From Blasia pusilla (lineage: Eukaryota): 64,000 nt of DNA. The DNA lies in contig CM114271.1 in assembly GCA_050084515.1 (NCBI GenBank), positions 16,616,001 to 16,680,000 of the forward strand. The letters run 5' to 3'. The position numbers were made by a program, and so were the translations under genes. This document shows positions 1 to 64,000 of this stretch, one piece after another. Position 1 is the first letter of the stretch. Every line of letters begins with the position of its first letter. Under the pieces are notes generated by a model, which did no database searches, had not been told where the DNA came from, and saw only the letters and a list, made by a program, of their open reading frames with translations.

Positions 1-665
1 CAATTAAACCCTAAACGGGCACGTCGTATTGGTGCCGTGTATGGCTCGGGGGCCGTCCACTCCACTCCATCGGCACTACAGAACGCCGGAGTCGTGACTT
101 TATCACTGCAGACCAGACCGTCGTTTTGGCGTTTCCCAGTCGTGCGAGCTCGCGAAGCGAAACGTAGTCGACCTCAGTAATCATCCGATTACTGGGTCCT
201 CGAATTGGGCAGTACTATTATTATGACGGGAAAGTCGAATTAGGGGTGACTGGCTGGCTCGCTAGCTGTTGCTCTCTGTTGCTTTCGTCGTCCCAGTTGT
301 CCGGCTGTTGGGAGGAAGAGGGTGGGGGGGTTGGGTCGGGGGCAGTGCGCCGCTAGCGCTTCCTTGGTTTAGAGACTGAGGTGAAGAGAAGAGAAGCGAG
401 GGCGGCAGGCGAGGCTGCCTTTGAGTGATTCGCCGGCCATCGACAGCGGATGGAGACGGAGGGAGCGGAGGTGTTCGGATGTGTCGATGACCGACGAAGA
501 GAAGATGTAAAGGATGACTACGGGATCGGGATCTGAGGGCCGATGGACATAGAAGGCTGGTGATTGGTGAGGAGGAGGAGGGGCGGGAGGAATGCTGTAG
601 AATTGCGCGTGGGAAAAAGAGGAGAAGATCACAGGGGCGCTAGGGGCGTGGAGTGATTTGTGGAA

Positions 666-1445
666 ATGGAAATTCCAGAGTGCTTCAAGGCCATGCTGAA
701 CGATTCGCCATTGTTGTGGAAGTCGGTGGCTATGTTTATGGTAGTGTATTTGTTTGGGTATTGGGTGATTTTCAGGAACTGGAAGGGCAGGCCTCGATAC
801 GATGCAGCGAGTTGCGGGATATCTCTTGCGCATGGAACGCTTGTGGCTCTTTTGGCAGCGCAGGACATTTTTTCGACGGAATGGAAACTGGACGCGGTTA
901 ATAGCGATAGGCAGAAGAAGATCATGGAGTACAGCATGGCCTACTTTATTGTGGACTTGATGAACTACATGTACGCCGCTCCGGATGACTTCCTTTTCAT
1001 CGGGCATCACATTGCCACTCTCACGTATATGTTCTCCTGCCGTTATTACACGGGCTATGGTGCTACTTCGGTCATGTGCCTGATAGCGGCCGGTGAGATA
1101 ACTAGTCCTGTGCAAAATGTGTGGACTCTGGCGCGAATGGCCCGGACGGAGTCTCCTTTGGCAAAACGAATTTACATTTCCTTGTCTCCCTTCTTCACCT
1201 TTTACTTTACGCTTGTGCGCGGAGTCTTCGGGCCCTATTTGGTTTATGAGCTCGGGAAATTCTACCTGGTAGGGAAGGCAGATGCCGTGGTGCCAAGGTG
1301 GCTGGCGTATTCGTGGATGTTCAAGATGTCGTTTGCCATTCTTGGGAGCATTGTGTGGGTGTACAAACTTTGGGTTGGGTTGGCCAAATTCTACAGCACG
1401 AAACGGGAGAGGCAAGTCGAAGACGCCACGAAGAAAGCTGCGTAG
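666..1445 (+). CDS. TLC (TRAM/LAG1/CLN8) domain membrane protein, single exon
   Basis: Hydrophobic multi-TM ORF with TLC-type motifs (YFIVDL, FIGHH, GEITSPVQN). First ATG at 666 within ORF 660..1445. Confidence 0.85.
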   Translation: MEIPECFKAMLNDSPLLWKSVAMFMVVYLFGYWVIFRNWKGRPRYDAASCGISLAHGTLVALLAAQDIFSTEWKLDAVNSDRQKKIMEYSMAYFIVDLMNYMYAAPDDFLFIGHHIATLTYMFSCRYYTGYGATSVMCLIAAGEITSPVQNVWTLARMARTESPLAKRIYISLSPFFTFYFTLVRGVFGPYLVYELGKFYLVGKADAVVPRWLAYSWMFKMSFAILGSIVWVYKLWVGLAKFYSTKRERQVEDATKKAA

Positions 1446-4400
1446 TCCAAATCGCTCCTTCCTCATGCTCAAGAGCAGTGTCATGTATTGCGAGAGCTCC
1501 TTCCTCCTACATTTAAAAGTTCTTTTTGCATTCGTTTGGCATCACTCGTGTGATCCCAACTCACACATGGGTGCCATCTATTCGACAGATTTGCCTCTCG
1601 AGGGTCGATTAGGGTTTGTAATTTTCTATGGAGGCACCGACTTGCATTGTCTTGGAGAACGCTCTGTAGACGCTGTGACTATGGTATCTGTCGAACTGCC
1701 AACACCTCCCAATTGTCTTGCTTGCTAGGTTTCATCTCGGAGAGAATTGAGCCGGCCTTTAGGACGATTCAATGCCCTGGAGGAGATGGCGTAGTTCAGA
1801 GTCCCCCCCAAGGCCACCTTTTGGGTTGGCGAGGACTCGAGATTGCCAGGGAGTGTCCGCGATGCGAGTTGCACTGTCCTTGTCTAGATATCGTGTACAG
1901 ATAGACCTGGCTGCGTTTGCTGGATGTATGACAGGAATTGGAAGATTCTTGAAAGACATTTTCATTTGATTTTACGAGGGTCCATCGTCTGTAAATTGCG
2001 ACTCCAGTGATTGACCGTGATATGTTTGGTGGAAGATGTACTTGGGTAACGAAGCCAGGAAAAGTCACATATGTGCGTGCGTGTGTATGGAAACATCCTC
2101 AAGAAACCAATGAGGATGTCTTCGGTGGGGTTCGCACTTCGCGGGACCTCTCCCAACCTTCATGACCTGACCACTTGCGCACCCTGTTTGTTGCCGACCA
2201 CATGGGTACAACCCCGGTAGATGCTCCCGATGACCTTGCCGTCGTACCACACAAACACAGGTAGCCTCGAAGTGCCTGCTCACTTGGTACGTGAGTCGCA
2301 GTTGGGCGTATGAGGTGCGATTACCATGGGTTCGGAGTCCCACGATTACTTCAATCCCGAGCATTAGAAGCCTGGAGTCACGCACGCGTCCGGCCGAATC
2401 GACTTTTTCCTCCCGGATACGTGTCCATTTCTCCTCCTCGATATGTGTCCACCACCACTGTGGATTCCGATTCCCCGTGTTATAGGCGATGGAAAGTTGT
2501 TCGCCACGAAGTCCTGCGCGTGACCGGCTGATGCGAAGCGCTACGTGGATGTCGTGGACGTCCAGGACCCAAGTTCAGCGGTCCGCCAGCGGGCACAGGG
2601 TCTCCTGAGGTAGAGGCTTCGCGGGATTGTCGTTACTATCCGTAGACACTGGGTACCTCACTAATGAAGAATTTATACTAATAGCGAATCGCGGGGATCC
2701 TTTGGGAAGGACTTGGCTAAGGAAGAGCGGACTCAGCGGAGGACCACTCCCGAGAATTTTAGGGAATTGGGGCTATCCAATGCCCCAAATCGTTCCATTC
2801 AAAATCAGCTTACAAAGGAACTTTGATTCAGACAATGATGATATCCTATGGTTTCTCTATGGGGATACAGGAATAGAGAGGCCATGAGTAAACTCATGGC
2901 CTTTCTTTGCCTAACAAAAAACATAGCCCTTTCACTAGTCCATACTATCCATTCTATCTTAAGTACAACCAATATGACAATTGAGACTACCATATGATTT
3001 TTGCTTCATCTTAAACACACATCTGCATTCATTTCCTTCTTGCCTTGTTGAAGACCAATTAACTCATAGCTTTGTTGCTTCGCCAAGGTTTTGGTCTAAA
3101 CCCACTATGGCTTTTGTATTCCCTTTCAAGAGTGGTAGCCTCATGTATGTGAAGAATCCTCACCGTGAATGCTTAATATACGTCAAAAAGCCATCATCAA
3201 TGAATATATGCACAAGATTTAGTACGCCATTTGACAATGATGTACCGTGTGGTATGATTTGACGTTGGTGCGAGCACCTGCATTCATGATTATTTATGTT
3301 ATTAATCTTTATTTCTGGAATCGTAACAAAGACGGTTGGGATACTAATATATGCAATAGATGGTAAGCTCAATAAAAATTCATCCTCCATGGACAAGGCA
3401 TACTTGCCAAAAATATCTTTGAATGTTTTTCTATAAGCACAAATATCGAAGAGAGACTTCTAGATTGGACGATAGAATCTTCTCTAACACTCTCTTTGTT
3501 AATTGAAACCTCTTTTTTCGGGTAGAGGAATAAGGCATTTCTTCTTCAAGAACGGTAGGAATTACCTGCCCTTCATTCCTATAAATAATACACTAAGGTA
3601 ATGGTCTCCTTCCCAATTATCAATTATAACTTTGAGTGTATGAGAAAGAGAGTCTAAGAGACCCTATCCACCCTCTACAAATTAAAGTTCACTATGATAG
3701 TCTCTTATTGTTTACATGTGCCCAGAGGCAAGATGCCTCATGTAATTTAGTATAATGATATTTAAAATGACAAGTCAAAAAGCGGCCTCCATAGATTTAG
3801 CTGACGTACGCATACAAGTCACAATTTGGGCTAAGGTAATAAGACTTTTCTATGGATTTTGGAGAAAGAACTTCTTATCCCTTCCCCAAATATGTGAGAG
3901 AGAGGAGGTTCTCTCATTCTCTTTGTGCATATTCTCACTCCTCATGTCTATGCAAGCTAGCTCCTATTTGTGCGCATGTGAAGTGTAAGCCTTGTAGAGT
4001 TAGAAGTTTCTATATGGTATTAGAGCATGGAAGAGTGTGAAAATTTGTTTGGAAAGTAGGAGAGTTGCAAAAAGAGCAAGAGGAGATTTTAGGAGAAAAA
4101 ATCTTTTCTTGTTTAGGCAAAATCCACTTGGAATGACAAAACTGTTACTTTCAAGGCCAAGATATTTTTAGAAGGCCAAAAAAGTGCAATGTATGATAAA
4201 AAATTCTATTTTTTCTTTGACAACATTCAATTCTAGGCACATCTTCTTCTCAAAATTTTTTAAGGTTTTTAAAAAAAATTCATGGCGTCAATTGCAAAGA
4301 ACACAACGTGACGAAGCCCTAAAGATATTTTCTCTCCAAAAGGATCTATTTCAAAAAAATTAAAAAAATTTCAGATTTCTATTTGATTCAATACCATATT

Positions 4401-4946
4401 TGAGGCATTTTTCCAAGTCTCCAAAACATAAATTTAGTGGTAGTTTAGCTATAATGCTTTCACAAAATACAAGTAGACCACTCGTAAACTTGCAAGAACC
4501 ACACTCGAAAACCACTCACAATAAGCGAGTGAATTTTGATTCCATAATCACATTTTCCTACACAAGCAACATACTCAAAAGTTGAACTTGATGTACTTGC
4601 AAAATTGCAAAAAATTGTTGATATTTGCAAAATTGTGAGTGTTGAATTCCCCAAAGTACTCAAAATCTTGTTTTTTAGAAGCAAATATATTGAAATTTAG
4701 TCATTCAATTCGATGATTCTTTCACATAATTTATTTTCTTCTTCCCCAAACTACCAACTCGTCTTATGTTACTCATGTACACCTATTGTGCTATATGGTT
4801 GTCTACAAAGGCATACAACTTTGGTAGGTGCAAGTGCGTGTACATCCTGCATCTACTTCTATGTGGGTTCATATAGACTTAGTGCCCTCCAAAGGCCGAG
4901 AAGGGCTCACATCACCTGATCAACTCCGTGAACATCTACATTCATT

Positions 4947-5702
4947 TGTCGTGCACATACACATCATTACACAACATACATAGCTATCACTGAACACACA
5001 CACAAACACGCACGATCCCATGCTAACTCATGGCATCCAAACAACCAGACAAGAAGTACCAAAATATCTCCAATAAAGTAAGATCCAATCTCTCTCTACA
5101 CAATCTCACACCATAGCTCTCAAAGGTGTGCACTCTCTCTCATGTCAAACCAAACCCACTCTCCTAATGAGAGGCTTGGGTTACACTCACAAGGCAAGGG
5201 ACCATAGCTCCGCCGCCTCATGCCAAGAGGTTCAACAAAGAAAGAATGAGCTCTCAAGCTCTCTCTCCTTGGGATACATACCCCCTCCCCTCTCCCAAGC
5301 TCTCTCCATGGTAACCTATTCTCCCAAGTCATCTCTTTGGCTCTTGACCTGATGTAGGAGGTCAAGGATCACTTACCAAAAATAGAAAGTCGATCATATA
5401 CTCAAAATGGTACTTACCTAAAATAGTAAGTTCCTCAATATGGCTCCAAATGAACCAAAACGGGGGGGAGGGGGGGGCCTCAGCAGGTCATCCTCGACCT
5501 CCTAGGCCTGTCCTCCACTACTCTTGAAGACGCTCTACTAGATCTCACCGATCTATCCTAAAGGACGTGACAACTATGGTACGCATACACATCGCTACAC
5601 AACATACATCGCTATCACTGAACACACACACAAACACGCACGATCCCATGCTAACTCATGGCATCCAAACAACCAGACAAGAAGTACCAAAATATCTCCA
5701 AT
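4947..5702 (-). repeat. 3' terminal repeat block of copy 1: A (4947-5074), B (5075-5572), 2-bp spacer, A (5575-5702)
   Basis: 4947 starts TGTCGTGC and 5572 ends GACGTGACA. 5575-5702 repeats 4947-5074. Confidence 0.9.
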
Positions 5703-5712
5703 CGCCCCCCTA
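5703..5712 (-). promoter_or_regulatory. Polypurine tract of copy 1
   Basis: Minus strand reads TAGGGGGGCG directly before A. The same tract is at 20449-20458 (+) and 62974-62983 (-). Confidence 0.7.
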
Positions 5713-5888
5713 GCTCGTGGTTAGGTCCCTCTAACTCTAGATAGCCATCTATCCCTACCTACCATGACATACATCTCTCAGACGCTAAGAGCAAGAAGGT
5801 CGGGTGCTCATATGGCCCCATCGTTAGTTGCCTTCCTCTCATCCATGTCAGAGAAAAAGTCGGGATCGAAACCTACCTAGTATCTCCT

Positions 5889-6215
5889 CTATGTACATCT
5901 GGGACATATCCATCGTCCCCGAGGAATCCTAGTGAGAGGTGGCGTCAGACATGCCATATGCCAACCTCTCGAACAACCATCACATACTAGCATCGTGGCC
6001 GCACCACGGGCAGAACCACATAACATACGACGCAAGCCTGCAAGAACTACTGCTAAGCTCGGATCCACTATACTATCAATGTTAGGAAGGTGACATGGTG
6101 CATAATTACGCACATGGTCCTTCCATACCATACCATCGCGTCCCTCCAGCAAGAGAACACCGGATGGCAAAACGTCACGCACTCTCAGGATAGTGCGCCC
6201 TGCAGTCACATCCAA
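5889..6215 (-). pseudogene. Integrase C-terminal extension with PHD finger
   Basis: (C)MLC...CDGC...WHMAC...WICPRC matches the C4HC3 PHD pattern. The first Cys is Arg in this copy but intact in copies 2 and 3. Confidence 0.88.
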
Positions 6216-6230
6216 CGTTGTCAGTGCCGT

Positions 6231-7150
6231 CTACTGCAAGTAGACATAATCTCCCTGATGAGACCTCCGGATAGTTGGTCGATAACCACCACCCCGAATA
6301 GTCGCATACCTCAACGTATCCTGATGTTGCGCAATCGTCAAGTTCTCGAACGCCATGGGCATCACTCTCTGAAATAACTCAGCCCTCTGAGAACATGCTC
6401 GCACCCATACATCTGGGTCATCAAGGTCAAGCACCTCATCAGCATCTCGACGAATGGCCGTAGGTAAATCTGGCTCTTGGCCATAAAGTAGCAAGTACGG
6501 TGAAAAAGACGCTAAGGATGCCTGCCTGCTGAATCTGTATCCCATCGCCAACCATGGCAAGTGGAGGTCCCAATCTCCTAGGTGACCTCTCTGCAAGCCA
6601 TACTTGCGTAAACCCCTCTTCACCGTCAGCACAACTCTCTCCGCTAATCCATCTGCCTTGGGATGATCTCGCGAAGTCGTGCGGTGGTCGATCAGCGCTT
6701 GATCACACAAGGCTTGGAACTCACCCCGAAACTCGGTACCCTGGTCTGTCAACACCTCAGCCGGTGCGCCATAATGACTTAGCACTCTGTCAAGGAAGGC
6801 ATAAGCTACTCCCTCACTTGCTTTGTCAAGCAATGCAACCAACTCGATCCACTTCGACAAGTGCTCGACCATCACCAACACATAACGACTGTGACGCTCT
6901 GTCAAGGGCAAAGGTCCTGCAAAATCCAAACTCCATCTATACCCTAAGCCCATGATCAGTAATGGATGCAACTGTGGAGTCGGAGCATTGAACGATGCTC
7001 AGACCCAATCACACACCATGCACCTGGCAACAAACTACTGAACGTCAGTCTGCATGCCTCGCCACCAATACTGAATCTGGAGCAAGCTGTACGTCCGCTT
7101 CACCCCAAAGTGACCCAACTCCTCGTGGGCATGCTGCACTAGTCGTGCTC
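6231..7150 (-). pseudogene. DDE integrase (HHCC plus rve core)
   Basis: HEELGH...CMVC zinc finger, then WSLDF, TDQG and AERV catalytic motifs. Confidence 0.92.
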
Positions 7151-7519
7151 TCTGCGAAGAATGCGGCACTACGCGTACTCTGCCATCCTCCCAAACCGTC
7201 AAAACATGTGTCCCCTCCCAACGGAACCGTCTGGCCCGCTGTAGGATCCGATCTCGCTCTCTAGCACCCATTGTGCTTGCAACGCTGCCAATACGAAGGT
7301 ACTCCAAGACTTCTCCATCATAATGAATATCTCGGCCACCTGTCATCTCCTCACTGGCCTCGGGATCCAAGGACTCCCCATTAGACCTCGCCATCAAAGT
7401 TTCCACACTTTGGCTCTCCATAGCCAACATGCCTAAATAGGCTGACGCGTGCCATCCTGGCACCGACTCCTCATCACTGTCTCCATGCCATCTAGCTCCA
7501 GTCGCATCTCGCTGACTTG

Positions 7520-8900
7520 GGCATGGGTTACAACTCAACCCATCTGCATCTTGGTTGAGCATCCCAGGTCTATGTACAACCTGAAAATCATACTCCTGCA
7601 ACAAAAGAGCCCATCTCGCAAGTTTCCATATAAGCTTGTCGGACTCCATCAACCACTTCGAAGTGGTTGATGATCGGTGATGATGGTAAAGGGGTTGACG
7701 AATAAGTAACACCTGAAATGCACGACAACCCACACCGCAGCCAACCACTCACCCTCATACGAGCTGTACTTCGCCTCTACAGCGTTTTTCGAGTGGCTAG
7801 CGTAATCCACCACGAACTCTCTACCCTCATCATCATGTTGGGTGAGCACCGCTCCAAGCCGCAACATGCTCTAATCTGTGTGCAACTGGAAAGGACGCCC
7901 ATTGATCGGTCTCCTCAAGATGGGCGCAGACGTCAACCTGTACTTGAGCAACTGAAATGCTCGCTCCTGCTCATCCCCCCACTACCACTCGTGATCCAAA
8001 GGTCAGTGGCTTTGCAATCGAACAGAATCCCTTGACGTATCGCCAATAGAAGTTCGCCAATCCCATGAATGTGCGAACCCGGCTCACATCTGTAGGGCAT
8101 GGAATGCGTGAGATAGCCTCTACCTTTGTTTGTTGAACACCAAGGCCCCCTGGGTACATCGTATGACCCAACTACTCAATCTGGCTGTAGAAGAACTTGC
8201 ACTTGCCAGGATGTAGCTTCAGCCCATGTAATTGCAATCGTCGAAACACCTCCTCTAGATGTTGCTCATGCTCCTCAACCGTGGCGCTAAAGACTACGAT
8301 ATCATCAATATAACACCTAGCAGAATCCAGACCAGCCAAGATCCTATCCATCACCCTCTGAAACTCAGCCGGGGTGTTCTTTAACCCAAATGGTAAGAAC
8401 CGCCACTGGTACAAACAATCCTTCCCGTGAGGATCGATGCCCCAAAATTCCGTCTTCTGCCTGTCCTCCAATCTGATAGGCAACTGATGGTATCCGGCTC
8501 GCAAATCCAATGAACTGAAGACCTTTGCGTGTTCAATCGCATCAAAGATCTCCTCACGGGTGGGCATGGCATACATATCGGACTTCGCCTGCCGATTGAT
8601 AGGTCGGTAATCCCCACACATCTGCCTATCCGTCCAATTGCCATGCACATCCTTCTTGGCGGACATGACAGTGGCAGATGCATACTCCCCATGCGACATC
8701 TCCACTAATTCTGCTCTGACCAAGTCCTGGCTCCTACTCTGAATCAGAGCCCTCTCCATATCACTGTACCTGTAGGGTCGTCGGAAGATCGGCGTATCAC
8801 TCCACTACTCAATGCGGATCCCCGGTCCCTTCAGCATACCCAAATCCTCCATGCTAAACGCAAAGCAGCTCCTATAACTCCTGAGGAACTAATGTATTCG
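7520..8900 (-). pseudogene. Reverse transcriptase and RNase H (gypsy type)
   Basis: MCGDYRPIN, LDLRAGYHQ, LPFGLKN, YIDD; RNase H motifs LGAVLTQ and TDHQPL. Confidence 0.95.
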
Positions 8901-9279
8901 GCGCCCCCCTCCTCCTTTCAACTTAGGGCCCATATCTGGCTCCCAAGTCTCCATCGTGACTACGGTAGGACTCTCCGGCGCGGGTATCGATGGTTGCTAT
9001 GGTGCAACCCCGTCTCGAACAACAACACTCGGCCGCTCTCCTGCAGCCAACTGCAAACTCTGATCTCCTCCACGTGCCGTGCCCGAAACCACACTCGATG
9101 TTGTGGCTATCATCTCCTTGCGTACCTGGAAAACATCCCAAGAAGTCCAAGGGTGTCTCTCCCGATCTCCTCGGGTCTCGCCCCCAGCCACTGCCTCCAC
9201 CGTCTTGGTAGGCATGGGGCTCACCAACGCAACCGCTGTGATCTGTCGCGATCTCATACGACGCTGTTCAGCCACTTCC

Positions 9280-10226
9280 AAGGTGAGGATCCATGTCAAG
9301 CAGTTCAGGTCCATCGCCTGACCCAAGACATGGCGTCGTGATGCCTGTAACATTGATGGTACTGCCGTCACTCCTATGGGAAATACCATCACTCGCTCTC
9401 TCTCGTTGGCGTTGGGCTCCACTAACCGCTGAACCTGGTCATCCCAAACCAAGTCAGGAGCGGCCTCCTTGTATGCATAGGAAGCGGGAAAACTCACAAA
9501 CGTGGGCAAGGCTGCCCTCGGCCTGCCTACCCTGTTGACCACAATCAACGGTGGTCGATCATCGTGCCTCACTGCCTGTGATCGACGACCTGTATCCAAA
9601 ATGGAATCCACTAACAAATGGGAGGGGCGCTCCACTCTCGCATACGTCCTCCGTAACACCGCATGGGGCATCAAGTTGGTCCACCATAGACACGGGCGAT
9701 GGGCTCTAGAACCTACACTCGCCGCATCCAAGAACACTGCTGGGCCAATCCAGGCACACACCTGATGAGCACTCGTCACCACCCGTGACCGGGAGTCTCC
9801 TAAGATCGGCACATTCTCCAGAACGTAGGCTGGAGAATGAGATTGGTGCTCCTGCAACTTTCGTAAGACCCTCAAAATCTCCCAAAATAACTTGGACCGA
9901 GTGTCAGCCAACCCGTTGCCTTGTCCAGCACTCGATTGGCCCTGACATGGCCAACCGGAAATGACCAAATCAATGGTCCCTACCCGCTCTAAGTCCTACG
10001 CCCCCAACAACAAAATATCCCTCGGTAGGGAACTGTGATATCCTAGTACTGCGGACGCAGACAATAAGTCGGGAAAACGTAGGCGTAATTGTGCCACATA
10101 TCGTAGTGAGACGCGCCTCGCAACATCATCACTCTCCACATACAAGCACTGTTGTACTTGCACTCTTGCCTGCAAAATAGTAGCTAACCCGATGCTAATC
10201 CCTTTAAAGAGATCTAACACTCGAAT
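9280..10226 (-). pseudogene. DNMT3-like C5 cytosine methyltransferase domain within pol
   Basis: Motifs I (VLDLFKGIS), IV (GWPCQ), VI (LENV), VIII (AHRPCLWWTNL), IX (ERERVMVFP) and X (RRHVLGQAM) in order. One internal TAG at 9996-9998. Confidence 0.9.
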
Positions 10227-10645
10227 ACCCTCCTCCGGGGTACACCACACAATGGGTGTGGTATCCAAGGGTGTCATCGTAGCACTCCCTACTACCTCGG
10301 GTTCCTCAGACCCGTCACGCTCCGGTGCAAACGCCTCGCTCCACGTGGTCTGCACGTGCTCATCTGCCAATCTTCGAAGCTCCTCAGTCGAGCCCCACAT
10401 TGGCACCTCTCCTCCACGGAATGATGCACCTACCATAACACTCCTCTCCATAGAAATGTCAGGAATGGGAGTATCCTCTGCATGGACATGTCCTCAATCA
10501 AATCACTAGGCCAAGTGATGGCACTGCTAAATGCTGCTAAGGTCGCCATCTCTCCTGGCCGTTGCTCGATCACTACACCTATGAATCAAATGGGTAATGA
10601 GCTAAGGCGCCCATCACCTGACTGCCATCCTGGTCTGTAGGACGC

Positions 10646-11060
10646 TCACTCCTCCCAGTAATCCATGGAAAACCGCAACGGGTATAACACTCCTCCACCA
10701 ACCAAGACGTCGTAGGACTCTACATCTGTCACTATTGCCTTGGCGCGCACCACAGACTCATCAGTAGGATGTCCCGAGCGAATCCTCATCATGACCTCCT
10801 GTCGGGTGATATACTGTGTGGTACTCGCTCCACCCAAGGATGTCTGTATCCGGAATGGACAACGCTCCACATCGGCTCTTATTAAGCCCAATCCTCTGAA
10901 TGACGCTTTCCCCAACATCATGGGTTGCGCTCCTGAATCCAACAAGACGCGTTGCGGACTAAAATCTCTACCTCCACGACTCACCAATTGAAAGACCTCT
11001 CCTCGGTTATCCAGCAACACAACAGCAGGAGAAGCCATGGCACGCTCTATCGCGGGTCTA
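10646..11060 (-). pseudogene. Retropepsin aspartic protease
   Basis: VLLDSGAQ active-site motif and a downstream YDVLVG motif. Confidence 0.8.
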
Positions 11061-11849
11061 GCGAGCATCTCCGCCATTCTAGCAGCCACAGCCTCCCATG
11101 AATCCGACGTGGACGGTCCGAGCATCCGCTCCAAGGGCAGGTCCATCACCTCCTCTGCAATCACCTCTGAACGTGATGCAGGAACTCCAACTCTACGCTC
11201 ACATAGCGACGCGGCCAGCCGAAAAGCCTCGGCGGGTGTACACCCCAACGTCATAACATCGGAAGTAGAAAATAAAAGAGTGCGGTACACAACGGTGGCC
11301 GCCCCCAACAATGTGCTTGACACATGCCCCTCCTGAGAATCAACAATAGGAGTCGTCGCACTCGCTTCTCCCATCGCCCTCCGTGCCTGCACACCAACAA
11401 CATCACCAACTCTCAAGGAACTTTGATGAGGATCCATCGATGGGGTCCTCATCGCTTCGGACAACGTGAAAGACTGAGGAAGCCTAGTCTATTTTCTGCT
11501 TCCCCTTGTTGTGGATCCAACTCTGTGGCTGCTCCATGCGTCACAACTGTGGCGGCCTCCATCTGGGCAACCCCGCACATCCAACCAGGATCCTCCAGAT
11601 CTCTAGCCGCTCCATATGATGTCGATGCCACGGATCCGGCATCGGGTAATCTCAATGCCATAGCGGCAATCTGCTCCTGTAGTTGGTGTATCTGAGTAGC
11701 CATCCCAGCCTCACGTCCGGCGTCTCTCTCGGCGCGTCTAGGTGGTGGTACTCTACCTCCTCCACGGGCAGCTCCACCACCCTGTCAGGCAACTCGAGAT
11801 CCTTGACCCCCAACGGGACCACCTGGTGCACGATCTCTAGGCCCACCCG

Positions 11850-13080
11850 GACCGGCTACTCGCTCTGGTGCCCTCTCTGGCCCTCGGTCCGAACGTAATT
11901 CAGGATGTAAACTAAAATACCTGGCGCATGTATGACCATACCTCTGACAATAGTCACACTGATAACCTCCTTGTGCAGCACCATCTCCTCCTCCATGCTG
12001 AGGCATACGTCCATGACCATAACGAGTGCAATGGCTGATGATGGGCTCCGCCACATGACCAACAAGTAATAGTAGGCGGCTACTGTTGAGCTGCATATGA
12101 AGGCGCAGGTCTCTGTGCCACGGGCTCCCAATATCCTCCCTCAGCTCATGGTGCCACAATTGACCTATCTCGGAATTCACGTTGCTGCACAGGTGGTGGA
12201 GCCAATCGCAACTCCTCTCGCCCAGAACCCATGGTGGCTACGCTCTCCTCCGCCATGTTGCGCTCAATGTTCTCGGCGGTCCTAAAAACATCTCTCAACG
12301 TAGGGGAGGTGTTCATAAGAAGCACCCCCTCCCACACCCGTGGCCGCAAGGTCTGGTCCAGCATCGCGTACCATGACTGGATAGCCTGAGCCTCTGTCAC
12401 CCCCTGAGTGACATTGATCAACCCGCGCAAGCGAGTGTAAGCCTCACGTAAACTCTCACCCGGGTGCCTCTGGAAGTTGTGGATGCTCCGCAACTTTTCC
12501 GTCCGTACCCCTTGGTAGCTCACCCTCAACTCAGCAAAGAACTCAACCACGGGGTTGAACGTGGGACGAACCTGACTAGACGGTGCAACTGCTCCAGTGC
12601 GAGTGACCCCTCCTAAAACATCACTAGTGGAAGAGGAAGTAACCCCTCATGACTCCTCCTCCTCATCTGGGAACGGCTCCGTCCATAACACATAGTGTGG
12701 GTTGTAGTGGAGTCCTGGGCAAATCTGTGGGAAAACTCATGGTAATCGTCCATGGGTGCCCCCTCTAAATGCTGGAACAAACCGTTCCATGTTGTAAACA
12801 GGTTTAACTCTCTAGAGTTCTTGGCCTGCTGGGAGTCGCACCAACTCCTAAACTCTGCTATGAAATCGTGCAACTCAATCGTACCTACTGCACCTGAAAA
12901 CCTACGCGGTCCTCTACCCTAGTCGTCCATCTCGTACGCCCAACTGGTAGGACCACTCACAATGTGTGGCGATGTGCTCACAAATTCCTCTACACCCTCC
13001 CCCTCGTCTGACGATGACACAGAAGGAGGTCGAGGTGGTCCCTGAAGTGAAGACTCTCGGAAGCTCACGCCACTCCGCGT
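11850..13080 (-). pseudogene. Gag remnants with degenerate zinc knuckle
   Basis: FQRHPGESLREAYTRL gag-like segment and CDYCQRYGH knuckle, split over several frames. Confidence 0.7.
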
Positions 13081-14029
13081 AAAACCTCTAGAGCTACTCT
13101 CGGGTTCACCACCTGGCCTCTCAAAGTCCCAAACGGAGGCCGTGATGACCCTCGTGCCTTACTCACCCGATCACTCTTGCCTCGCGAGTAATCCCTCAAT
13201 CACTCATCCCCAACATGTGGCACTCGATCTACACTCTCCCCCCAAACCTTTTACGTGCGGCAATAAGCGGCGTGGTACGGCAAATCGACTAAGCTATCAT
13301 CTCATCGACAACCTACCCTCAACTCCGGACATCCCACACAGGTCTATGTCCCCTAAATCACATACATAAATGATGCTCTCAGCATCCACACACCCAATAT
13401 CCCCAAATAAACTACCCAAATCCCAGAATCCCTCACACGTGCAGGGTAAAGGACCAAATGGGTAACCTGAACACATGTCAATGTCGCTCCTCAGCAACTG
13501 CGAATCTCAACCCCAACTCGGTCGTGGAGACAACTCCTCCAATCAGCAAGTCATACACCTCCCGTACTAACGTTGCTCAAAACTCCTCGGTAGATGGTGC
13601 AGTTCCAGCGGAACGGTGCAGCGTTGCAGGCAGCACGGAACGGCACGGCCCTCAATGATGGGATGCGGCACTCGGCGGCATACCCTCCTCAATCAACAAT
13701 AAACCCACACTCTCCTCCACAATGCCGGAGCGGCTCCGCGATCAAGACGGTGTGGTGCGGTCACGAGCGGCACGGCGCGGCAATCGGCGGCGCGTTGCAG
13801 CTACGGGCGTCACGGCACGGTACTCGATCGTCGTTCAGCGGCTACCAATCACAACATAGCAGCAGGAAATCAAAATTCAAACACTATAACATGAGGTCAT
13901 ATGCATCACATGTTGATGACGGTGGCGGCCAAAACAAAGTACGTGATGGCGATGAAAGTCCGAGAATCAACGAACGTTGTGGAAAACCCTCCACTCCGTA
14001 ACGGCGGCAATGGCAACCAAGGGTGGACA

Positions 14030-14210
14030 ATGGACGGTGGACCATTAACGGTGACGGTTGACCGTTGATGGTGACGGATGAACGGTGACGGTGACGGACG
14101 AACGGTGACGGTGATGATTGACCGTCGTTGGTGACGGTTGACCATTGACGGTGACGGTTGACCATTGACGGTGAAAGTTGACGGTTGACAGTGACTATGA
14201 CAGCGACGGC
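14030..14210. repeat. GACGGT/GACGGTTGACC short tandem repeats in the element leader
   Basis: Repeated gacggtgacggttgacc units seen directly. Confidence 0.8.
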
Positions 14211-14814
14211 CGTCGCCGATGTGGCGGCTGGTTTAGGGTTTACATAATTTAACCCTAAAAATCGCCTAGCAATGGCAGTTTTGCAAGATTGACCATAACT
14301 TTTTGCTCGCAACTCCAAATTGCAAAATATTTATTGCACAGCGTGCACAACTTTACGATCTATGCCAGCATCAAAAAATATTTGGAATAAAAAATTCCAG
14401 TAAAAATTGACAAGGACTATCGTAAAGCCCAATGTCTCTTTCTTCTACCCAACTTTCGGCAGCGCTTCCGCGCTGATTCCTCCCAACAAAAATGTAAAAC
14501 CTGTAAAAATGCAAATCACCAAGCTACATGGTGCTCCCAAAAGCACCGGCATGGGGCAACCCGCCCCCATACTCAATCCCTATCAGAAATTGGGCATCGC
14601 TTCCGCGTGCCACTCTTCCACACGAAAAATCGGCAAATGCAAAGAACAATCCAAGCAACCCTTGCTCCGATGAGCACTCCCATGAGCCGTTGAACGGGGA
14701 ACACGTTCCCCAACCTGCAAAAACAGCGAGTGACCAACGAGCTCCCCCATGAAGCTCTCTCACTCTCTCATTCTCGCATTCTCTCTTTCTCTCATTCTCT
14801 CATTCTCTCTTTGT

Positions 14815-15131
14815 AAAGTAAGATCCAATCTCTCTCTACATAATCTCACACCATAGCTCTCAAATGTGTGCACTCTCTCTCATGTCAAACCAAACCCACT
14901 CTCCTAATGAGAGGCTTGGGTTATACTCACAAGGCAAGGGACCATAGCTCCGCCGCCTCATGCCAAGAGGTTCAACAAAGAGAGAATGAACTCTCAAGCT
15001 CTCTCTCCTTGGGATATTTACCCCTCCCCTCTCCCAAGCTCTCTCCATGGTAACCTATTCTCCCAAGTCACCTCTTTGGCTCTTGACCTGATATAGGAGA
15101 TCAAGGGCTACTTACCAAAAATAGAAAGTCG
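14815..15131 (-). repeat. Truncated 5' B repeat of copy 1
   Basis: Matches 5075-~5391. Not followed by A on the internal side. Confidence 0.9.
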
Positions 15132-18100
15132 CTAGGATGGCGGAGATGCCCGCTAGACCCGCGATAGAGCGTGTCATGGCTTCTCCTGGTGTTGTGTTGC
15201 TGGATAATCAGGGAGAGGTCTTCCAATTGGTGAGTCCCGGAGGTAGAGCTTTTAGTGCGCAATGCATCTTGTTGGATTCAGGAGCGCAACCCTCGATGTT
15301 GGTGAAAGCCTCATTCAAAGGATTGGGCTTGACAAGAGCCGATGTGCAGCGTTTTCCATTTCGGATATAGACATCCTTCGGTGGAGCGAGTACCACACAA
15401 TATATCATCCGACAGGAGGTCGTGTTGAGGATTCGCCCGAGACATCCTACAAATGAGTCCGTGGTGCAAGCCAAGGCAATAGTGATTGATGCAGAGTCCT
15501 ATGACGTCTTGGTTGATGGAGTAGTGTTATATCCAGTAGGGTTTTTCCTGGATTACCGGGAGGAGTCAGCATCCTATAGACCAAGATGGCTCTCTGGTGA
15601 TGGGTGCCTTAGCTTATTACCCATTCAATTCACAGGTGCACTGATCGAGCAACGGCCAGGAGAGATGGTGACCTCAGCATTATTTAGCAATGCCATCACT
15701 TGGCATAGTTATTTGATTGAGGAACATGTCCATTCAGAGGATACTCCCATTCCTGACATTTCTATGGAGAGGAGTGTCATGGTAGCCGCATCGATCTGTG
15801 GAGGAGAGGTGCCGCTTTGGGGTTCGACTGAGGAGATTCGACGCTTAGCCATTGAGCATCTACAGACCGCGTGGAGTGAGACGTTTGCACGAGAGTGTGA
15901 CAGGTCTAAGGAACCCCAGGTAGCCAAGACTGCTGCTATGACCCCTTTGGATATCACCCCGATTGTGTGGTGCATCCCAAAGAAGGGTATTTGGGTGTTG
16001 GATCTCTTTGGAGGGATCAGTATTGGATTAGTTGCTATTTTGTAGGCTGGAGTGTGCATGCACGAATACCTGTAGGTGGAGATTGATGATGTTGCAAGGC
16101 GCGCTTCACTTCACCATACCATGTGGCACAGTTACGCCTCCATTTTCCCAACTTGTTGTCTGCGTCCGCCATTCAGGGTTACTAGAGTTCCCTACCAAGG
16201 GACATTTCATTGTTGGGGGCGCATGACTTGGAGCGGGTAGGGACCATAGATTTGGTCATTTCTAGTTGGTCGTGTCAGGGCCAATCGCGTGGTGGACGAG
16301 GTAGCGGGTTAGCTTATACTTAGTCCATGTTATTTCGGGAGATGATGGGATTTTGCGACACTTGCAAAAGCATCACTCCCATTCTCCAGCATACATTCTA
16401 GAGAATGTGCCGATCTTGGACGATTCGAGGTCACGGGTGGTGACGAGTGCACATCAGGTGCGTGCATGGATGGGCTCATCAGGGTTTTTGGATGTGGCAA
16501 GTGTAGGTTCAAGAGCACACCGCCCGCGTCTTTGGTGAACCAATTTGGTCCCACATGAGGTTTTACGGAGGGCGTATGCTAGCGTGGAGCGCCCCTCCAA
16601 TTTTTTGGTGGATTCTATTTTGGATCCAGGTTGTCAATCAGAGGCAGTGAGGCACGATGATCAACCGCCGTTGACTGTGGTCAATAGGATTGGCATGCCA
16701 CGGGCAGCCTTTCCCATATTTTTGAGTTTTCTTGCTTCATATGCATTTCAAGAGGCCGGACCTGGCTTGGTTTGGGATGACCAGGTATAGAGGTTGGTGG
16801 AGCCCAACACCGATGAAAGAGAGCAAGAAATGGGATTCCCCATAGGAGTGATGGCAGTACCGTCACTATTAGAGGTATCACGACGTCATGTCTTGGGATA
16901 GGAGATGGACCTGAACTGCTTCATATGGATTTTCAGCTAAGGCATAGCTGAGCAGCGTCATTTGAGGATGCGACATATCACAAATGTTGCATTGGTGAGC
17001 CCCATGTCTACCGAGATGGTTGAGGCAATGGCTAGGGGCAAGATGTGAGGAGATCGACACGCCAAGGGTGATTGGGAGAGACACCCTTGGACTTCTTGGG
17101 ATGTTTTGCAAGTACGCCAGGAGATGATAGCCACAGCATCGAGCGTGGTTCCGGGTAATGCACGTGGAGATGAGAATCTGTTGTCTGAGATGGGGTTGCA
17201 CCATAGCAACCACTAACACCTGCGCTGGAGAGTCCTACCGTAGTCACAATGGAGACTTGGGAGCTAGATATGGGCCCTAAGTTGACAGGAGGAAAGCGGC
17301 GCCGGATACACCAGTTCCTTAGGAGTTATAGGAGTTCCTTTACATTTAGTATGCATGATTTGGGTACGCTCAAGGGTCCAAGGATCTGCATTGAGTTATC
17401 GAGTGACACACCGATCTTTCGACGACCCTACAACTACATTGACATGGAGAGGGCTCTAATTCAGAGTAGGAGCCAAGACTTAGTTGGAACAGGACTAGTG
17501 GAGATGTCGCCTGGAGAGTATGCATCTGCCCTTTGTCATGCCCGCCAAGAAGGATGTGCATGGCAACTGGAGGCATAGGCAGATGTGTGGAGATTACCGA
17601 CCTATCAATTGGCAGACAAAGTTCAATAGGTATGCCATGTCCACCCCTGAGGAGATCTTTGATACGATTGGGCATGCAAAGGTCTTCAGGTCATTAGATT
17701 TGCGAGCCGGATTCCATTAACTGCCTATCAAATTGGAGGACAGGCAGAAGACGGCATTTTAGGGCATCGATCCTCACAAGAAGGATTGTTTGTACAAGCG
17801 GCGGTTCTTACCATTTGCTTTAAAGAACGCCCCGGTTGAGTTTCAGAGGGTCATGGATAGGATCTTGGCAGGTCTGGATTTTGCTAGGTGTTATATTGAT
17901 GACATCGTAGTCTTTAACGCCACAGTTGAGGAGCATGAGTGATATCTAGAGGAGATGTTTCGACGATTGCAATTACATGGGCTGAAGCTACATCCAGCAA
18001 GTGCAAGTTCTTGTACGACCAGATTGAGTAGTTGGGTCATACAATATACCCAAGGGGCCTTGGTGTGCAGCAAATGAAGGTAGAGGCTATTTCACGCATT

Positions 18101-20586
18101 CCACGCCCTACAGATGTGAGTCGAGTTCGTGCATTCATGGGATTGGCGAACTTCTATCAACGATACGTCAAGGGTTTTAGTTTGATTACAAAGCCGCTAA
18201 CCTTGCTGACCAAGATGGATCAAGAGTGGCACTGGGGGGATGAGCAGGAGAGAGCATTTCAGCTGCTCAAGGATATATTGACATCCGCGCCCATTTTGAG
18301 GAGACTGATCAGGGGGCGCCCTTTTGAGTTGCATACCAATTGGAGCATGTTGGGGCTTGGAGCCGTGCTCACCCAGCATGACGATGATGGTAGAGAGTTT
18401 GTGGTGGCTTATGCTAGTCGCTCGAACAACGCTGCAGAGGCAAAGTATAGCTTGTATGAGGGTGAGTACTTGGCTGCAGTGTGGGCTCTTGCACATTTTA
18501 GATGTTATCTATTCGGAAATCCCTTTACCATCATTACTGATCATCATCCACTTAAGTGGTTGATGGAGTCCGACAAGCTTATAGAGAAGCTTGCGAGGTG
18601 GGCTCTTTTGTTGCAAGAGTATGACTTTGAGGTGGTGCATAGACTTGGGACGCTCAACCAAGATGCAGATGGTTTGTGCCGTAACCCATGCTAGAGTCAT
18701 CGAGATGCGATTGGAGCTTGTTGGCATGGTGAGAGCGATGAGGAGTTGGTGCGAGGATGGCACGCGTCAACCTATTTGGGCTTGTTGGCTTTGGGGAGCC
18801 AGATTGTTGAGACTTTGATGGCGAGGTCTGATGGAGAGTCCTTAGATCCAGAGGCAGGTGAGGAGACGACAAGTGGCCGAGACATTCACAACGATGGACT
18901 AGTCTTGGAGTATATGCGTACTGGCAGCGTCACGAGCACAATGGGTGCTAGAGAGCGCGATCGGAGCGCGAGTTTGGGAGGATGGTAGAGTGCGAGTGGT
19001 GCCTCATCCTTCGTAGAGAGCACATTTGGTGCGTCATGCCCACGAGGAGTTGGGTCATTTTGAAGTGAAGCTGACGTACAGCTTGCTCTAGATTCAATAT
19101 TGGTAGCGAGGCACGCAGACTAACGTTCAGCAATTTGTTGCCAGATGCATGGTGTGTGATCAATTCTGAGCATCGTTCAATGCTCCGACTCCACAATTGC
19201 ATCCACTTCCAATCATGGGTTTAGGTTATAGATGGAGTTTGGATTTGCAGGACCGTTGCCTTTGACGGAGCGCCATAGTCGTTATGTGTTGGTGATGGTC
19301 GAGTACTTCTCGAAGTGAAAAGAGTTGGTTGCATTGTCTGACAAAGCAAGTGAGGGAGTAGCATATGCCTTCCTAGATCAAGTGTTGAGTCATTATGGCG
19401 CACCAGCTGAGGTCTTGACAGACCACGGTATAGAGTTTCGCGGGGAGTTTCAGGCCTTGTGTGATCAGGCGTTGATCGACCACCGTACCACTTTGCGAGA
19501 TCATCTTGAGGCGGATGGACTAGCGGAGAGGGTTGTGCAGATGGTGAACAGAAGATTACGCAAGTATGGCTTGCAGAGAGGTCACCTAGGAGATTGGGAC
19601 CTTCAGTTGCCGTGGTTGGCAGTGGGATACAGATTCAGCAGGCAAGCATCCTTAGCGTCTTTCTCATCGTACTTGCTTTTGTATGGCCGAGAGCCAGATT
19701 TACTTACGGCCATTCGTCGAGATGTTGGTGAGGTGTTGAACCTTGATGACCCTTATGTATGGATGTGAACATGTTCTCAAAGGGCTGAGTTATTTCGGAG
19801 AGTGATGCCCATGGCGTTTGAGAACTTGGAGATTGTGCAACATCAGGATACGTTGAGGTATGCGACTATTCGAGGAGGTGGTTATTGACCTACTATCCGG
19901 AGGTTTCATCAGGGAGACTACGTCTACTTATAGCAGACGGCACCCACGACGTTGGATGTGACTGTAGGGCGCACCATCTTGAGAATGCGTGAGATTTTGC
20001 CATCCGGTGTTCTCTTATTGGAGGGACGTGATGGTATGGTTTGGAAGAACCATGTGCGTAACTGTGCGCCATATCATCTTCCGAACATTGACGATACAGT
20101 TGATCCAAGCTTAGGAGTAGTTCGTGCAGGCTTGAGATGTATGTTGTGTGGTTCCGCTCGTGGTGCAGCCACTATGCTAGTCTGTGATGGGTGTTCGAGA
20201 GGATGGCATATGGCATGTCTGACGCCACCTCTCACTAGGGTTCCTGAGGGACGATGAATGGGCCCCATATGTACATAGCGTTGGTAGTTCTACATTTCGA
20301 CTTGTGTCTATGACATGGATGACAAGAAGGCGAATAACGATGGGGCCACATGAGCATACGGCCTTTTTGCTCTTAGTGTCTGAGAGATGTATGTCATGGT
20401 AGGTAGGGATAGATGGCTATCTGGAGTTAGAGGGACCTAACCACCAGCTAGGGGGGCGATTGGAGATATTTTGATACTTCCTGTCTCGTTGTTTGGATGT
20501 CATGAGTTAGCATGGGATCGTGCATGTTTATGTGTGTGTTCGGTGACAACGATGTATGTTGTGTAGCGATGTGTATGCGCACGACA
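15132..20586 (+). mobile_element. Copy 2 of the DNMT/PHD gypsy element, 5'-truncated just upstream of the protease, ending in PPT plus A only
   Basis: Inverted homolog of ~5575-11082. DNMT ~15985-16940 (PC mutated to SC), RT/RH ~17430-18694, INT ~19020-19950, PHD ~20135-20277, A 20460-20586 ending GACA. Confidence 0.93.
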
Positions 20587-22233
20587 AGAGAAAAGAGAGA
20601 ACGAGGAAAAAAGAGGAACAGTGTCACCTACGAAGAAGGCTGGAGAAGAGCTATGTGCGTTATTCACTAAAGACTCCCGAGCCTCAACAAACAATCGAGA
20701 AAAACCCCAATCAAAAAATTGTTGGCATTTAGCTCGAAGGGCACTGGAAAGCATCACCTACAAAGAGAGAAGGAGAAGGAACCATGCAACGCAAATCAGC
20801 AATCAGCAACGTCGTGCCACGAATCACCAAAGCTTTGACGTCAAAACGCGATTCCTCGCCACCCGCAATACCAACAAACAAAGCGAAGGCCGCAACGACC
20901 GAGGCCCTTGTAGAAACCAAGAATCCGTCCCCACAAATTCAATCGGTGACGAAAACTTCATGCTAATCCGATCGATGGCCCGAACGACCATGTTTGCGCA
21001 AAGTGTTTGCATCCATCCATCCACTGTCGGTCGCTTCCGTCCATCTGGCCGATTCCGTCCATCCCTTACCTTCCGCCCTATTCCTTCCATCCTATTCGCT
21101 TCGTCCAACCGTCACCGCTCTGTCCATCCATTCTACTTCGTCCATCCTTCCCACTCTGTTCACCTAAACTCTCACACCTTCTGCATCTTAAGCGGGCCCT
21201 GATCCTGAACCTTGGGCGTGCAAACAGCCGAGCCACTTGCGGCTAGTCTACAGCCTAATGAATGAGTTTCCTAGGCTATCTATGGCCTTTGGTCCCTAGG
21301 GTGCATGGGATGGCCATGAAATTTGTTGTTATAATAAATTATTTAAAAGAAAACTGAAAGGTATTTTCACTCACCGGTTTGGCTGGGACGGTCACTACGT
21401 GACGACCTGACGCCACCCCTATCCGTCCGAATCTCCAGCTGGCTAGAGGTAATCTCCAGCCCAGTTTAGAGGCCCATTTTGGAGGTCCTCCCACCCGGTC
21501 CAGAGGAAGTTTACGGCACGCACGCGGAGGGTCGATGATGCGGCGAGTCGCAAGTCCGGAGTCCGGCGAGTCCCTCGAGCCAGAACCAGAAAGAAACGAA
21601 AGAGCCAGGGGACGGACTCCGGGTAATATTCTGATGGGACCAAAGAATGTTCTGTGTGGCCAATGTTGGGCGTTTCATGCCATCTGTGCATGTATGACGC
21701 ATACGAATCTAGGTTTCTCATTTCTTCTGCCGCTCACGGGCTCCCATTGCTTCTCAGCAGGTCCCACTCCGGTCATTTTGCAACAGCTCTTCCGGTTATT
21801 TACCGGACGAGTTCTTCGCTTCCAGATATTTTCCTGCTCCAAGGAAAGCTTGCCATGGTTTGATAACCTCCGGCTCTCCTATCACACGATAGGAGAGCCG
21901 GAGTCAAGTTCTTCATTTCAGGTCACTTGCCGGCCTTTTCCTCCCATTGTCTATTTAATCCCTTGCAGATTTAAGGAACAGTATCCGTTTTTCCCCCTCA
22001 TCACACTTTTGATCCAGTTTTTCTTGCAATAGCGGGTGAGATGGTCGATTGTTACCATGCCATGCCATGCCATGAGGATCATGGTCCCAGTCTGAAATAG
22101 GAGATCTAAAGACGAATCCCATTACAAACACGAACACAAGACACGGAGAAGAGGACGGGAGAGAGAGTGAGGGAGGAAGGGAAGCAGGGAGGAGACATAC
22201 AGAGAGTGGACCTGAGGAGAAGAGGGCGACGAG

Positions 22234-25200
22234 ATGGCCGTTGAAACCGGTAGGCTTTCGGGATGTGTGGGACAAGTGTGAGGGCGGAATGGTGGTATGA
22301 GGGGATTGATTGACATTGGAATTTTTGAGGCTGTTTCGGCGGAGTTTTGGTGGAGTTTACGACGATTTTAATTCTGTTCGTTGAGTGTTCTCTGATAAGT
22401 CTTACCGTCTGGTGTTATCGGTTGTTCTCGGGATCTTCTAGGTATCCAAGATTTTCGATATCTCAGAGATGCTTGAGACTTGTTGGAGGTCTGACGAGGT
22501 TAACACTTCGAGTACCGACGCTTTGCGAATTTCTTGAATGGAATTTCTTCTGCTTGTTCGCTATTTTTTTTGAAGCCACTTGGTTTTGGTCTGTCCGGCT
22601 GCGATGACACTCGTAAATCTTAAATAACTGGTGATGATCGTTAATGTCACGAAAGGGAAAGTACTTGACGGTGTATGTTCCGTTGGTAGTTTTGATTTCT
22701 GGCTGAATCTCGGAGGGCAGTTTTGACCTGTCTACTGAATCTCTGTTGGTATTTTCGATTTCTGGGCTGGTATCGGCAGAAGTGGGCTCGTCTTGGATGA
22801 CACGTTTTCCCGTGTTAAATGCTGACGATTGATTGTCATGTCGGCGAGCGCGTTTGGTGTATTCTTTGTCGACTCAGTTGGAATGGATCTTGCACTGTTA
22901 AAATTTCGGACCATGGAAAATTTTATGCTACACCTGCAAATAATGGAATTTAATCGTGAGAGGCTTGATCGTATTTTCAGAAACGCTAAACAGTTACCTC
23001 GCAGTCGCCGTCGAAGCGGCTCGAAAGGCGGGCAAGGTTTTGATCTCATCTCTGCTCACATTTGTTTCTGGAATTGAACATTCCATACTGCATAGCCGCG
23101 CCGTGTAGTTGGTTCTTTTTCCAATTCAAATACGATTCTTTTTCGTAGACCAACGTAGTCGGCTGAATGACAAATACTTGCCGTGATAGTCTCAGACAGC
23201 ACGGGGCAATGTTTCGATGGTATAGAGACAAGTGCATATTCTAAAACTGTCGCTTGCTTGCATCATCACAGGTTATCGTGGAAAGCTTTTATCTCGACAA
23301 GACCGTGGAACACAAGTCCAAGGTGCGTGTGCCATTTACACATATGAATCTCACCCCAGGACGGTGGAATAGTCCCCGGTGGATCACATTGTGGTAGTTG
23401 GAATTTTTATCGTCACTGCTGTCACGTTTTTCAGTGAGCATCACACCGTTTCAAACGTCTGGTGTGGAGGACTCCTTCACTACTAATCTGATACTCTTAT
23501 AACAGAAGATTGAATCCGGTACGCTCTGTCGATGGCAGGTCGATCTAGTCACGGAAACGGACAAAGCTTGCGAGGAACTGATCTTTGGTTATTTAACGAA
23601 GGCCTTCCCATCTCACAAGGTCCAACTCGACCTTTCCAAGTGAGGAAACATGTTCTCAAATCTTTCTTCGTCTCTTAGTGATGGCTTACGCGAGGCGTGT
23701 GAATTTCAGCTTCTCGGCGAGGAGACGTCTGCTGCAAATAATTGCATCGACCCATTAACGGATGACCCGACTTGGATAGTGGATCCGTTGGATGGAACCA
23801 CCAATTTTGTGCATAGGTCTGGATCCCAACCCCCTTATTTGTCTTCTATCGTAATTTTCCGTCTTGGTCTCTGTATTCACAATACAAGCCTTTTGAGCGT
23901 GTAAGAGAACGACGAGTGTTGACTAGCAACTCCGGCCAGTTACAAACATCGATCGCGAATTTTGACATATATCTCAAATATATGTCAAAATTCCAGACAC
24001 GGTCGTCATCTGGAAATTCGTAGGATGAGCCGATGTCCGCACCCGTAATAAAGTCCACTTACGTTTAGAATTTCTTAGGTTCTCATAATTCCGGGAATTT
24101 CTCTCTGAGGCTATTCATTTGAAGTCGATGTCTTCTACATCGTAATTACTCATATGTCGTGTGACCCGTGAAATTGACAGCTTCCCCTTCGTGTGCGTTT
24201 CAATTGGACTATCGATCGGGAAAGTGCCTGTTGTCGGAGTGGTGTTCAATCCAATTCTCAACGAGGTAACAGGCAGGAACGTCTCAAGTCTTATGCTTCT
24301 CTCAGTGAACTCCATCCCCTTTTCGGCTGTCTCACTTACCTGTGACCATTTCTTTTTCTAACCTCATTTCCGTCACTGCAGCTCTTTACTGCTGTGCAGG
24401 GAGGAGGAGCTTTTCTCAACGACCACCGTATTGCAGGTAGGTCTGTGGTGGGAATATGACCCTGAAAGCATCAATTGCGTGCATCAGACTCTTTTAAGGC
24501 CCATAGGACACCTGAGGCAAGCGTCTTTCGACTAATGGTGTAAACATTTATGCGCTTTGGGGAGGTCGTAGGAATTATGTAACTGTTGAAAATCTGCCCT
24601 TTAGCTTCCGGACGCCTCCGAAAATGCACCTGGTACTAAGACTTTGTCTTGTGCAGTTTCTTCTCGGAAACACATCGGGGAATCAATCCTCGCCACAGAG
24701 GTATTTTGGCGGCCCTCTACTTTTACCATGGTCCAGTTTTTGTGTTGATCTCTAGTGACGAAGATGATTCATTGACGCGTCAGTTGTCAGAGTTTGGTGG
24801 GATACTTTAATCCGTGTACGAGAGAATCATCGTTACCACTGACAATAAGATTGTCAATTCTAGAATCGGCGTCTTTTCTCCCAAAAGGGGCCTGAAGATC
24901 CAGTTTAGAAAGGACCATGGAAAGCGTCCTACTCTCCGAAATTGTTCCAGTGCTTTGTTGTATGCTCGCTGATTACCATTCCTTTTATTATATATATTCA
25001 TTGAGGCTCAATGGGTAGAATCGGTATCTTTGCCACTGATACCAAACCTCCTTATTTGTTATCTGTTGCTTCAAGTTAGAAGCGCACCCAGCCTGCCAGA
25101 ATTCCTTCCATTACTTGCAGCGATAGCTGGCAATGTATTGTAGTCTCGAAGGGATTGTGGTAATGGGAGATGACTAATCTCACTTACTCAAATTGCAGAT

Positions 25201-25924
25201 TGGCACCTCACGCGATGTGGCAACGGTGAATGCTTCTACCAACAGATTGAATAAGTTGATCTTAAAGGTGTGTGCTGGGAAGAAAGGAGTGAGAGCGGGC
25301 CTTTGTTCATTTGAAATGCTGTGAAGTGAAAGTAGAACATGCTTGTTTGCCCTGTGAACAGATTGACATGTACTTCATAGTTGCCGTCTGTTGGCATGCA
25401 GGTTCGGTCAGTGCGTATGTCCGGCTCTTGTGCGATGAATATGTGCGGAGTCGCTTGCGGAAGGCTGGACATATTCTTTGAGATAGGCTTTGGAGGCCCT
25501 TGGTAAGCGAAAGAGTTCAATCAAATAGAGAATTCAGATATCTCATTGTGTCAAGCTCAAGGATCTAAACTTAATAATTTGAAACTATGCTGGAGCAGGG
25601 ACGTTGCTGCAGGAGCTGTGATCGTCCGAGAAGCAGGTGGCCTTGTCTTTGACCCGTAAGTCTCATCATCCTACATCTCCAGTCGTTGTTAGGGTGGACT
25701 GACTGGAATCAGCCGTTTCATCTCCCCTGCAAACCTGTCTCCGGTGACTCCTTTCTACTCCCAGCGCGCATGCCTTCTAAAGATGTGGAGAATTGGTGCA
25801 TCGTATGTATGACAGATCTGGAGCAGATTTTGACATCATGTCACACCGAGTTGCTGCATCCAATGCGCACTTGAAAGATGCAGCCGTGGATGTATTAGAA
25901 GAGGGAACAAGTAATGGTTTTTGA
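22234..25924 (+). CDS. Inositol monophosphatase / L-galactose-1-phosphate phosphatase (VTC4-like), about 12 exons
   Basis: GT-AG exons at about 22234-22249, 22981-23036, 23272-23322, 23539-23619, 23710-23816, 24181-24265, 24382-24436, 24657-24700, 25199-25267, 25402-25502, 25599-25655 and 25816-25924. Motifs [24 protein letters not shown] and WDVAAG. Confidence 0.9.
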
Positions 25925-27639
25925 TGATGTCGCACCGTCGTGCGTCCACGTTTCTGGCTGTTCGTGGATGTGACATTGCCTTCCTACCAATTTTTGGTCT
26001 CCGATCGGAGAATCGGAGAAGAATCACTGCTCTCCAGTGCATTCTTTCAGGGATGTTTCGCCTCTTTCCGAAGCTTTCGCCCAATCGAAGAGTCTGGTTT
26101 GCCTTGTGAGCCAAGAGCGATGTTGGCCAGTGGCCCAAATTAGGGCGGCAGGCCGAGATTTTGTAGTTTTGTACTCTGAATTAGCTTCGTGACATCATCA
26201 TGCCATAGAAGATCAAGCGCAGGTAGAAGATGTTTGCTGTTCGAATGCTTCCGCGCCACCAAAATTTTCTTCCCAAGAGACGTCTTCAATTTACTCCCCT
26301 CCAAAATACATCTATTTATTTTCTGCGATCCAACCAGTTCGGAGCTCCACGATAACGACCTATGCATTATTAAATGGAGAGATTCTGGAACTCCGTCGTC
26401 ACCGACCGATCCCAGGTTTTCACCATCACTGCCTGGTTTCTCCTTTTATGCGAATTATCATCTGTTGTCGACGAGCTATATCTCATTGGGGCAAAGATGA
26501 ATTGCTATGACCTCTAAAACTATAGCAGATATTTTCTTCTAACGTGAAAGCGTGAGGGTATGTGCACGACACAGCAAGAAAACCAGCGTGGGGCGACCTA
26601 TGAGAGAGCTTGGAGAGCCCCATTCATACGAAAAGAATTATGGAAAACTAATTCCTCAAGCACGTCCATCAAGTAAAAATTACTAACCATAATTAACTCG
26701 CCAAGTTTTCAAGACCCAACATGTTCATGAAAGTGTGGAAGATTTTGGGAAATGAAGGGGCACTGGTCTCTAGAGATGGTGAATTGTATGAAAAGCACCG
26801 GGTGGTTGTAGACCCAAATAATAGTAAGAAATTACAAATGAATTGAGGACTATGGAGGAGCATTATGGCAGAGAAATGGAGGGATGTTTGGAATACAATT
26901 TTGCATGGAACTATTTCTATTGGGATATAATCTGTTCACTCTAAGACTCAACATGTTCATCTCTCAAGCTGGAATTTTGGGATCTTTTTTTCATTTCGGA
27001 TGAAGTTTTCCAAAGTTTTTGGGATTTGTGGACCGTCTTTCTCTCCTAAATGTGCTCATATAATCTTAAATGCAATTTCACACATAGCGTTCTTGTTATA
27101 AAGTGAGATTGGGTTACCATCGATTTAAAAGATTCCTCTTACTTTTATCAATTTTTTGATACGGGTTGGGTCCAACATTACAATCTCATTCCCTCATAAT
27201 AGTCATCGATGGATGGCTCATTTTCTCTTCACATCCTCTTCTTTGACGTTTCTAATATCTTTCATAATTTTCTCCTAGAGTGTTGGTTTTGGACATGTTT
27301 GGTCTTGTTTTGATAGTCTTGACAAGCTCTTTCTTTTCATACCAAGTAGGTTTTCTAGTTTTTCTTGTTTCTCCAAGGTGCCTATTTTTGTGTCTAGGTT
27401 TGTTTAGGTCAATTACTCTCAAACGTGTTCCTTGCTTTTTCAACTCTTTACCTTGTTAATTCGCCCTTACATATGTTTGCTATCTCCTTAAAAGCATGAT
27501 AAATTCATATTCTTGAGTAACTTCTTCCGATACCGTATAGATCATTGTTCCTTTTCAAATGCTTTTATATTTCTTAAAATAACTTTCAATCACAAATTCG
27601 TTATTGTCGAATCTTATTTTCTCCATCTAAATTTCCTTT

Positions 27640-30600
27640 GGGCGGATTCCTCTACTTTTGTTTAGTTCCTCACCCTCGTACTTTCTCCAAACCACGTTTC
27701 ATGTCTTCCCTTGTCTTCCATAACTTGCCTACCTTCGCTTCTATGGCATCAGAGGTGGAGTTGGATTCTTCATCTACACTCTTCTCTGGTTTTACACACC
27801 CTCCTATATGTGCAATCTCTTCCCTTAATTCACCTCCTCATCATAGATCTGGCCATTTTCCTCCATATACTAATACACCCATTATACTCGCTATATTTCT
27901 TCCACATTCTTCTCTTCTCCCCTCTTCGTCTCGTCCTATCGAGCCTAATCTTGATCCATTATTACCGAATCCTACTACTTTGCCATCCTCACATATCTCA
28001 TTTGTGCCCTTGCTTCCAACTCCCATCCATTCTATCCATATCTCCCCTCTTCCTTTTCCTCCTTTCCCAACCTACTTACCTCCTCATCGTCGTCCATCAC
28101 CACCTCTTGCCCCTCCCACCTCCTCTCCTTGTAACCCTAAACTTTGCATACCTTGTGGTAAGGAGTTTGCTCTTAATAGGATCAAAAGACATCATTGGTA
28201 CTATCGATCCATGCATGGGCCTTCAAGCCCTAACCCAATACCACCTCCTACTGCACTCCCCACAACAACTGCTTGGACTTGGTTAAGTCAAATTGATCTC
28301 TACGTTCTTTCCATCCAGATGTCCCTCATCCTAGACTCACACTCACATTCCTATTACTCTTCGCCCCATCATCCAACAAGCTTTTTTTTTCCCATTAGAA
28401 AGGTTAGCGCGTGATCCCATGAATATTAATGCTTGGTATCTCCTATTACTCATCCCACAATGGGTTTTAGTCCTGCCTCTAAGGGATGGTGCCACTAGTC
28501 ATCATGAAACCTCCATGCGTATTCAACAATTTATGTCTGGGGATTGGAAGAATCTTCAGAATGAGCATGTACTTCGAGCAAAGGCCTTAGCTGCGACTCA
28601 TCCCACTCAACATGTCAATCATGGAAGGCCTTCAATGATCTACTTTTGGGGCAGTTTGATGAGTTTTCACGTGAAGCTTGAGCATTGGATCCTCTCTCTC
28701 TCCGGCAATTTCAAGTGCAGACACAGTGGCTCTCTTAGAAGCTCATCACCCTCCTTCAAGTGGTGATGCATCACCTTTGTGGAAGACTATACAATGGATC
28801 TTGACATGGAGCTTAAATTGGTGGTTTCACAAGGGCTTTTCTTCATACTCCTCACTTATCAACAAGCAAGCTATCAAGGATCTTTTTTTAGCATCTCCGC
28901 AATTGTTTTATCCTCTCAGATTCAACAAGTGGCTTTGTCTCTCTATATAAGGTGTGTGCATATATTGCAGTATGTTGTCTCCCATTCTCTATCTCTAGGC
29001 TCTTATGGGCTTGTCATTTTTGGTTATGGATAAGCCTCATTCATGTGTCCACCCTTTGGCTATTAGAGTGGTTTTATACCTCTTGGTTAGTTAATCCCTG
29101 TGATTGCAATTTCGTCCCCACTTTAGTGCCCACTTATTTCCTTATCGATTAGGAGTGGCAACTCTTGATAGTTGTAAGGCTATGATGCATGGGATTCGCT
29201 CCACTCTTGATATTCATCTAGAATGGATAGCAATTCAAGTTGATGTGGCTAATGCATTCAATTCAGTTGTTCGTGCGGCTATCTTTGACTAGTTACATTG
29301 TGCAAGAGACAACTAGCGAGTCTCATTCCATTTTTTCGCTCCTTCTATGCGTATGATATGCCCATTATCTATTCTCATCATGCTACTTCCGGGGAATATA
29401 ATATTCTCCAATCGGATTGTGCACGCATCAAGGTGATCCCATGGGTGGCCCTCTCTTTGCCATTGCCCATTTTTGTGCCCTTCGAGCTTTAGTACAAGCA
29501 TTTCCATCTTGTCTTTTCCCTTCTATTGTTGATGACACTCACATTATAGGTCCTCCTTCTAAAGTGGTTCTTGCTTATACCCATTTCATGGAGCAACTCT
29601 CTTTCTTAAACCTTAAAGTCCAACCTAGTAAATATGGAGTATGATCTCGTTCATGCCTTTGCTAAACATTCATCCCACCTACTCTTGATTTTCCCATGTG
29701 CTTTGAAGGGGTTAGGGTTCTTGGGGTCCCAATTGGCTTCATCGACTATGTCTCAAAGTTCTTAGATGAGGCCCTTCTGAAAGACGTGGAATGGCTTCAT
29801 TTGTTACTTCATATGGGGGATCCTCAAGTGGCTTATGGGATTCTCTCCCAATTTTTTCTACGATGTCCTTCTTACCTTCTTTGCATTATCCTCCCACTTC
29901 AAGGTTCTTACATCGGTTGGCCTCTTTTGACGCTTCTATCTTGGCAAATTATGGTCAACTTCTTGCCTCGAATACATTTGAGGGAGAGGATGATGCCTTG
30001 GCTTCACGACAAGCTATCTTGTCTATTTCTTTTGGAGGGTGGGACTTTCCTTCATAGTTGCATCTGCTCCCACTGCCTTTTTAGGGAGTTGGGTGTTGGT
30101 AGCACCGATTATGGCTTCAAGGTTTCTCCAAGGAGATACATCTATCTTGATGGATCATGTCGCCCATGTAGAGGAGGGGGACTTGTTATTTCAACAACAA
30201 CTGAGATATGCCCGAGCTCTTCTTCATTTTGCTACATAAGCAATTCTACCCATTTTCAGTCAATTGATTACTGAAGGGTTTGATCAACTTCAAGATCATA
30301 TCTCCGAGAATTTACACCAAATCAACTTTTCCAGCATTCTCTCTAAGGCATCCTCTGACGCTCATCGAGCTCCTATATGTTCATGTGCGGGTATCAAAGC
30401 GGGGGTGTGGCTTACTGCAAATCCTCTTATTCTTCCATTTTGTCTTCCTTGAGGTATATTCTCGAAAGCTTTATGGTTACGCCTTAGACTTCCATATCCT
30501 TCTTTGTTAGGTGTGCCGAATTTTGTATGCGGGAATCCCATTGATGCCAAGGCTATCCATATTCTCCGATGTGCACATTGTGGAGAACGAACGACCACAC

Positions 30601-31300
30601 ATGATGTCATTAGAGAGGAAGTTGCATCGGTGGCTCGTACTGCATGATACATGGTGTTTAAGAGCAGCTCCATGTCCTACCTTCAACCACACAAGCAACC
30701 TCTCGTCGGAGAGTTGATCTTGTTATGTCTCAAGGTGGATTCTGGACACTAAGTGATATGGTGGTTGCTCATCCAACACGTTCTGACTTGGTGTGTCAAG
30801 CCACACATACCAAAGGTTCGGTGGCCGAAGCTGTAACAAGAATGAAGAAGTTAAGTTATGCTATGAGACGTGTGATTGATGGATTTATTCCTTTTGCAGT
30901 GGAAGTATTCGGTCATTTACATGTGTCTTTTGATTCTTTCCTGAAAACATGTGCTCACCACTCCCTCGAGAATCATCACTTGCCCCTTTTTGTATTCCTT
31001 TTCTCTCTACAGTTACTACTTATTTTTCAGTATTGCATCTCATTGGCCTTACAACATGCACAAGCCTTGGCATTGATACGTCATGCGGAGGTGGTGGGAG
31101 GTCGCTCGCCTCATCATTCGTTCACTTCTGGCCAACCACTAGTGTTCTTGTTAGATTTGTTTCAGGCTATCAATCGTGTAGCTCGTTGAGTTAGTGTTTG
31201 CATCAACTCCTTGACATTTTCTTTTTGCATTCCGTTATGCATTTTTTTACTCCTCTTTTGAGATATTATTACTTTTCTTTGTCTTCTTTGAGGTTTATTT
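27640..31300 (+). mobile_element. Decayed non-LTR retrotransposon with RT and restriction-like endonuclease (CRE-like)
   Basis: N-terminal CxxC...H finger. RT motifs DVANAFNSV, QGDPMGG and IVDD. C-terminal HILRC...THD zinc knuckle, RRVDL...D, FIPFAVEVFG. Many stops and frameshifts; ends approximate. Confidence 0.8.
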
Positions 31301-32659
31301 TTATAATAAAGTGGATATTTTTTTAACACGCATTGCATGAAAGAATTTGAAATAACACACTTGTGACACTAAGAAGATCATGAGATACCACACATACGAG
31401 CGTAGGTTGTATGCAAGAATTGTAGACAAAGTTGCTTGAAAGGCATAATTATTATTAGAACATTAGCAATAGGTTCATAGGAAACCAAACCTTTGAATGC
31501 TATGAACTTGGTGCATTTCCATGATAATTAATATTTTAAAAAAATTAATCCTTAAATTTGTTTTTTCAATCTTTAAATTGAAATATTTTTAAAAAAATCA
31601 AATACAAATCTTCTCAAAATAATCCATACTTTCAATTTTGGTATGGAATTCCCATGCTTTATGCTTTATCATGTTGTGATAGAAAATCTACAAAGTTAGA
31701 AGCATTTCACCTTATCTTAAGAAATAATTCCCAGAAAATCCTCTTCCTAATTTAGTCTCTCAAATTTTCTAGTTTGGAGGATGAAAATTTTTGTTTATTG
31801 GATGAAACTTGATTAAAAGTGGAAAAATTATAATAAGGAACCATTGACTAACTACTCTTCTTCCTTTATTGTCATAGATAAATCAAATGGATATTACTAA
31901 ACACTCATCCCTTGTGATTGTAGACTCACTCATGCTATTGACAAGCTTATTGACTCTTACTTCATATAATTTAAGGCAACTTATGGAGAAAACACAGGTA
32001 TTTAACCAACCCAAAATCATTTGTTAGTTTTAAGGAGTTTGGACTAGACATGCAATCACTTGGTTTATGTTTCTTTCTTCAAACATGCTAAGTGCCTTTT
32101 GGCCTTAACCATAGCCATACCCGGCCATAGATGTGATGTTAACCAAAGAAATTTCTAGAAGTAATGTTCTTAGGTACAATTCTCTAAGAAAATCGAATGG
32201 TGCTTCTTAAGTTTTCCAACACTCAACGAGTGTGCTTTCAAAGAAGTCCCCCTATGCTTGATCATAGTACCACATCATGACATGAACTAATCATGAGCTT
32301 GTTAGATGATGAGTTGAATGAGTGTATTAGAGGGCATTAAATTTTATATGGATTGGATTTAGGATGGTTGAACTGATTTGAACTTTTAGAGTATGCTTGT
32401 GCAAGATTTTTTTGAAAGGGGAAGATTTAAATAAACTTTAGACATAGCAGTTGACATAAACTCTCAATTATTGCGGGTGCATGGCACTTTCTAATGGGTG
32501 TGGTTACTAATCTAGCTACTCACAGTATCCCTAAAGTGGTTAGAGAAACCATTGCCACCTAAACCGTAAGTGGTTTTTCATTGTAGATTTCTTTAAAACT
32601 AGGAAAATTAATTCATTTGAAAAACAATGAAGAAAAGTGGAGAAACACAACCCCAGACA

Positions 32660-33035
32660 TCTATATCTATAACATTATTGGAGAGTGCTTTCTTGATTTG
32701 CAAACACCTCTTTGGTTGACATGTGGCAATCGGGCAGCCAAAAAATGTTTGCCCCTCTACAGGCAACAAGAAAACGATTTTCCTCCACTCTTGTGCATGG
32801 CACAGGTTACCCACTAGCATATTATGAATGATGGGAAAATGCTTTCATTTTGCAAACACGTCTATGTTTGACACATGGGAATTGGGCATCAAAAATGTTT
32901 CCACAATTCTATAAACAACGAGAAAAAAAATTGAATTTATAAGAACATCATTAATCATCTTCTTTCCCAAGCACTAACGGAACCTCTTCAAACACTTTTT
33001 TAATTCCCGTAAAGCGCACGAGGTACTCCTTTCAA
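32660..33035 (+). mobile_element. Tandem non-autonomous mini-Helitron units
   Basis: Starts TCTATA; subterminal GTGCATGGCAC hairpin and CTAG at 32817, then a second related unit. Confidence 0.6.
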
Positions 33036-33036
33036 G

Positions 33037-33340
33037 TTAGGATGATTATCTTCCATATTTATGGTGGACCACCATATCATTCATGGAGACCGGATCATTC
33101 CTTATGCTTGCGTTGAGGACCTGATAGTAAGGTTAGAAATCAACCTTCTTCCATATTCAAGTAATTACACTCCACTCAGTGCAACCCTCTCCTAAGATAG
33201 GATGATTGTCATCCATATTTATGGTGGACCACCAGATAACTCATGATGCTTGCGTTGAGGATGTGGTAGTAGGGTTACAAACCAACTTTCTTCCGTATAC
33301 AAGAATTTTACACTAGACTCGGTCCGACCCTTCTCCTAAG
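33037..33340. repeat. Two diverged tandem copies of a ~150-bp unit
   Basis: taggatgatt...ccatatttatggtggaccacca...tgcttgcgttgagga...ctcctaag occurs twice. Confidence 0.8.
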
Positions 33341-33835
33341 GTTCTCAACAGGAACGAAAGGCCTCTCTCCTCACGGACCTTACATGGGCTTCATCTGGGT
33401 GAAGTCAGACTACGCATCAGGGGCTCATGGGTTTAGGCTACTTGACGAAATGGGCTTCCTCATTGTGACCTAATGTTCGCCTTACCAATTTGCGTGTGGA
33501 GTTGAGCAATCTCATTTTTCTACGAGATACATCCCTGAGTTATCACATAGATGCAGGTCAATCGCGCCGAGACTTGTATCTCTGCTGAAACCCAGCCGTG
33601 CATTAGCCTTCAAGCACACAGCCACACTAAAATTTTGTTTGTCTCAGGCCTGTAGGCCATTGGAGAAGGTTCATGGTTCAGACCGTAGAAGAAGGTTGGT
33701 TCATGGTCTCAGGATGGAGTAAGACCGTAGACCAGACTTTGAATGCACACCGTGCACTGAGTAACGGCCTCAATTCCATCTTCTCTACTAGCCAATTTTT
33801 AGTCACTCTCGAAGTTCCCATCTAGTAGTAATTTT

Positions 33836-33893
33836 TTTCTGGGATGGGTTTCAGGTGGCACGACTTCGTGCCACCTGAAACCCATCCCAGAAA
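33836..33893. repeat. Perfect 28-bp inverted repeat with 2-nt spacer
   Basis: tttctgggatgggtttcaggtggcacga-ct-tcgtgccacctgaaacccatcccagaaa. Confidence 0.95.
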
Positions 33894-34456
33894 TGGGATG
33901 ATGTCCCATTTATGGTATCTCATATTGATTTCATACCGTCCACTTATTAGAGTATTGGAGTACTACAATCTCCCAACCAATCCATCATTTCATCAGACCA
34001 CCTTCACGCGAACTTAAGCATTGTTTCTTGTCTCGTAAGTGAATGGAAACCATCCAAAAACTGCGCCATATTTTTCACCCAGTTGGGTGATATGTGAACT
34101 GTCCCATTGTAAAACTCAACTCGAAAGTATCATTAATGCGAGAAATTTTCCCATTCGATTCCAGTCTGGTCGCTCATCAAGACCAGACTGCAAGATGATC
34201 ACCATCTAAGAGTTTCAGAACTCGAGATCTTATGTTGCTCGGTAATGACAATCACGAAGGAGCGAGCGTTGCATAAGGTAGCACCAGAGAAAGTAAGTCT
34301 CTTCATATACGGCTTAAGACTGATCGGATGATCAGCTCCTTCATTCCTCTCCAGTGATACAGCAAAAAAGATTCTGATGTTGATAACTAGACCCGGATAG
34401 CATCGTCTACAAAACCTGTGTGGTAGGCGACCAGGGACAGTAAACGTAAAACAAAA

Positions 34457-35810
34457 TTACACCTTGAAACCTCTGCTGTTTCTGCGACCTCGGGCTTTCT
34501 CGAATTTGCGTCCTTTGTGGCGGACGTATGGCTTGGTGTGGCTGTGTGGCACTCCGGGTGCCCTTCCAAAATGCTTCACGGCCTCCCTCGAGTTCTTAGG
34601 TCCTCGCAACAACACCTGGGGAACGGAAATCATAAGAGTCAAAGACTGGCTCCTGAAGTTAATGAGCTGGGACGCAACGGTGAATCCATACAATTCCCAC
34701 GTCCCCACGCACGAAGGAAGCACCAAACGGAATGTTGGCAAATACTCACAGTGTTAGCTCCAGTGGGGGCGCGAAGGGCAAGTTCATCGAAGGTCAGGAC
34801 TTCTCCACCATTCTTCAGAATGCGAGCACGGGCAGTTTCCGTGAAACGCAAAGCCACAACCTTGAGAGCTGGCAATTCGTAGAGTCTGACGTCGTCGGTG
34901 ACAGTGCCAACGATGACGGCAAGCTTGTCTTCCTGCGATGAAACTAATCGCTTTCAGGAACACTACACATGGGCACAACACCTCGGACGAAAATGTCTTC
35001 TTCTAAAATAGCTGCTGCCCCAATTTTCTGGCTCCACGGCCCGCATTTAACTCGTGAGGAAAACTTACAGGGACATTCATACGACAAAAACTGAGAGACA
35101 CATATCGATGATCACCTTGCCCTTCATGTATCGAACCAGACGGGACAACGACAGCGGAGGCCTGTTAATCTTGCTCATAAACAGCCTCTTGAGAATAACG
35201 GCATTGAAGGGAGCATCGGTTCGTCTGACCAGGAACCGGTAAAGCTGCGACGCCATGGGAAATCGGGTTAAGATTCAATTAAGGACATCGGTACGCCTGA
35301 CAATGCTCCAATTCCTCGGATACCAAATGCCTAAAGCCCGCAAATTATTTTTGAAAGGGAATGATCCACCGAGTACAGCGAACTCGCTTTTCCTACCCAA
35401 GAGGCATACCTTCACCAGAAGCTTCAAGTAGACGTTATCACTCTTAGGCGCTGTACGTTTGGTCTTCTTGTTACGCCCTCCGGCTTTCAAATCGATACCC
35501 TGAAGACCGAGACAAATCAGAACGACACGGACGACCACGCCTCTCCCGCAAGAAAAGCAAAACCCTGAAACAGTTGAAGACCTCTACCCAACCCGACGAC
35601 CGGGCGCTCATCGGAAAACCCTCTCTTCCGACCAATTCCATCCCATCTCCTTTGCCATCACTCACCATCGCCTACCGCCACGGGACAAGAATTGACACAC
35701 AAATCAAACCACGACGAGGAGTCCACAAAAATCCACGAGAAACGGCAGGTCACATTCCACGGATGCAAGCGAGGGAAGGCAAGAACGATGAACATCGGAG
35801 CACTCACCAT
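34457..35810 (-). CDS. RPL18: 60S ribosomal protein L18 (eL18), 5 coding exons, 187 aa
   Basis: Exons 35808-35810, 35410-35499, 35116-35244, 34750-34932 and 34457-34615 join in frame: [13 protein letters not shown]...RRNSRGFKV. Confidence 0.96.
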
Positions 35811-35917
35811 GGCGGCCGCAGCGTGGAGGAGAGCACAGAGGAACCTGCGAGATGTACAAAGAAAAGAGAGAAAACAGTGTGAGGGCCTGAGTGAAAAAGG
35901 AAGCGAGAGGTTGGCGT

Positions 35918-36001
35918 GCCCTAACCCTAATTCGACCTCCTACTCCCGGGCTGCCCTTGCCGTGACTTCCAATACTGTCAACTAACCACAGGTTAAGCCC
36001 A
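35918..36001 (-). promoter_or_regulatory. Telo-box-like and site II elements upstream of RPL18
   Basis: CCCTAACCCTAA and AGCCCA, motifs typical of plant ribosomal protein promoters. Confidence 0.55.
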
Positions 36002-36807
36002 TTTTACTTTAGGGGTGTGCAAGTTTCGCTCTTTCATAAAAGAACGCTCCAACCGCTCGGCCTAATTAGGGACGCCGGCGGCTATGGGTTAGTTTAGAAC
36101 GAATCTGTTTTTTAATTTGTCGTTCATATTACCAAAATAATTTTTGGTAATATTTTCCTTTTATTTTCGATTATAGGAACCAATACATGATTCCTATAAT
36201 CTTGGGAATCCCGAAGGTATGACGAGAGGAAAAATAATAACACGTACTAGTTTGTAGGTGTGTCATGCATATATGTATAATTTTGAATTACTCTAATCTA
36301 AATGTATAATTGAAATTGAGTTATTCTTTGGGATTGCTAGTTTCTAAATGTGTTATGCAAGAACATGTGCCAAAAGGAAAAGTAATCTCAAAATGAAAAG
36401 GTATTTTCCACTAATACTCTCAGTGTGTTATTAAATAATTAATGTTTTTATGTTAAAAAAATGGTTTCGAGAATTTTGGAAAACGATAATTAGACTTTGA
36501 AATTTAAGGTAAGAAGTGAAACTTTCCATACGACCTAAAATACATTTGCCATGATTCGTACAGAATCTTAAGACATTCTCACTAATTATTATAGATAGAT
36601 TGTGGGCATCATACTTATCAAATATAATGAAATTTTATCCTAAATATTTTTTAGAGAATATAAATATTTTAAAGACTAGTTTGAAAGGGGAGAATTCATA
36701 CCAAGCCATTATGCTATCACGATCATAGGCCCACACTACATTGGAATAATTGCGCAGTGGTTGATCATGAAAAAAGTAGACAATTTCATGAGATTTTTTT
36801 TTACTAA

Positions 36808-37022
36808 TCTATATTATTATAGGAGAGTGCCTTTTTTATTTGCAAACATCTCTATGTTTGACACGTGGCAATTGGGCAGCAAGAAAATGTTTTCCATGCT
36901 ACAGTAAACAAACAAAAAAATGAATGTATGTGCATCATCATTAATTTCTTTCCTTAACGGGCTATACACTAGCTCTTCAAACACTTTTTTATTTCCCGTG
37001 CGTGACACGAACACCTTACTAG
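36808..37022 (+). mobile_element. Non-autonomous mini-Helitron
   Basis: A|TC start, CGTGCGTGACACG hairpin, CTAG|T end. Homologous to the 32660 and 55091 units. Confidence 0.7.
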
Positions 37023-37530
37023 TTTATCAAATATATCCATACATTTAATAACTAGACACATATAAGTTGTAGAATTTTCAATATAATTTGCATTACATCA
37101 CAAGAATGAAAAAGTCATCACAAATCAAAGAATGTGTAAGAGTAGTTGGATCCAAGATGCAACAAAACCAAATGAATAAAGCGCATGGCTCTCCATCGAC
37201 ACATATATTATTGCAAATAGGACTTTTAACAAGGTCGCCCAAGGTGAAAATCCACGTAGAAATTACTTTGGTCGTTCTTCAAAGTAAAAAATAATCATCG
37301 ACAAGAAAGGGATAACACTATCCTATATTATATTAAAAATTCACACATAAAGATAGAAAGTTAAATGAGAAAATCCTTTGATTTTCCAAATGTCAATAAC
37401 AAATCAAAATGCAACAAGGTAAACTATGATAACAACATTTCCAACCTAAATTCAATTGATAACAAGTAAGATCTTTATTGCCATCCAATAATATTACCAC
37501 AAATTGATAAAAATATAGTCGTGACTTTAA

Positions 37531-37706
37531 TCTATATAATAATTGGAGGATGCAGTTTTAGGAAGTTGCTCCTCTATTTGACATGTGTCACTTAACTTCT
37601 TTTAAATTTACCTTTGTCACCTTAACGGGGTCTGAAAATTGGTAAAGAAAGTTAAGCTATTAATTAGGGGATGTGCATCTCATAGTCCTTTGCAGGTCCT
37701 AACTAG
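37531..37706 (+). mobile_element. Diverged mini-Helitron
   Basis: A|TCTATATAAT start, TTTGACATGTG core, CTAG|T end. Confidence 0.5.
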
Positions 37707-37999
37707 TAGGGCAAATATTGATATCGAAATGAAGGGACTTGTTGAGGCTATAATTATTCGATAATCCTTACTTATTTAATAAGATGCGTCTATATATTAT
37801 TAAACAAGTAAGGATTATGGACAAAAAATCTTTAAAAAATAAGGATCATCGAATATATATATATTTCCTATATAATTTTAAAATATCTTAAAATATTTTA
37901 GTGAAATTATCTAGAAAAAAAAAGTGAAATAATGAAATCTAAAAAAATTGACAAGAAAATCTAGAAAAAAAAATAGATTTTAGAATTTGAAAAAAAAAG

Positions 38000-40900
38000 G
38001 TGGCACCTAGACAAATTATGCATATAACATTTCTAAGTGCTAACGTAAGTGCTTCCTTGCATTTTTTTAAAGTCCTATAACACTTCTTGAGAGTGTGAAA
38101 AATTAGCCTTCGAAATTGAAACCCCTTCATATGGTACCCCTTCCACTTGATCAAGGACTCATACTTGTTGGCCCCACATCTTGAATATGTGTTGAAAATG
38201 AAGATTCAAATTATGCTACGCATAGGATGGTCTCAACCTCAATTTTATCTGGATGATCACCAATCAGGATCTCAAAACTTGCTTCCATTCAAAATGCATA
38301 TCATCTTTGAAGAATATCCTCAATGATGACATGTGGAAGGTCATATGGATCCTCAACTCCTCTCGTAACTTTTAATGTGTAAACATCCTAAATTAAGTGG
38401 GGCACACATGACCTTGATCGCATCATGTCTCGCCTTCTTGGCAAACATATTGAAGATAGTTCCTTCAGAAGAGCGAGATTCTTCTCACTAAACCGCATTT
38501 GTTCTCCGACTTTGAATCTCACTTGGCACCGACTTTTGTTGGTATAGTTCATAATCTCTGAATGATTCTTCACAAGATTCTTCCTTCCTTACATTTTATG
38601 TTCCAAAATTTCCAATAACAAACCATCGGCCATAGCTTTTTGTGCATGAACTAGCGTAGAACCCTCCGAAAGGTCTAAATTAAGAGACCCTTGTAGCTCA
38701 TGTCCGTATGCCAAAAGAAAGGAGATTCAAGGATTACAGTGTCATATTGAATTATACCTATACTCACCCACACTTAGCCACTTTTACTAATGTCATTAGT
38801 TAACACTTACATAGTTCCTCAAATATTGATTGAAGATCAAGTTTAATTGCTTTGTCTCATTTTTCTTTTCAGGATGGAAAGCTTTACTAACGCTTAACTT
38901 AGTCCTCAATCTTCTAAATACACAATCACATGTTTGAAAATGCAATGGTGAACTTTAGGTCTCAATCTAAAATAACTTTCCTTGGTAATCCATGAGATTG
39001 CCATCAACTATCTAATAAAAATTGAGAGATTGCCTATATCATTGCAAAATCCAAAGTTGGAATTAACCGCATTAACTTGCTAAAAAGATCAACAATTATG
39101 CATTACGGATGACATTATCTTTCCAAGGCTTGTGGAACACTAAAGTCCACATTCATAAGTATCAATGTAGTATACCAACAAATTTTGTTTGGAGTAACTT
39201 CATCCTATCTCTTAAAAGACTTGAGTGATATGTTATTAGTGTACATGAGTCTGATAAAGCCCAAAGTAGTGGCTCCACTTCCTTAAAAAACAAACCACTA
39301 TATACAATTCCTTCACATGAATCAACCATATGTGCTTAGCAACATTAAGCACTTTGGGCTTTATCAGTGGTAATCATAGAAGTTAGAGTGTGCTAACTTT
39401 GAAATAATTTCAACATGAAATCTAATAGTGCTAACTTTCAAATTGATTTAATATCAAGAATAATTTCTTGATATTGATATTTTATATCAATCATTTTTCT
39501 AAAAATGAGAGTATAAATATATGAAATGCATATTATATTTTGATTGATCTCAAAACAACTTAGCTTCAATTTTGTGATAAAGTCTCCCTTCTTGTACTAA
39601 AAAATTTGCAATTGTGTTATCACTAGTATTTGTATATACCTTGAATGGTTTGTCAAACTTCGATTGCTTTACCACAAGCTCTTGTGATTAGATCTCTTTC
39701 ACTTTGTTAAATTTTTCGTCCACTTCTTAGGATTATATAGTGTCTACAAACGTTTTAGTCAAGTCTGTAAGAAATCTCACTTTTCCCAAAAAGTTCCTCA
39801 TATATGTCCAATAGGATTGGACAAATCCAATAAACCCTCTCATTCCATTCTCCATTGAGGGAGATTTCTACTCATATGATCCAACATCCCTCTCATATCT
39901 TGACTAATTCCATTCACACTAATCATATAATCCAAGAACTTAATCTTGCTTGAATCGAATGCACTCTTTGTAATGTAGCCGTATAACATATTCTCCCTAA
40001 GTGTTGACAATATTCCCCAAATATCGAGTATGCTCCTTCAATGACTTTGAATAGGTAAATATATTATTAATGTAAATAATAAAAAACCCATCTATCTTCC
40101 TATAAATGATGGAGTTCATCACTATGATGAATATCAAATATGATATGTGCTTTTCTTGAATTTTTTGTGAAGGTAGGATTTTGGAATTAGAATAAGATAA
40201 TTGTCTTCACGAAGGAAGAGCGAAGAGGAAGTTTTCTTGAGAAGTGTATATTAATAACGAGGAAGTGGATTTGAAGATAAGACAAATGTAAGGTGAGTTG
40301 AATTTCAATGAGAAGCCGAAGAGCTTGACATGACCAAGGAATTGTCTTCTAGGAAGGCGACAAATTATTTGTTTGAACTTCAGAAGTAAGAAGAAGAAGA
40401 TTTAAGAAGACTTCATTGGTGAAGACTAAAGAAAAGCACCACAAAGACGAAGACAATTTATCTTCATAGCAAAGATTTATTAAAAGATCTTCAAAGAAGA
40501 CCAAGTAAGAGGAAGAGATACTCTTCATGAAGAATGAGACTTATTTTTAATGAAGACTATAGGAAATCCGAAGATCGTAAAATTAGAGTTAGTTGGAATA
40601 GGAAAAACACAATGGTTGGACAAGAAGATAAAAAGGGGTACAACGCTTAGAACGAACACAACGATTAGACCAATAGCTTCAGAGGGATCTTAAAAAAACC
40701 AAGATAAACCATTGATTGGACAGTTAGCAAGATTTTAAGAGACATCATGGAAAGAAGAGCCCTCTTACATCTCAAGATAGGATCTTGTTGAAAATAGTAT
40801 TTAAGAAGACTCAAAGGAGAAAAAACCATCATTGACATGACCATCTAGCGATCTTGTTGCAATGATCCGAGCTCATGAAGGAGTAGCGTTCTAAGCTTGT

Positions 40901-43900
40901 ACTTTCTTTGAAGTCCCCTTGTGTCTTTGATGGAATAGAGTATAGCCCTCTTATCCATTCTGAAGTGTAGAGGTGTTGGTCTGCATTCTATTGGATCTAC
41001 TGAATATGAGAGAGGTAGGAGTTTGGAATTATGAGAACGAAGGAATGTTCAGTGTGTATGATGTATAAAATCTATTAGACAGTAAGTAACTTGCCAAGAT
41101 GGATTGAGTTCCAATAGAAGGAAAAGCCGTCGACACATTGTGATCTCATTAAGGTTCCTTCTTGTAGATCATATTTTCCACTTTGTGGAGATATTACTCT
41201 TCTTTCATTTGAGAAGACATTTCATTGAGAAAATTAATATGCTACTTTGTGGGTATTGAAGGAGATTGTAAAATAAGTTTTGAGGGGATGAGGATAATAA
41301 ATTCAATGATTTAACCAAATTTCTTCACAAATTTATATTTCTTGGGATAAGAATGATCCTCTTGGGAAACGTATAACATATTTAACGATCAAAATATTGA
41401 ATTCAGCAGTTATTGAGATACTACATCAAAGGTGCATGACTTAAATTGAAAGACATCACTACAAAAAGAACCAATTATTCTCCTCAACCGTAACCTCCAA
41501 AATCCAAAATTTGTAATTACGTAACTTCAAGTCAATCCTACTGAAGTACTTAGTAACTAGAAACCTACCAAATAGGTCATGCATCCTTGGAAGAGGGCAA
41601 TTATCCTTCATCATCACTTTATTGACTACAAATAGTCAACATATTGCCTCAATTTTCCATCCTCCTTCACAAAGAGAACCATTGTTCTAGAACATTACTT
41701 CTTGGTTTGGATGTACCTTCTTTCCAATATAAAGCCCTCTCCTAATTGCTTTCAATAAGTACACCTTGATTGAGTCGACATTAAGCTTTTGAAGGCAATG
41801 AAGAATATGGTTCAAAAACTTTAATATTATGATAAACTACCCTCCTTTGTGATAATTCATTCAAAAGTTCATTTGTCAAGTTGACTCAAGAATCCTCAAG
41901 TACTCTTTGAGCTGCTTTAGGGAGTATTACTTGAGCAAAGTCTTCATCCCCATGTACTTTGGTTGTAGTCTCAACTTGAAGAATTAAGCAAAGAAACCCA
42001 TCTCTAAAATTGGCTTGGGCTTGCCCTTATAATTGTATTCAAAATCAACTCCTCTTTCATCACAAACCAACCTCACTTGAAATTTCTTGCCTTTCACTAA
42101 GATGTTGGGCCTCAATCATTGCCCTAGATCCACCTCGATCACATGCGTCCAAGAATATGTTCCCCAAAACACCTTCTATTACATCCATGGTGCAAACAAT
42201 ATAACTACTTCAACTTACATGCCATCCAATCATATTCTAATCCCAAGGCCAACTCCTATTTTTGGTAGGATTTTTCTTTAAAAAAAACCCCATATGAATA
42301 GATTTCTTCACCAACCATTGACTCAAAAGGGAGTGCCAAGTACTTCTATCAATGACAAATGTAATATTACAATTAGAGACCTTTGCCGTTAAGTACACCA
42401 AACTTGGACTCCTTATGGTGATTTGAAGAAATTCCTTTAGATCGTCTAGGGACAAATGTTTGGTAGCAAACATAATCCTACACTAATTACTAACCCTTGG
42501 CTTTGAACACCTCTTAGATATATGCCTAGGCTTGCCATGAGAGTAAAAAATTACTCAAGTACCCAACCCATAGGCTTTGGGTGTGGAGCCCTTTTAGCTT
42601 CAAGTTGGGATCCATTCACTTTGCAACTAGGGCAAGGGACTCTCATATCTTGCTCATCCCCATTCTAGGCCATCTTGAATATCTCCCTGTTCTCTATAAA
42701 CTTTGAAGAACTTTTCAACTCATAGGATCTTTGGACTTGGACCTCGTTGTCATCACTCTAGCTACTCCACCAATTTCAAGAGTCGGAGGCAAGTCTTTGG
42801 TAGCTCAACCATCCGAAAGAGGACTTTTAAACACTTGACTTGAGCCCATTTTAGAAGATGATATTTTTTAGCAAACTCATCTATCTTAGGCAATGAGTTC
42901 AAATTTGCGCTCAACTCATGGACATTAATACTTAGGTATCCTACTTTTCTCAAATGTACAAACTTCACAAATCCCATCCCAAAACTCTTAGTACTCTAAA
43001 ATGAGTAAATCTCCAATCAAGACTTTGAACTTCTCCCAACTCAACAAAGACGTGATATTTGAAACATGATTCTCACAATGACTTTGTTCTCCTTCTTCAC
43101 TGTTGCACTTCAAAGTAAGGCTTGAGTTTGACGAGGAACTCCTTGACCTTATATAAATGCCACATTCTTATGGATAGAGTGGTCAATTTTGTCTTACAAA
43201 GTTCCTTGCAAGGAGTGAAGGCTCAGTCCATCTTCAACTTAACAATCCATTTACTTTATTGGGTCATTTATTTAGACATGATTTTCATAAGGTCCATCAT
43301 TTGAATATAACACACCGGATCATTTGGAGTTGGAATTGATGATCCTAATAAAGAATTGGGGTTTGAGATATTCCTATGCCATAAACTTATCGAATTGTTG
43401 GGGAGTTTAGTCTCCTTCTTTGACTTCTCGTTAGGTACCAATTCTTCTCTTTGTTTTCAACACTTGAATCAATGCTTCAGTGGCGATTTGCCATTGTTGC
43501 CATCTTCAATCCCTAGTCCGCTCAAATCCTTTCCTCATCTCTTGCATCCTTTTCCAAGAATTTAGATATCAACAACTACCTTATGTCCTCTTAAGCATCC
43601 CATCCTCGAATGCTACCTTGAGCTCACCTCAAGTGTCTAATTACCACATGCTACCTTGGAATCATGCTCACCAAAGATTGGTTCTGATATGGTATGTTGT
43701 GCACCTACTTTCTTGAATTTCAAATCTTGTGTATGTCGTAAAAACTTGTACTCAACTAGCTATGCATGCTCTTGTTATTGATCTACATTCATATTATCCA
43801 TGTTTTGGGTCAATGAGTTGTATGTCTCCTGATTTTAGGCTTTGGGTCACCCCTCAAGCTCACACATCCTAGACATGGTTAGAACCCAACCTAACCCCTC

Positions 43901-44400
43901 ACTCTCTAACATAGGAAAGTCATTCAAGACTTGGGGCATGTTTCCTTAAGATTATAAGGACGTAGAAAGGCCCTAGCATGCTTGGTTATCCTAACTACTC
44001 ATTGGATTTCAAGCGAGTCTCTAATCAAAACTCAACATATGTGGCTTGGTTCAAAGTTTAAGGTTACAGTCCACACTCATCTAACTAGACTTAGCTTCAT
44101 ATAAAAAACCCAAAACCAACCTCATACTCTATTTTGTGCCTTTGGGTCAACCCTCGTGGTTCAAGCTCTAAAATCTCTTGGAGACCCTTCTCCTTATGTG
44201 TAGTTATAGAGATCTCTAGACCATATTTCCCCAAATATCCCTCCCGAGATGATAGATGTGACCCTCAACCTAAACTATCATTTTAACAGGACCTCACACC
44301 TATTTTGGGAGCGTATATACTCGTGATTTTTTGGGGATTTTTGCTCAATTGGAATTGGCTCATATCAACAACGAATTCAACTCAAATGCATCTTGGGTCT
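38000..44400 (-). mobile_element. Highly decayed Ty3/gypsy chromovirus-like element
   Basis: Chromodomain-like LIKWKGY at ~38130-38160. Integrase, RT and protease-like fragments on the minus strand. Boundaries approximate. Confidence 0.65.
40166..41425. mobile_element. Possible solo LTR interrupting the decayed RT
   Basis: TG...CA-bounded, GAAGA-rich non-coding block between RT fragments. No clear TSD. Confidence 0.35.
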
Positions 44401-46434
44401 AGTCGCCATGACCTCAAACATGAATAAATACCAAACACTTAGAGAAAAATCCAATACTACTATATTTGATACAAATTTGCATGCATGGAGAGTCGCAATA
44501 TACTTGTATTTTACATGTAGATAGCTTATAAGTTGCAAGTATAGAATTTTCAATTTACTAAACGAATTGAGTTTTTGACTCATAGAAAGTGAGTCAATTG
44601 TAAGTCGTATAGTCACATTTTCTTGCTCTTGTAGAGCAATTGTAAATTATTTGTAAAACTTACTAGTTTTTCGTAAAATGGTAAGTGGGGCAATTATTAT
44701 ACTCACAAAATTATAAGAGTGGAAAGAGGAAAAGTATTTATGAAGCATTCACAACCTTATGTTTTTGGAGAGAATGAATTGAAAATAGACATTTGGTCCA
44801 ATGATTCAATAATTTGAACAAATAGATGGGACATTTAATTTGTGCCCCAAAATGGTGTATATAACTTTACAAATCCTTCATTTACAAAATGGTGAGTTTG
44901 TACAACTTCCAACTTATCCTAGGTTGTTAGTGTGCACCAAGTTTGCCACATGATCATCTAGACATACTTGCACACATGATTGAATGCGACCCACTCTTAT
45001 GTGGGGTTGGGTAGACAATTAGAGGGACATGTCTACAATTAGGGTAGACATGACCCTCTAATTGTGCATGTGTTGCATGGATTTTGTTATCAACACTTAG
45101 ATCCACCTTGGCCTTGACTTCCTCATCCTCCTCACGCTCGATTGTTGCTTCACTATTCACTTCCAATTGCTAAGTTGTTCTCCCAAAGCTATTGCCCACC
45201 CCCTTCACCTCAAGAAGAGGATCCACCAGTAGCATGAGGTGTGGTTTTTAGTTGGACATCCTTGCACCCCTCTCCAAGGCCCCCTCGTCATTGAAGCATG
45301 GCATATGCTACTTCCACATAAGATGGAATCAATGTTAGTTCTTGAAAGTAAAATCACACGGAATACCAAAATCAAGGTGGAAGTGAGTTGGTAATTTACC
45401 AACTCGGTCCGAAACTATGACCCAAACAACAAAGGTTTGATCGCAAGTCCTACTACCATGATGAACATAATCCATGAGTCAGGATTTTGAGTAGAAGCCA
45501 TATAGTGCCATCACAAACAAACCCCAAACAAGTGCTACACATGTTCCTGTTTGAAAATGAACATCCAAAAAGGAGGAAAGCACACAAGGCTTAAGATACT
45601 ATTGAAGGCATTTTGGAGTCCAACATGTATGTTCCATTTTGTTTGAGAGATTTTGTCCCCTTTACTCTTGATAGTGATTTTTGCAACTGCGTGGCTTTGC
45701 TTGCACTATATCACATACTCCGCGTGGAGCATATGCTCATACGTTGTGACCTCAGCAAGCACAATGTCCAAGAGATTTGAGATAAATCTCGACTTCCTTA
45801 CCTTGCCATTGGGCAATCATCACCCCAAGGCCTACCATGACCTCCACTGAAAGGACATTGCCGAGTCTATTGGGCCTCTTCCTAATCCTACCGTTCGGGA
45901 CGAGCCTCCAATCTACCATTGGCACCCATATGCATATCCCCATATCCCACTTATCACACGTGAACCAAGAAAAAGAGGAATTACTATGAGGAGAGAAAAT
46001 GACAAATTCGCCGCATTTCAAGACAAAAATTGACCCAAGAGAGGGATGAAAGCCCATAAAACTACAATGTAAGAGGTAAAAAATCCAAGAGGCATAAAGA
46101 GGGGAGGGGGGAATCGTTGAATTGCTTGTACTTCGAGTCAAAAGGATCAGGCAATAGTGGATTCAAGCATCTTCTCAGTTTGTTGTGAAACAAATTTGGA
46201 CATTCCTAAATCTAACTTTGCGCCTGCACACCTGATGGGGTAAAGGGTTTCTTAGTGAAACCCATCGGATTAGGTGGCAAGATAGGATAACCCACTGCCT
46301 CTCATATGCCTTGTCTGTGTAAAGAGGGCCATTGAGTTTCAGTCCTCCTAGGTCGCCACCTAAGAGCTGCAAACCCGAGCTCAAAAAGTCAGAATCATAG
46401 ATTCTTTTCCACCTTGGCAAATCTTTACTGAACT

Positions 46435-49404
46435 TTAGAATCCAAATTTGAAACCACCCCCTTTAGAATCGGCCACTGTATCCCAGAAGGAAGTCTTCCG
46501 CTGTGTGATTTGTTCTCTTTCCTTTGCTTTCAGACGCAAGTCTTCTATAGCACCTGGAAAACTTGTCTCATAAGCTCTCACAAACCTGTCGTATAAAGTC
46601 ACCCGATCTGTCGTTCCTGACACCAAATCCTTGGAATTTGGCTTGTTCAGAAAGTCCAACACATTGAGCAGATTACTCCTGATCACAAGAGATCCGGAGA
46701 AGTGTTATTGAAGTCGCAGATAGCACAAGACAACAGACAACTCTGATTTGAATCTCCCCCAGTTAGTAGTTGAAGTCCTGAACCGGGAGAGTACAGGAAT
46801 ACTGCTGTCTAGAAGCCCATGCAACAAACTTCTTTTCAAATGTTCAAATCATTACAATAGAAATCCCTACAAGGAGGACAGTATTCACATTGGTAATGGA
46901 TGTAATGCTCACGTGTGGTGAAGAGTTAAGAGCTGCCACTGGATCTAAGAGCATTGAAAATGAAGTATCCAGATCAGTAAGGGATAGATACATAGGCACC
47001 TGCTGACGTAGTTTTGAGTGATAGCTATGGAATCTTCCAGGTTGATGACAATGTGCCACCAGCCGTTGGGTACAAAAACCACTTCTCCTGCCCTACAGAC
47101 ACACTCCACAGGCTTCTCCTTGCGTCGTCGAGTTTCCTCATAGAAATTCATAAACCATTCTGTAATAGAAACCGGAGAAGCAACTTCTGCCCCATCTGGG
47201 CTTGGGTGAACTCCTGGAGGTATTACCTCTGGTGGGTACATGATCCATTTCTTTGCCCCTCTAACTACTGCATTCCAGGCGGATGTACTATTTGGGTCGA
47301 TATGGAAAGATGAACCTGATCTTGCTGGTCCCACAATCAGCCATCGATAATCAGGTCTACCATTTCCAAGAAGTGAAAAGAGATCTTCTCTAAAGTAGAT
47401 AGGTATGTCATAGTCCAAACCAAGTTGGGGGACCTTCTCAGCAAACTTGGAGTCAAAAATGTATAAAGGTTTCTCTTCTTCTACTAAGTCTGCATAAGCA
47501 TAGTAGTCTTTCAGTTTTAAGCTGACTGGCCCAGCTGCAAAAGCCACATCTCCTGTATGCTTCAACAAGTAATTACGGTCCCACTTTGCAATTGCTGGCC
47601 AGTGACCTAAAGCCCCGGTGATAAGAACAGGTTTGTTAGGCTCCTCGAAGTCCTTCAGAAAGTCATCTAAGGACAGGTTTGATCGGCGCTCAATGTTGTC
47701 TCGACTCAGCCATTCTTTTTTTATCTCCAAGCTTGCACAGAGCCAACTTTGAAATATGTGGTCAGAATAGAAACTTTTCACCTGCATCAAGAGCATCATA
47801 GTGACAGGAGTATGAGTATCGTGATTGAGGATGCTTAAAGGTGGCTGTGGAAGAGGCAATAAAATTATGTTTCTGACATCGGTTGAAAATACTGTAACTA
47901 ACGTAATCAATCCATTACCTTGGAAACAATGTCAACAAATCTAACGACCCGAGAGGACTGGGTTATCAAAGACCATGCAAGGTAATTCCAATAATTTTTT
48001 CTATAATCAAGCTTGAGACAGTTTTTCAGCCTTCAAACCACAACCTGTCAGATTCAAGGTACCACTGGCCAAAGTGGAGTTAAGGAAAGTCGTCAATTTC
48101 CACTAGTCATTGACAAAGACCAGATTAAGAGAGCGATCCTGTGAAACTCATGGCTACTCCATGCTCGTGAAGCAAAAACTTAGCGAAGGAAACTGTGAAC
48201 GATTTTTGAGCTACTAGAGTTCAAGCTTCATAGGAGTAGTAGGAATCGTACACTCTTAATTTCGTCCACTAAAGACTTCAAGTAAGCAATAACAACCGTT
48301 TTTTGAGCAGAAAATTCAGTTTCACTGATGCCTGACGAGCAAAAGCCTTTGCAAACACTGAATCAACTAACAATCAATCGACATCCAGAATTCCACATGG
48401 GAGGAGGTGGTGAAAGAATGATGGTGTCAGTCGGTCCGCACATAATTCTGTGCGGCCAGCTTCATGGGACCCAAACGGTGAGTACAATGGCCCCGGAGTA
48501 CACAATTACAAGGAGATCTACCGCCTCCAGTTTCTGTTGGTACAACGGCTGGTTCGATCAGTTCTGCCAACATTCCGACTGAATAATGATCAACGCTAGG
48601 CAGCAAAAAACGACTGTCGGGAGCTTCCAGAGAGTTTTAGAACTTGCCGCTCTTCCAATACCCCAGTTCAAAAGCTAATGACGCCCCAGCAGATATGGGA
48701 TCGTTGTCCTTACTTTGCCACACAAAGTGGGTGAATTAAAATTTCTGGCCGGAACAATCCTTCACCCACTTTGCCAAGAACGCTTCCACACTTGGGGTTT
48801 TGAACGTCCGAGAGACGCTATCGTCCTGATGGCCACAACAGCCTTTCATGGCCTTTCACTATGCCCTCAAGACGTTTTGATGAGAACAGAGATCTAGAGC
48901 CAATTCAAAACTTCCTGAATGACGAAAGGCGTAAATGGGGTCTCTCACCTTCAGAGGAACGTGTGGAGGCCCATTGAAATCGGGAAATCGCGTAGATATA
49001 TACGAATTTTTCCAGCGACCCCTGAAAACAAAGTCACCTCTGAATTCCTCCAGCACGAGATTTCTCCAGAGTGAATCCTGATGTACAAAGACGTATAATG
49101 CCTTGCTCACGAGCGCTAGCCTACCCAAGTCTTCCGCTGCGAGAAGTGCCAGAATATCCAACAGAATTTCGTCCGTGAGGAATCCCAGGTTGCCCAACCC
49201 CTCCTCCCTCACATTGTAAAGCGAAGATTGGTAAAGCAGATTCCCTAAAGGCTGGACACCATAGCTGTCAACTCCTCTCTGCAACCGGAACGCAGGGTCT
49301 TTGGTGGTGGCGGCAACTCGAAAATGTTTCGGAGCGACGGAGTGCACATTTTTCACCTTCTTCTTTCTTCTCTTCACATTCACTCCGACTTCATCTTCCA
49401 ACAT
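46435..49404 (-). CDS. F-box plus JmjC (JMJD6-type) protein, JMJ22-like, 3 exons
   Basis: Exons 48949-49404, 47000-47781 and 46435-46678 join in frame. F-box LTDEILLDIL; JmjC HID and WWH metal ligands. Confidence 0.9.
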
Positions 49405-50050
49405 CCTAGCTCTCTGGCCTTCGCACTTAAGTCCTCACCTCCCTTGCTGCTTCCTCACACCAACCAGCGTGAGGCAGCGCTGCTGAAGATCGACAATGAG
49501 GAAGCCAAACTACCTGGCACCACAACCCATCAACGTGAAGCAACTCTACAACCAGAGAACCAAACTACATGGCACCACACCCCATCGGTGCCAAACTTTC
49601 ATTTATGCAAACATGGATTCCTAAAACACTTTCTTCCATACAACCCCCTACACTTGAGCTCGCCTCTCTCCCCCCAAATCTTCCTCACACATCTCAATTA
49701 CTAGCCGGGAAAAACTCATGACGGTTCTGTACCACCTTCTCTTACCACAATCTACTTCTGGCAGTGTGCGATATGGGTTTACCCTCAACCCTCCCTCCCT
49801 TCATCCTCCTCCTCTCTCCCAAGTGCGAAAACGAGGGAACACAAACGAAGCACGCCACTATATCGAGGGACGATCCTTCAGATAAGAACGGAGCCTGAGG
49901 CTTGAGCTCATGGGTGGGGTTTAGGGTACAGCGAAGGAGGAGTGGAGAAGGGAGTGTAAAGTGGGCTGTCGGTGACAGTCTCAACTGGTGAGGTAGGCCT
50001 ATCTTCCTTTCGCCATATTTTTTGTTCGAGACTGAGCGCAGCACACAGCT

Positions 50051-52245
50051 ATGGCGAGCTCGGTGCTGGGAGTGGGTTATGGCTGTGCGCCTCTGTCGTC
50101 GCAGTGGGCGGTGGGAACGGTGTCCGCATCCGCATGTCATACACGTTCGTCTTCGATTTCGGTTGTCTGCAGACGCGCGAGGCCCGACTTGGAGCTGCTC
50201 AGCGCTGACACTTCGCACGCATTGCGCTCTCATTTTCTGCACGGAGGAGGTTCGAGACCATGGACATCCTGATGTGGATCTACACCAGCACCTGCATGTT
50301 TCAAGAATTGGATGGTTTGATGATGAGCCAGACTGAGTTTTAGGCTTCTGATGTTATGAGAGATCACTGTTTGACTATCCAGCTTTCATCTCTCCAGCAT
50401 TCTGAGAGAATTGCGCACGTCCTCAGAAGTAAGCTGTTTTGTTGACATGTATTTTTCGGATGATTTGCTGCTGACCTACGAAATTCGGGTCCATGAATGT
50501 GTCCTGTTCAGTGGGAAGATTGGCACTTGACGCAGCTGTGAGCACAGCGTGCAGCAAGGAAGGAGGCGAAGCTGGATCTCGTTCCCATCCGAGACGTGGA
50601 GTTAGTGCGGGCCCTTCAGCTGAGGTAGCCTTTTGGCCCCTCTCATGATAGCATGGTGCTTCGATTTGCGTTTGAATCCCAGTCCGGTCGTATAGCATTA
50701 CAGCCAATTCACTTTGCATCGCCTTGCCACAGCTTCCGGTCGACGGACGGACGAACGAACGAGGTTTTACTGTGATGTGTGCAAGCGAACTTCAGAAATG
50801 TGGGAGCAAATTCTAACAGACTCGCGAACGTGAGCGGTTGTGTTTGAATTGTAGTGCAGTCGTACAGCAATGTAGCCAACTCGCTTTGCATAGCCTTCGG
50901 CAGAGCTCCCGGTCGACGGTCGACAAACGAACGAACTAGTTTTTCTTATGACGTGAGCAAGCGAAGTACTGAAATGTGGGAGCACATTCTAACGAACTCA
51001 TGAACGTAAGCGCGAGACTAGTGTCCGATAGACCGTTGATCTCTTTGCTGGCCGTATCAGTTGCTGTCTCTCCAAGTGTTCCCACCCCGTCCACCTTCTT
51101 TTACCGTTGGTCTTCATTGTGAGACACCTGCGTACGACGAATACCATGGATTCTTCCATTCGATCTGAAGTCATACTCAATCTTGTGAGTGTGCACAGGC
51201 GCCGGGAGAGAAGGCCAGCAAAGAGTGTAGGAGCAAACTCCCACATGAGACGAATGTGGTCATAGTTGGTGCGACGGGGTACATCGGCAAGTATGTGGTG
51301 AGAGAGGTGGTGAAGAGAGGGTACAATGTGATAGCGGTCGCGAGGGAAAAGAGTGGGATTGGCGGCAAAGCTGGGAAGGATCAGACATTGCAGGAGCTGT
51401 CGGGGGCGAAAGTGTGCTTCACTGAAGTGTCGGACGCAGGGATCTTGCAGGACGCTTTGAGCGTGGCCACCCCGAAAGTGGATGTGGTTGTTTCGTGCCT
51501 GGCAAGCAGGACCGGAGGGGTGAAAGACTCATGGCTGATCGACTACCAGGCCACCAAGAACAGCATGGACGCAGGTCGAGCTCTAGGTGCTCGTCACTTC
51601 GTGCTTCTCTCTGCCATTTGCGTGCAGAAGCCCCTGCTCCAATTCCAACAGGCGAAGCTCAAATTCGAGGAGGAGCTGCGATCAATCGGCGAAGGCTTCA
51701 CCTACAGCATCGTCCGCCCCACGGCTTTCTTCAAAAGCTTGGGAGGTCAGGTGGAGTCCGTCAAGGGAGGCGGCCCCTACGTCATGTTCGGTGACGGAAC
51801 CCTCAGCGCATGTAAGCCCATCAGCGAGGCCGATTTGGCGAGCTTCATCGCCGACTGCATCAGCGACGAGGACAAAATCGACAAGATCCTACCCGTGGGA
51901 GGACCCGGGAAGGCTCTCACTCCCTTAGAACAGGGCGAGATGCTATACAAAATAGTGGGCAAGGATCCCAAGTTCATCAAGGTGCCCATTCAGATCATGG
52001 ACTTCGTCATCGGCGTTCTGGATTTCTTGGCCAAGACGTTCCCGAATCTGGAAGACTCCGCGGAGTTCGGCAAGATCGGCAGGTACTACGCCGCGGAAAG
52101 CATGCTCGTCCTCGACCCCGAGACTGGCGAGTACGATGCGGATGCCACTCCCAGCTATGGCAGCGACACCTTGGAAGACTTCTTCCGAAGGGTGGTGAGA
52201 GACGGCATGGTCGGCCAAGAGCTCGGGGATCAGGCCGTTTTCTGA
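50051..52245 (+). CDS. DVR: 3,8-divinyl (proto)chlorophyllide a 8-vinyl reductase, plastid precursor
   Basis: Rossmann [37 protein letters not shown]. Predicted phase-compatible exons 50051-50249, 50512-50624 and 51199-52245; the first two are transit-peptide-like and less certain. Confidence 0.9.
50670..51012. repeat. Two ~170-bp diverged tandem units in DVR intron 2
   Basis: gtttgaat...ctttgcat...ccggtcgacgg...gaaatgtgggagca...gaacgt occurs twice. Confidence 0.8.
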
Positions 52246-55090
52246 GACGCCCGCCACCCAATCGGGATCGGAATTCGGCGGGCTCGATTTCTGGTGCTCC
52301 GGCGAGAGCTCCTGGGAAGTTCTCACCGGCGGCTGGATGGACGGAACTCGGAACGTGGGACGGAGGACGGAGGACGAGCCGGACTCGGAGCGCACTTTCG
52401 AGGTCGAGAGGACGGCTGGCGCGGACAGATGTCGCGCGCTGGCGGGCGATCCTCGGGGAGGGGGGGGGGGAACGAAAGGGCCGCACTTTTCTTGTACAGA
52501 TTCATTACAATTGTATGTTAAGGGATATGATAAATTTTGGATGGGCATCTCAACGCTCTTCCCATGTGGATGTCTGGCTCCGTTTGAGTCTATGGAATTG
52601 TGCCAAGTGGCGCATGCTCATTGGCCCAGTCATGATAATAATTTCTGTCATCTACAATATTATTAGCAAATGGGGTCTCTATTATCATCTCTCTATCCGA
52701 CACCTGTCCTTTTGGGTTTTCTATGGTCCTGACACAAGTCCCCTCTAATAGTTAGTTTCATCTAATTAAATTTTATGAGAAGGAAGACGTCTTGCACTCA
52801 TGGAATCGTGCCCGTGCCTCACGAGTGAAAGATGCATTGACTAGTTGCTAATACTGGTGTAGGCAGATTTAAATACTTTTCACAATTAACTTTCAATTAT
52901 CTACAAAAATGTCATCTTAAATGAATTTTTGAATGACCTCATTGGTGCAATGATTCATGGGCTAAAAATGCCAAGTGGATTGAGGTGTTTGTAAATGTTT
53001 GTAAAATAGAAGAGTATACAAAACAAAAGTTCACTCTCCAATAATTTATAATATTAAATATGATGGGGTTAGAGAAACCCTTTTCTGATATTGACACTTA
53101 TCCTTCCAAACCTCTTGTGTGATGACGCATGTCAAATTGAAGGAGTAGTTAATTTAAGAGGACTAAAGACTTGATTAAGGGTTAAAAAAATTTCACCTCA
53201 CACAACTCAAAGCAAGCAATACAGATTAGTATTTCCTATTCTTTTGGGAAAAAATTATCAACATAGACACTCTATGTCCATGTGAAGGGATATACAATAG
53301 TTCTCAACCATTTTAATTATTGCATCGATAAGGGAATAATGTGAGGCTTATGTATAGTCCAAGGCCTCAAAATGAATGGGAAACCTAAACCAAATACTAG
53401 CTACACTAAATATCATGTGTCCATCGTAGGTTTCAACATTGCCAACGTTGGTGAGGAAAAATTGCAACATTATGGAAATGATGTCGAGATCTCGCAAGGG
53501 GGAAATCTTCACAATCTCACCTAACTTTGATGGTGTTTGGCCAACATATGACCATAAGGCCGGATTTCAAGTCCTATGCTCCATCTTTTCACTCAATTGT
53601 TGTCATTTGGTATTATGAATGCATGATGGTATGGGAACCAAAGGAGGTAAAAGGGACTTACTAGGAAATGGGAGGGAATTACAAGGGTATCACATCATAG
53701 TTAGTCGACGGTAAGTTATATTTGGTCCTTTGCACCATTTTTCTTTTGATTTTTTTTATCTTTGTATTGATGTGTGAGTCTATAGTTGTGTATGTACGAA
53801 TCTTCTTGTATATTGGGAAGATCCATAGTCTTTGTTTTGACAAATATGAACAACGATGTAAATTGTATAGCGATATGATGCATATGACAAGGGCCTCGTT
53901 TGAGCTTCTTGTCCCCTCTTTCCATGCATGTCTCCTTTTCTTGGCTTCCTTATAATAATCCAATTGTATACACAAAACACTTTAGTATATCGACAAAAGG
54001 ACCTCAAACTGAGATAGTAAGAATGGCCACTACAACATTTCTGCCCTCTTTATATACTTTTGAGTGATCCTATATGCATTGAGTATTTACACTATCAACT
54101 CTACAAAAACGAAAAATGTTCCTCAGAAGACCAATTTGTAGTTTAGAACCTCGGTGATTCGAGAGCCGATATGATTTGTAGAAATCCTTTAAGCTTCACT
54201 TGGCTTTTAAGATCTTAAAGTGGCATCGACGCCAAAATCATAACCACATCCAAATGTTCAAACATTAGCTCTTGTATTGCTCAAATTCCTTGTTGGGGGA
54301 AAAGTAATATGAATAAGAGCATCCCCCTTTGTAGTGGGGTAAGCTGCTCTTGCCCGTATTAATTTCCCCCATTTTTGGGAGCTCAACAAGGATGGCTCGT
54401 GTCTATGTTTATATCTTTATAACCCATTTTTTTTTATAGAATTGCTACTTATCTATATGTGAGTATCAAACACAATTTTGTTTTAAAAAATCTTGGTTCC
54501 ATCATTTTGGAAGAAATTAGTGCCCTTTATGTGAAGAATACATTGCTAACCAACATATATTGGCTATCATCGACATATGGCTCAAGTCCATCCTAGGATC
54601 CATCTATCTTATGAATCTTAGAACATCTATACACGAATGTCTGGATGCAACGAATAAGAATCTTCTTTAGATGTAAAATCTTAGAATGGTAGATTCTTTT
54701 AATTTTCTAGCGTTAACTTCATTCCCGATGTGGTTCAAATACATTCATATGTAATATTCTGCTTATGCTAAAGAGATGTGAGTCAATTAATTCCTAGTAC
54801 TTTCAAATTTTAATTTCAATATCAATCCTAACCCACGGTTTACCACAATATATGCTCAATGAACAAAAATAACCTAGCTGCAATATATCATGAATCCCAC
54901 TTTCTAGGTTTAATATCTAAAGATGAACTTCAAATGAACCTCTTCAAGAGTATATCCCCTTCCGACAACTCCACGATAATATGTGTGTAGATGTTACCGC
55001 TATGATAACATGCCACTTTCTACTTTGAGTACATATTGTATTCTCTTATGTAACACTACACCTAATCATCTAATAAGGAAAAGAGATACA

Positions 55091-55288
55091 TCTATATTAT
55101 TATTGGAAAATGTCTTATTGATTTGCAAACACCTCTCTGCTTGACATGTGGCAACCGGCGGTAAGAATTTTTATTTTATTTTATGGGCAACAAGAAAATG
55201 ATTCTTATTCCACGGACAACAAGAAAAAACATTTGTGTGCAACGTGATTAGTCCTTAACTCGCGTGCATGGCACGAGATTCACAATAG
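55091..55288 (+). mobile_element. Non-autonomous mini-Helitron
   Basis: A|TCTATATTATT start, CGTGCATGGCACG hairpin, ends ATAG|T. Homologous to 32660. Confidence 0.6.
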
Positions 55289-55423
55289 TAAGACTAGTTA
55301 GCATGCTCGAGCTAACGCACAAAAATGATGACTATTATTACTTAGAAATATTTTTTATTTCAAAAATTAATTTTAATTTCCTTTTTTTAAAATCTTAGAA
55401 GAGTAATAACATTCCGCTTTTGA

Positions 55424-55890
55424 AATAATTCTACTCATCAATTAAAATTTAAATAATACCCAAATCCCCTAAATAATTTCACTCCTCCATAAAAATTTGA
55501 ACAACACCTACTCTTTCCCTTCCATTCTTCCCACCAAAACAAAATCTGTTAACTAAATTATTAGATAATTTTAATAAGTGATATCGCGTCTCTTTTTCAT
55601 TAAAATTCATTTTCCTTTCCCAAATTATGAAATTATAATTTAATATAAATTTTTTAAAAATCATACTTTTAATTTTAAATTTTAAAATAATTTGTATTTT
55701 ATTAAATATTAGAGAAATAATAAAATTCCACTATAATAAATAATTCCACTCCTAAATTAAAATTTAAATGAAACCCCATTCCCCTAAATAATTTCATCCT
55801 TCCATAAAATTTAAACAATATCTACTCCTTATCCATTGAATAAGTGATATCGCGTCTCTTTTCGATTCAAATTCATTTTCCCTTCCCATT
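55424..55890. repeat. AT-rich direct duplication
   Basis: Shared cccctaaataatttca and aataagtgatatcgcgtctctttt segments. Confidence 0.7.
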
Positions 55891-57248
55891 AAATATGAAT
55901 TAATAGAATTTTTAAGTTTTCTATTAATTTTCTATAATTATCCCACTATTTTATTTTATTTTTCACCTAGGATCACCCATTATAATATAAATGAAATTAA
56001 TTAATAAAAAAATATTGCTCTTTTTCCTTATTATCCCACTATTTTTTATTATTATACATAGAGGGTCGTCCATTATAATATATATATAGATGAATAAAAG
56101 AATATGAGGAAATCGATCGAAAGTAAAAGGATGGAGGACTTATAGAATCGGGGAACATTGAGGCCACACTCTGCCGAGGGAGAAGGAAACATGAGGAACC
56201 CTCTAAATCTAACTCCACCAACATTAAAAATAATATCTATGACGGCAGAAAAAACATGACTACCAACAAGAGAGCATCTAACCATGACATCTCCCATATC
56301 ACGAGCTTATTGAAGAAGCCAATTGGATTGGACATATTGTACCATGATGGAGATTCCATGTGTAATAAAATATGAGAACTACATGCACAAACAACAAGGC
56401 AAGGCCTCTCATAAGAAGAGACTCCGTCTACTACCACTTTTCTTAAGCTTAAATGGAACCACTACATGCAAAGCACACAATAATGTGTTACCAAACACAC
56501 AAGGGAAGGGTGACTTATACACACATTTCCCCTCTAATACAGTAGGTCATTATGACCTCCTAAAATGAGAACTGTAAGGAACCCTTCTAGTCCTTGATGT
56601 AATTTTGGATAGTTCTCTAAAATCATAACAAATTTCTCGTCGAATCTCATCTTCATTTAAAATTCTCCCATATTCCGATGGGAGAAAAAAAACTCCTCTG
56701 CCTACTTTTGAAAAAAAATTCTTTTTCCCTTGTTACTTATTTCGAGAAATTTGTTCCCTATCTTCCTTTGAAACTAAACATTAAAATCTTACCCTCTTTC
56801 CATCCCTTACAAATAAATTCCTTCCTTTATGAGTCCCATTCTTTCATCCCTTTTCTTACCACTACTACATATTTCAAAATAGTGTTCCCCATTGAGTATT
56901 TTATCCTCTAGTTACTAGTGCATAGTGCAATAATAATATACATTATTAATTTTAGTAAATTATAAATTAGAAAATTTTGCTATCTAATTTCCCTTTTTTC
57001 TGCATCCATATGTTTTCTTGGTTAAAGAATAAATATATTTTTAAAACAAAACTTGTTAATTTGGATAAGGAAAACATAAAATATGGAAATTCCCACTCTT
57101 GTTGCTTATGCAAAAATTGTGGGAATGACCACAAAGAGAATGAGGGAGTCTCATCTCTATTTTATTATATGAAATAACATATGACTATTCTTGCCTTACA
57201 ATCCATACAATAATATAAAGCGTCAAATGTCTCTTCTTTTCCATTTTG

Positions 57249-57251
<3 letters not shown>

Positions 57252-57279
<28 letters not shown>
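57252..57279. repeat. (TA)n microsatellite
   Basis: Seen directly. Confidence 0.95.
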
Positions 57280-58676
57280 CTTACTTTCCATGATCAAAAT
57301 TTGATATCAATATTCTTTGCTAAAATTTTCCATATTCATTTTTTTGGGACTTGTTTCTCCTCTTGCCATAATTGTTCTCCATGCTTCTCTTTTTGCATAA
57401 GGTTGAGACTCTACTCTACATTACAAGGTATATGCATTTTCTCCATCACTCAAGAATTATACTCTATATCTTTATACTATTATTGCCATTGAATGTTGAA
57501 GGAATTTTAAATACTCCATAGATGCCAAACATCCTCTTTTCTATCTAATGCCAAATTAGTTCGTGTTACTTTTTATTTAAGAAATTCCTATACATTTTTC
57601 ATCAAAAGTTATTTGTATTTCTTAGAATTATTCAAGAAGTTTTTTTTTGCTAGAATTACTTTCATGTGTCATAAGAGCCATTAAGCTAGCACATTATTAA
57701 CAACGTTAGATTTCTAGAGACATAATAGTATAACGTGCCATTTTGTTTCAATCATTCAATTTATTTCCCTTACTTGAATTTTTTCATATGAAATTTCAAT
57801 TCATTTCCCCCTTGTCAAGAAAGGGGTCATTTCCCCCTTGCTTCCTTGTCCATTTTCCCTTTCTTCTCTATTTCTCAAAAATTTCTTACATAATTATTTT
57901 TCTCATCAAGATTCCTCACGTGACTTGAACATTTTTTTTGTAAGAAATTCAAATTAGTGGCTCTTCTTACTAATATAGTAATTTAAATACGAAGGTAACT
58001 TTTTGTGGGATTATGACATGGTTATAACCAATCTTTTTCCATTGATATAATATTTTAATTAAACATCAAAGTGTAAATTATTATTAGAAAAACTTCTGCC
58101 ATATAAGTTGATGCATCCTATTAATTGGATTTTATATGATGGGATACCCTTAGGGCATCTTAAACACAATTATATTTGCATAATTTTTTGTAAATTCTTT
58201 GTGGGTCCATTTTCTAGTTTGCTACTACTTCATAAGACTTGCATCAACTTTCTTGTGGAGAAAATTTTCAAGTACTATACGAGTATGAGAACAAAAATTG
58301 CAAATTACTTGTAAAGATCAAATCAAATAGTTTATGAGTCTCTTGCAATATTTACTTGTATGCAAAACCCTATAAAATAACTTCCTTTCTGAGTGCGCTA
58401 TGATCTCAAAAGAGATCATAATGCACTCAGAAATATACAAACTTATGTAATTAAACCCTAATTCCCTAATCATGACCACTCTTTTTCCAATTTCTCTCTC
58501 AACTGTCAATCTCCTTCTCTTTTGAAGCTAGTTCCTTTCATTTAGTGGAGCTCAGCTAAGCCTCCTTTTCTTTTCGAATCTTCTTTTCGTTTTGTTTGAT
58601 AGGAGAGAATCCTTGGGAGAGTAAGAATCATAGTTAAATGTGGTAGTTATAAGAAAAGGAGGACCCATAAGAATAT

Positions 58677-58820
58677 AATCGTCTGCATACATGTCATTGC
58701 AAGAATATATTTTCGTCACCATCCATACACAAATAAATACAAGTACTATAATCACTCATGACATTTTGTACAAACATAGATGATCATTTACCAAAATGTC
58801 TCCAATTATCTCATAGCACA

Positions 58821-58888
<68 letters not shown>

Positions 58889-59301
58889 ACCCTTTATCCT
58901 AATAAGAGGCTTGGATTACTTATAAGGCAAGAAGAATCATAACTCTACTACCTTATGAAAGGGTCTTCAACAAAGAGAGAATGAGCTCTCAAGCTTACTC
59001 TCACTAACTATACTTCTTCACTCTCCCCTAACTTTCTTCTTGGTTAATTTGTGCACATGGGCCATCTCTTAGATTCTTAGCCTATAGTGGTGGATCAAGG
59101 GTCACTTTCCCTAACTGAAAAGTCAACTTTTCTCATAAAAGAAACTTATCCGAAATAGTAAACTTCTCTATAATCTGTAATTGATCCCAAACTAGGGGAA
59201 AACAAACTTTCTCAAGTTATCTTGGACCTCTTAAAGTTGATCTTTGACCTCCTTGAAGGTATCCTGCCCATACTTGTCGATATACTCCTAAAGACTTGAC
59301 A
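58677..59301 (-). mobile_element. Old diverged solo A-B unit of the DNMT-gypsy family, with expanded (CT)n at 58824-58887
   Basis: Colinear with 4947-5572 (accaaaatgtctccaat, cctaataagaggcttgg, ttcaacaaagagagaatgagctctcaagct) and ends GACTTGACA. Confidence 0.7.
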
Positions 59302-59496
59302 ACATGGTTTTTTGGACCAATACATTTTATAGACTTTGTAATTATTTTTTTCCTAATTCTATTTATATTTTGAAGTTAATCATGCTTACAATTAATGTAT
59401 ATCATGCCTAATTACTATTTTTTTCTTTTGCAATGCATCATTCAATACCTCATCCAAGTAAGGAAGAGATTAGCAATAAGCATACGATGATATCTA

Positions 59497-59498
<2 letters not shown>

Positions 59499-59545
<47 letters not shown>
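59499..59545. repeat. (CT)n microsatellite
   Basis: Seen directly. Confidence 0.95.
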
Positions 59546-59551
<6 letters not shown>

Positions 59552-59741
59552 GAACATTGAGTGATCATCAACCCATAGATAAAATCATTAAGATGTAGAT
59601 TAAATAGACTATTCTATTTATGTATATATCAATTTATTTGGGCATCAACATTTGTATTCATGAACTTTGTATAAACATGTTAAAACTTTGCAAGAAGGCC
59701 CGATTCACTCTATGTTTTGTGTATAGTTCTATGAATAGATA

Positions 59742-61885
59742 CTAGTACTATGGTGCCCGTGCGTTGCACTAGGCTCAAAAGATTGTGTTTACATCAAACA
59801 TACATATGTTGAATCAATGTTAAGGATGAATTTACACTTAATATATTGTGTCAAAATTCATATTTAATTTCAAAATTTAATGACATTGAACAACTTGACA
59901 ACAATTCATTCAAAAATTCCTTTATAAACAACATTGCGTATAAACACATCTTCACAATTCGATTGAATGTCATTTCCAGCCATAATATGTATCAAACTCC
60001 TTGTACCTACTCTAGATAAGGCCACATACAATGGCCATGAGAAAACACATTTGTGGGCAAGTATATGCCCACCTTTCGAAATGTTTGACCTTGAAATTTG
60101 TTAAAAGTCATGGCAAAAGATGGTTGTATTGGGAATTGAAATCTTTGTTAATCAAATGGAAGGCCCGAGTCAAAAGAAACCAATGGAATCCGAGGAATAA
60201 AAATTTGATCTCCAATATGGCTCCCTATCACGATTTCAGCATCTATAATAGTTTGAGAAAATCCTCAAATTACCAACCTGGTACCATTTTCTTGTCCTTT
60301 AGCACCATTAATGTTTCTGAGTAACATGATGGGAGCACCAATTTTCAAGGTTAGACGAAGCGGCGGCAAACCAGATGGAAGACACGTGTTCAAAAACTTT
60401 GTAGGATAGATGTGACTCATTCCATTATCTGATATTGAGTCATAACTCAAGTATGTATGTTCCTGTAGACGCACGCAAGCACATAAACATTAGGTTGATA
60501 CAATATTTTTAGTACAACATGTAGTTGCATTGTTTCTGTTACACAAACTAAAAAAATTACCACTTTCTTACCTCTTCTTAGCATGGCGACATCACTTCAG
60601 AATTGATTTCATCCACATCCGTGTTTCTTGGAGTCAATACAGCAGTGTCTCGTAGAAAGTGAACATCTTTAAATTTGTCGATATCATTTCCATATACTAC
60701 TGCAATAAGGTCACTTTTTTTCTTCTCTTTACATACCATATCCAACGGTACTTCAATGATGTCTTATCCTAAGTTACGATGAACCTGCTCACGACCTTCT
60801 CCCACTTGAAATAACCAATTCGTATTTCTTGTTGATGGAGACCTATCTCCCCAATTAAATTTTAAACTCTCATGTTTGTTGTAAGTTTCATCAACCTCAC
60901 ATGAGACCAAAATGATGATCTCTTGATAGTTGCACGTAGAATTTATGGTCGATCACCATGGAAAACTACAAGGACTTGCCAAAAATCTCCATAATTTTTT
61001 TTAATTTTCCACCAAATGGCAGCTCTCTAAGTTTTTCACATACATGTCATGCGCATACACATTGCTACACAACATACATCGCTGTCATCGAACACACACA
61101 CCAACACGCACGATCCCATGCTAACTCATGGCATCCAAACAATGAGACAAGAAGTACTAAAATATCTCCAATTAAAGTAAGATCCAATCTCTCTCTACAC
61201 CATCTCACACCATAGCTCTCAAAGGTGTGCACTCTCTCTCATGTCAAACCAAACCCACTCTCCTAATGAGAGGCTTGGATTACACTCACAAGGCAAGGGA
61301 CCATAGCTCCGCCGCCTCATGCCAAGAGGTTCAACAAAGAGAGAATGAACTCTCAAGCTCTCTCTCCTTGAGGTATACCCCTCCCCTCTCCCAAGCTCTC
61401 TCAATGGTAATCTATTCTCCCAAGTCACCTCCTTGGCTCTTGACCTGATGTAGGAGGTCAAGGGCCACTTACCAAAAATAGAAAGTTGATCATATACTCG
61501 AGATGGTACTCACCTAAAATAGTAAGTTCCTCAATATGGCTCCAAATCAGCCGAAACGAAGGGGAAACCTGCTCTCTCAGGTTTCCCGAGGCCTCAACAG
61601 GTCATCCTCGACCTATTGAGCATGTCATCCACTACTCACGAAGGCGCTCTACTAGATCTCATCGATCTATCCTAAAAGACGTGACATACGACTCCCAGAA
61701 TATCTTGAAGAGTTCGATTGACACCCTCAAATGCATGGCAATGAGCCATAGGTGCCTCATCCCATTTAATAATGATTGCATTTTGAATGACACGTGCCTC
61801 TTCACTATTAATAGATATCCTATACGTGGAGGTTTCATTCAACGTAATAGGAATTTTATAACTTGAATATGTTGTACGTCCACCT
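59742..61885 (-). mobile_element. Helitron 3' remnant (Pif1-like helicase fragments), interrupted
   Basis: LPSGLPP...LKIGAPIMLLRNI...NGTRL and ELPFGGK. 3' end has a GTGCAACGCAC hairpin and CTAG|T at 59742. Confidence 0.85.
61045..61686 (-). mobile_element. Solo A-B unit (TGTC...GACA) with 4-bp TSD
   Basis: Near-identical to 4947-5572, flanked by TACA/TACG. Removing it restores Helitron helicase coding sequence. Confidence 0.9.
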
Positions 61886-62206
61886 TGTCGTGCGCATACA
61901 CATCGCTACACAACATACATCGTTGTCACCCAAGATACACACAAACACGCACGATCCCATGCCAACTCATAGCACCCAAACACAAAGGCGAGAAGTACCA
62001 TAATATCTCCAATAAAATAAGGTCAAATCTCTCTCACAACACCATAGCTCTCATATGTGTGCACTCTCACATGTCAAACCAAACTCACTCTCCTAATGAG
62101 AGGCTTGGGTTACACTCACAAGGCAAGGGACCATAGCTCCGCAGCCTTGTGGGAGGAGGGCTACGTTTAAGGTATCGTGTGCATACACATCGCTACACAA
62201 CGTACA
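61886..62206 (-). repeat. Partial terminal-repeat fragments (A plus part of B; then a short A start at 62173)
   Basis: Homology to A and B, starting TGTCGTGC at 61886. Confidence 0.8.
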
Positions 62207-64000
62207 TGTCGTGCGCATACACATCGCTATACAATATACATCGCTGTCACCGAACACACACAAAAACACGCACCATCCCATGCTAACTCATGGCATCCAT
62301 ACACAAAGGCGAGAAGTACCAAAATATCTCCAATAAAATAAGATCTAATCTCTCTCACAACACCATAGTTCTCACATGTGTGCACTCTCACATGTCTCTC
62401 TCAATGTCAAACCAAACCCACTCTCCTAATGAGAGGCTTGGGTTACACACACAAGCCAAGCAAGACCATAACTCCGCCGCCTCATGCCAAGAGGTTCAAC
62501 AAAGAGAGAATGGGCTCTCAAGCTCTCTCCTTGAGATATACTCCTCCCCTCTCCCAAGCTCTCTCCATGGTAACCTATTCTCCCAAGTCACCTCCTTGGC
62601 TCTTGACCTAATGTAGGAGGTCAAAGGACACTTACCAAAAATATAAAGTTGATTGTATACTCAAAATGGTACTTATCTAAAATAGTAAGTTTCTCAATAT
62701 GGCTCCAAATGAGCCGAAACGAAAAGGAAACCTGCTCTCTCAAGTTTCCCGGGACCTCAGCAGGTTATCCTACTGACTCTGTCCTCTGCTACTCACGAAG
62801 GCACTCTACTAGGTCTCACCAATCTATCATAAGAGACGTGATAGTTGTCGTGCGTATACACATCGCTACACAACATACATCGTTGTCACTGAACACACAC
62901 ACAAACATGCACGATCCCATGCTAACTCATGGCATCCATACACAAATGCGAGAAGTATCAAAATATCTCCAATCGCCCTCCTAGCTGGTGGTTAGGTCCC
63001 TCTAACTTTAGATAGCCATCTATCCCTACCTACCACGACGTACATCTCTAGGACACTAAGAGCAGAAAGTCCGGGTGCTCATGTGGCCCCATCGTTAGTC
63101 GCCTTCCTGTCATCCATGTCACAGAAAGATTCGGAATCGAAACCTACTTAGTATCTCCTCTATGTACATCTATATGCCAACCTCTCGAACATCCATCACA
63201 GACTAGCATCGTGGCCGCACCACGGGCAGAACCACACAACATACAACGCAAGCCTGCAAGAACTATTGCTAAGCTCGGATCTACTGTACCATCAATGTTA
63301 GGAAGGTGACATGATGCACAATTACGCACATGGTCCTTCCATACCATACCATACCATATCATCGCGTCCCTCCAGCAAGAGAACACCGCATAGCAAAACG
63401 TCACGCACTCTCAGGATAGTGCACCATGCAGTCACATCCAACGTCGTCGGTGCCGTTTTCTGCAAGTAGACATAATCTCCCTGATGAAACCTCCGGAGAG
63501 TTGGTCGATAACCACCACCCCGAATAGTAGCATACCTCAATGTATCTCGATGATGCGCAATCGCCAAGTTCTCGAATACCATGGCCATCACTCTCCAAAA
63601 GAACTCAGCCCTTTGAGAACATGCTTGCATCCATACATCTGGGTCATCAAGATCCAGGACCTCACCAGCATCTCGACGAATGGCCGCATGTAAATCTAGC
63701 TCTCGGCCATAAAGTAGCAAGTACGGTGAAAAAGATGCTAAGGATGCTTGCCTGCTGAATCTGTATCCCATCGCCAACCAGGGCAACTGGAGGTCCCAAT
63801 CTCCTAGGTGACCTCTCTGCAAGCCAAACTTGCGTAAACTCCTCTTCACCGTCTACACAACTCTCTCTGCTAATCCATCCGCCTCGGGATAATCTCGCGA
63901 AGTTGTGCGGTGGTCGATCAGCGCCTGATCACACAAGGCCTGGAACTCACCGCGAAACTCGGTACCTTAGTCTGTCAACACCTCAGCTGGTGCGCCGTAA
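62207..64000 (-). mobile_element. Copy 3 of the PHD gypsy element (3' part; runs off the window)
   Basis: A-B (62207-62843), GT spacer, A (62846-62973), PPT, PHD with internal deletion, integrase core. Confidence 0.92.

Follow-up and report, generated by a model that had tools for sequence, protein, structure and literature searches.

KnitGypsy-Dnmt3, a retrotransposon of Klebsormidium nitens, carries a Dnmt3-type C5 methyltransferase within a Gypsy pol, and the legend to Fig. 4c of its description gives it a DIRS repeat structure together with Gypsy-type domains (de Mendoza et al. 2018, PMC5890265). The main text of that article gives no target duplications, end sequences, primer-binding site (PBS), polypurine tract (PPT) or mechanism (its supplements may hold more). 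As far as that text and legend go, the layout has been remarked once in print, without explanation. The name "streptophytes (Gypsy-DNMT3)" is used in a 2026 preprint (10.64898/2026.05.21.726589). Tf1/Sushi and the plant Tcn1 Gypsy elements are described as self-priming, their PBS being complementary to the start of their own RNA and not to a tRNA (Neumann et al. 2019, PMC6317226). The integrases of foamy virus (PFV, PMC1180852) and HIV-1 (PMC1905944) have been reported to cut the palindromic LTR-LTR junction in vitro.

We analysed a 64,000-nt stretch of Blasia pusilla DNA (the window; one strand, with 1-based coordinates), in which the order of repeats in each copy and the junctions between them were obtained by comparing the window with itself and by reading the junction sequences directly. 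This plant-lineage genome was found to hold an element whose end repeats are split and rearranged as though it had been opened in mid-repeat. Copy 1 (4947-15131, minus strand) has in coding direction the order B(truncated)-internal-PPT-A-NN-B-A, where NN stands for two bases; apart from the truncation of its first B, this is the permuted order proposed in an earlier note on this DNA, and both the self-comparison and the junctions confirmed it. On the plus strand the copy begins with A' (4947-5074), B' (5075-5572), two bases and A' (5575-5702), continues with the reverse complement of the PPT from 5703 and the internal region, and finishes with 14814-15131. In coding terms, all on the minus strand, the terminal copy of A (A2, 4947-5074) provides the 3' end of the element, ...GACA, at 4947; the complete copy of B (B2, 5075-5572) starts with TGTCAC at 5572; the two bases at 5573-5574, which separate A1 from B2, are the centre of an att-like joint; and the internal copy of A (A1, 5575-5702) lies immediately 3' of the PPT. 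A2 has A1 as its closest A copy in the window, at 94.5% identity, and the self-comparison gives 97.5% over 119 nt for this pair. Comparison with copy 3 and eight metagenome loci revealed that the joint of copy 1 has mutated, GACA being no longer readable at the A1 end. The 5' copy of B (B1, 14814-15131, minus strand) is truncated to its last 318 nt, has no A adjoining it, and matches 5074-5392, on the PBS side of B, at 95.6% identity. It holds a TATA-like box and a primer-complement site (approximately 14976-14989).

At 15131 copy 1 meets copy 2 (15131-20586, plus strand), which is inverted, truncated at its 5' end and placed head to head with it. Copy 2 is a short form, internal-PPT-A with A at 20459-20586, after which unrelated DNA follows. 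The 3' part of copy 3 (62207-64000, minus strand) shares the PPT-A-NN-B-A end of copy 1, as had been claimed; on the plus strand it reads A'-B'-NN-A'-PPT (A2 62207-62334, B2 62335-62843, two bases, A1 62846-62973, PPT), and its internal region continues past the window edge. A lone B-A unit, TGTC...GACA (61045-61686, minus strand), carries one additional A at its B|A joint. Its flanks, TACA and TACG, agree at three of four bases, and it is the sole unit in the window that allows a duplication test. Next to copy 3, on the minus strand (61886-62206), are a partial B-A unit of the copy 3 lineage (61886-62147), 26 nt of other DNA (62148-62173) and a 34-nt duplicate of the A end (62174-62206). The TGTC/GACA junctions that had been placed in mid-repeat were found as the start or end of a unit at 4947, 20586, 61045 and 61686; the fifth, at 62207, proved less clean, with the partial A-end duplicate and the partial B-A unit lying outside it. 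The copies in the window are old and broken. The truncation of copy 1 at 15131 leaves the window without a complete 5' end of its own family, and B-first full elements are therefore seen only in a related family, beside the lone B-A unit.

Copy 1 encodes gag, protease, a C5 DNA methyltransferase, reverse transcriptase, RNase H, an HHCC/DD35E integrase and a PHD finger, all on the minus strand. The gag region (11785-12918), in broken frames with a CCHC-like knuckle, had no match in the Pfam search, and its translations resemble the N-terminal part of P0004. A putative protease region (10646-11488) also had no Pfam match in the profile search; the DSG motif, in a translation aligned by eye with P0004 and P0009, is the sole basis for this assignment. 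The C5 cytosine DNA methyltransferase (8997-10493; PF00145) lies within pol, in the interval between protease and reverse transcriptase, and has liverwort and moss homologues at 55-65% identity. It is followed by the reverse transcriptase (8172-8804; PF00078, E 1e-27), RNase H (7649-7870; PF17917, E 1e-19) and the integrase (6231-7748), which comprises an H2C2 zinc domain (7035-7748; PF17921) and a DD35E core (6231-6998; PF00665) whose D, D-35-E spacing, read off the translation, is intact. The C-terminus of pol is a PHD finger (5889-6230; PF00628, E 5e-12), and the Pfam search matched no chromodomain there. The Ty3/Gypsy pol order of protease, reverse transcriptase, RNase H and integrase is present, with the methyltransferase inserted ahead of reverse transcriptase, and the protein relatives are bryophyte (Marchantia, Calypogeia and Sphagnum; 47-65% identity). 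A 20-bp tandem repeat in eight copies (14033-14195) occupies part of a long 5' untranslated region.

We collected 78 related metagenome loci from several samples, with methyltransferases 55-64% identical to that of the window. Thirty-four of these were compared with themselves, and parts of locus L055 were compared with all 78, 37 of which matched. The 5' end was visible in 20 loci, representing 17 distinct flanks, and in every case read host|TGTCATG(B)-internal. On the 3' side, seven distinct ends read PPT-A-NN-B(-A): L011, L046, L052/L054, L055, L053 and L061 extend to the final A, and L004 is cut inside B2. Perfect 4-bp target duplications spanning the B start to the A end were present at six of the seven distinct loci with both ends (AAGG, CATA, AATC, TCTC, CACA and TGTG), with L028 matching at three of four bases. 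The earlier note had predicted a B start, an A end and 4-bp duplications, and these loci display all three. The arrangement that it named as refuting its reading, complete LTRs at both ends, was looked for: A stood ahead of B at none of the 17 distinct 5' ends, and no integrated copy had complete A-NN-B repeats at both ends, the copies being B-internal-A-NN-B-A. The alternative isomer, B-A-NN-B-internal-A, was likewise absent from these 17 ends. Since the layout recurs in seven distinct metagenome loci, with perfect duplications in six of the seven testable, it is not due to chance; the full 5' end is known from this related family and not from the window's own. The short form L030 and L053, which has the full 3' end, are one locus, their flanks being 95% identical, in keeping with an origin of the short form by deletion. 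Within the metagenome family, the A1/A2 and B1/B2 copies of one element are no closer to each other than copies from different elements (A1-A2 91-96% versus a maximum of 93-96% to other elements; B1-B2 88-95% versus 89-94%). A pairs were closest within the element only in window copies 1 and 3 (94.5% and 92.2% versus at most 90.6%), where B was uninformative.

The PPT, AGGGGGGCG, together with a conserved upstream block (5703-5736, minus strand), is near-identical to that of the metagenome family, nearly the same 34 nt being found in both, and it immediately precedes A1 in 11 of the 12 metagenome loci read. A predicted self-priming PBS (14800-14813, minus strand) occupies the 14 nt with which the internal region opens, immediately after the end of B1, and is the perfect complement of a B1 site 176 nt upstream of that end. 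In L055 the 16 nt that follow the B1 end form a perfect complement to B sequence lying 176 nt upstream, and in L061 the complement measures 10 nt, at 171 nt; the primer motif differs between the two families while the pairing and the distance are preserved. An alignment of 23 copies places the primer-complement site about 30 nt past TATAAAG, and in the fold of L055 1842-2036 (z = -2.9) this site is base-paired to the first 17 nt. Among decayed copies, an exact-match search returned no primer complement of at least 8 nt in L046 or L054, and in L052 only a 9-nt match at a different place. Since the PPT adjoins A and the predicted self-priming site adjoins B, A-NN-B is marked as the reverse-transcription repeat; the earlier definition of the replicative repeat from PPT to PBS, as A+B, is supported, with NN between the two (A+NN+B). 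At the A-NN-B joint, NN is GC in four, AT in three and TC in one of eight metagenome loci, and AC and GT in the window, all except TC being one or two transitions away from GC. As reconstructed from these copies, the ancestral joint reads GACA-GC-TGTC and is palindromic, with the form that the junction of an LTR-LTR circle has; in L055 the palindrome spans 16 bp. The B|A joint is precise in six of eight metagenome loci and three of four window copies.

On balance, we think it slightly more likely than not that the chromosomal copies are circular permutations of the reverse-transcription DNA, the ends of which are joined and the internal palindrome of which is cut by integrase. Reverse transcription would set the repeat A-GC-B: plus-strand priming at the conserved PPT would fix the start of A, and minus-strand self-priming directly after B by the RNA's own 5' end, as in Tf1, would fix the end of B, with a TATA-box promoter and the transcription start presumably inside B. 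Integrase would act at the mid-repeat palindrome GACA-GC-TGTC instead of at the reverse-transcript ends, for which the in vitro cutting of LTR-LTR junctions by the foamy-virus and HIV-1 integrases is a precedent. The transcript ends would be joined head to tail, either in a two-LTR circle or after the cut, to create the precise B|A joint, and opening at the palindrome of the PBS-side repeat, followed by insertion with a 4-bp staggered cut, would produce B-internal-PPT-A-GC-B-A. Later A-A recombination could give rise to the short form B-internal-A, and B-B recombination to lone B-A units. A circular intermediate, as proposed in the earlier note, would be the simplest source of the B|A joint. 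However, the palindrome would occur twice, in identical form, in a symmetric two-LTR circle, so that two isomers are expected, and the single isomer observed counts against opening of such a circle. Also weighing against this reading are the lack of closer pairing within elements of the metagenome family, the results of the primer-complement search in L046, L054 and L052, and the full 5' end being known only from the related family.

Directional copying would explain the lone isomer if the permuted DNA, linear or single-stranded, arose during reverse transcription, as has been proposed for Ngaro/PAT, and was inserted by integrase without a circle; we judge this rather unlikely. The RNA would start within B1 and stop within A2, both ends would be completed on the A-GC-B stretch in the interior as template, and the product, B-internal-A-GC-B-A, would have TGTC and GACA as its natural ends. 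The precision of the B|A joint is what templating would give, and tyrosine-recombinase elements have repeats of this same topology (A-coding-B-A-B in the SymbioDIRS legend). However, such a route gives no role to the PPT ahead of A1 or to the primer complement that follows B1, where ordinary priming would give A-GC-B, and our reasoning yielded no series of strand transfers from the two priming sites that would end in B-A on the right. At the loci whose junctions were read, the sequence ahead of B2 is not purine-rich, and that beyond A1 holds no primer complement.

The split direct repeats, typical of the tyrosine-recombinase order, would also fit a DIRS/Ngaro/PAT-like element, or one mobilised by such an element, whose recombinase gene had been missed; we regard this as very improbable. 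The earlier note had seen an HHCC-DDE integrase and no tyrosine recombinase, and our searches agreed: none of the 30 ORFs on both strands of copy 1 matched Phage_integrase, and none of 20 homologous proteins carried PF00589. The DD35E motif is intact, and TG...CA ends with 4-bp duplications at six of seven loci are the signature of a DDE integrase; to our knowledge, tyrosine-recombinase elements make no such target duplications. There is a vanishingly small probability that an ordinary element with a B-A LTR came to show the A-B-A order by chance nesting of insertions, by rearrangement at the locus or through faulty assembly. The age and breakage of the window copies, the head-to-head meeting at 15131 and the extra partial units beside copy 3 would suit such origins, but the same order and joints are found in copies 1 and 3 and in seven distinct metagenome loci from several samples, the target duplications enclose the whole unit, and B-A followed by a primer site was found at none of the 17 distinct 5' ends. 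Within the limits of sequence evidence, the metagenome layout and the duplications rule these origins out.

Judged by its sequence features, the element belongs to the Ty3/Gypsy type of LTR retrotransposons and probably to the Gypsy-DNMT3 group of streptophytes. It has the HHCC and DD35E integrase, the TG...CA ends with 4-bp duplications in related loci, and the Gypsy placement of PPT beside A1 and predicted self-priming site beside B1, but its integrated copies are not bounded by a pair of complete, identical LTRs. With DIRS, Ngaro and PAT it has in common the split terminal repeats with an internal joint copy, but neither the tyrosine recombinase nor duplication-free insertion. The C5 methyltransferase inside a Gypsy pol and, by the wording of the legend, the DIRS-like repeat arrangement are those of Gypsy-DNMT3. 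The permuted layout is not the first of its kind: the earlier note knew of no described Gypsy family with such behaviour, and the 2018 KnitGypsy-Dnmt3 legend already describes DIRS-like repeats. We are close to evenly divided, leaning slightly towards doubt, on whether the Gypsy-DNMT3 lineage, from charophytes to bryophytes, integrates by cutting site-specifically at a palindromic att inside its reverse-transcribed LTR and not via the transcript ends, with the joined-ends (two-LTR) form as an obligatory precursor. If true, the circle-junction model of retroviral integration, long abandoned, would have a natural example, and the DIRS/Ngaro strategy a counterpart that uses a DDE enzyme.

The likeness to KnitGypsy-Dnmt3, namely a methyltransferase in a Gypsy pol and DIRS-like repeats, is one of description; that element is from K. 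nitens, whereas the relatives of the window element are bryophyte proteins. Ngaro, PAT and DIRS-like elements have the same split direct repeats, X1-internal-Y1-X2-Y2, with an internal joint equal to the joint of the element's two ends, but here the integrase is of the DDE kind, the ends are TG...CA, target duplications of 4 bp are made, and no tyrosine recombinase was found. In the circle junctions of IS3/IS911 and IS30, a DDE enzyme acts on ends abutted 2-3 bp apart, and insertion leaves a short duplication; these are DNA transposons without reverse transcription, so the resemblance is purely one of logic. Tf1/Sushi and Tcn1 set a PBS against their own RNA start, as is predicted from sequence for the window element, but as described they have ordinary LTRs and chromodomains, whereas the window element has a PHD finger and permuted repeats. 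In retroviral two-LTR circles, as in the reports cited above, the element ends form a comparable CA-NN..-TG palindrome that a DDE enzyme cuts into processed ends. There, however, the junction exists only in circles, between whole LTRs with four bases separating CA from TG, and the integrated provirus is unpermuted, whereas in the window element the spacing is two bases, the palindrome is permanently built into the repeat, and all integrated copies are permuted.

The arrangement of the repeats in the window was read from a self-comparison together with inspection of the joints. Copy 1 of the methyltransferase-bearing Gypsy element lies on the minus strand and appears on the plus strand as A' (4947-5074; primes denote plus-strand reading), B' (5075-5572), two bases, A' again (5575-5702; 97.5% over 119 nt), the reverse complement of the polypurine tract (PPT; from 5703), about 9.1 kb of internal sequence and a truncated B (14814-15131) that is 95.6% identical to 5074-5392. 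In its coding direction, copy 1 is B(truncated)-internal-PPT-A-NN-B-A, where A and B are the repeat parts and NN the two bases between them. The same PPT-A-NN-B-A forms the 3' end of copy 3 (62207 to the window end). Copy 2 (15131-20586), inverted relative to copy 1, ends in PPT-A followed by unrelated DNA, and a lone B-A unit at 61045-61686 starts with TGTC and ends with GACA. This is the layout that an earlier note had described from the sequence, and the self-comparison and joint reading bear it out.

The window copies are old and broken. At 15131, copies 1 (minus) and 2 (plus) meet head to head: the 5' B of copy 1 (B1) keeps only its last 318 nt, and copy 2 begins at the equivalent of position 11083 of copy 1, in the protease region. 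The junction at 62207 is blurred, as outside the terminal A of copy 3 the A end is duplicated over 34 nt and another partial B-A unit is present (61886-62206). That partial unit carries the same diagnostic deletion and substitutions as copy 3, so copy 3 may have a third A. A 115-nt stretch at 58888-59002, 77% identical to part of B, is probably a remnant of a related repeat. The long untranslated leader of copy 1 (about 1.9 kb) contains a 20-bp tandem repeat present eight times (14033-14195).

Pfam searches of copy 1 identified, all on the minus strand, a PHD finger (5889-6230), an integrase core with an H2C2 zinc domain (6231-7748), RNase H (7649-7870), reverse transcriptase (8172-8804) and a C5 DNA methyltransferase (8997-9995). 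As read from the translation, the integrase retains D, D-35-E and the protease region retains DSG. The absence of a tyrosine recombinase, noticed earlier from the sequence, was confirmed: Pfam gave no match to one in 30 ORFs scanned on both strands, including 20 further stop-free ORFs, and PF00589 was found in 0 of 20 longer homologues of the methyltransferase ORF. These homologues, mostly annotated in Marchantia, Calypogeia and Sphagnum, share 34-69% identity with the query over 30-96% of its length, and a bryophyte is thus the most likely source of the window. Between gag and the primer site of copy 1, no ORF had a Pfam match, nor did two open frames of about 210 codons directly after the end of copy 2 (20567-22032).

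Metagenome contigs were searched with the methyltransferase, which yielded 78 loci in coding orientation (methyltransferase 32-71% identical). We self-compared 34 of the 78. Parts of one locus, L055 (its B of 339 nt, its A of 114 nt and the two ends of its internal region), were also compared with the full set of 78, and 37 loci gave matches. The layout of the window recurs in this related family, and only there was a complete 5' end seen. It is visible in 20 loci with 17 distinct flanks, and every one reads host|TGTCATG...B-internal; neither A before B nor B-A-NN-B-internal occurs among the 17. The 3' end is visible in 13 loci with 11 distinct flanks. It is PPT-A-NN-B-A in L011, L046, L052/L054, L055, L053 and L061, a short form PPT-A|host in L013, L020, L028, L030 and L044, cut within the second B (B2) in L004, and rearranged in L060. 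Immediately outside the B start and the A end, 4-bp duplications are perfect in six of the seven distinct loci with both ends (AAGG, CATA, AATC, TCTC, CACA, TGTG), and three of four bases match in L028. The earlier note had predicted elements that start with B, end with A and carry such duplications, as this family does; complete LTRs at both ends, which it had set against its own reading, were not found.

The single A of L030 (13369-13482) and the A-NN-B-A of L053 (7605-8171) occupy the same chromosomal locus in two samples, with flanks 95% identical, which indicates that recombination between two A copies, with loss of NN-B-A, gave rise to at least one short form. The short end of copy 2 in the window may have arisen by the same loss. 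Other arrangements were also seen. In L017 (5973-6218; also L027), an inverted PPT-A fragment replaces B1 and is followed by roughly 13 nt from the end of B and by the primer site, an arrangement suggestive of an aberrant product or of rearrangement. The 3' region of L060 (12308-13204) starts with an inverted B piece, which is followed by the terminal 153 nt of B, 10 nt from the primer site, 7 further nt and A; a perfect CACA duplication flanks the whole. A distant relative, L078 (methyltransferase 38% identical), was too decayed for its repeat layout to be read.

Two signals, the PPT and a primer complement, suggest that A-NN-B is the repeat made by reverse transcription. The PPT (CTAGGGGGGCG) stands directly before the first A (A1) in 11 of 12 loci, and it and its upstream block are nearly unchanged in the window, although the two families differ elsewhere. 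The first bases after the end of B1 are the perfect complement of a site in B 176 nt upstream, over 14 nt in the window and 16 nt in L055; in L061, the complement is 10 nt at 171 nt. Exact-match searches of three decayed copies found only a 9-nt complement, located elsewhere, in L052 and none of 8 nt or more in L046 and L054. The primer motif differs between the two families; pairing and distance are retained. Across 23 aligned B copies, the complement site is found some 30 nt downstream of TATAAAG, with pairing at 16 of 17 positions. The predicted fold of L055 1842-2036 (-57.8 kcal/mol; z = -2.9; equalled by 2 of 200 shuffles) has its first 17 nt paired with the site that follows B. Self-priming is described for the Tf1/Sushi group and predicted for the plant Tcn1 clade (PMC6317226), and with the predicted primer site the element would have this architecture. 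On this reading, B would hold the promoter, transcription would start in B at the complement site, the last 176 nt of B would be R-U5, and A-NN with the first part of B would be U3.

The two joints of the 3' end were compared between families. The end of A1 and the start of B2 read ...CGACA-NN-TGTCATG..., and the joint core (GCACGACA / TGTCAYG) is common to both families. NN is GC in four, AT in three and TC in one of eight metagenome loci, and AC (copy 3) or GT (copy 1) in the coding direction in the window. Each variant except TC can be derived from GC by one or two transitions, which points to GACA-GC-TGTC as the ancestral joint. This site is a 10-bp palindrome, extended to 16 bp in L055. 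If both strands were cut after CA, each end would carry a recessed CA-3'OH and a 5' overhang of two bases, as an integrase needs. The other joint, between B2 and the terminal A (A2), is an exact abutment of the right and left ends of the reverse transcript in six of eight metagenome loci and three of four window copies. The exceptions are the lone unit, with one additional A (61172/61173), L046, with 18-19 additional bases (10838-10857) that resemble a piece of the B end, and the rearranged L060. Such inexact joints may represent the kind of variation found at circle junctions, or later mutation.

From this anatomy we infer a joining of ends and a cutting of the palindrome as the most likely route. 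Reverse transcription would place A-GC-B at both ends, the two ends of the transcript would be joined to give B|A, and integrase would open the molecule at the palindrome of the repeat on the primer-site side and insert it with a 4-bp stagger. The same product could arise in another order, with integrase cutting that palindrome in linear DNA and inserting the new ends while the cell joins the old ones. We also reasoned through routes that start from linear A-GC-B...A-GC-B alone (deep 3' processing at inner half-sites, early cutting of the plus-strand strong-stop duplex, flap retention); they yield B-internal-A only and never B|A, and were therefore rejected as the source of the full form. The main weakness of the circle model is directionality: a two-LTR circle holds two identical palindromes, and the isomer expected from opening at the other was seen in 0 of 17. 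This absence keeps alive the alternative that permuted DNA is made during reverse transcription itself, as proposed for Ngaro/PAT elements. In that alternative, which we hold less likely, the conserved PPT and primer site would have no function.

Closest pairing of A1 with A2 and of B1 with B2 within an element served as a test of whether repeats are made anew at each insertion. The A copies of window copies 1 and 3 do pair within the element (94.5% and 92.2% versus at most 90.6%), while B pairing in the window was uninformative. In the metagenome family, two A or two B repeats from the same element resemble each other no more closely than those from different elements, a second weakness of the joined-ends model.

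The permuted Gypsy-DNMT3 kind is already in print, and the window element adds a member of bryophyte type to it. In the legend of their Fig. 4c, de Mendoza et al. 2018 (PMC5890265) ascribe to KnitGypsy-Dnmt3, from the charophyte Klebsormidium nitens, the repeat structure of a DIRS retrotransposon together with Gypsy-type domains; their main text contains no duplications, end sequences, primer site, PPT or mechanism. A literature search for the name KnitGypsy-Dnmt3 found no other paper, and the titles and opening lines of abstracts retrieved for split direct repeats with an integrase in gypsy concerned tyrosine-recombinase elements or were general. A Marchantia-centred search returned nothing on this layout, and an excerpt of a 2026 preprint (10.64898/2026.05.21.726589) mentions "streptophytes (Gypsy-DNMT3)". 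Within the reach of these searches, there is no earlier account of the 4-bp duplications, the internal palindrome, the predicted self-priming site, the occurrence of one isomer only or the way in which the short form arises.

Textbooks equate the termini of an LTR element in the chromosome with those of its reverse transcript. In the elements described above the two differ consistently, in two diverged families and, by the 2018 legend, in a charophyte. Two-LTR junction forms are usually regarded as dead ends; if integrase acts on the internal palindrome of joined LTRs, they would be productive intermediates in this lineage. Annotation would then be affected as well, because programs that look for a matching pair of terminal repeats will set the limits of such elements wrongly. 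The laboratory model Marchantia polymorpha has annotated relatives, which makes the question directly testable. The GACA-GC-TGTC site has the same form as an LTR-LTR circle junction, and cleavage of such junction palindromes in vitro by foamy-virus and HIV-1 integrases is described in PMC1180852 and PMC1905944. The proposed route, if true, would link this retroviral integrase biochemistry with the split-repeat logic of tyrosine-recombinase elements.

What the first reader, a model, noticed from the sequence alone, without database searches (positions are those of the whole stretch)
9280..10226. DNMT3-like cytosine methyltransferase embedded in pol of a plant retrotransposon
Seen: C5-MTase motifs I, IV (PCQ), VI (ENV), VIII, IX and X in linear order between protease and RT, at the same position in copy 2, so it is part of the family and not a one-off capture. 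Known (from memory): retrotransposon-borne DNMTs were reported in dinoflagellates and the charophyte Klebsormidium (de Mendoza et al. 2018). The motif order is not permuted as in plant DRM. Inference: a land-plant lineage of such elements that may methylate its own cDNA or its target site.
Basis: partly seen in the sequence, partly recalled or inferred. Interest (0 to 1): 0.88.

Follow-up and report, generated by a model that had tools for sequence, protein, structure and literature searches.

The report
Liverwort retrotransposon with DNMT3-like methyltransferase
This is a decayed copy of a retrotransposon family that carries its own DNMT3-type DNA methyltransferase, a kind of element described from a green alga and seen here, abundant and transcribed, in a land plant.

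Summary
On the minus strand, 9264-10256 encodes a colinear C5-cytosine methyltransferase domain (PF00145; closest to DNMT3A/B/C). It lies between protease and RT of a Ty3/Gypsy-like element: gag-PR-DNMT-RT-RNaseH-integrase-PHD, about 4947-15131.

This copy is dead. The domain has an in-frame TAG and changes at two conserved positions, and the element has at least 6 frame changes and about 14 stops. Copy 2 (15131-20587, + strand) is worse.

The domain belongs to the family. The order recurs in 79 of 80 related metagenome loci. The catalytic Cys is kept in 170 of 172 relatives and the ENV Glu in 172 of 172. dN/dS is 0.14 between two intact relatives. One relative (L027) is fully open.

New anatomy:
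- The DNMT ends ORF1 (gag-PR-DNMT), before a conserved UAG-CAR-YYN stop that precedes RT-RH-INT-PHD.
- The ends are split direct repeats (A-internal-B-A-B), with TG..CA termini and 4-bp target duplications in relatives. The published Klebsormidium Gypsy-DNMT3 legend describes the same arrangement.

Named relatives are liverworts and Sphagnum. The host's DVR gene is 85% identical to Riccia. RNA-seq of the same organism covers relatives of the element, strand-specifically.

Verdict: new land-plant member of a known kind. Methyltransferase function is untested.

The parts
4947..5074 (-). Terminal repeat B2, the right end of copy 1; it ends ...GCACGACA at 4947
   Evidence: 97.5% identical to B1 (5584-5702) over 119 nt. 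End motif located. Relatives end the same way.
5075..5572 (-). Repeat A2; it starts TGTCACG at 5572
   Evidence: 5074-5392 is 95.6% identical to 14814-15131 over 319 nt. Boundaries.
5584..5702 (-). Repeat B1, directly after the polypurine tract
5703..5711 (-). Polypurine tract (AGGGGGGCG) abutting B1
   Evidence: A G-run sits at the same place in L046, L050, L054 and L072.
5889..6230 (-). PHD finger at the integrase C-terminus
   Evidence: PF00628 E=5.4e-12. The PHD of the intact relative L027 is closest to CHD4, PHF12, PHF21A, KDM5, ATXR5 and UHRF1 PHD fingers.
6231..7160 (-). Integrase: rve core at 6231-6998, H2C2 zinc domain at about 7035-7160
   Evidence: PF00665 1.6e-12 and PF17921 8.5e-12.
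7658..7996 (-). RNase H, frame-shifted relative to RT and integrase
   Evidence: tblastn with L027 ORF2 residues 344-456. Copy 2's equivalent hits PF17917 at 7.2e-35.
8034..8870 (-). Reverse transcriptase
   Evidence: PF00078 9.9e-28; tblastn.
8991..8999 (-). Conserved stop between DNMT and RT: TAG CAA CCA, with RT in the same frame
   Evidence: The same stop and a CAR-YYN context occur in 30 of 33 close-clade rows, including the intact L027 (TAG CAG TTA).
9264..10256 (-). DNMT3-like C5-cytosine methyltransferase domain, motifs I to X, broken by TAG at 9996-9998
10583..11452 (-). Aspartic protease region
   Evidence: tblastn to the L027 and Marchantia polyproteins. L027's equivalent gives PF13650 at 2e-4, below Pfam's cut-off. 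The window ORF itself has no Pfam hit.
11500..12930 (-). gag with a CCHC knuckle. ATG at 12930; a stop at the fourth codon; three frames.
   Evidence: tblastn to Marchantia P0089; sequence read.
14815..15131 (-). Repeat A1, the left-end repeat of copy 1. It lacks its first ~187 nt and abuts copy 2.
15131..20587 (+). Copy 2, inverted and truncated inside protease. DNMT at 16099-17027, stop TAG CAA CCA at 17204-17212. It ends after one B repeat.
62207..64000 (-). Copy 3: 3' part only (integrase, PHD, B-A-B repeats). It runs off the window.
   Evidence: 84.8% identical to 4947-6774 over 1868 nt; tblastn.

Best explanation
**What is shown**

The stretch is the methyltransferase module of a dead copy of a high-copy Ty3/Gypsy-like retrotransposon family in a liverwort-like land plant.

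The element reads, on the minus strand: repeat A, a long leader, ORF1 (gag-CCHC, protease, DNMT3-like methyltransferase), UAG, ORF2 in the same frame (RT, RNase H, integrase, PHD finger), polypurine tract, then repeats B, A, B.

The DNMT is an old, selected component of the lineage. It keeps its position and its catalytic residues across relatives that are only 35-65% identical.

**What is inferred**

1. The UAG sits in a CAR-YYN context, which as I recall matches the tobamovirus-type leaky stop. I infer that it is read through at low frequency. Gag-PR-DNMT would then be the abundant product and the full polyprotein the rare one. The methyltransferase would be made in capsid-like amounts and cut free by the protease.
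2. The DNMT is packaged with the RNA and RT, and methylates cytosines of the new cDNA or of DNA at the integration site.
3. The PHD finger on integrase resembles readers of unmethylated H3K4 (reader specificities recalled). I infer that it tethers integration to promoter-poor chromatin, as chromodomains do in chromoviruses.

I put identity and anatomy at about 0.95. Catalytic activity on DNA in intact relatives is about 0.6. Self or target-site methylation as the selected role is about 0.35.
For: **Domain identity**
- PF00145 E=4e-12.
- Family profile against PDB: DNMT3A 3.3e-25, DNMT3B/3C about 1e-23, DRM 9e-15 (partial), DNMT2 1.6e-11, M.HhaI 2.7e-10.
- AlphaFold model of the intact L027 domain: pLDDT 93.0, pTM 0.92.
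- All 31 listed Foldseek PDB rows are DNMT3A/B/C, best E=3e-19, target-normalised TM 0.79-0.82 for catalytic-domain chains.

**Architecture**
- Pfam hits for RT, integrase and PHD.
- Of 80 metagenome loci, protease lies just upstream in 56, RT just downstream in 59, and both in 41. Five are uninformative, one has the other order (L071) and one has an internal deletion (L023).

**Constraint**
- Among 172 full-length family domains: motif IV Cys in 170, ENV Glu in 172, and the two motif VIII Arg in 169 and 170.
- dN/dS for L027 against L030, both open: 0.14 (331 codons, dS 0.25).
- dN/dS for window copy 1 against copy 2: DNMT 0.25-0.29, integrase 0.18, PHD 0.24, RT 0.44, linker 0.83.

**An intact relative exists**
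- L027 has ORF1 of 1369 aa and ORF2 of 1047 aa in one frame, separated by a single TAG.

**Conserved stop**
- 30 of 33 close-clade rows have TAG or TAA followed by CAA/CAG and YYN at the homologous codon. Both window copies are among them.

**Terminal repeats**
- Searches show the layout.
- 4-bp target duplications: GGTC in L046, CCAA in L050, CATA in L072.

**Abundance and transcription**
- One DNA run of the same organism gave 136,709 contig pieces at 90% likeness or more.
- Three RNA-seq runs from one study cover all 30 bins of 5880-13000 with a 10- to 30-fold strand bias. In most stranded libraries that bias means sense transcripts.

**Host and relatives**
- DVR is 85% identical to two Riccia species.
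- Named DNMT relatives come from Calypogeia, Marchantia, Riccia and Sphagnum.
Against: - No activity was measured, and this copy cannot be active. It has a TAG in the domain and changed residues in motifs I and VIII, plus about 14 further stops and at least 6 frame changes across the element.
- Most relatives are also decayed. Among the 80 metagenome loci only L027, L071 and a few others keep long ORFs.
- In the decayed clade, DNMT dN/dS has a median of 0.54 (range 0.38-1.05, 38-39 pairs against one reference). That is no better than RT (0.50) and worse than RNase H (0.35) and integrase (0.34).
- RNA reads are almost all only 90-95% like this copy (2300 of 2630 in X22; 1-4 reads at 99% or more per run). 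This copy is essentially silent.
- I could not calibrate the library's strand convention on a host gene.
- Readthrough is inferred from sequence context only. 24 of the 30 conserved contexts read CAA CCC (21 after TAG, 3 after TAA), which departs from the recalled optimum CAR-YYA at the last base.
- The distant clade (36-41% identity) has no stop there.
- The complete A-int-B-A-B pattern was seen in 5 of 19 long loci. One repeat pair was seen in 5 more, and none in 9.
- The CpG deficit of the elements (o/e 0.55-0.75) is no stronger than that of flanking AT-rich DNA (0.41-0.48). It says nothing about self-methylation.
Confidence: 0.75

Rival explanations
1. The DNMT acts on RNA rather than DNA. 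For example, it could place m5C on the element's genomic RNA or on a primer RNA, to aid packaging, stability or priming.
For: - De Mendoza et al. raise RNA methylation for the LINE-borne DNMT that failed to methylate DNA in yeast (PMC5890265, Discussion, read).
- The domain is made with Gag, which handles RNA.
- No canonical TGG primer-binding site follows repeat A in the window or in L046, L050, L054 and L072 (seen; not an exhaustive search).
Against: - Sequence and fold are closest to the DNA enzymes DNMT3A/B/C, by about 14 orders of magnitude over DNMT2.
- The same paper showed CG DNA methylation by the DIRS-borne DNMT3 in yeast (PMC5890265, Discussion).
Confidence: 0.1
2. The domain is a neutral passenger: captured once, carried along, and of no use to the element.
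For: - Most copies, including both in the window, are broken.
- dN/dS within the decayed clade is about 0.5.
Against: - The position is kept across relatives of 35-65% identity.
- Catalytic residues are near-invariant in 172 domains.
- dN/dS is 0.14 between intact copies.
- Between the window copies, dN/dS of the domain (0.25-0.29) matches integrase and PHD, while the adjacent linker is at 0.83.
- There are 530 clusters at 50% identity with E of 1e-30 or better.
Confidence: 0.04
3. The domain works without catalysis. It could be a DNMT3L-like partner or a decoy that binds host DNMT3 or its cofactors and blunts host silencing.
For: - DNMT3-family enzymes act as oligomers with inactive paralogues, as the PDB entry titles show (DNMT3A-3L, 3B-3L, 3A2-3B3).
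- Production at Gag-like levels would suit a stoichiometric inhibitor.
Against: Inactive paralogues lose catalytic residues. Here Cys, Glu and both Arg are kept in 169-172 of 172 domains.
Confidence: 0.06
4. Bryophyte elements captured a DNMT3 independently of the charophyte Gypsy-DNMT3. On this view it is a separate land-plant invention.
For: - No named Klebsormidium sequence was recovered in any search, so shared ancestry is not shown by sequence.
- Two domain orders exist in the wider family: PR-DNMT-RT and RT-RH-DNMT-INT.
Against: - The window family has the same odd repeat layout (A-internal-B-A-B with a DDE integrase) that the Fig. 4c legend of PMC5890265 reports for KnitGypsy-Dnmt3.
- Both domain orders share the C-terminal PHD.
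- On the DNMT tree the two orders need only one change (124 rows, SH-like support 98, unrooted FastTree).
Confidence: 0.15

Closest known systems
KnitGypsy-Dnmt3 of Klebsormidium nitens (de Mendoza et al. 2018, PMC5890265; passages and Discussion read, figures and supplements not seen)
   Same: - An unpermuted DNMT3-type domain sits inside the polyprotein of an element with Gypsy-type domains.
- It is intronless and multi-copy.
- There is purifying selection on the DNMT.
- The repeats are laid out as in DIRS elements (A-coding-B-A-B) despite a DDE integrase.
   Different: - The host is a land plant (liverwort-like), and named relatives come from liverworts and Sphagnum. The paper mentions no Marchantia (0 occurrences) and assigns the acquisition to the K. 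nitens lineage.
- Copy number here is very high, whereas the paper stresses few copies in K. nitens.
- The ORF1 position before a conserved UAG, the PHD finger and the 4-bp target duplications are not in the text I could read.
- Domain order in K. nitens could not be compared.
SymbioDIRS-Dnmt3 of dinoflagellates (same paper)
   Same: It is a retroelement-borne DNMT3-like domain. Its split direct repeats have the same layout. More than one domain order is seen within a lineage.
   Different: Those elements use a tyrosine recombinase and are DIRS elements. Here the element has protease, a DDE integrase with an H2C2 zinc domain, TG..CA ends and target duplications.
Cellular DNMT3A/B/C, plant DNMT3 and DRM
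   Same: The catalytic fold and motif order are those of DNMT3.
   Different: - There are no PWWP or ADD domains.
- The region between motifs VIII and IX is longer: the domain is 331 aa against about 285 for the DNMT3 chains.
- It is embedded in a polyprotein.
- DRM is permuted and this domain is not.
Chromoviruses (Ty3/Gypsy with a chromodomain at the integrase C-terminus; cited in bioRxiv 10.64898/2026.05.21.726589, passages read)
   Same: A histone-reader module is fused to the integrase C-terminus.
   Different: It is not a chromodomain.
EpiLTRs of Cymbomonas and Euglena (bioRxiv 10.64898/2026.05.21.726589, passages read)
   Same: They are LTR elements that combine a cytosine DNMT with a chromatin-reader domain.
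   Different: Their DNMT is sister to DNMT4 and they also carry an adenine methyltransferase. The preprint itself sets them apart from 'streptophytes (Gypsy-DNMT3)'.
Leaky-stop expression of pol (gammaretrovirus gag-UAG-pol; tobamovirus UAG-CAR-YYA; recalled, not from a call)
   Same: A single in-frame UAG lies between an upstream structural ORF and the downstream RT ORF. The CAR-YYN context is conserved.
   Different: Readthrough is untested here. The upstream ORF carries protease and the methyltransferase as well as gag.

Membership tests
C5 cytosine methyltransferase (PF00145) | Profile match above the curated threshold | tested here: met
   46.6 bits against a cut-off of 22, E=4e-12, profile positions 61-120 of 324. 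The intact relative L027 gives 51.1 bits over positions 2-120.
C5 cytosine methyltransferase (PF00145) | Motifs I, IV (PCQ), VI (ENV), VIII (RxR), IX and X in canonical order, with catalytic Cys and Glu | tested here: met
   The order is colinear with DNMT3A. In the family, Cys is kept in 170 of 172 and Glu in 172 of 172. In this copy Cys and ENV are present, but motif I has K for G/A, motif VIII has C for R, and a TAG interrupts the domain.
C5 cytosine methyltransferase (PF00145) | Methyl transfer to cytosine C5 | not testable with these tools
   No assay was possible, and this copy is broken.
DNMT3 subfamily | Closer to DNMT3 than to DNMT1, DNMT2, DRM or bacterial enzymes | tested here: met
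   The profile against PDB gives DNMT3A 3.3e-25, DRM 9e-15, DNMT2 1.6e-11 and HhaI 2.7e-10. Foldseek's listed rows are all DNMT3A/B/C. This compares solved structures only. It is not a phylogeny.
DNMT3 subfamily | Placement inside the DNMT3 clade in a tree with host DNMT3 and DRM | not tested
   No named host DNMT3 or DRM sequence could be obtained. The 150 best representatives were all from the transposon family.
DNMT3 subfamily | N-terminal PWWP and/or ADD reader domains | tested here: not met
   No such Pfam hits occur in the window ORFs or in L027 ORF1. The domain is flanked by protease and RT. It is therefore a DNMT3-like catalytic domain, not a DNMT3 gene.
Gypsy-DNMT3 retrotransposons (KnitGypsy-Dnmt3) | DNMT3-like domain within the polyprotein of an element with Gypsy-type RT-RNaseH-DDE integrase | tested here: met
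Gypsy-DNMT3 retrotransposons (KnitGypsy-Dnmt3) | DIRS-like repeat layout (A-coding-B-A-B) | tested here: met
   The window copy 1 has A1 (truncated)-internal-B1-A2-B2. The full pattern is seen in L046, L050, L054, L072 and L077, which is 5 of 19 long loci. Five more are partial and nine show none.
Gypsy-DNMT3 retrotransposons (KnitGypsy-Dnmt3) | Purifying selection on the DNMT across copies (paper: Ka/Ks < 0.2) | tested here: inconclusive
   The ratio is 0.14 for the one intact pair and 0.25-0.29 for the two window copies. The median is 0.54 in a clade of decayed copies, similar to RT.
Gypsy-DNMT3 retrotransposons (KnitGypsy-Dnmt3) | Sequence-level kinship with the K. nitens elements; same domain order | not tested
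   No named K. nitens sequence was returned. Fig. 4c and the supplements could not be seen.
Ty3/Gypsy LTR retrotransposons (Metaviridae) | Order protease-RT-RNaseH-integrase, and a gag with CCHC | tested here: met
Ty3/Gypsy LTR retrotransposons (Metaviridae) | Two identical LTRs at the ends, with a tRNA primer-binding site next to the 5' LTR | tested here: not met
   The left end has repeat A only and the right end has B-A-B. No TGG-type site follows A in the five elements read. The family works like a Gypsy element in its proteins but not in its ends.
Ty3/Gypsy LTR retrotransposons (Metaviridae) | TG..CA termini and short target-site duplication | tested here: met
   Relatives have TGTCATG...CACGACA ends and 4-bp duplications in 3 of 4 loci read, with L054 matching at 3 of 4 bases. 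The window copy 1 ends ...GCACGACA. Its left end is truncated, so its duplication cannot be read.

The most novel reading that the evidence does not exclude
A bryophyte-wide clade of Gypsy-like retroelements makes a DNMT3-type enzyme as part of its gag-protease ORF, at capsid-like dosage and ahead of a leaky UAG. It uses the enzyme to write cytosine methylation on its own cDNA or landing site. A PHD finger on integrase meanwhile chooses H3K4-unmethylated chromatin. On this reading the element sets its own epigenetic state at birth instead of leaving that to the host. It would also replicate through an unconventional intermediate, which would explain split direct repeats combined with a DDE integrase. 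Marchantia carries open ORF1 copies (for example P0088 and P0089), so this would be testable in a genetic model plant.
Probability: 0.3. Interest if true: 0.85.

Novelty: new member of a known kind. Interest (0 to 1): 0.6.

Why it matters
Retrotransposons that carry a de novo DNA methyltransferase invert the usual picture, in which methylation is the host's weapon against them. Eight years after their description their role is still open, according to the Discussion of PMC5890265.

The published streptophyte case is a charophyte alga with few copies. Here the same kind of element is very abundant and transcribed in a land plant. Its relatives sit in Marchantia, Riccia, Calypogeia and Sphagnum genomes, where they are annotated only as hypothetical proteins.

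That moves the question into organisms with transformation, mutants of the host methylation pathways, and methylomes.

The added anatomy gives concrete, falsifiable handles on how the enzyme is dosed and where the element lands:
- the DNMT lies in the gag-protease ORF, ahead of a conserved UAG;
- a PHD finger sits on integrase;
- the ends are split direct repeats with target duplications.

It also warns annotators that 'extra DNMT3 genes' in bryophyte genomes are largely transposon ORFs.

Tried and rejected

- Whole-genome search of the window's assembly: none is held.
- The look-up of sequencing runs listed no RNA holder by its index. The RNA evidence comes only from laying three raw-read runs of the same species label.

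**Searches that did not answer the question**
- Phylogeny against host DNMT3, DRM and the algal elements was not possible. The three homology searches and the representative search returned only transposon-borne relatives or unnamed proteins.
- Cluster look-up gave no names for the RT-RH-DNMT-INT type.
- The ESM Atlas gave only generic PF00145 clusters, one mostly Streptophyta and others phage-labelled. These are leads only.
- A scan of viral contigs found 54 weak, mostly half-domain matches (24-49% identity, best E=2e-12) typical of phage methylases. There is no close viral relative.

**Analyses that were weak or failed**
- L027 has no direct repeats of 40 nt or more, so its ends are not on the contig.
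- A first regex pass for the stop context was too strict: it recovered only 11 rows, 6 of them with a DNMT-bearing upstream ORF. It was replaced by a tblastn-anchored walk.
- CpG observed/expected was not informative.
- The protease and gag ORFs of the window have no Pfam hit of their own.

**Literature**
Eight full-text searches found no paper that describes DNMT-bearing retrotransposons in liverworts or mosses. Two later papers speak of 'streptophytes' in general (PMC12344493 and bioRxiv 10.64898/2026.05.21.726589; passages read). Their supplements, which I could not see, may already place bryophyte sequences in that clade.

**Readings rejected**
- A host DNMT3 gene next to a transposon. The domain shares frame and position with the element in nearly all relatives.
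- A DRM-type enzyme. The motif order is not permuted.
Full report
**1. The observation**

On the minus strand the window holds a retroelement whose ORFs give clear Pfam matches:
- RT, PF00078, E=9.9e-28 (8172-8804)
- integrase zinc domain, PF17921, and core, PF00665 (7035-7748 and 6231-6998)
- PHD finger, PF00628, E=5.4e-12 (5889-6230)
- C5 cytosine methylase, PF00145, E=4e-12, 46.6 bits against a cut-off of 22 (ORF 8997-9995)

Read through as one frame, 8997-10493 gives 499 codons with a single internal stop. That stop is TAG at 9996-9998.

Motifs I, IV (GWPCQG), VI (ENV), VIII (AHRPCLWWTN), IX and X (LGQAMD) follow in canonical order.

An inverted second copy (15131-20587) is 80-92% identical arm by arm. 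It has the domain at the same relative place, but spread over three frames with about eight stops.

**2. What kind of methyltransferase**

The window ORF alone finds DNMT3A as its best solved relative, at 1.4e-6. A profile of 14 family members sharpens this:

| PDB target | E-value | Coverage |
|---|---|---|
| DNMT3A | 3.3e-25 | colinear over the whole catalytic domain |
| DNMT3B / 3C | about 1e-23 | |
| tobacco and Arabidopsis DRM | 9e-15 to 4e-12 | profile positions 45-178 only, aligned to DRM's C-terminal part |
| DNMT2 | 1.6e-11 | |
| M.HhaI | 2.7e-10 | |

The partial DRM alignment is what a permuted enzyme should give.

An AlphaFold model of the domain of an intact relative (L027) has pLDDT 93.0 and pTM 0.92. 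All 31 listed Foldseek rows in the PDB are DNMT3A, B or C. The best E is 3e-19, and target-normalised TM is about 0.8 for catalytic-domain chains.

There is no PWWP or ADD domain. It is a DNMT3-like catalytic domain, not a DNMT3 gene.

I could not build the tree against host DNMT3 and DRM. Every search returned only transposon-borne or unnamed relatives.

**3. The element and the state of this copy**

tblastn with the polyproteins of an intact relative and of Marchantia gives this order for copy 1:

| Module | Coordinates |
|---|---|
| gag | 12930-11500 |
| protease | 11452-10583 |
| DNMT | 10256-9264 |
| RT | 8870-8034 |
| RNase H | 7996-7658 |
| integrase | 7160-6231 |
| PHD | 6230-5889 |

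The copy changes frame at least six times. It carries about 14 stops besides the conserved one.

Within the DNMT it has K at a motif I position where none of 172 relatives has K (G in 129, A in 26). It has C at the second motif VIII arginine, which is R in 170 of 172.

The two A repeats differ by 4.4% and the two B repeats by 2.5%. This is an old, dead insertion.

A third copy begins at 62207 and runs off the window.

**4. Is the domain part of the family?**

Yes.

*Homology searches.* They found 86 relatives of similar length and 37 longer ones.
- The best is 65% identical and comes from Calypogeia fissa.
- Others are named Marchantia polymorpha, Riccia sorocarpa and four Sphagnum species.
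- Several Marchantia gene models are gag-protease-DNMT proteins of 1248-1278 aa, or run on into RT.

*Representative search.* It counted 22,805 hits at E of 1e-3 or better, and 530 at 1e-30 or better, among clusters at 50% identity.

*Metagenome scan.* It gave 412 confirmed loci, of which 80 were kept. Among the 80:
- protease lies just upstream of the DNMT in 56;
- RT lies just downstream in 59;
- both hold in 41;
- five contigs are too short to tell;
- L023 has an internal deletion;
- L071 has the order RT-RNaseH-DNMT-integrase-PHD.

*Two domain orders.* Across 267 family proteins, 44 show the window's order and 106 show the other. The remaining 117 are the domain alone. On an unrooted FastTree of 124 domains the two orders need one change, with SH-like support 98. 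Both orders end in a PHD finger.

**5. Selection**

| Comparison | dN/dS |
|---|---|
| L027 vs L030 DNMT, both open (dN 0.035, dS 0.254, 331 codons) | 0.14 |
| Window copies: DNMT | 0.25-0.29 |
| Window copies: integrase | 0.18 |
| Window copies: PHD | 0.24 |
| Window copies: RT | 0.44 |
| Window copies: protease | 0.61 |
| Window copies: linker after the DNMT | 0.83 |
| Decayed clade vs one reference, medians: DNMT | 0.54 |
| Decayed clade medians: RT | 0.50 |
| Decayed clade medians: RNase H | 0.35 |
| Decayed clade medians: integrase | 0.34 |

The decayed-clade comparisons are not independent of each other, and they are inflated by decay after insertion.

The domain is therefore constrained about as much as RT. 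It is not evolving neutrally. The clean evidence, however, rests on one intact pair.

**6. New anatomy: a conserved stop after the DNMT**

L027 is open throughout. ORF1 (976-5085, 1369 aa: gag, protease, DNMT) ends in TAG. ORF2 (5086-8229, 1047 aa: RT, RNase H, integrase, PHD) follows in the same frame.

The window has TAG at the homologous codon (8997-8999), again in frame with RT. The contexts are:
- TAG CAG TTA in L027 and L030
- TAG CAA CCA in both window copies
- TAG CAA CCC in 21 loci
- TAA CAA CCC in 3
- TAG CAA CTC or CTA in 2

That makes 30 of 33 rows of the close clade. None of the 29 rows of the distant clade has it, and there DNMT and RT share one ORF.

From memory, UAG-CAR-YYA is the tobamovirus leaky-stop context. 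On that basis I infer programmed readthrough. If so, the methyltransferase is made with Gag and protease in excess over RT and integrase. This is inference and no translation data were available. The Marchantia and Calypogeia gene models that stop some 60-70 residues after motif X fit it.

**7. New anatomy: the ends**

Copy 1 has, in reading direction:
- repeat A1 (15131-14815, lacking its first ~187 nt where it abuts copy 2)
- a leader of about 1.9 kb
- the coding region
- a G-rich polypurine tract (5711-5703)
- repeat B1 (5702-5584)
- repeat A2 (5572-5075)
- repeat B2 (5074-4947), ending ...GCACGACA

The same A-internal-B-A-B layout is complete in L046, L050, L054, L072 and L077. It is partial in five further loci and absent or unreadable in nine of the 19 long loci examined.

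In the four loci read base by base:
- the element starts TGTCATG and ends CACGACA;
- one or two bases separate B1 from A2;
- 4-bp target duplications flank three of them (GGTC, CCAA, CATA), and the fourth matches at 3 of 4 bases.

No TGG-type primer-binding site follows repeat A.

The Fig. [quoted passage not shown] It gives that DIRS layout as A-coding-B-A-B. The window family meets this unusual criterion.

How a DDE integrase handles such a genome is unexplained.

**8. Host, abundance, expression**

The single-exon divinyl chlorophyllide reductase gene at 51169-52245 is 85% identical to Riccia fluitans and R. sorocarpa. It is 76-77% identical to Calypogeia and Physcomitrium. The window is therefore from a land plant, most likely a liverwort near the complex thalloid group. 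It is not Marchantia polymorpha, judging by the 61-62% identity of the best Marchantia DNMT hits.

Runs labelled with one coded organism hold up to 0.40 of the element's sampled words. Laid on 5880-13000:
- One DNA run gave 136,709 contig pieces at 90% likeness or more.
- Three RNA-seq runs from a single study covered all 30 bins.
- Reads whose first mate lies on the + strand outnumber the others 10- to 30-fold. In most stranded libraries this means RNA of the minus strand, which is sense to the element. I could not calibrate this on a host gene.
- Nearly all RNA reads are only 90-95% like this copy (2300 of 2630 in X22), and 1-4 per run reach 99%. Relatives are transcribed; this copy is not.
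- Depth differences along the element partly reflect how conserved each region is. They are not a measure of expression.

**9. Mechanism**

*Shown:* identity, position, conservation, an intact relative, family-level transcripts.

*Inferred:* leaky-stop dosing, release by the protease, co-packaging, and methylation of cDNA or the target site. The last follows the reasoning of de Mendoza et al. for cDNA-first elements (Discussion).

The PHD finger of L027 is closest to those of CHD4, PHF12, PHF21A, KDM5A/B, ATXR5 and UHRF1. As I recall, these read an unmodified H3 tail. That suggests integration away from H3K4-methylated promoters, but it is a lead only.

Rivals are RNA methylation, a non-catalytic decoy, a neutral passenger, and independent capture in bryophytes. 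They are weighed in their own sections.

**10. Novelty and verdict**

The kind of element is known (PMC5890265). Two later papers speak of Gypsy-DNMT3 in 'streptophytes'.

Eight full-text searches found no description of such elements in liverworts or mosses. Unseen supplements may already show them.

I file it as a new member of a known kind. Three features were not found in the text I could read: the DNMT in ORF1 before a conserved UAG, the PHD finger, and target duplications around split repeats.

Interest is moderate to high. Relatives in Marchantia would make the open question of what transposon-borne DNMTs do experimentally approachable.

Noticed in passing
window 61045-62649: Downstream of copy 3 the terminal-repeat units recur in tandem. 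61045-61686 and 61885-62147 match the B2 plus A2 repeat region of copy 1 (4947-5572) at 86-89%. The layout suggests unequal recombination or repeated end structures.
   Followed up: partly
window 15131: There is a head-to-head junction. Copy 1's left repeat, lacking about 187 nt, abuts copy 2, which is cut inside protease. This could be a deletion between two neighbouring insertions or an assembly join.
   Followed up: partly
window 14013-14212: Seven or more tandem units of 20 nt (GACGGTGACGGTTGACC-like) lie in the ~1.9-kb leader between repeat A1 and the gag ATG.
   Followed up: no
window 46945-49434 (-) and 51169-52245 (+): Two host genes are present. One has F-box (PF12937) and JmjC/cupin (PF02373, PF13621) exons. 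The other is a single-exon divinyl chlorophyllide a 8-vinyl-reductase, 85% identical to Riccia.
   Followed up: partly
P0105, P0109, P0114-P0116 (proteins of 1991-2239 aa): The relatives with the order RT-RH-DNMT-INT-PHD carry about 350 further residues after the PHD finger and a long N-terminal region, both without Pfam hits. P0116 has four other members of identical length (2239 aa) in its 90% cluster, so that type looks recently active in an unnamed source.
   Followed up: partly
L071:1-10057: A 3.5-kb direct repeat at 99.9% identity (1-3498 matches 6557-10057) covers RT-RNase H and stops where the DNMT begins in the second copy.
   Followed up: no
window 5880-13000: Where reads of relatives differ from this copy, the window has T or A where the reads have C or G more often than the reverse (in X22, T>C 120 and A>G 83 against C>T 66 and G>A 59). 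This fits C-to-T decay of a methylated, silent copy. CpG o/e is 0.74 and TpG+CpA o/e is 1.25.
   Followed up: partly
window 27578-31189 (+): Several ORFs of 143-278 aa lie in an AT-rich stretch. The three tested have no Pfam hit. They may be remnants of another repeat.
   Followed up: partly
window 1-64000: The elements are G+C-rich islands (0.49-0.54) in a window whose other intergenic DNA is 0.30-0.40 G+C.
   Followed up: no

Follow-up and report, generated by a model that had tools for sequence, protein, structure and literature searches.

How does a retrotransposon begin reverse transcription when no tRNA-type primer-binding site (PBS) can be seen beside its 5' repeat? This question is raised by an element that occupies the minus strand, from 15131 down to 4948, of the window, by which we mean the whole analysed stretch of 64,000 nucleotides of Blasia pusilla DNA (contig CM114271.1). 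An earlier note on this DNA had proposed that the element primes itself in the manner of Tf1, the sequence in the PBS position being complementary to the predicted 5' end of its own transcript. The element was found to comprise the following parts, given in the order in which they follow one another on the minus strand.

14815..15131, minus strand: repeat A1, the 5' copy (called B in the earlier note), reduced to its last 317 nt out of about 498; it matches 5392→5074 at 95.6% identity over 319 nt
12919..14799, minus strand: leader of about 1.9 kb, from the PBS to gag; unique in the window apart from GA-rich matches, with no Pfam family in its ORFs
5889..12918, minus strand: decayed coding region, assigned from ORFs and Pfam, with gag including a zinc knuckle, protease, C5 DNA methyltransferase, reverse transcriptase, RNase H, integrase (H2C2 and rve) and a C-terminal PHD finger
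5703..5716, minus strand: polypurine tract (PPT) GAGCTAGGGGGGCG, directly upstream of repeat B1
5576..5702, minus strand: repeat B1, the internal copy, 97.5% identical over 119 nt to 5074→4956 and followed by a mutated B-A junction
5075..5572, minus strand: repeat A2, full length, starting with TGTCACG
4948..5074, minus strand: repeat B2, with the 3' terminus of the element (...CACGACA) at 4948, followed by unrelated DNA

Pfam matches together with the translations gave the domain order gag, protease, DNA methyltransferase (DNMT), reverse transcriptase (RT), RNase H (RH), integrase (IN) and PHD finger on the minus strand. The matches obtained were PF00145 (C5 DNA methyltransferase), PF00078 (RT), PF17921 (integrase zinc domain), PF00665 (integrase core) and PF00628 (PHD finger), with PF00145 placed between the protease and the RT and followed by RT, RNase H, H2C2 and rve; gag, its zinc knuckle and the protease had no Pfam match and were assigned by eye from the translations. 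The copy in the window is dead, being broken into about 11 ORF pieces and truncated in its 5' repeat at 15131, and its leader holds 20-bp tandem repeats at 14013-14212. A chromodomain was matched neither in the window nor in the relative L071, the PHD finger (PF00628) standing at the C-terminus in both, and a tyrosine recombinase (PF00589, Phage_integrase) was matched neither in the window nor in the relatives L071 and L011. The methyltransferase piece had 87 homologous proteins at E ≤ 1e-5, the best being 57-66% identical and the named ones coming from Sphagnum, Calypogeia, Marchantia and Riccia. Meanwhile, the homologues of the RT that showed the RT-RH-IN-PHD arrangement, with the DNMT either present or absent, were proteins of Klebsormidium, Closterium, Marchantia, Calypogeia and Sphagnum, and chromodomain-bearing proteins appeared among the RT homologues only at 35-41% identity. 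Viral contigs yielded only two distant DNMTs (30-32% identity), which were irrelevant here. Judged from these sequence features, the element belongs to the streptophyte Gypsy-DNMT3 lineage as a decayed member of Ty3/gypsy type.

The repeats of the element are laid out as A1-internal-B1-A2-B2 and not as two classical LTRs. The 5' repeat that had been described at 14815-15131 was real, but it proved to be a truncated copy rather than a classical LTR, since it is interrupted at 15131 by an inverted partial copy that extends to 20592 (inverted arms 10491-11083 and 15131-15723). Likewise, the U5 end had been placed at the end of this repeat; the PBS does abut that end, but the end is that of repeat A and not of a classical LTR. 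Unlike a canonical LTR retrotransposon, the element opens with TGTCAYG, where A begins, and closes with ...CACGACA, where B ends. The terminus ...CACGACA has different flanks in element 2 (20459-20587) and in a third region of the window, and a solo A-B unit at 61686→61045 is flanked by CGTA and TGTA.

The sequences on which the proposed priming depends are listed below together with the further copies of the primer motif.

15014..15020, minus strand: TATA-like motif TAAATAT, preceding by 31 nt the proposed primer, which starts at 14989
14975..14989, minus strand (element sense): proposed self-primer TCATTCTCTCTTTGT, at or near the predicted 5' end of the RNA and the exact reverse complement of 14800-14814
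14800..14814, minus strand: proposed PBS, ACAAAGAGAGAATGA in the sense of the element, its first base being the last base of repeat A1
14777..14788, minus strand: second, partial PBS-like copy AAAGAGAGAATG, lying where the leader begins with GA-rich sequence and reverse-complementary to A1 over 12 nt
58970..58984, minus strand: exact primer motif in an old copy of repeat A that is 63-68% identical overall
61334..61348, minus strand: exact primer motif in the solo A-B unit
62499-62513: primer motif with one mismatch, a further copy in the window

The perfect 15-bp inverted repeat that had been noticed between 14800-14814 and 14975-14989 was confirmed, in that the plus strand of the former and the minus strand of the latter both read TCATTCTCTCTTTGT, with 160 nt between the arms. 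The TATA-like motif that had been placed at about 15016-15021 is present, but its position is 15020→15014. Retention of the primer motif in the old unit, reported at about 58968-58984, was also borne out by the exact 15-mer found there, which together with its flanks forms an island of conservation within the old copy. At up to two mismatches, the 15-mer had nine matches in the window against 0.44 expected from 100 shuffles.

To assess how unique the complementarity is, 9082 positions lying downstream of the 5' repeat were each scored for the longest stretch that is reverse-complementary to it. A length of 15 nt was reached at 14814 alone, the remaining values of at least 11 nt were nested either in this site or in the partial copy at 14788→14777, and among unrelated positions the best value was 10 nt, at 8138. 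When the repeat was shuffled 5000 times with its dinucleotides preserved, anchored matches extended to 9 nt at most, and 11 nt was reached in none of the 5000 shuffles. Because of this result and the uniqueness of the match among the 9082 positions, an origin in low-complexity, CT-rich sequence, which the earlier note had itself raised against its reading, does not account for the match. In addition, the complementarity begins right at the repeat boundary, on the final base that the 5' copy still shares with the 3' copy (14814, equivalent to 5074). The PBS of the window sits among degenerate GA-rich repeats, its partial copy at 14777-14788 belonging to the degenerate GAGAGAATGA repeats, and this setting counts against the reading, as does the single mismatch in the A2 copy of the primer motif (5235-5249).

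A PBS for the 3' end of a tRNA is expected to start with TGG, which is complementary to the terminal CCA. In the window, TGG first occurs 66 nt into the leader, none being present within 65 nt of the repeat end, and in the relatives it lies about 22-25 nt downstream of the repeat end. A tRNA gene scan detected no gene in the window or in 33 relative loci, an Rfam search of 14300-15200 returned only two sub-threshold chance matches, and a 25-letter repeat motif scanned against metagenomes gave no match.

Relatives of the element were collected by a methyltransferase profile search of metagenome contigs; out of 330 candidate stretches, 271 coded for a relative, and the 80 best of these were retained. 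Among these best 80, 5' junctions running from A into the leader were found in 16 loci, and B stood upstream of A1 in none of the 16. The 3' ends ran B-A-B in seven loci (six independent insertions), B-A cut by the contig end in one, B followed by unrelated DNA in ten, and B at the contig end in two; L069 and L071 represent one insertion seen twice, and so do L024 and L025. The termini in the relatives were TGTCATG... and ...CACGACA. Perfect 4-bp target duplications were identified as TACA (L015), CATA (L069/L071) and TCTC (L073), further duplications matched at three of four positions in L004, L037 and L047, and the 4-bp duplications flank A1...B or A1...B2. Models based on the window only, in which the LTR would be B+A, A+B or B+A+B, were dropped, since the relatives show A1...B1-A2-B2 with target duplications.

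The junctions within the relatives were also well defined. The internal B-A junction read CACGACA-NN-TGTCAYG in L011, L017, L032, L054, L057, L070, L073 and L078/L079, with NN being GC, GC, AC, GT, GC, AT, AT and GC in that order; with GC, the junction is a near-perfect palindrome. The A2-B2 junction was precise in L004, L017, L032 and L069/L071 and variant in L070 and L073, and its sequence is the one expected from the joining of two cDNA ends. Immediately before B1, AGCTAGGGGGG(C/T)GA was kept in the relatives, and the order PPT-B-A-B was also displayed by the more distant families L078/L079 (39% identity) and L068/L077, the 5' ends of which lie outside the contigs.

Covariation of the two segments, which the earlier note had named as a check on its reading, was examined in three families only, namely those of the window, of the large set of metagenome copies (hereafter the main family) and of L054. 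At the homologous PBS position, the relatives carry a different sequence that again pairs with the repeat of their own family, and the PBS opens with the last A of the repeat in each of the three families. The outcome was positive: 16 of 16 pairs were kept in the three families and 13 of the 16 change on both sides, with the proviso that the partner was picked as the best match, so that the pair counts favour the helix, and that the anchoring at the repeat end and the TATA distance were not used in that choice. As a register control, 41 of 42 cells were Watson-Crick pairs in register against 9-16 of 42 when the segments were slid by 1-3 nt. In the main family, repeat A holds TATAAAG, followed 20 nt later by ACATAGTTCTTTGAGT, and the leader, read from the last A of the repeat, is ACTCAAAGAAC...; L011 of this family forms 15 Watson-Crick pairs and one G-U of 16, and the majority letters of the family (10 primer sites versus 16 PBS sites) pair at 15 of 16 positions. 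In L054, GACATTCTTGTCAAGT, which starts 26 nt after TATAAT, pairs at 16 of 16 positions with ACTTGACAAGAATGTC, itself opening with the last A of the repeat. The primer segment starts 31 nt past the TATA-like box in the window, 26 nt past it in L054 and 27-33 nt past it in the main family.

Within the main family, an uninterrupted run of at least 10 nt at the TATA-proximal site was observed in only 2 of the 16 5' junctions (L003 and L011), ten copies keep 8-15 Watson-Crick pairs of 16, and the primer region has been lost from A1 by small deletions in 6 of 16. The copies of this family are all decayed and riddled with stop codons, which fits the loss of pairing, and covariation within the family was uninformative; one double change, in L037, was not compensatory. 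A competing partner is seen in L069 and L038, where the PBS, extended by the CA before it, has an additional 11-nt match some 85 nt away from the end of A. A scan for a TATA box combined with an inverted repeat must allow the duplex to include the terminal A of the repeat, as L054 is otherwise missed; with this correction, and apart from a few AT-rich chance matches, L003 and L054 alone were returned by the scan. Folding of the leader RNA, likewise suggested as a check, supported the pairing in part. When RNAs that begin at the predicted start and end shortly after the PBS were folded, the minimum-energy structures paired the 5' end with the PBS in L054, L003, L011 and L047, but not in the window, where the 5' end pairs instead with an internal GA-rich stretch (nt 102-119); the ensemble of the window gave a probability of 0.63-0.77 for the pairing of nt 1-12 with the PBS region.

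What the sequences themselves show is an exact complementarity, located where the repeat ends, spaced as described from the TATA-like box and retained, with compensatory changes, by two further families. Because this geometry and the covariation hold in two families beyond that of the window, the Tf1-like self-priming put forward by the earlier note is well supported in silico. The stretch 14814→14800 on the minus strand is probably the PBS of this decayed Gypsy-DNMT3 element, with the RNA of the element itself serving as the primer. The complementary segment is predicted to lie at or near the 5' end of the RNA, on the basis of the TATA-like box 26-33 nt upstream of it in the three families. 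The element also encodes its own RT and RNase H, which supports the self-priming reading.

From these features we infer the transcription start, the cleavage of the RNA and the priming itself, which would take place as follows. Transcription would start about 30 nt past the TATA-like box within the 5' repeat A1, and the first 15 or so nt of the RNA would fold back across about 160 nt onto the PBS abutting the end of A1. RNase H would then cut behind ...GU, where the duplex ends on its 3' side, and the freed 3'-OH would prime the minus-strand strong-stop DNA through the last 160 or so nt of A1, while plus-strand synthesis would proceed from the conserved G-rich tract directly upstream of B1. 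Fold-back, cleavage and minus-strand priming of this kind correspond to the mechanism shown for Tf1.

The same two segments could, however, pair in the RNA for an end other than priming, either as a leader structure engaged in packaging, dimerisation or translation control, or as a DIRS-like guide for template switching or circularisation, with another primer being the true one. Covariation demonstrates pairing, not priming, and the A-internal-B-A-B layout is typical of DIRS-order elements, the replication of which is thought to be unlike that of LTR elements (PMC5890265, in the passages on these elements). Furthermore, a PBS-like copy just upstream of the primer segment within repeat A forms a local hairpin, CTCAAAGAAC-ATA-GTTCTTTGAG in the main family and CTTGACTTGACA-TTCT-TGTCAAGTCAAG in L054, which suggested that the motif has more than one pairing partner. 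Nevertheless, the duplex starts exactly at the last base of the 5' repeat in three families, a position set by minus-strand initiation, whereas a helix formed for structure alone would have no reason to begin at that base; moreover, no alternative primer site is visible adjoining the repeat. We consider such a purely structural role unlikely, and favour self-priming as the function of the pairing.

Two other explanations of the match were weighed. If a host tRNA, a tRNA half or another small RNA bound 14814→14795, the match to the element's own repeat would be secondary, and precedents exist in the half-tRNA primers of plant copia lineages (PMC6317226, in its account of primer types). This seems highly improbable here, given that the site has no TGG, unlike the sites for tRNA 3' ends, and that it differs among three related families, each time matching the repeat of its own family, whereas a shared host tRNA would hold the PBS constant. 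As for chance, both arms are CT/GA-rich, the leader opens with the degenerate GAGAGAATGA repeats and the old copy contains a (GA)n run, all of which would favour an accidental inverted repeat in low-complexity sequence. The shuffles and the unique position of the match told against this, as did the 16-nt pairings in two families whose arms are not of low complexity, and an origin by chance is close to refuted.

To our knowledge, Tf1 is the only element for which self-priming has been established by experiment; the inferred cases belong mainly to the Tf1/sushi group and to two plant lineages. The Tf1 duplex is 11 nt long, whereas the one proposed here comprises 15-16 nt. According to the passages on self-priming in PMC4600332, the mechanism shown for Tf1 has been implicated in elements from fungi to vertebrates, and for Tj1 it was accepted on the same in-silico criterion as is applied here. 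As in the self-priming Tf1/sushi elements such as Tf1 and Tj1 (PMC4600332, same passages), the PBS comes immediately after the 5' repeat and can pair with a segment of the element's own RNA, here one that is predicted to lie at its 5' end; the Ty3/gypsy domain order with its own RNase H is a further point of agreement, and no tRNA-type PBS is visible beside the repeat. In contrast to the Tf1/sushi elements, the element described here carries a DNA methyltransferase within Pol, its repeats are split (A...B-A-B) rather than forming two identical LTRs, its target duplication is 4 bp, and its integrase ends in a PHD finger rather than in a chromodomain, a difference that extends to the plant Tcn1 clade.

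[quoted passage not shown] 2019, PMC6317226, in the sections on these lineages). Our case resembles these lineages in its bryophyte hosts and in that self-priming was inferred in silico from the complementarity between the PBS and the 5' LTR (PMC6317226, same sections), and differs from the chromovirus Tcn1 in that the nearest chromodomain-bearing proteins are just 35-41% identical to the RT of the window. In the main text of PMC6317226, "PHD" and "methyltransferase" occur 0 times each, and its Additional files 1 and 5, which hold the PBS types per element, might list such elements. As self-priming has already been predicted in other plant lineages, the present case is a variant of a known mechanism and not a new mechanism. 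Self-priming with compensatory change across three Gypsy-DNMT3/PHD families would nonetheless widen the range of this mechanism, and it provides a testable replication model for the lineage.

The name streptophyte Gypsy-DNMT3 was given to the lineage in a 2026 preprint (bioRxiv 10.64898/2026.05.21.726589, in the part that names it), and KnitGypsy-Dnmt3 of Klebsormidium nitens had been described by de Mendoza et al. 2018 (PMC5890265), where a figure legend remarks on the DIRS-like repeat layout of Gypsy-DNMT3. As described in that paper's passages on KnitGypsy-Dnmt3, this element shares with ours the DNMT inside the Pol of a Gypsy-type element with an rve integrase and the A-coding-B-A-B layout (PMC5890265). 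Those passages of PMC5890265, in the main text of which "primer binding" occurs 0 times, do not mention the PBS, the polypurine tract, the termini, the target duplication or the junction palindrome that we describe, and full-text literature searches turned up nothing on how the Gypsy-DNMT3 lineage is primed or on its termini and target duplications. With the DIRS-order elements PAT, Ngaro and SymbioDIRS-Dnmt3, the element has in common the split direct repeats A1-coding-B1-A2-B2 (PMC4157794, in its description of the repeats; PMC5890265, legend of Fig. 1e). Unlike them, it displays no tyrosine recombinase match and possesses an H2C2 and rve integrase, TG..CA termini and 4-bp target duplications.

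The integrated copies run A-PBS-internal-PPT-B-A-B. Reverse transcription of the LTR type, if it followed its usual rules, would yield a cDNA of the form (B A)-PBS-internal-PPT-(B A), with the PBS and the PPT marking the cDNA ends. Since A ends where the PBS lies and B starts right after the polypurine tract, the terminal repeat of the cDNA is expected to be B+A, and the integrated copies are a circular permutation of this expected product, because both correspond to the same circle, opened in the integrated copies at the B-A junction. This misfit between the PBS and PPT positions and the integrated layout turns the DIRS-like remark of the figure legend into a testable question, namely how an integrase-bearing retrotransposon makes and inserts an A-internal-B-A-B copy.

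One tentative answer, which we put forward as possible though doubtful, is that integration proceeds from circular or longer-than-unit cDNA, with the DDE integrase nicking the pre-joined palindromic B-A junction twice, so that the copies would arise as the circular permutation noted above. Two nicks at the CA ends of CACGACA-NN-TGTCAYG would leave a recessed CA-3'OH and 2-nt 5' overhangs, which is the form that an integrase joins to its target. If this were true, the retrotransposon would behave by half like a pararetrovirus or an IS-element circle, and might represent a functional bridge between LTR and DIRS-type elements. Of the routes considered, namely a 2-LTR circle, a unit-length pararetrovirus-like circle, concatemers from repeated strand transfer and internal cleavage of linear cDNA, none alone explains the absence of A-B-A-internal-B copies (0 of 16 5' junctions).

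The split layout has a practical consequence as well, in that LTR-finding software expecting two identical terminal LTRs next to a target duplication would mis-delimit or miss such elements in bryophyte and charophyte genomes. The copies ending in a single B and the solo A-B unit of the window can be explained by recombination between B and B or between A and A. Because such recombination preserves the target duplication, the B-only copies do not prove the insertion of A-internal-B as such. In L054, finally, a copy of A follows PPT-B, and two units may stand in tandem there.

The A1-internal-B1-A2-B2 layout, with two copies each of the split repeats A and B, was found in the integrase-bearing Gypsy-DNMT3 elements, namely the window element (4948-15131, (-)) and those at the related metagenome loci L004, L015, L069/L071 (one insertion seen twice) and L073. 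The element ends were TGTCAYG...CACGACA, the target duplications were 4-bp, and the internal B|A junction was palindromic with a 2-nt spacer. The positions of the proposed primer-binding site (PBS), adjoining the end of A1, and of the polypurine tract (PPT), directly before B1, predict a cDNA of which the integrated form is a circular permutation.

In L075, a relative with 42% identity, positions 4793-5741 hold a G-rich tract and, after it, a 469-bp unit present as two complete copies in tandem, ~2.8 kb upstream of the DNMT. The TGTCAYG/CACGACA ends were absent from this tandem-unit region, and the tract together with the units may represent a different terminal arrangement.

Inside repeat A, a copy of the PBS sequence was observed that either immediately precedes or overlaps the proposed primer segment (in the window, 14975-14989, (-)), which gives a local hairpin straddling the predicted transcription start. 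The hairpin regions were as follows:

Window 14990-15013, (-), PBS-copy hairpin region in repeat A
L071 ~5770-5800, the same region in a main-family locus
L054 8823-8850, the same region in a third-family locus

The main-family hairpin reads CTCAAAGAAC-ATA-GTTCTTTGAG and that of L054 CTTGACTTGACA-TTCT-TGTCAAGTCAAG; the hairpin in the window was weaker than in the L071 and L054 examples. The region was deleted in 6 of 16 5' copies of repeat A versus one of the nine others (seven at the 3' end, the shortened L011_3, and L020, whose context is unclear), a difference that was not significant by a rough estimate.

Between the PBS and gag, the leader carries ~7 tandem copies of a 20-bp, GACGGTGACGGTTGACCGTT-like unit (14013-14212; repeat family D5). 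Pol contains the following domain pair:

Window 8997-9995, (-), C5 DNA methyltransferase, flanked by protease and RT
Window 5889-6230, (-), PHD finger

The PHD finger occupies the position where chromoviruses instead have a chromodomain, and the same domain pair was also found in liverwort, Sphagnum, Closterium and Klebsormidium proteins.

Further copies were observed in the window. An inverted, 5'-truncated copy of the element's own family (15131-20592, (+)) joins the truncated A1 head to head, with arms 80-92% complementary, and terminates in PPT-B without a subsequent A-B. The third copy (61045-64000, (-)) retains the 3' end, internal-B-A-B. Beyond this, the B end is duplicated over a short length, after which come an incomplete A plus B, foreign DNA of ~200 bp and a solo unit:

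Window 61686->61045, (-), solo A-B unit, flanks CGTA/TGTA

A possible Helitron remnant, a 40-aa PIF1-like helicase fragment (61690-61809, (-); PF05970, E 2.4e-06, score 27.7 bits, cut-off 25.9), was located between two repeat units. Elsewhere in the window, likely host gene pieces were located at 657-1442 (+), 46948-47931 (-), 48862-49434 (-) and 51169-52242 (+), corresponding to a TLC-domain protein, a JmjC/cupin hydroxylase, upstream of which lies an F-box exon, and a NAD(P)-binding protein of the NmrA-like type.
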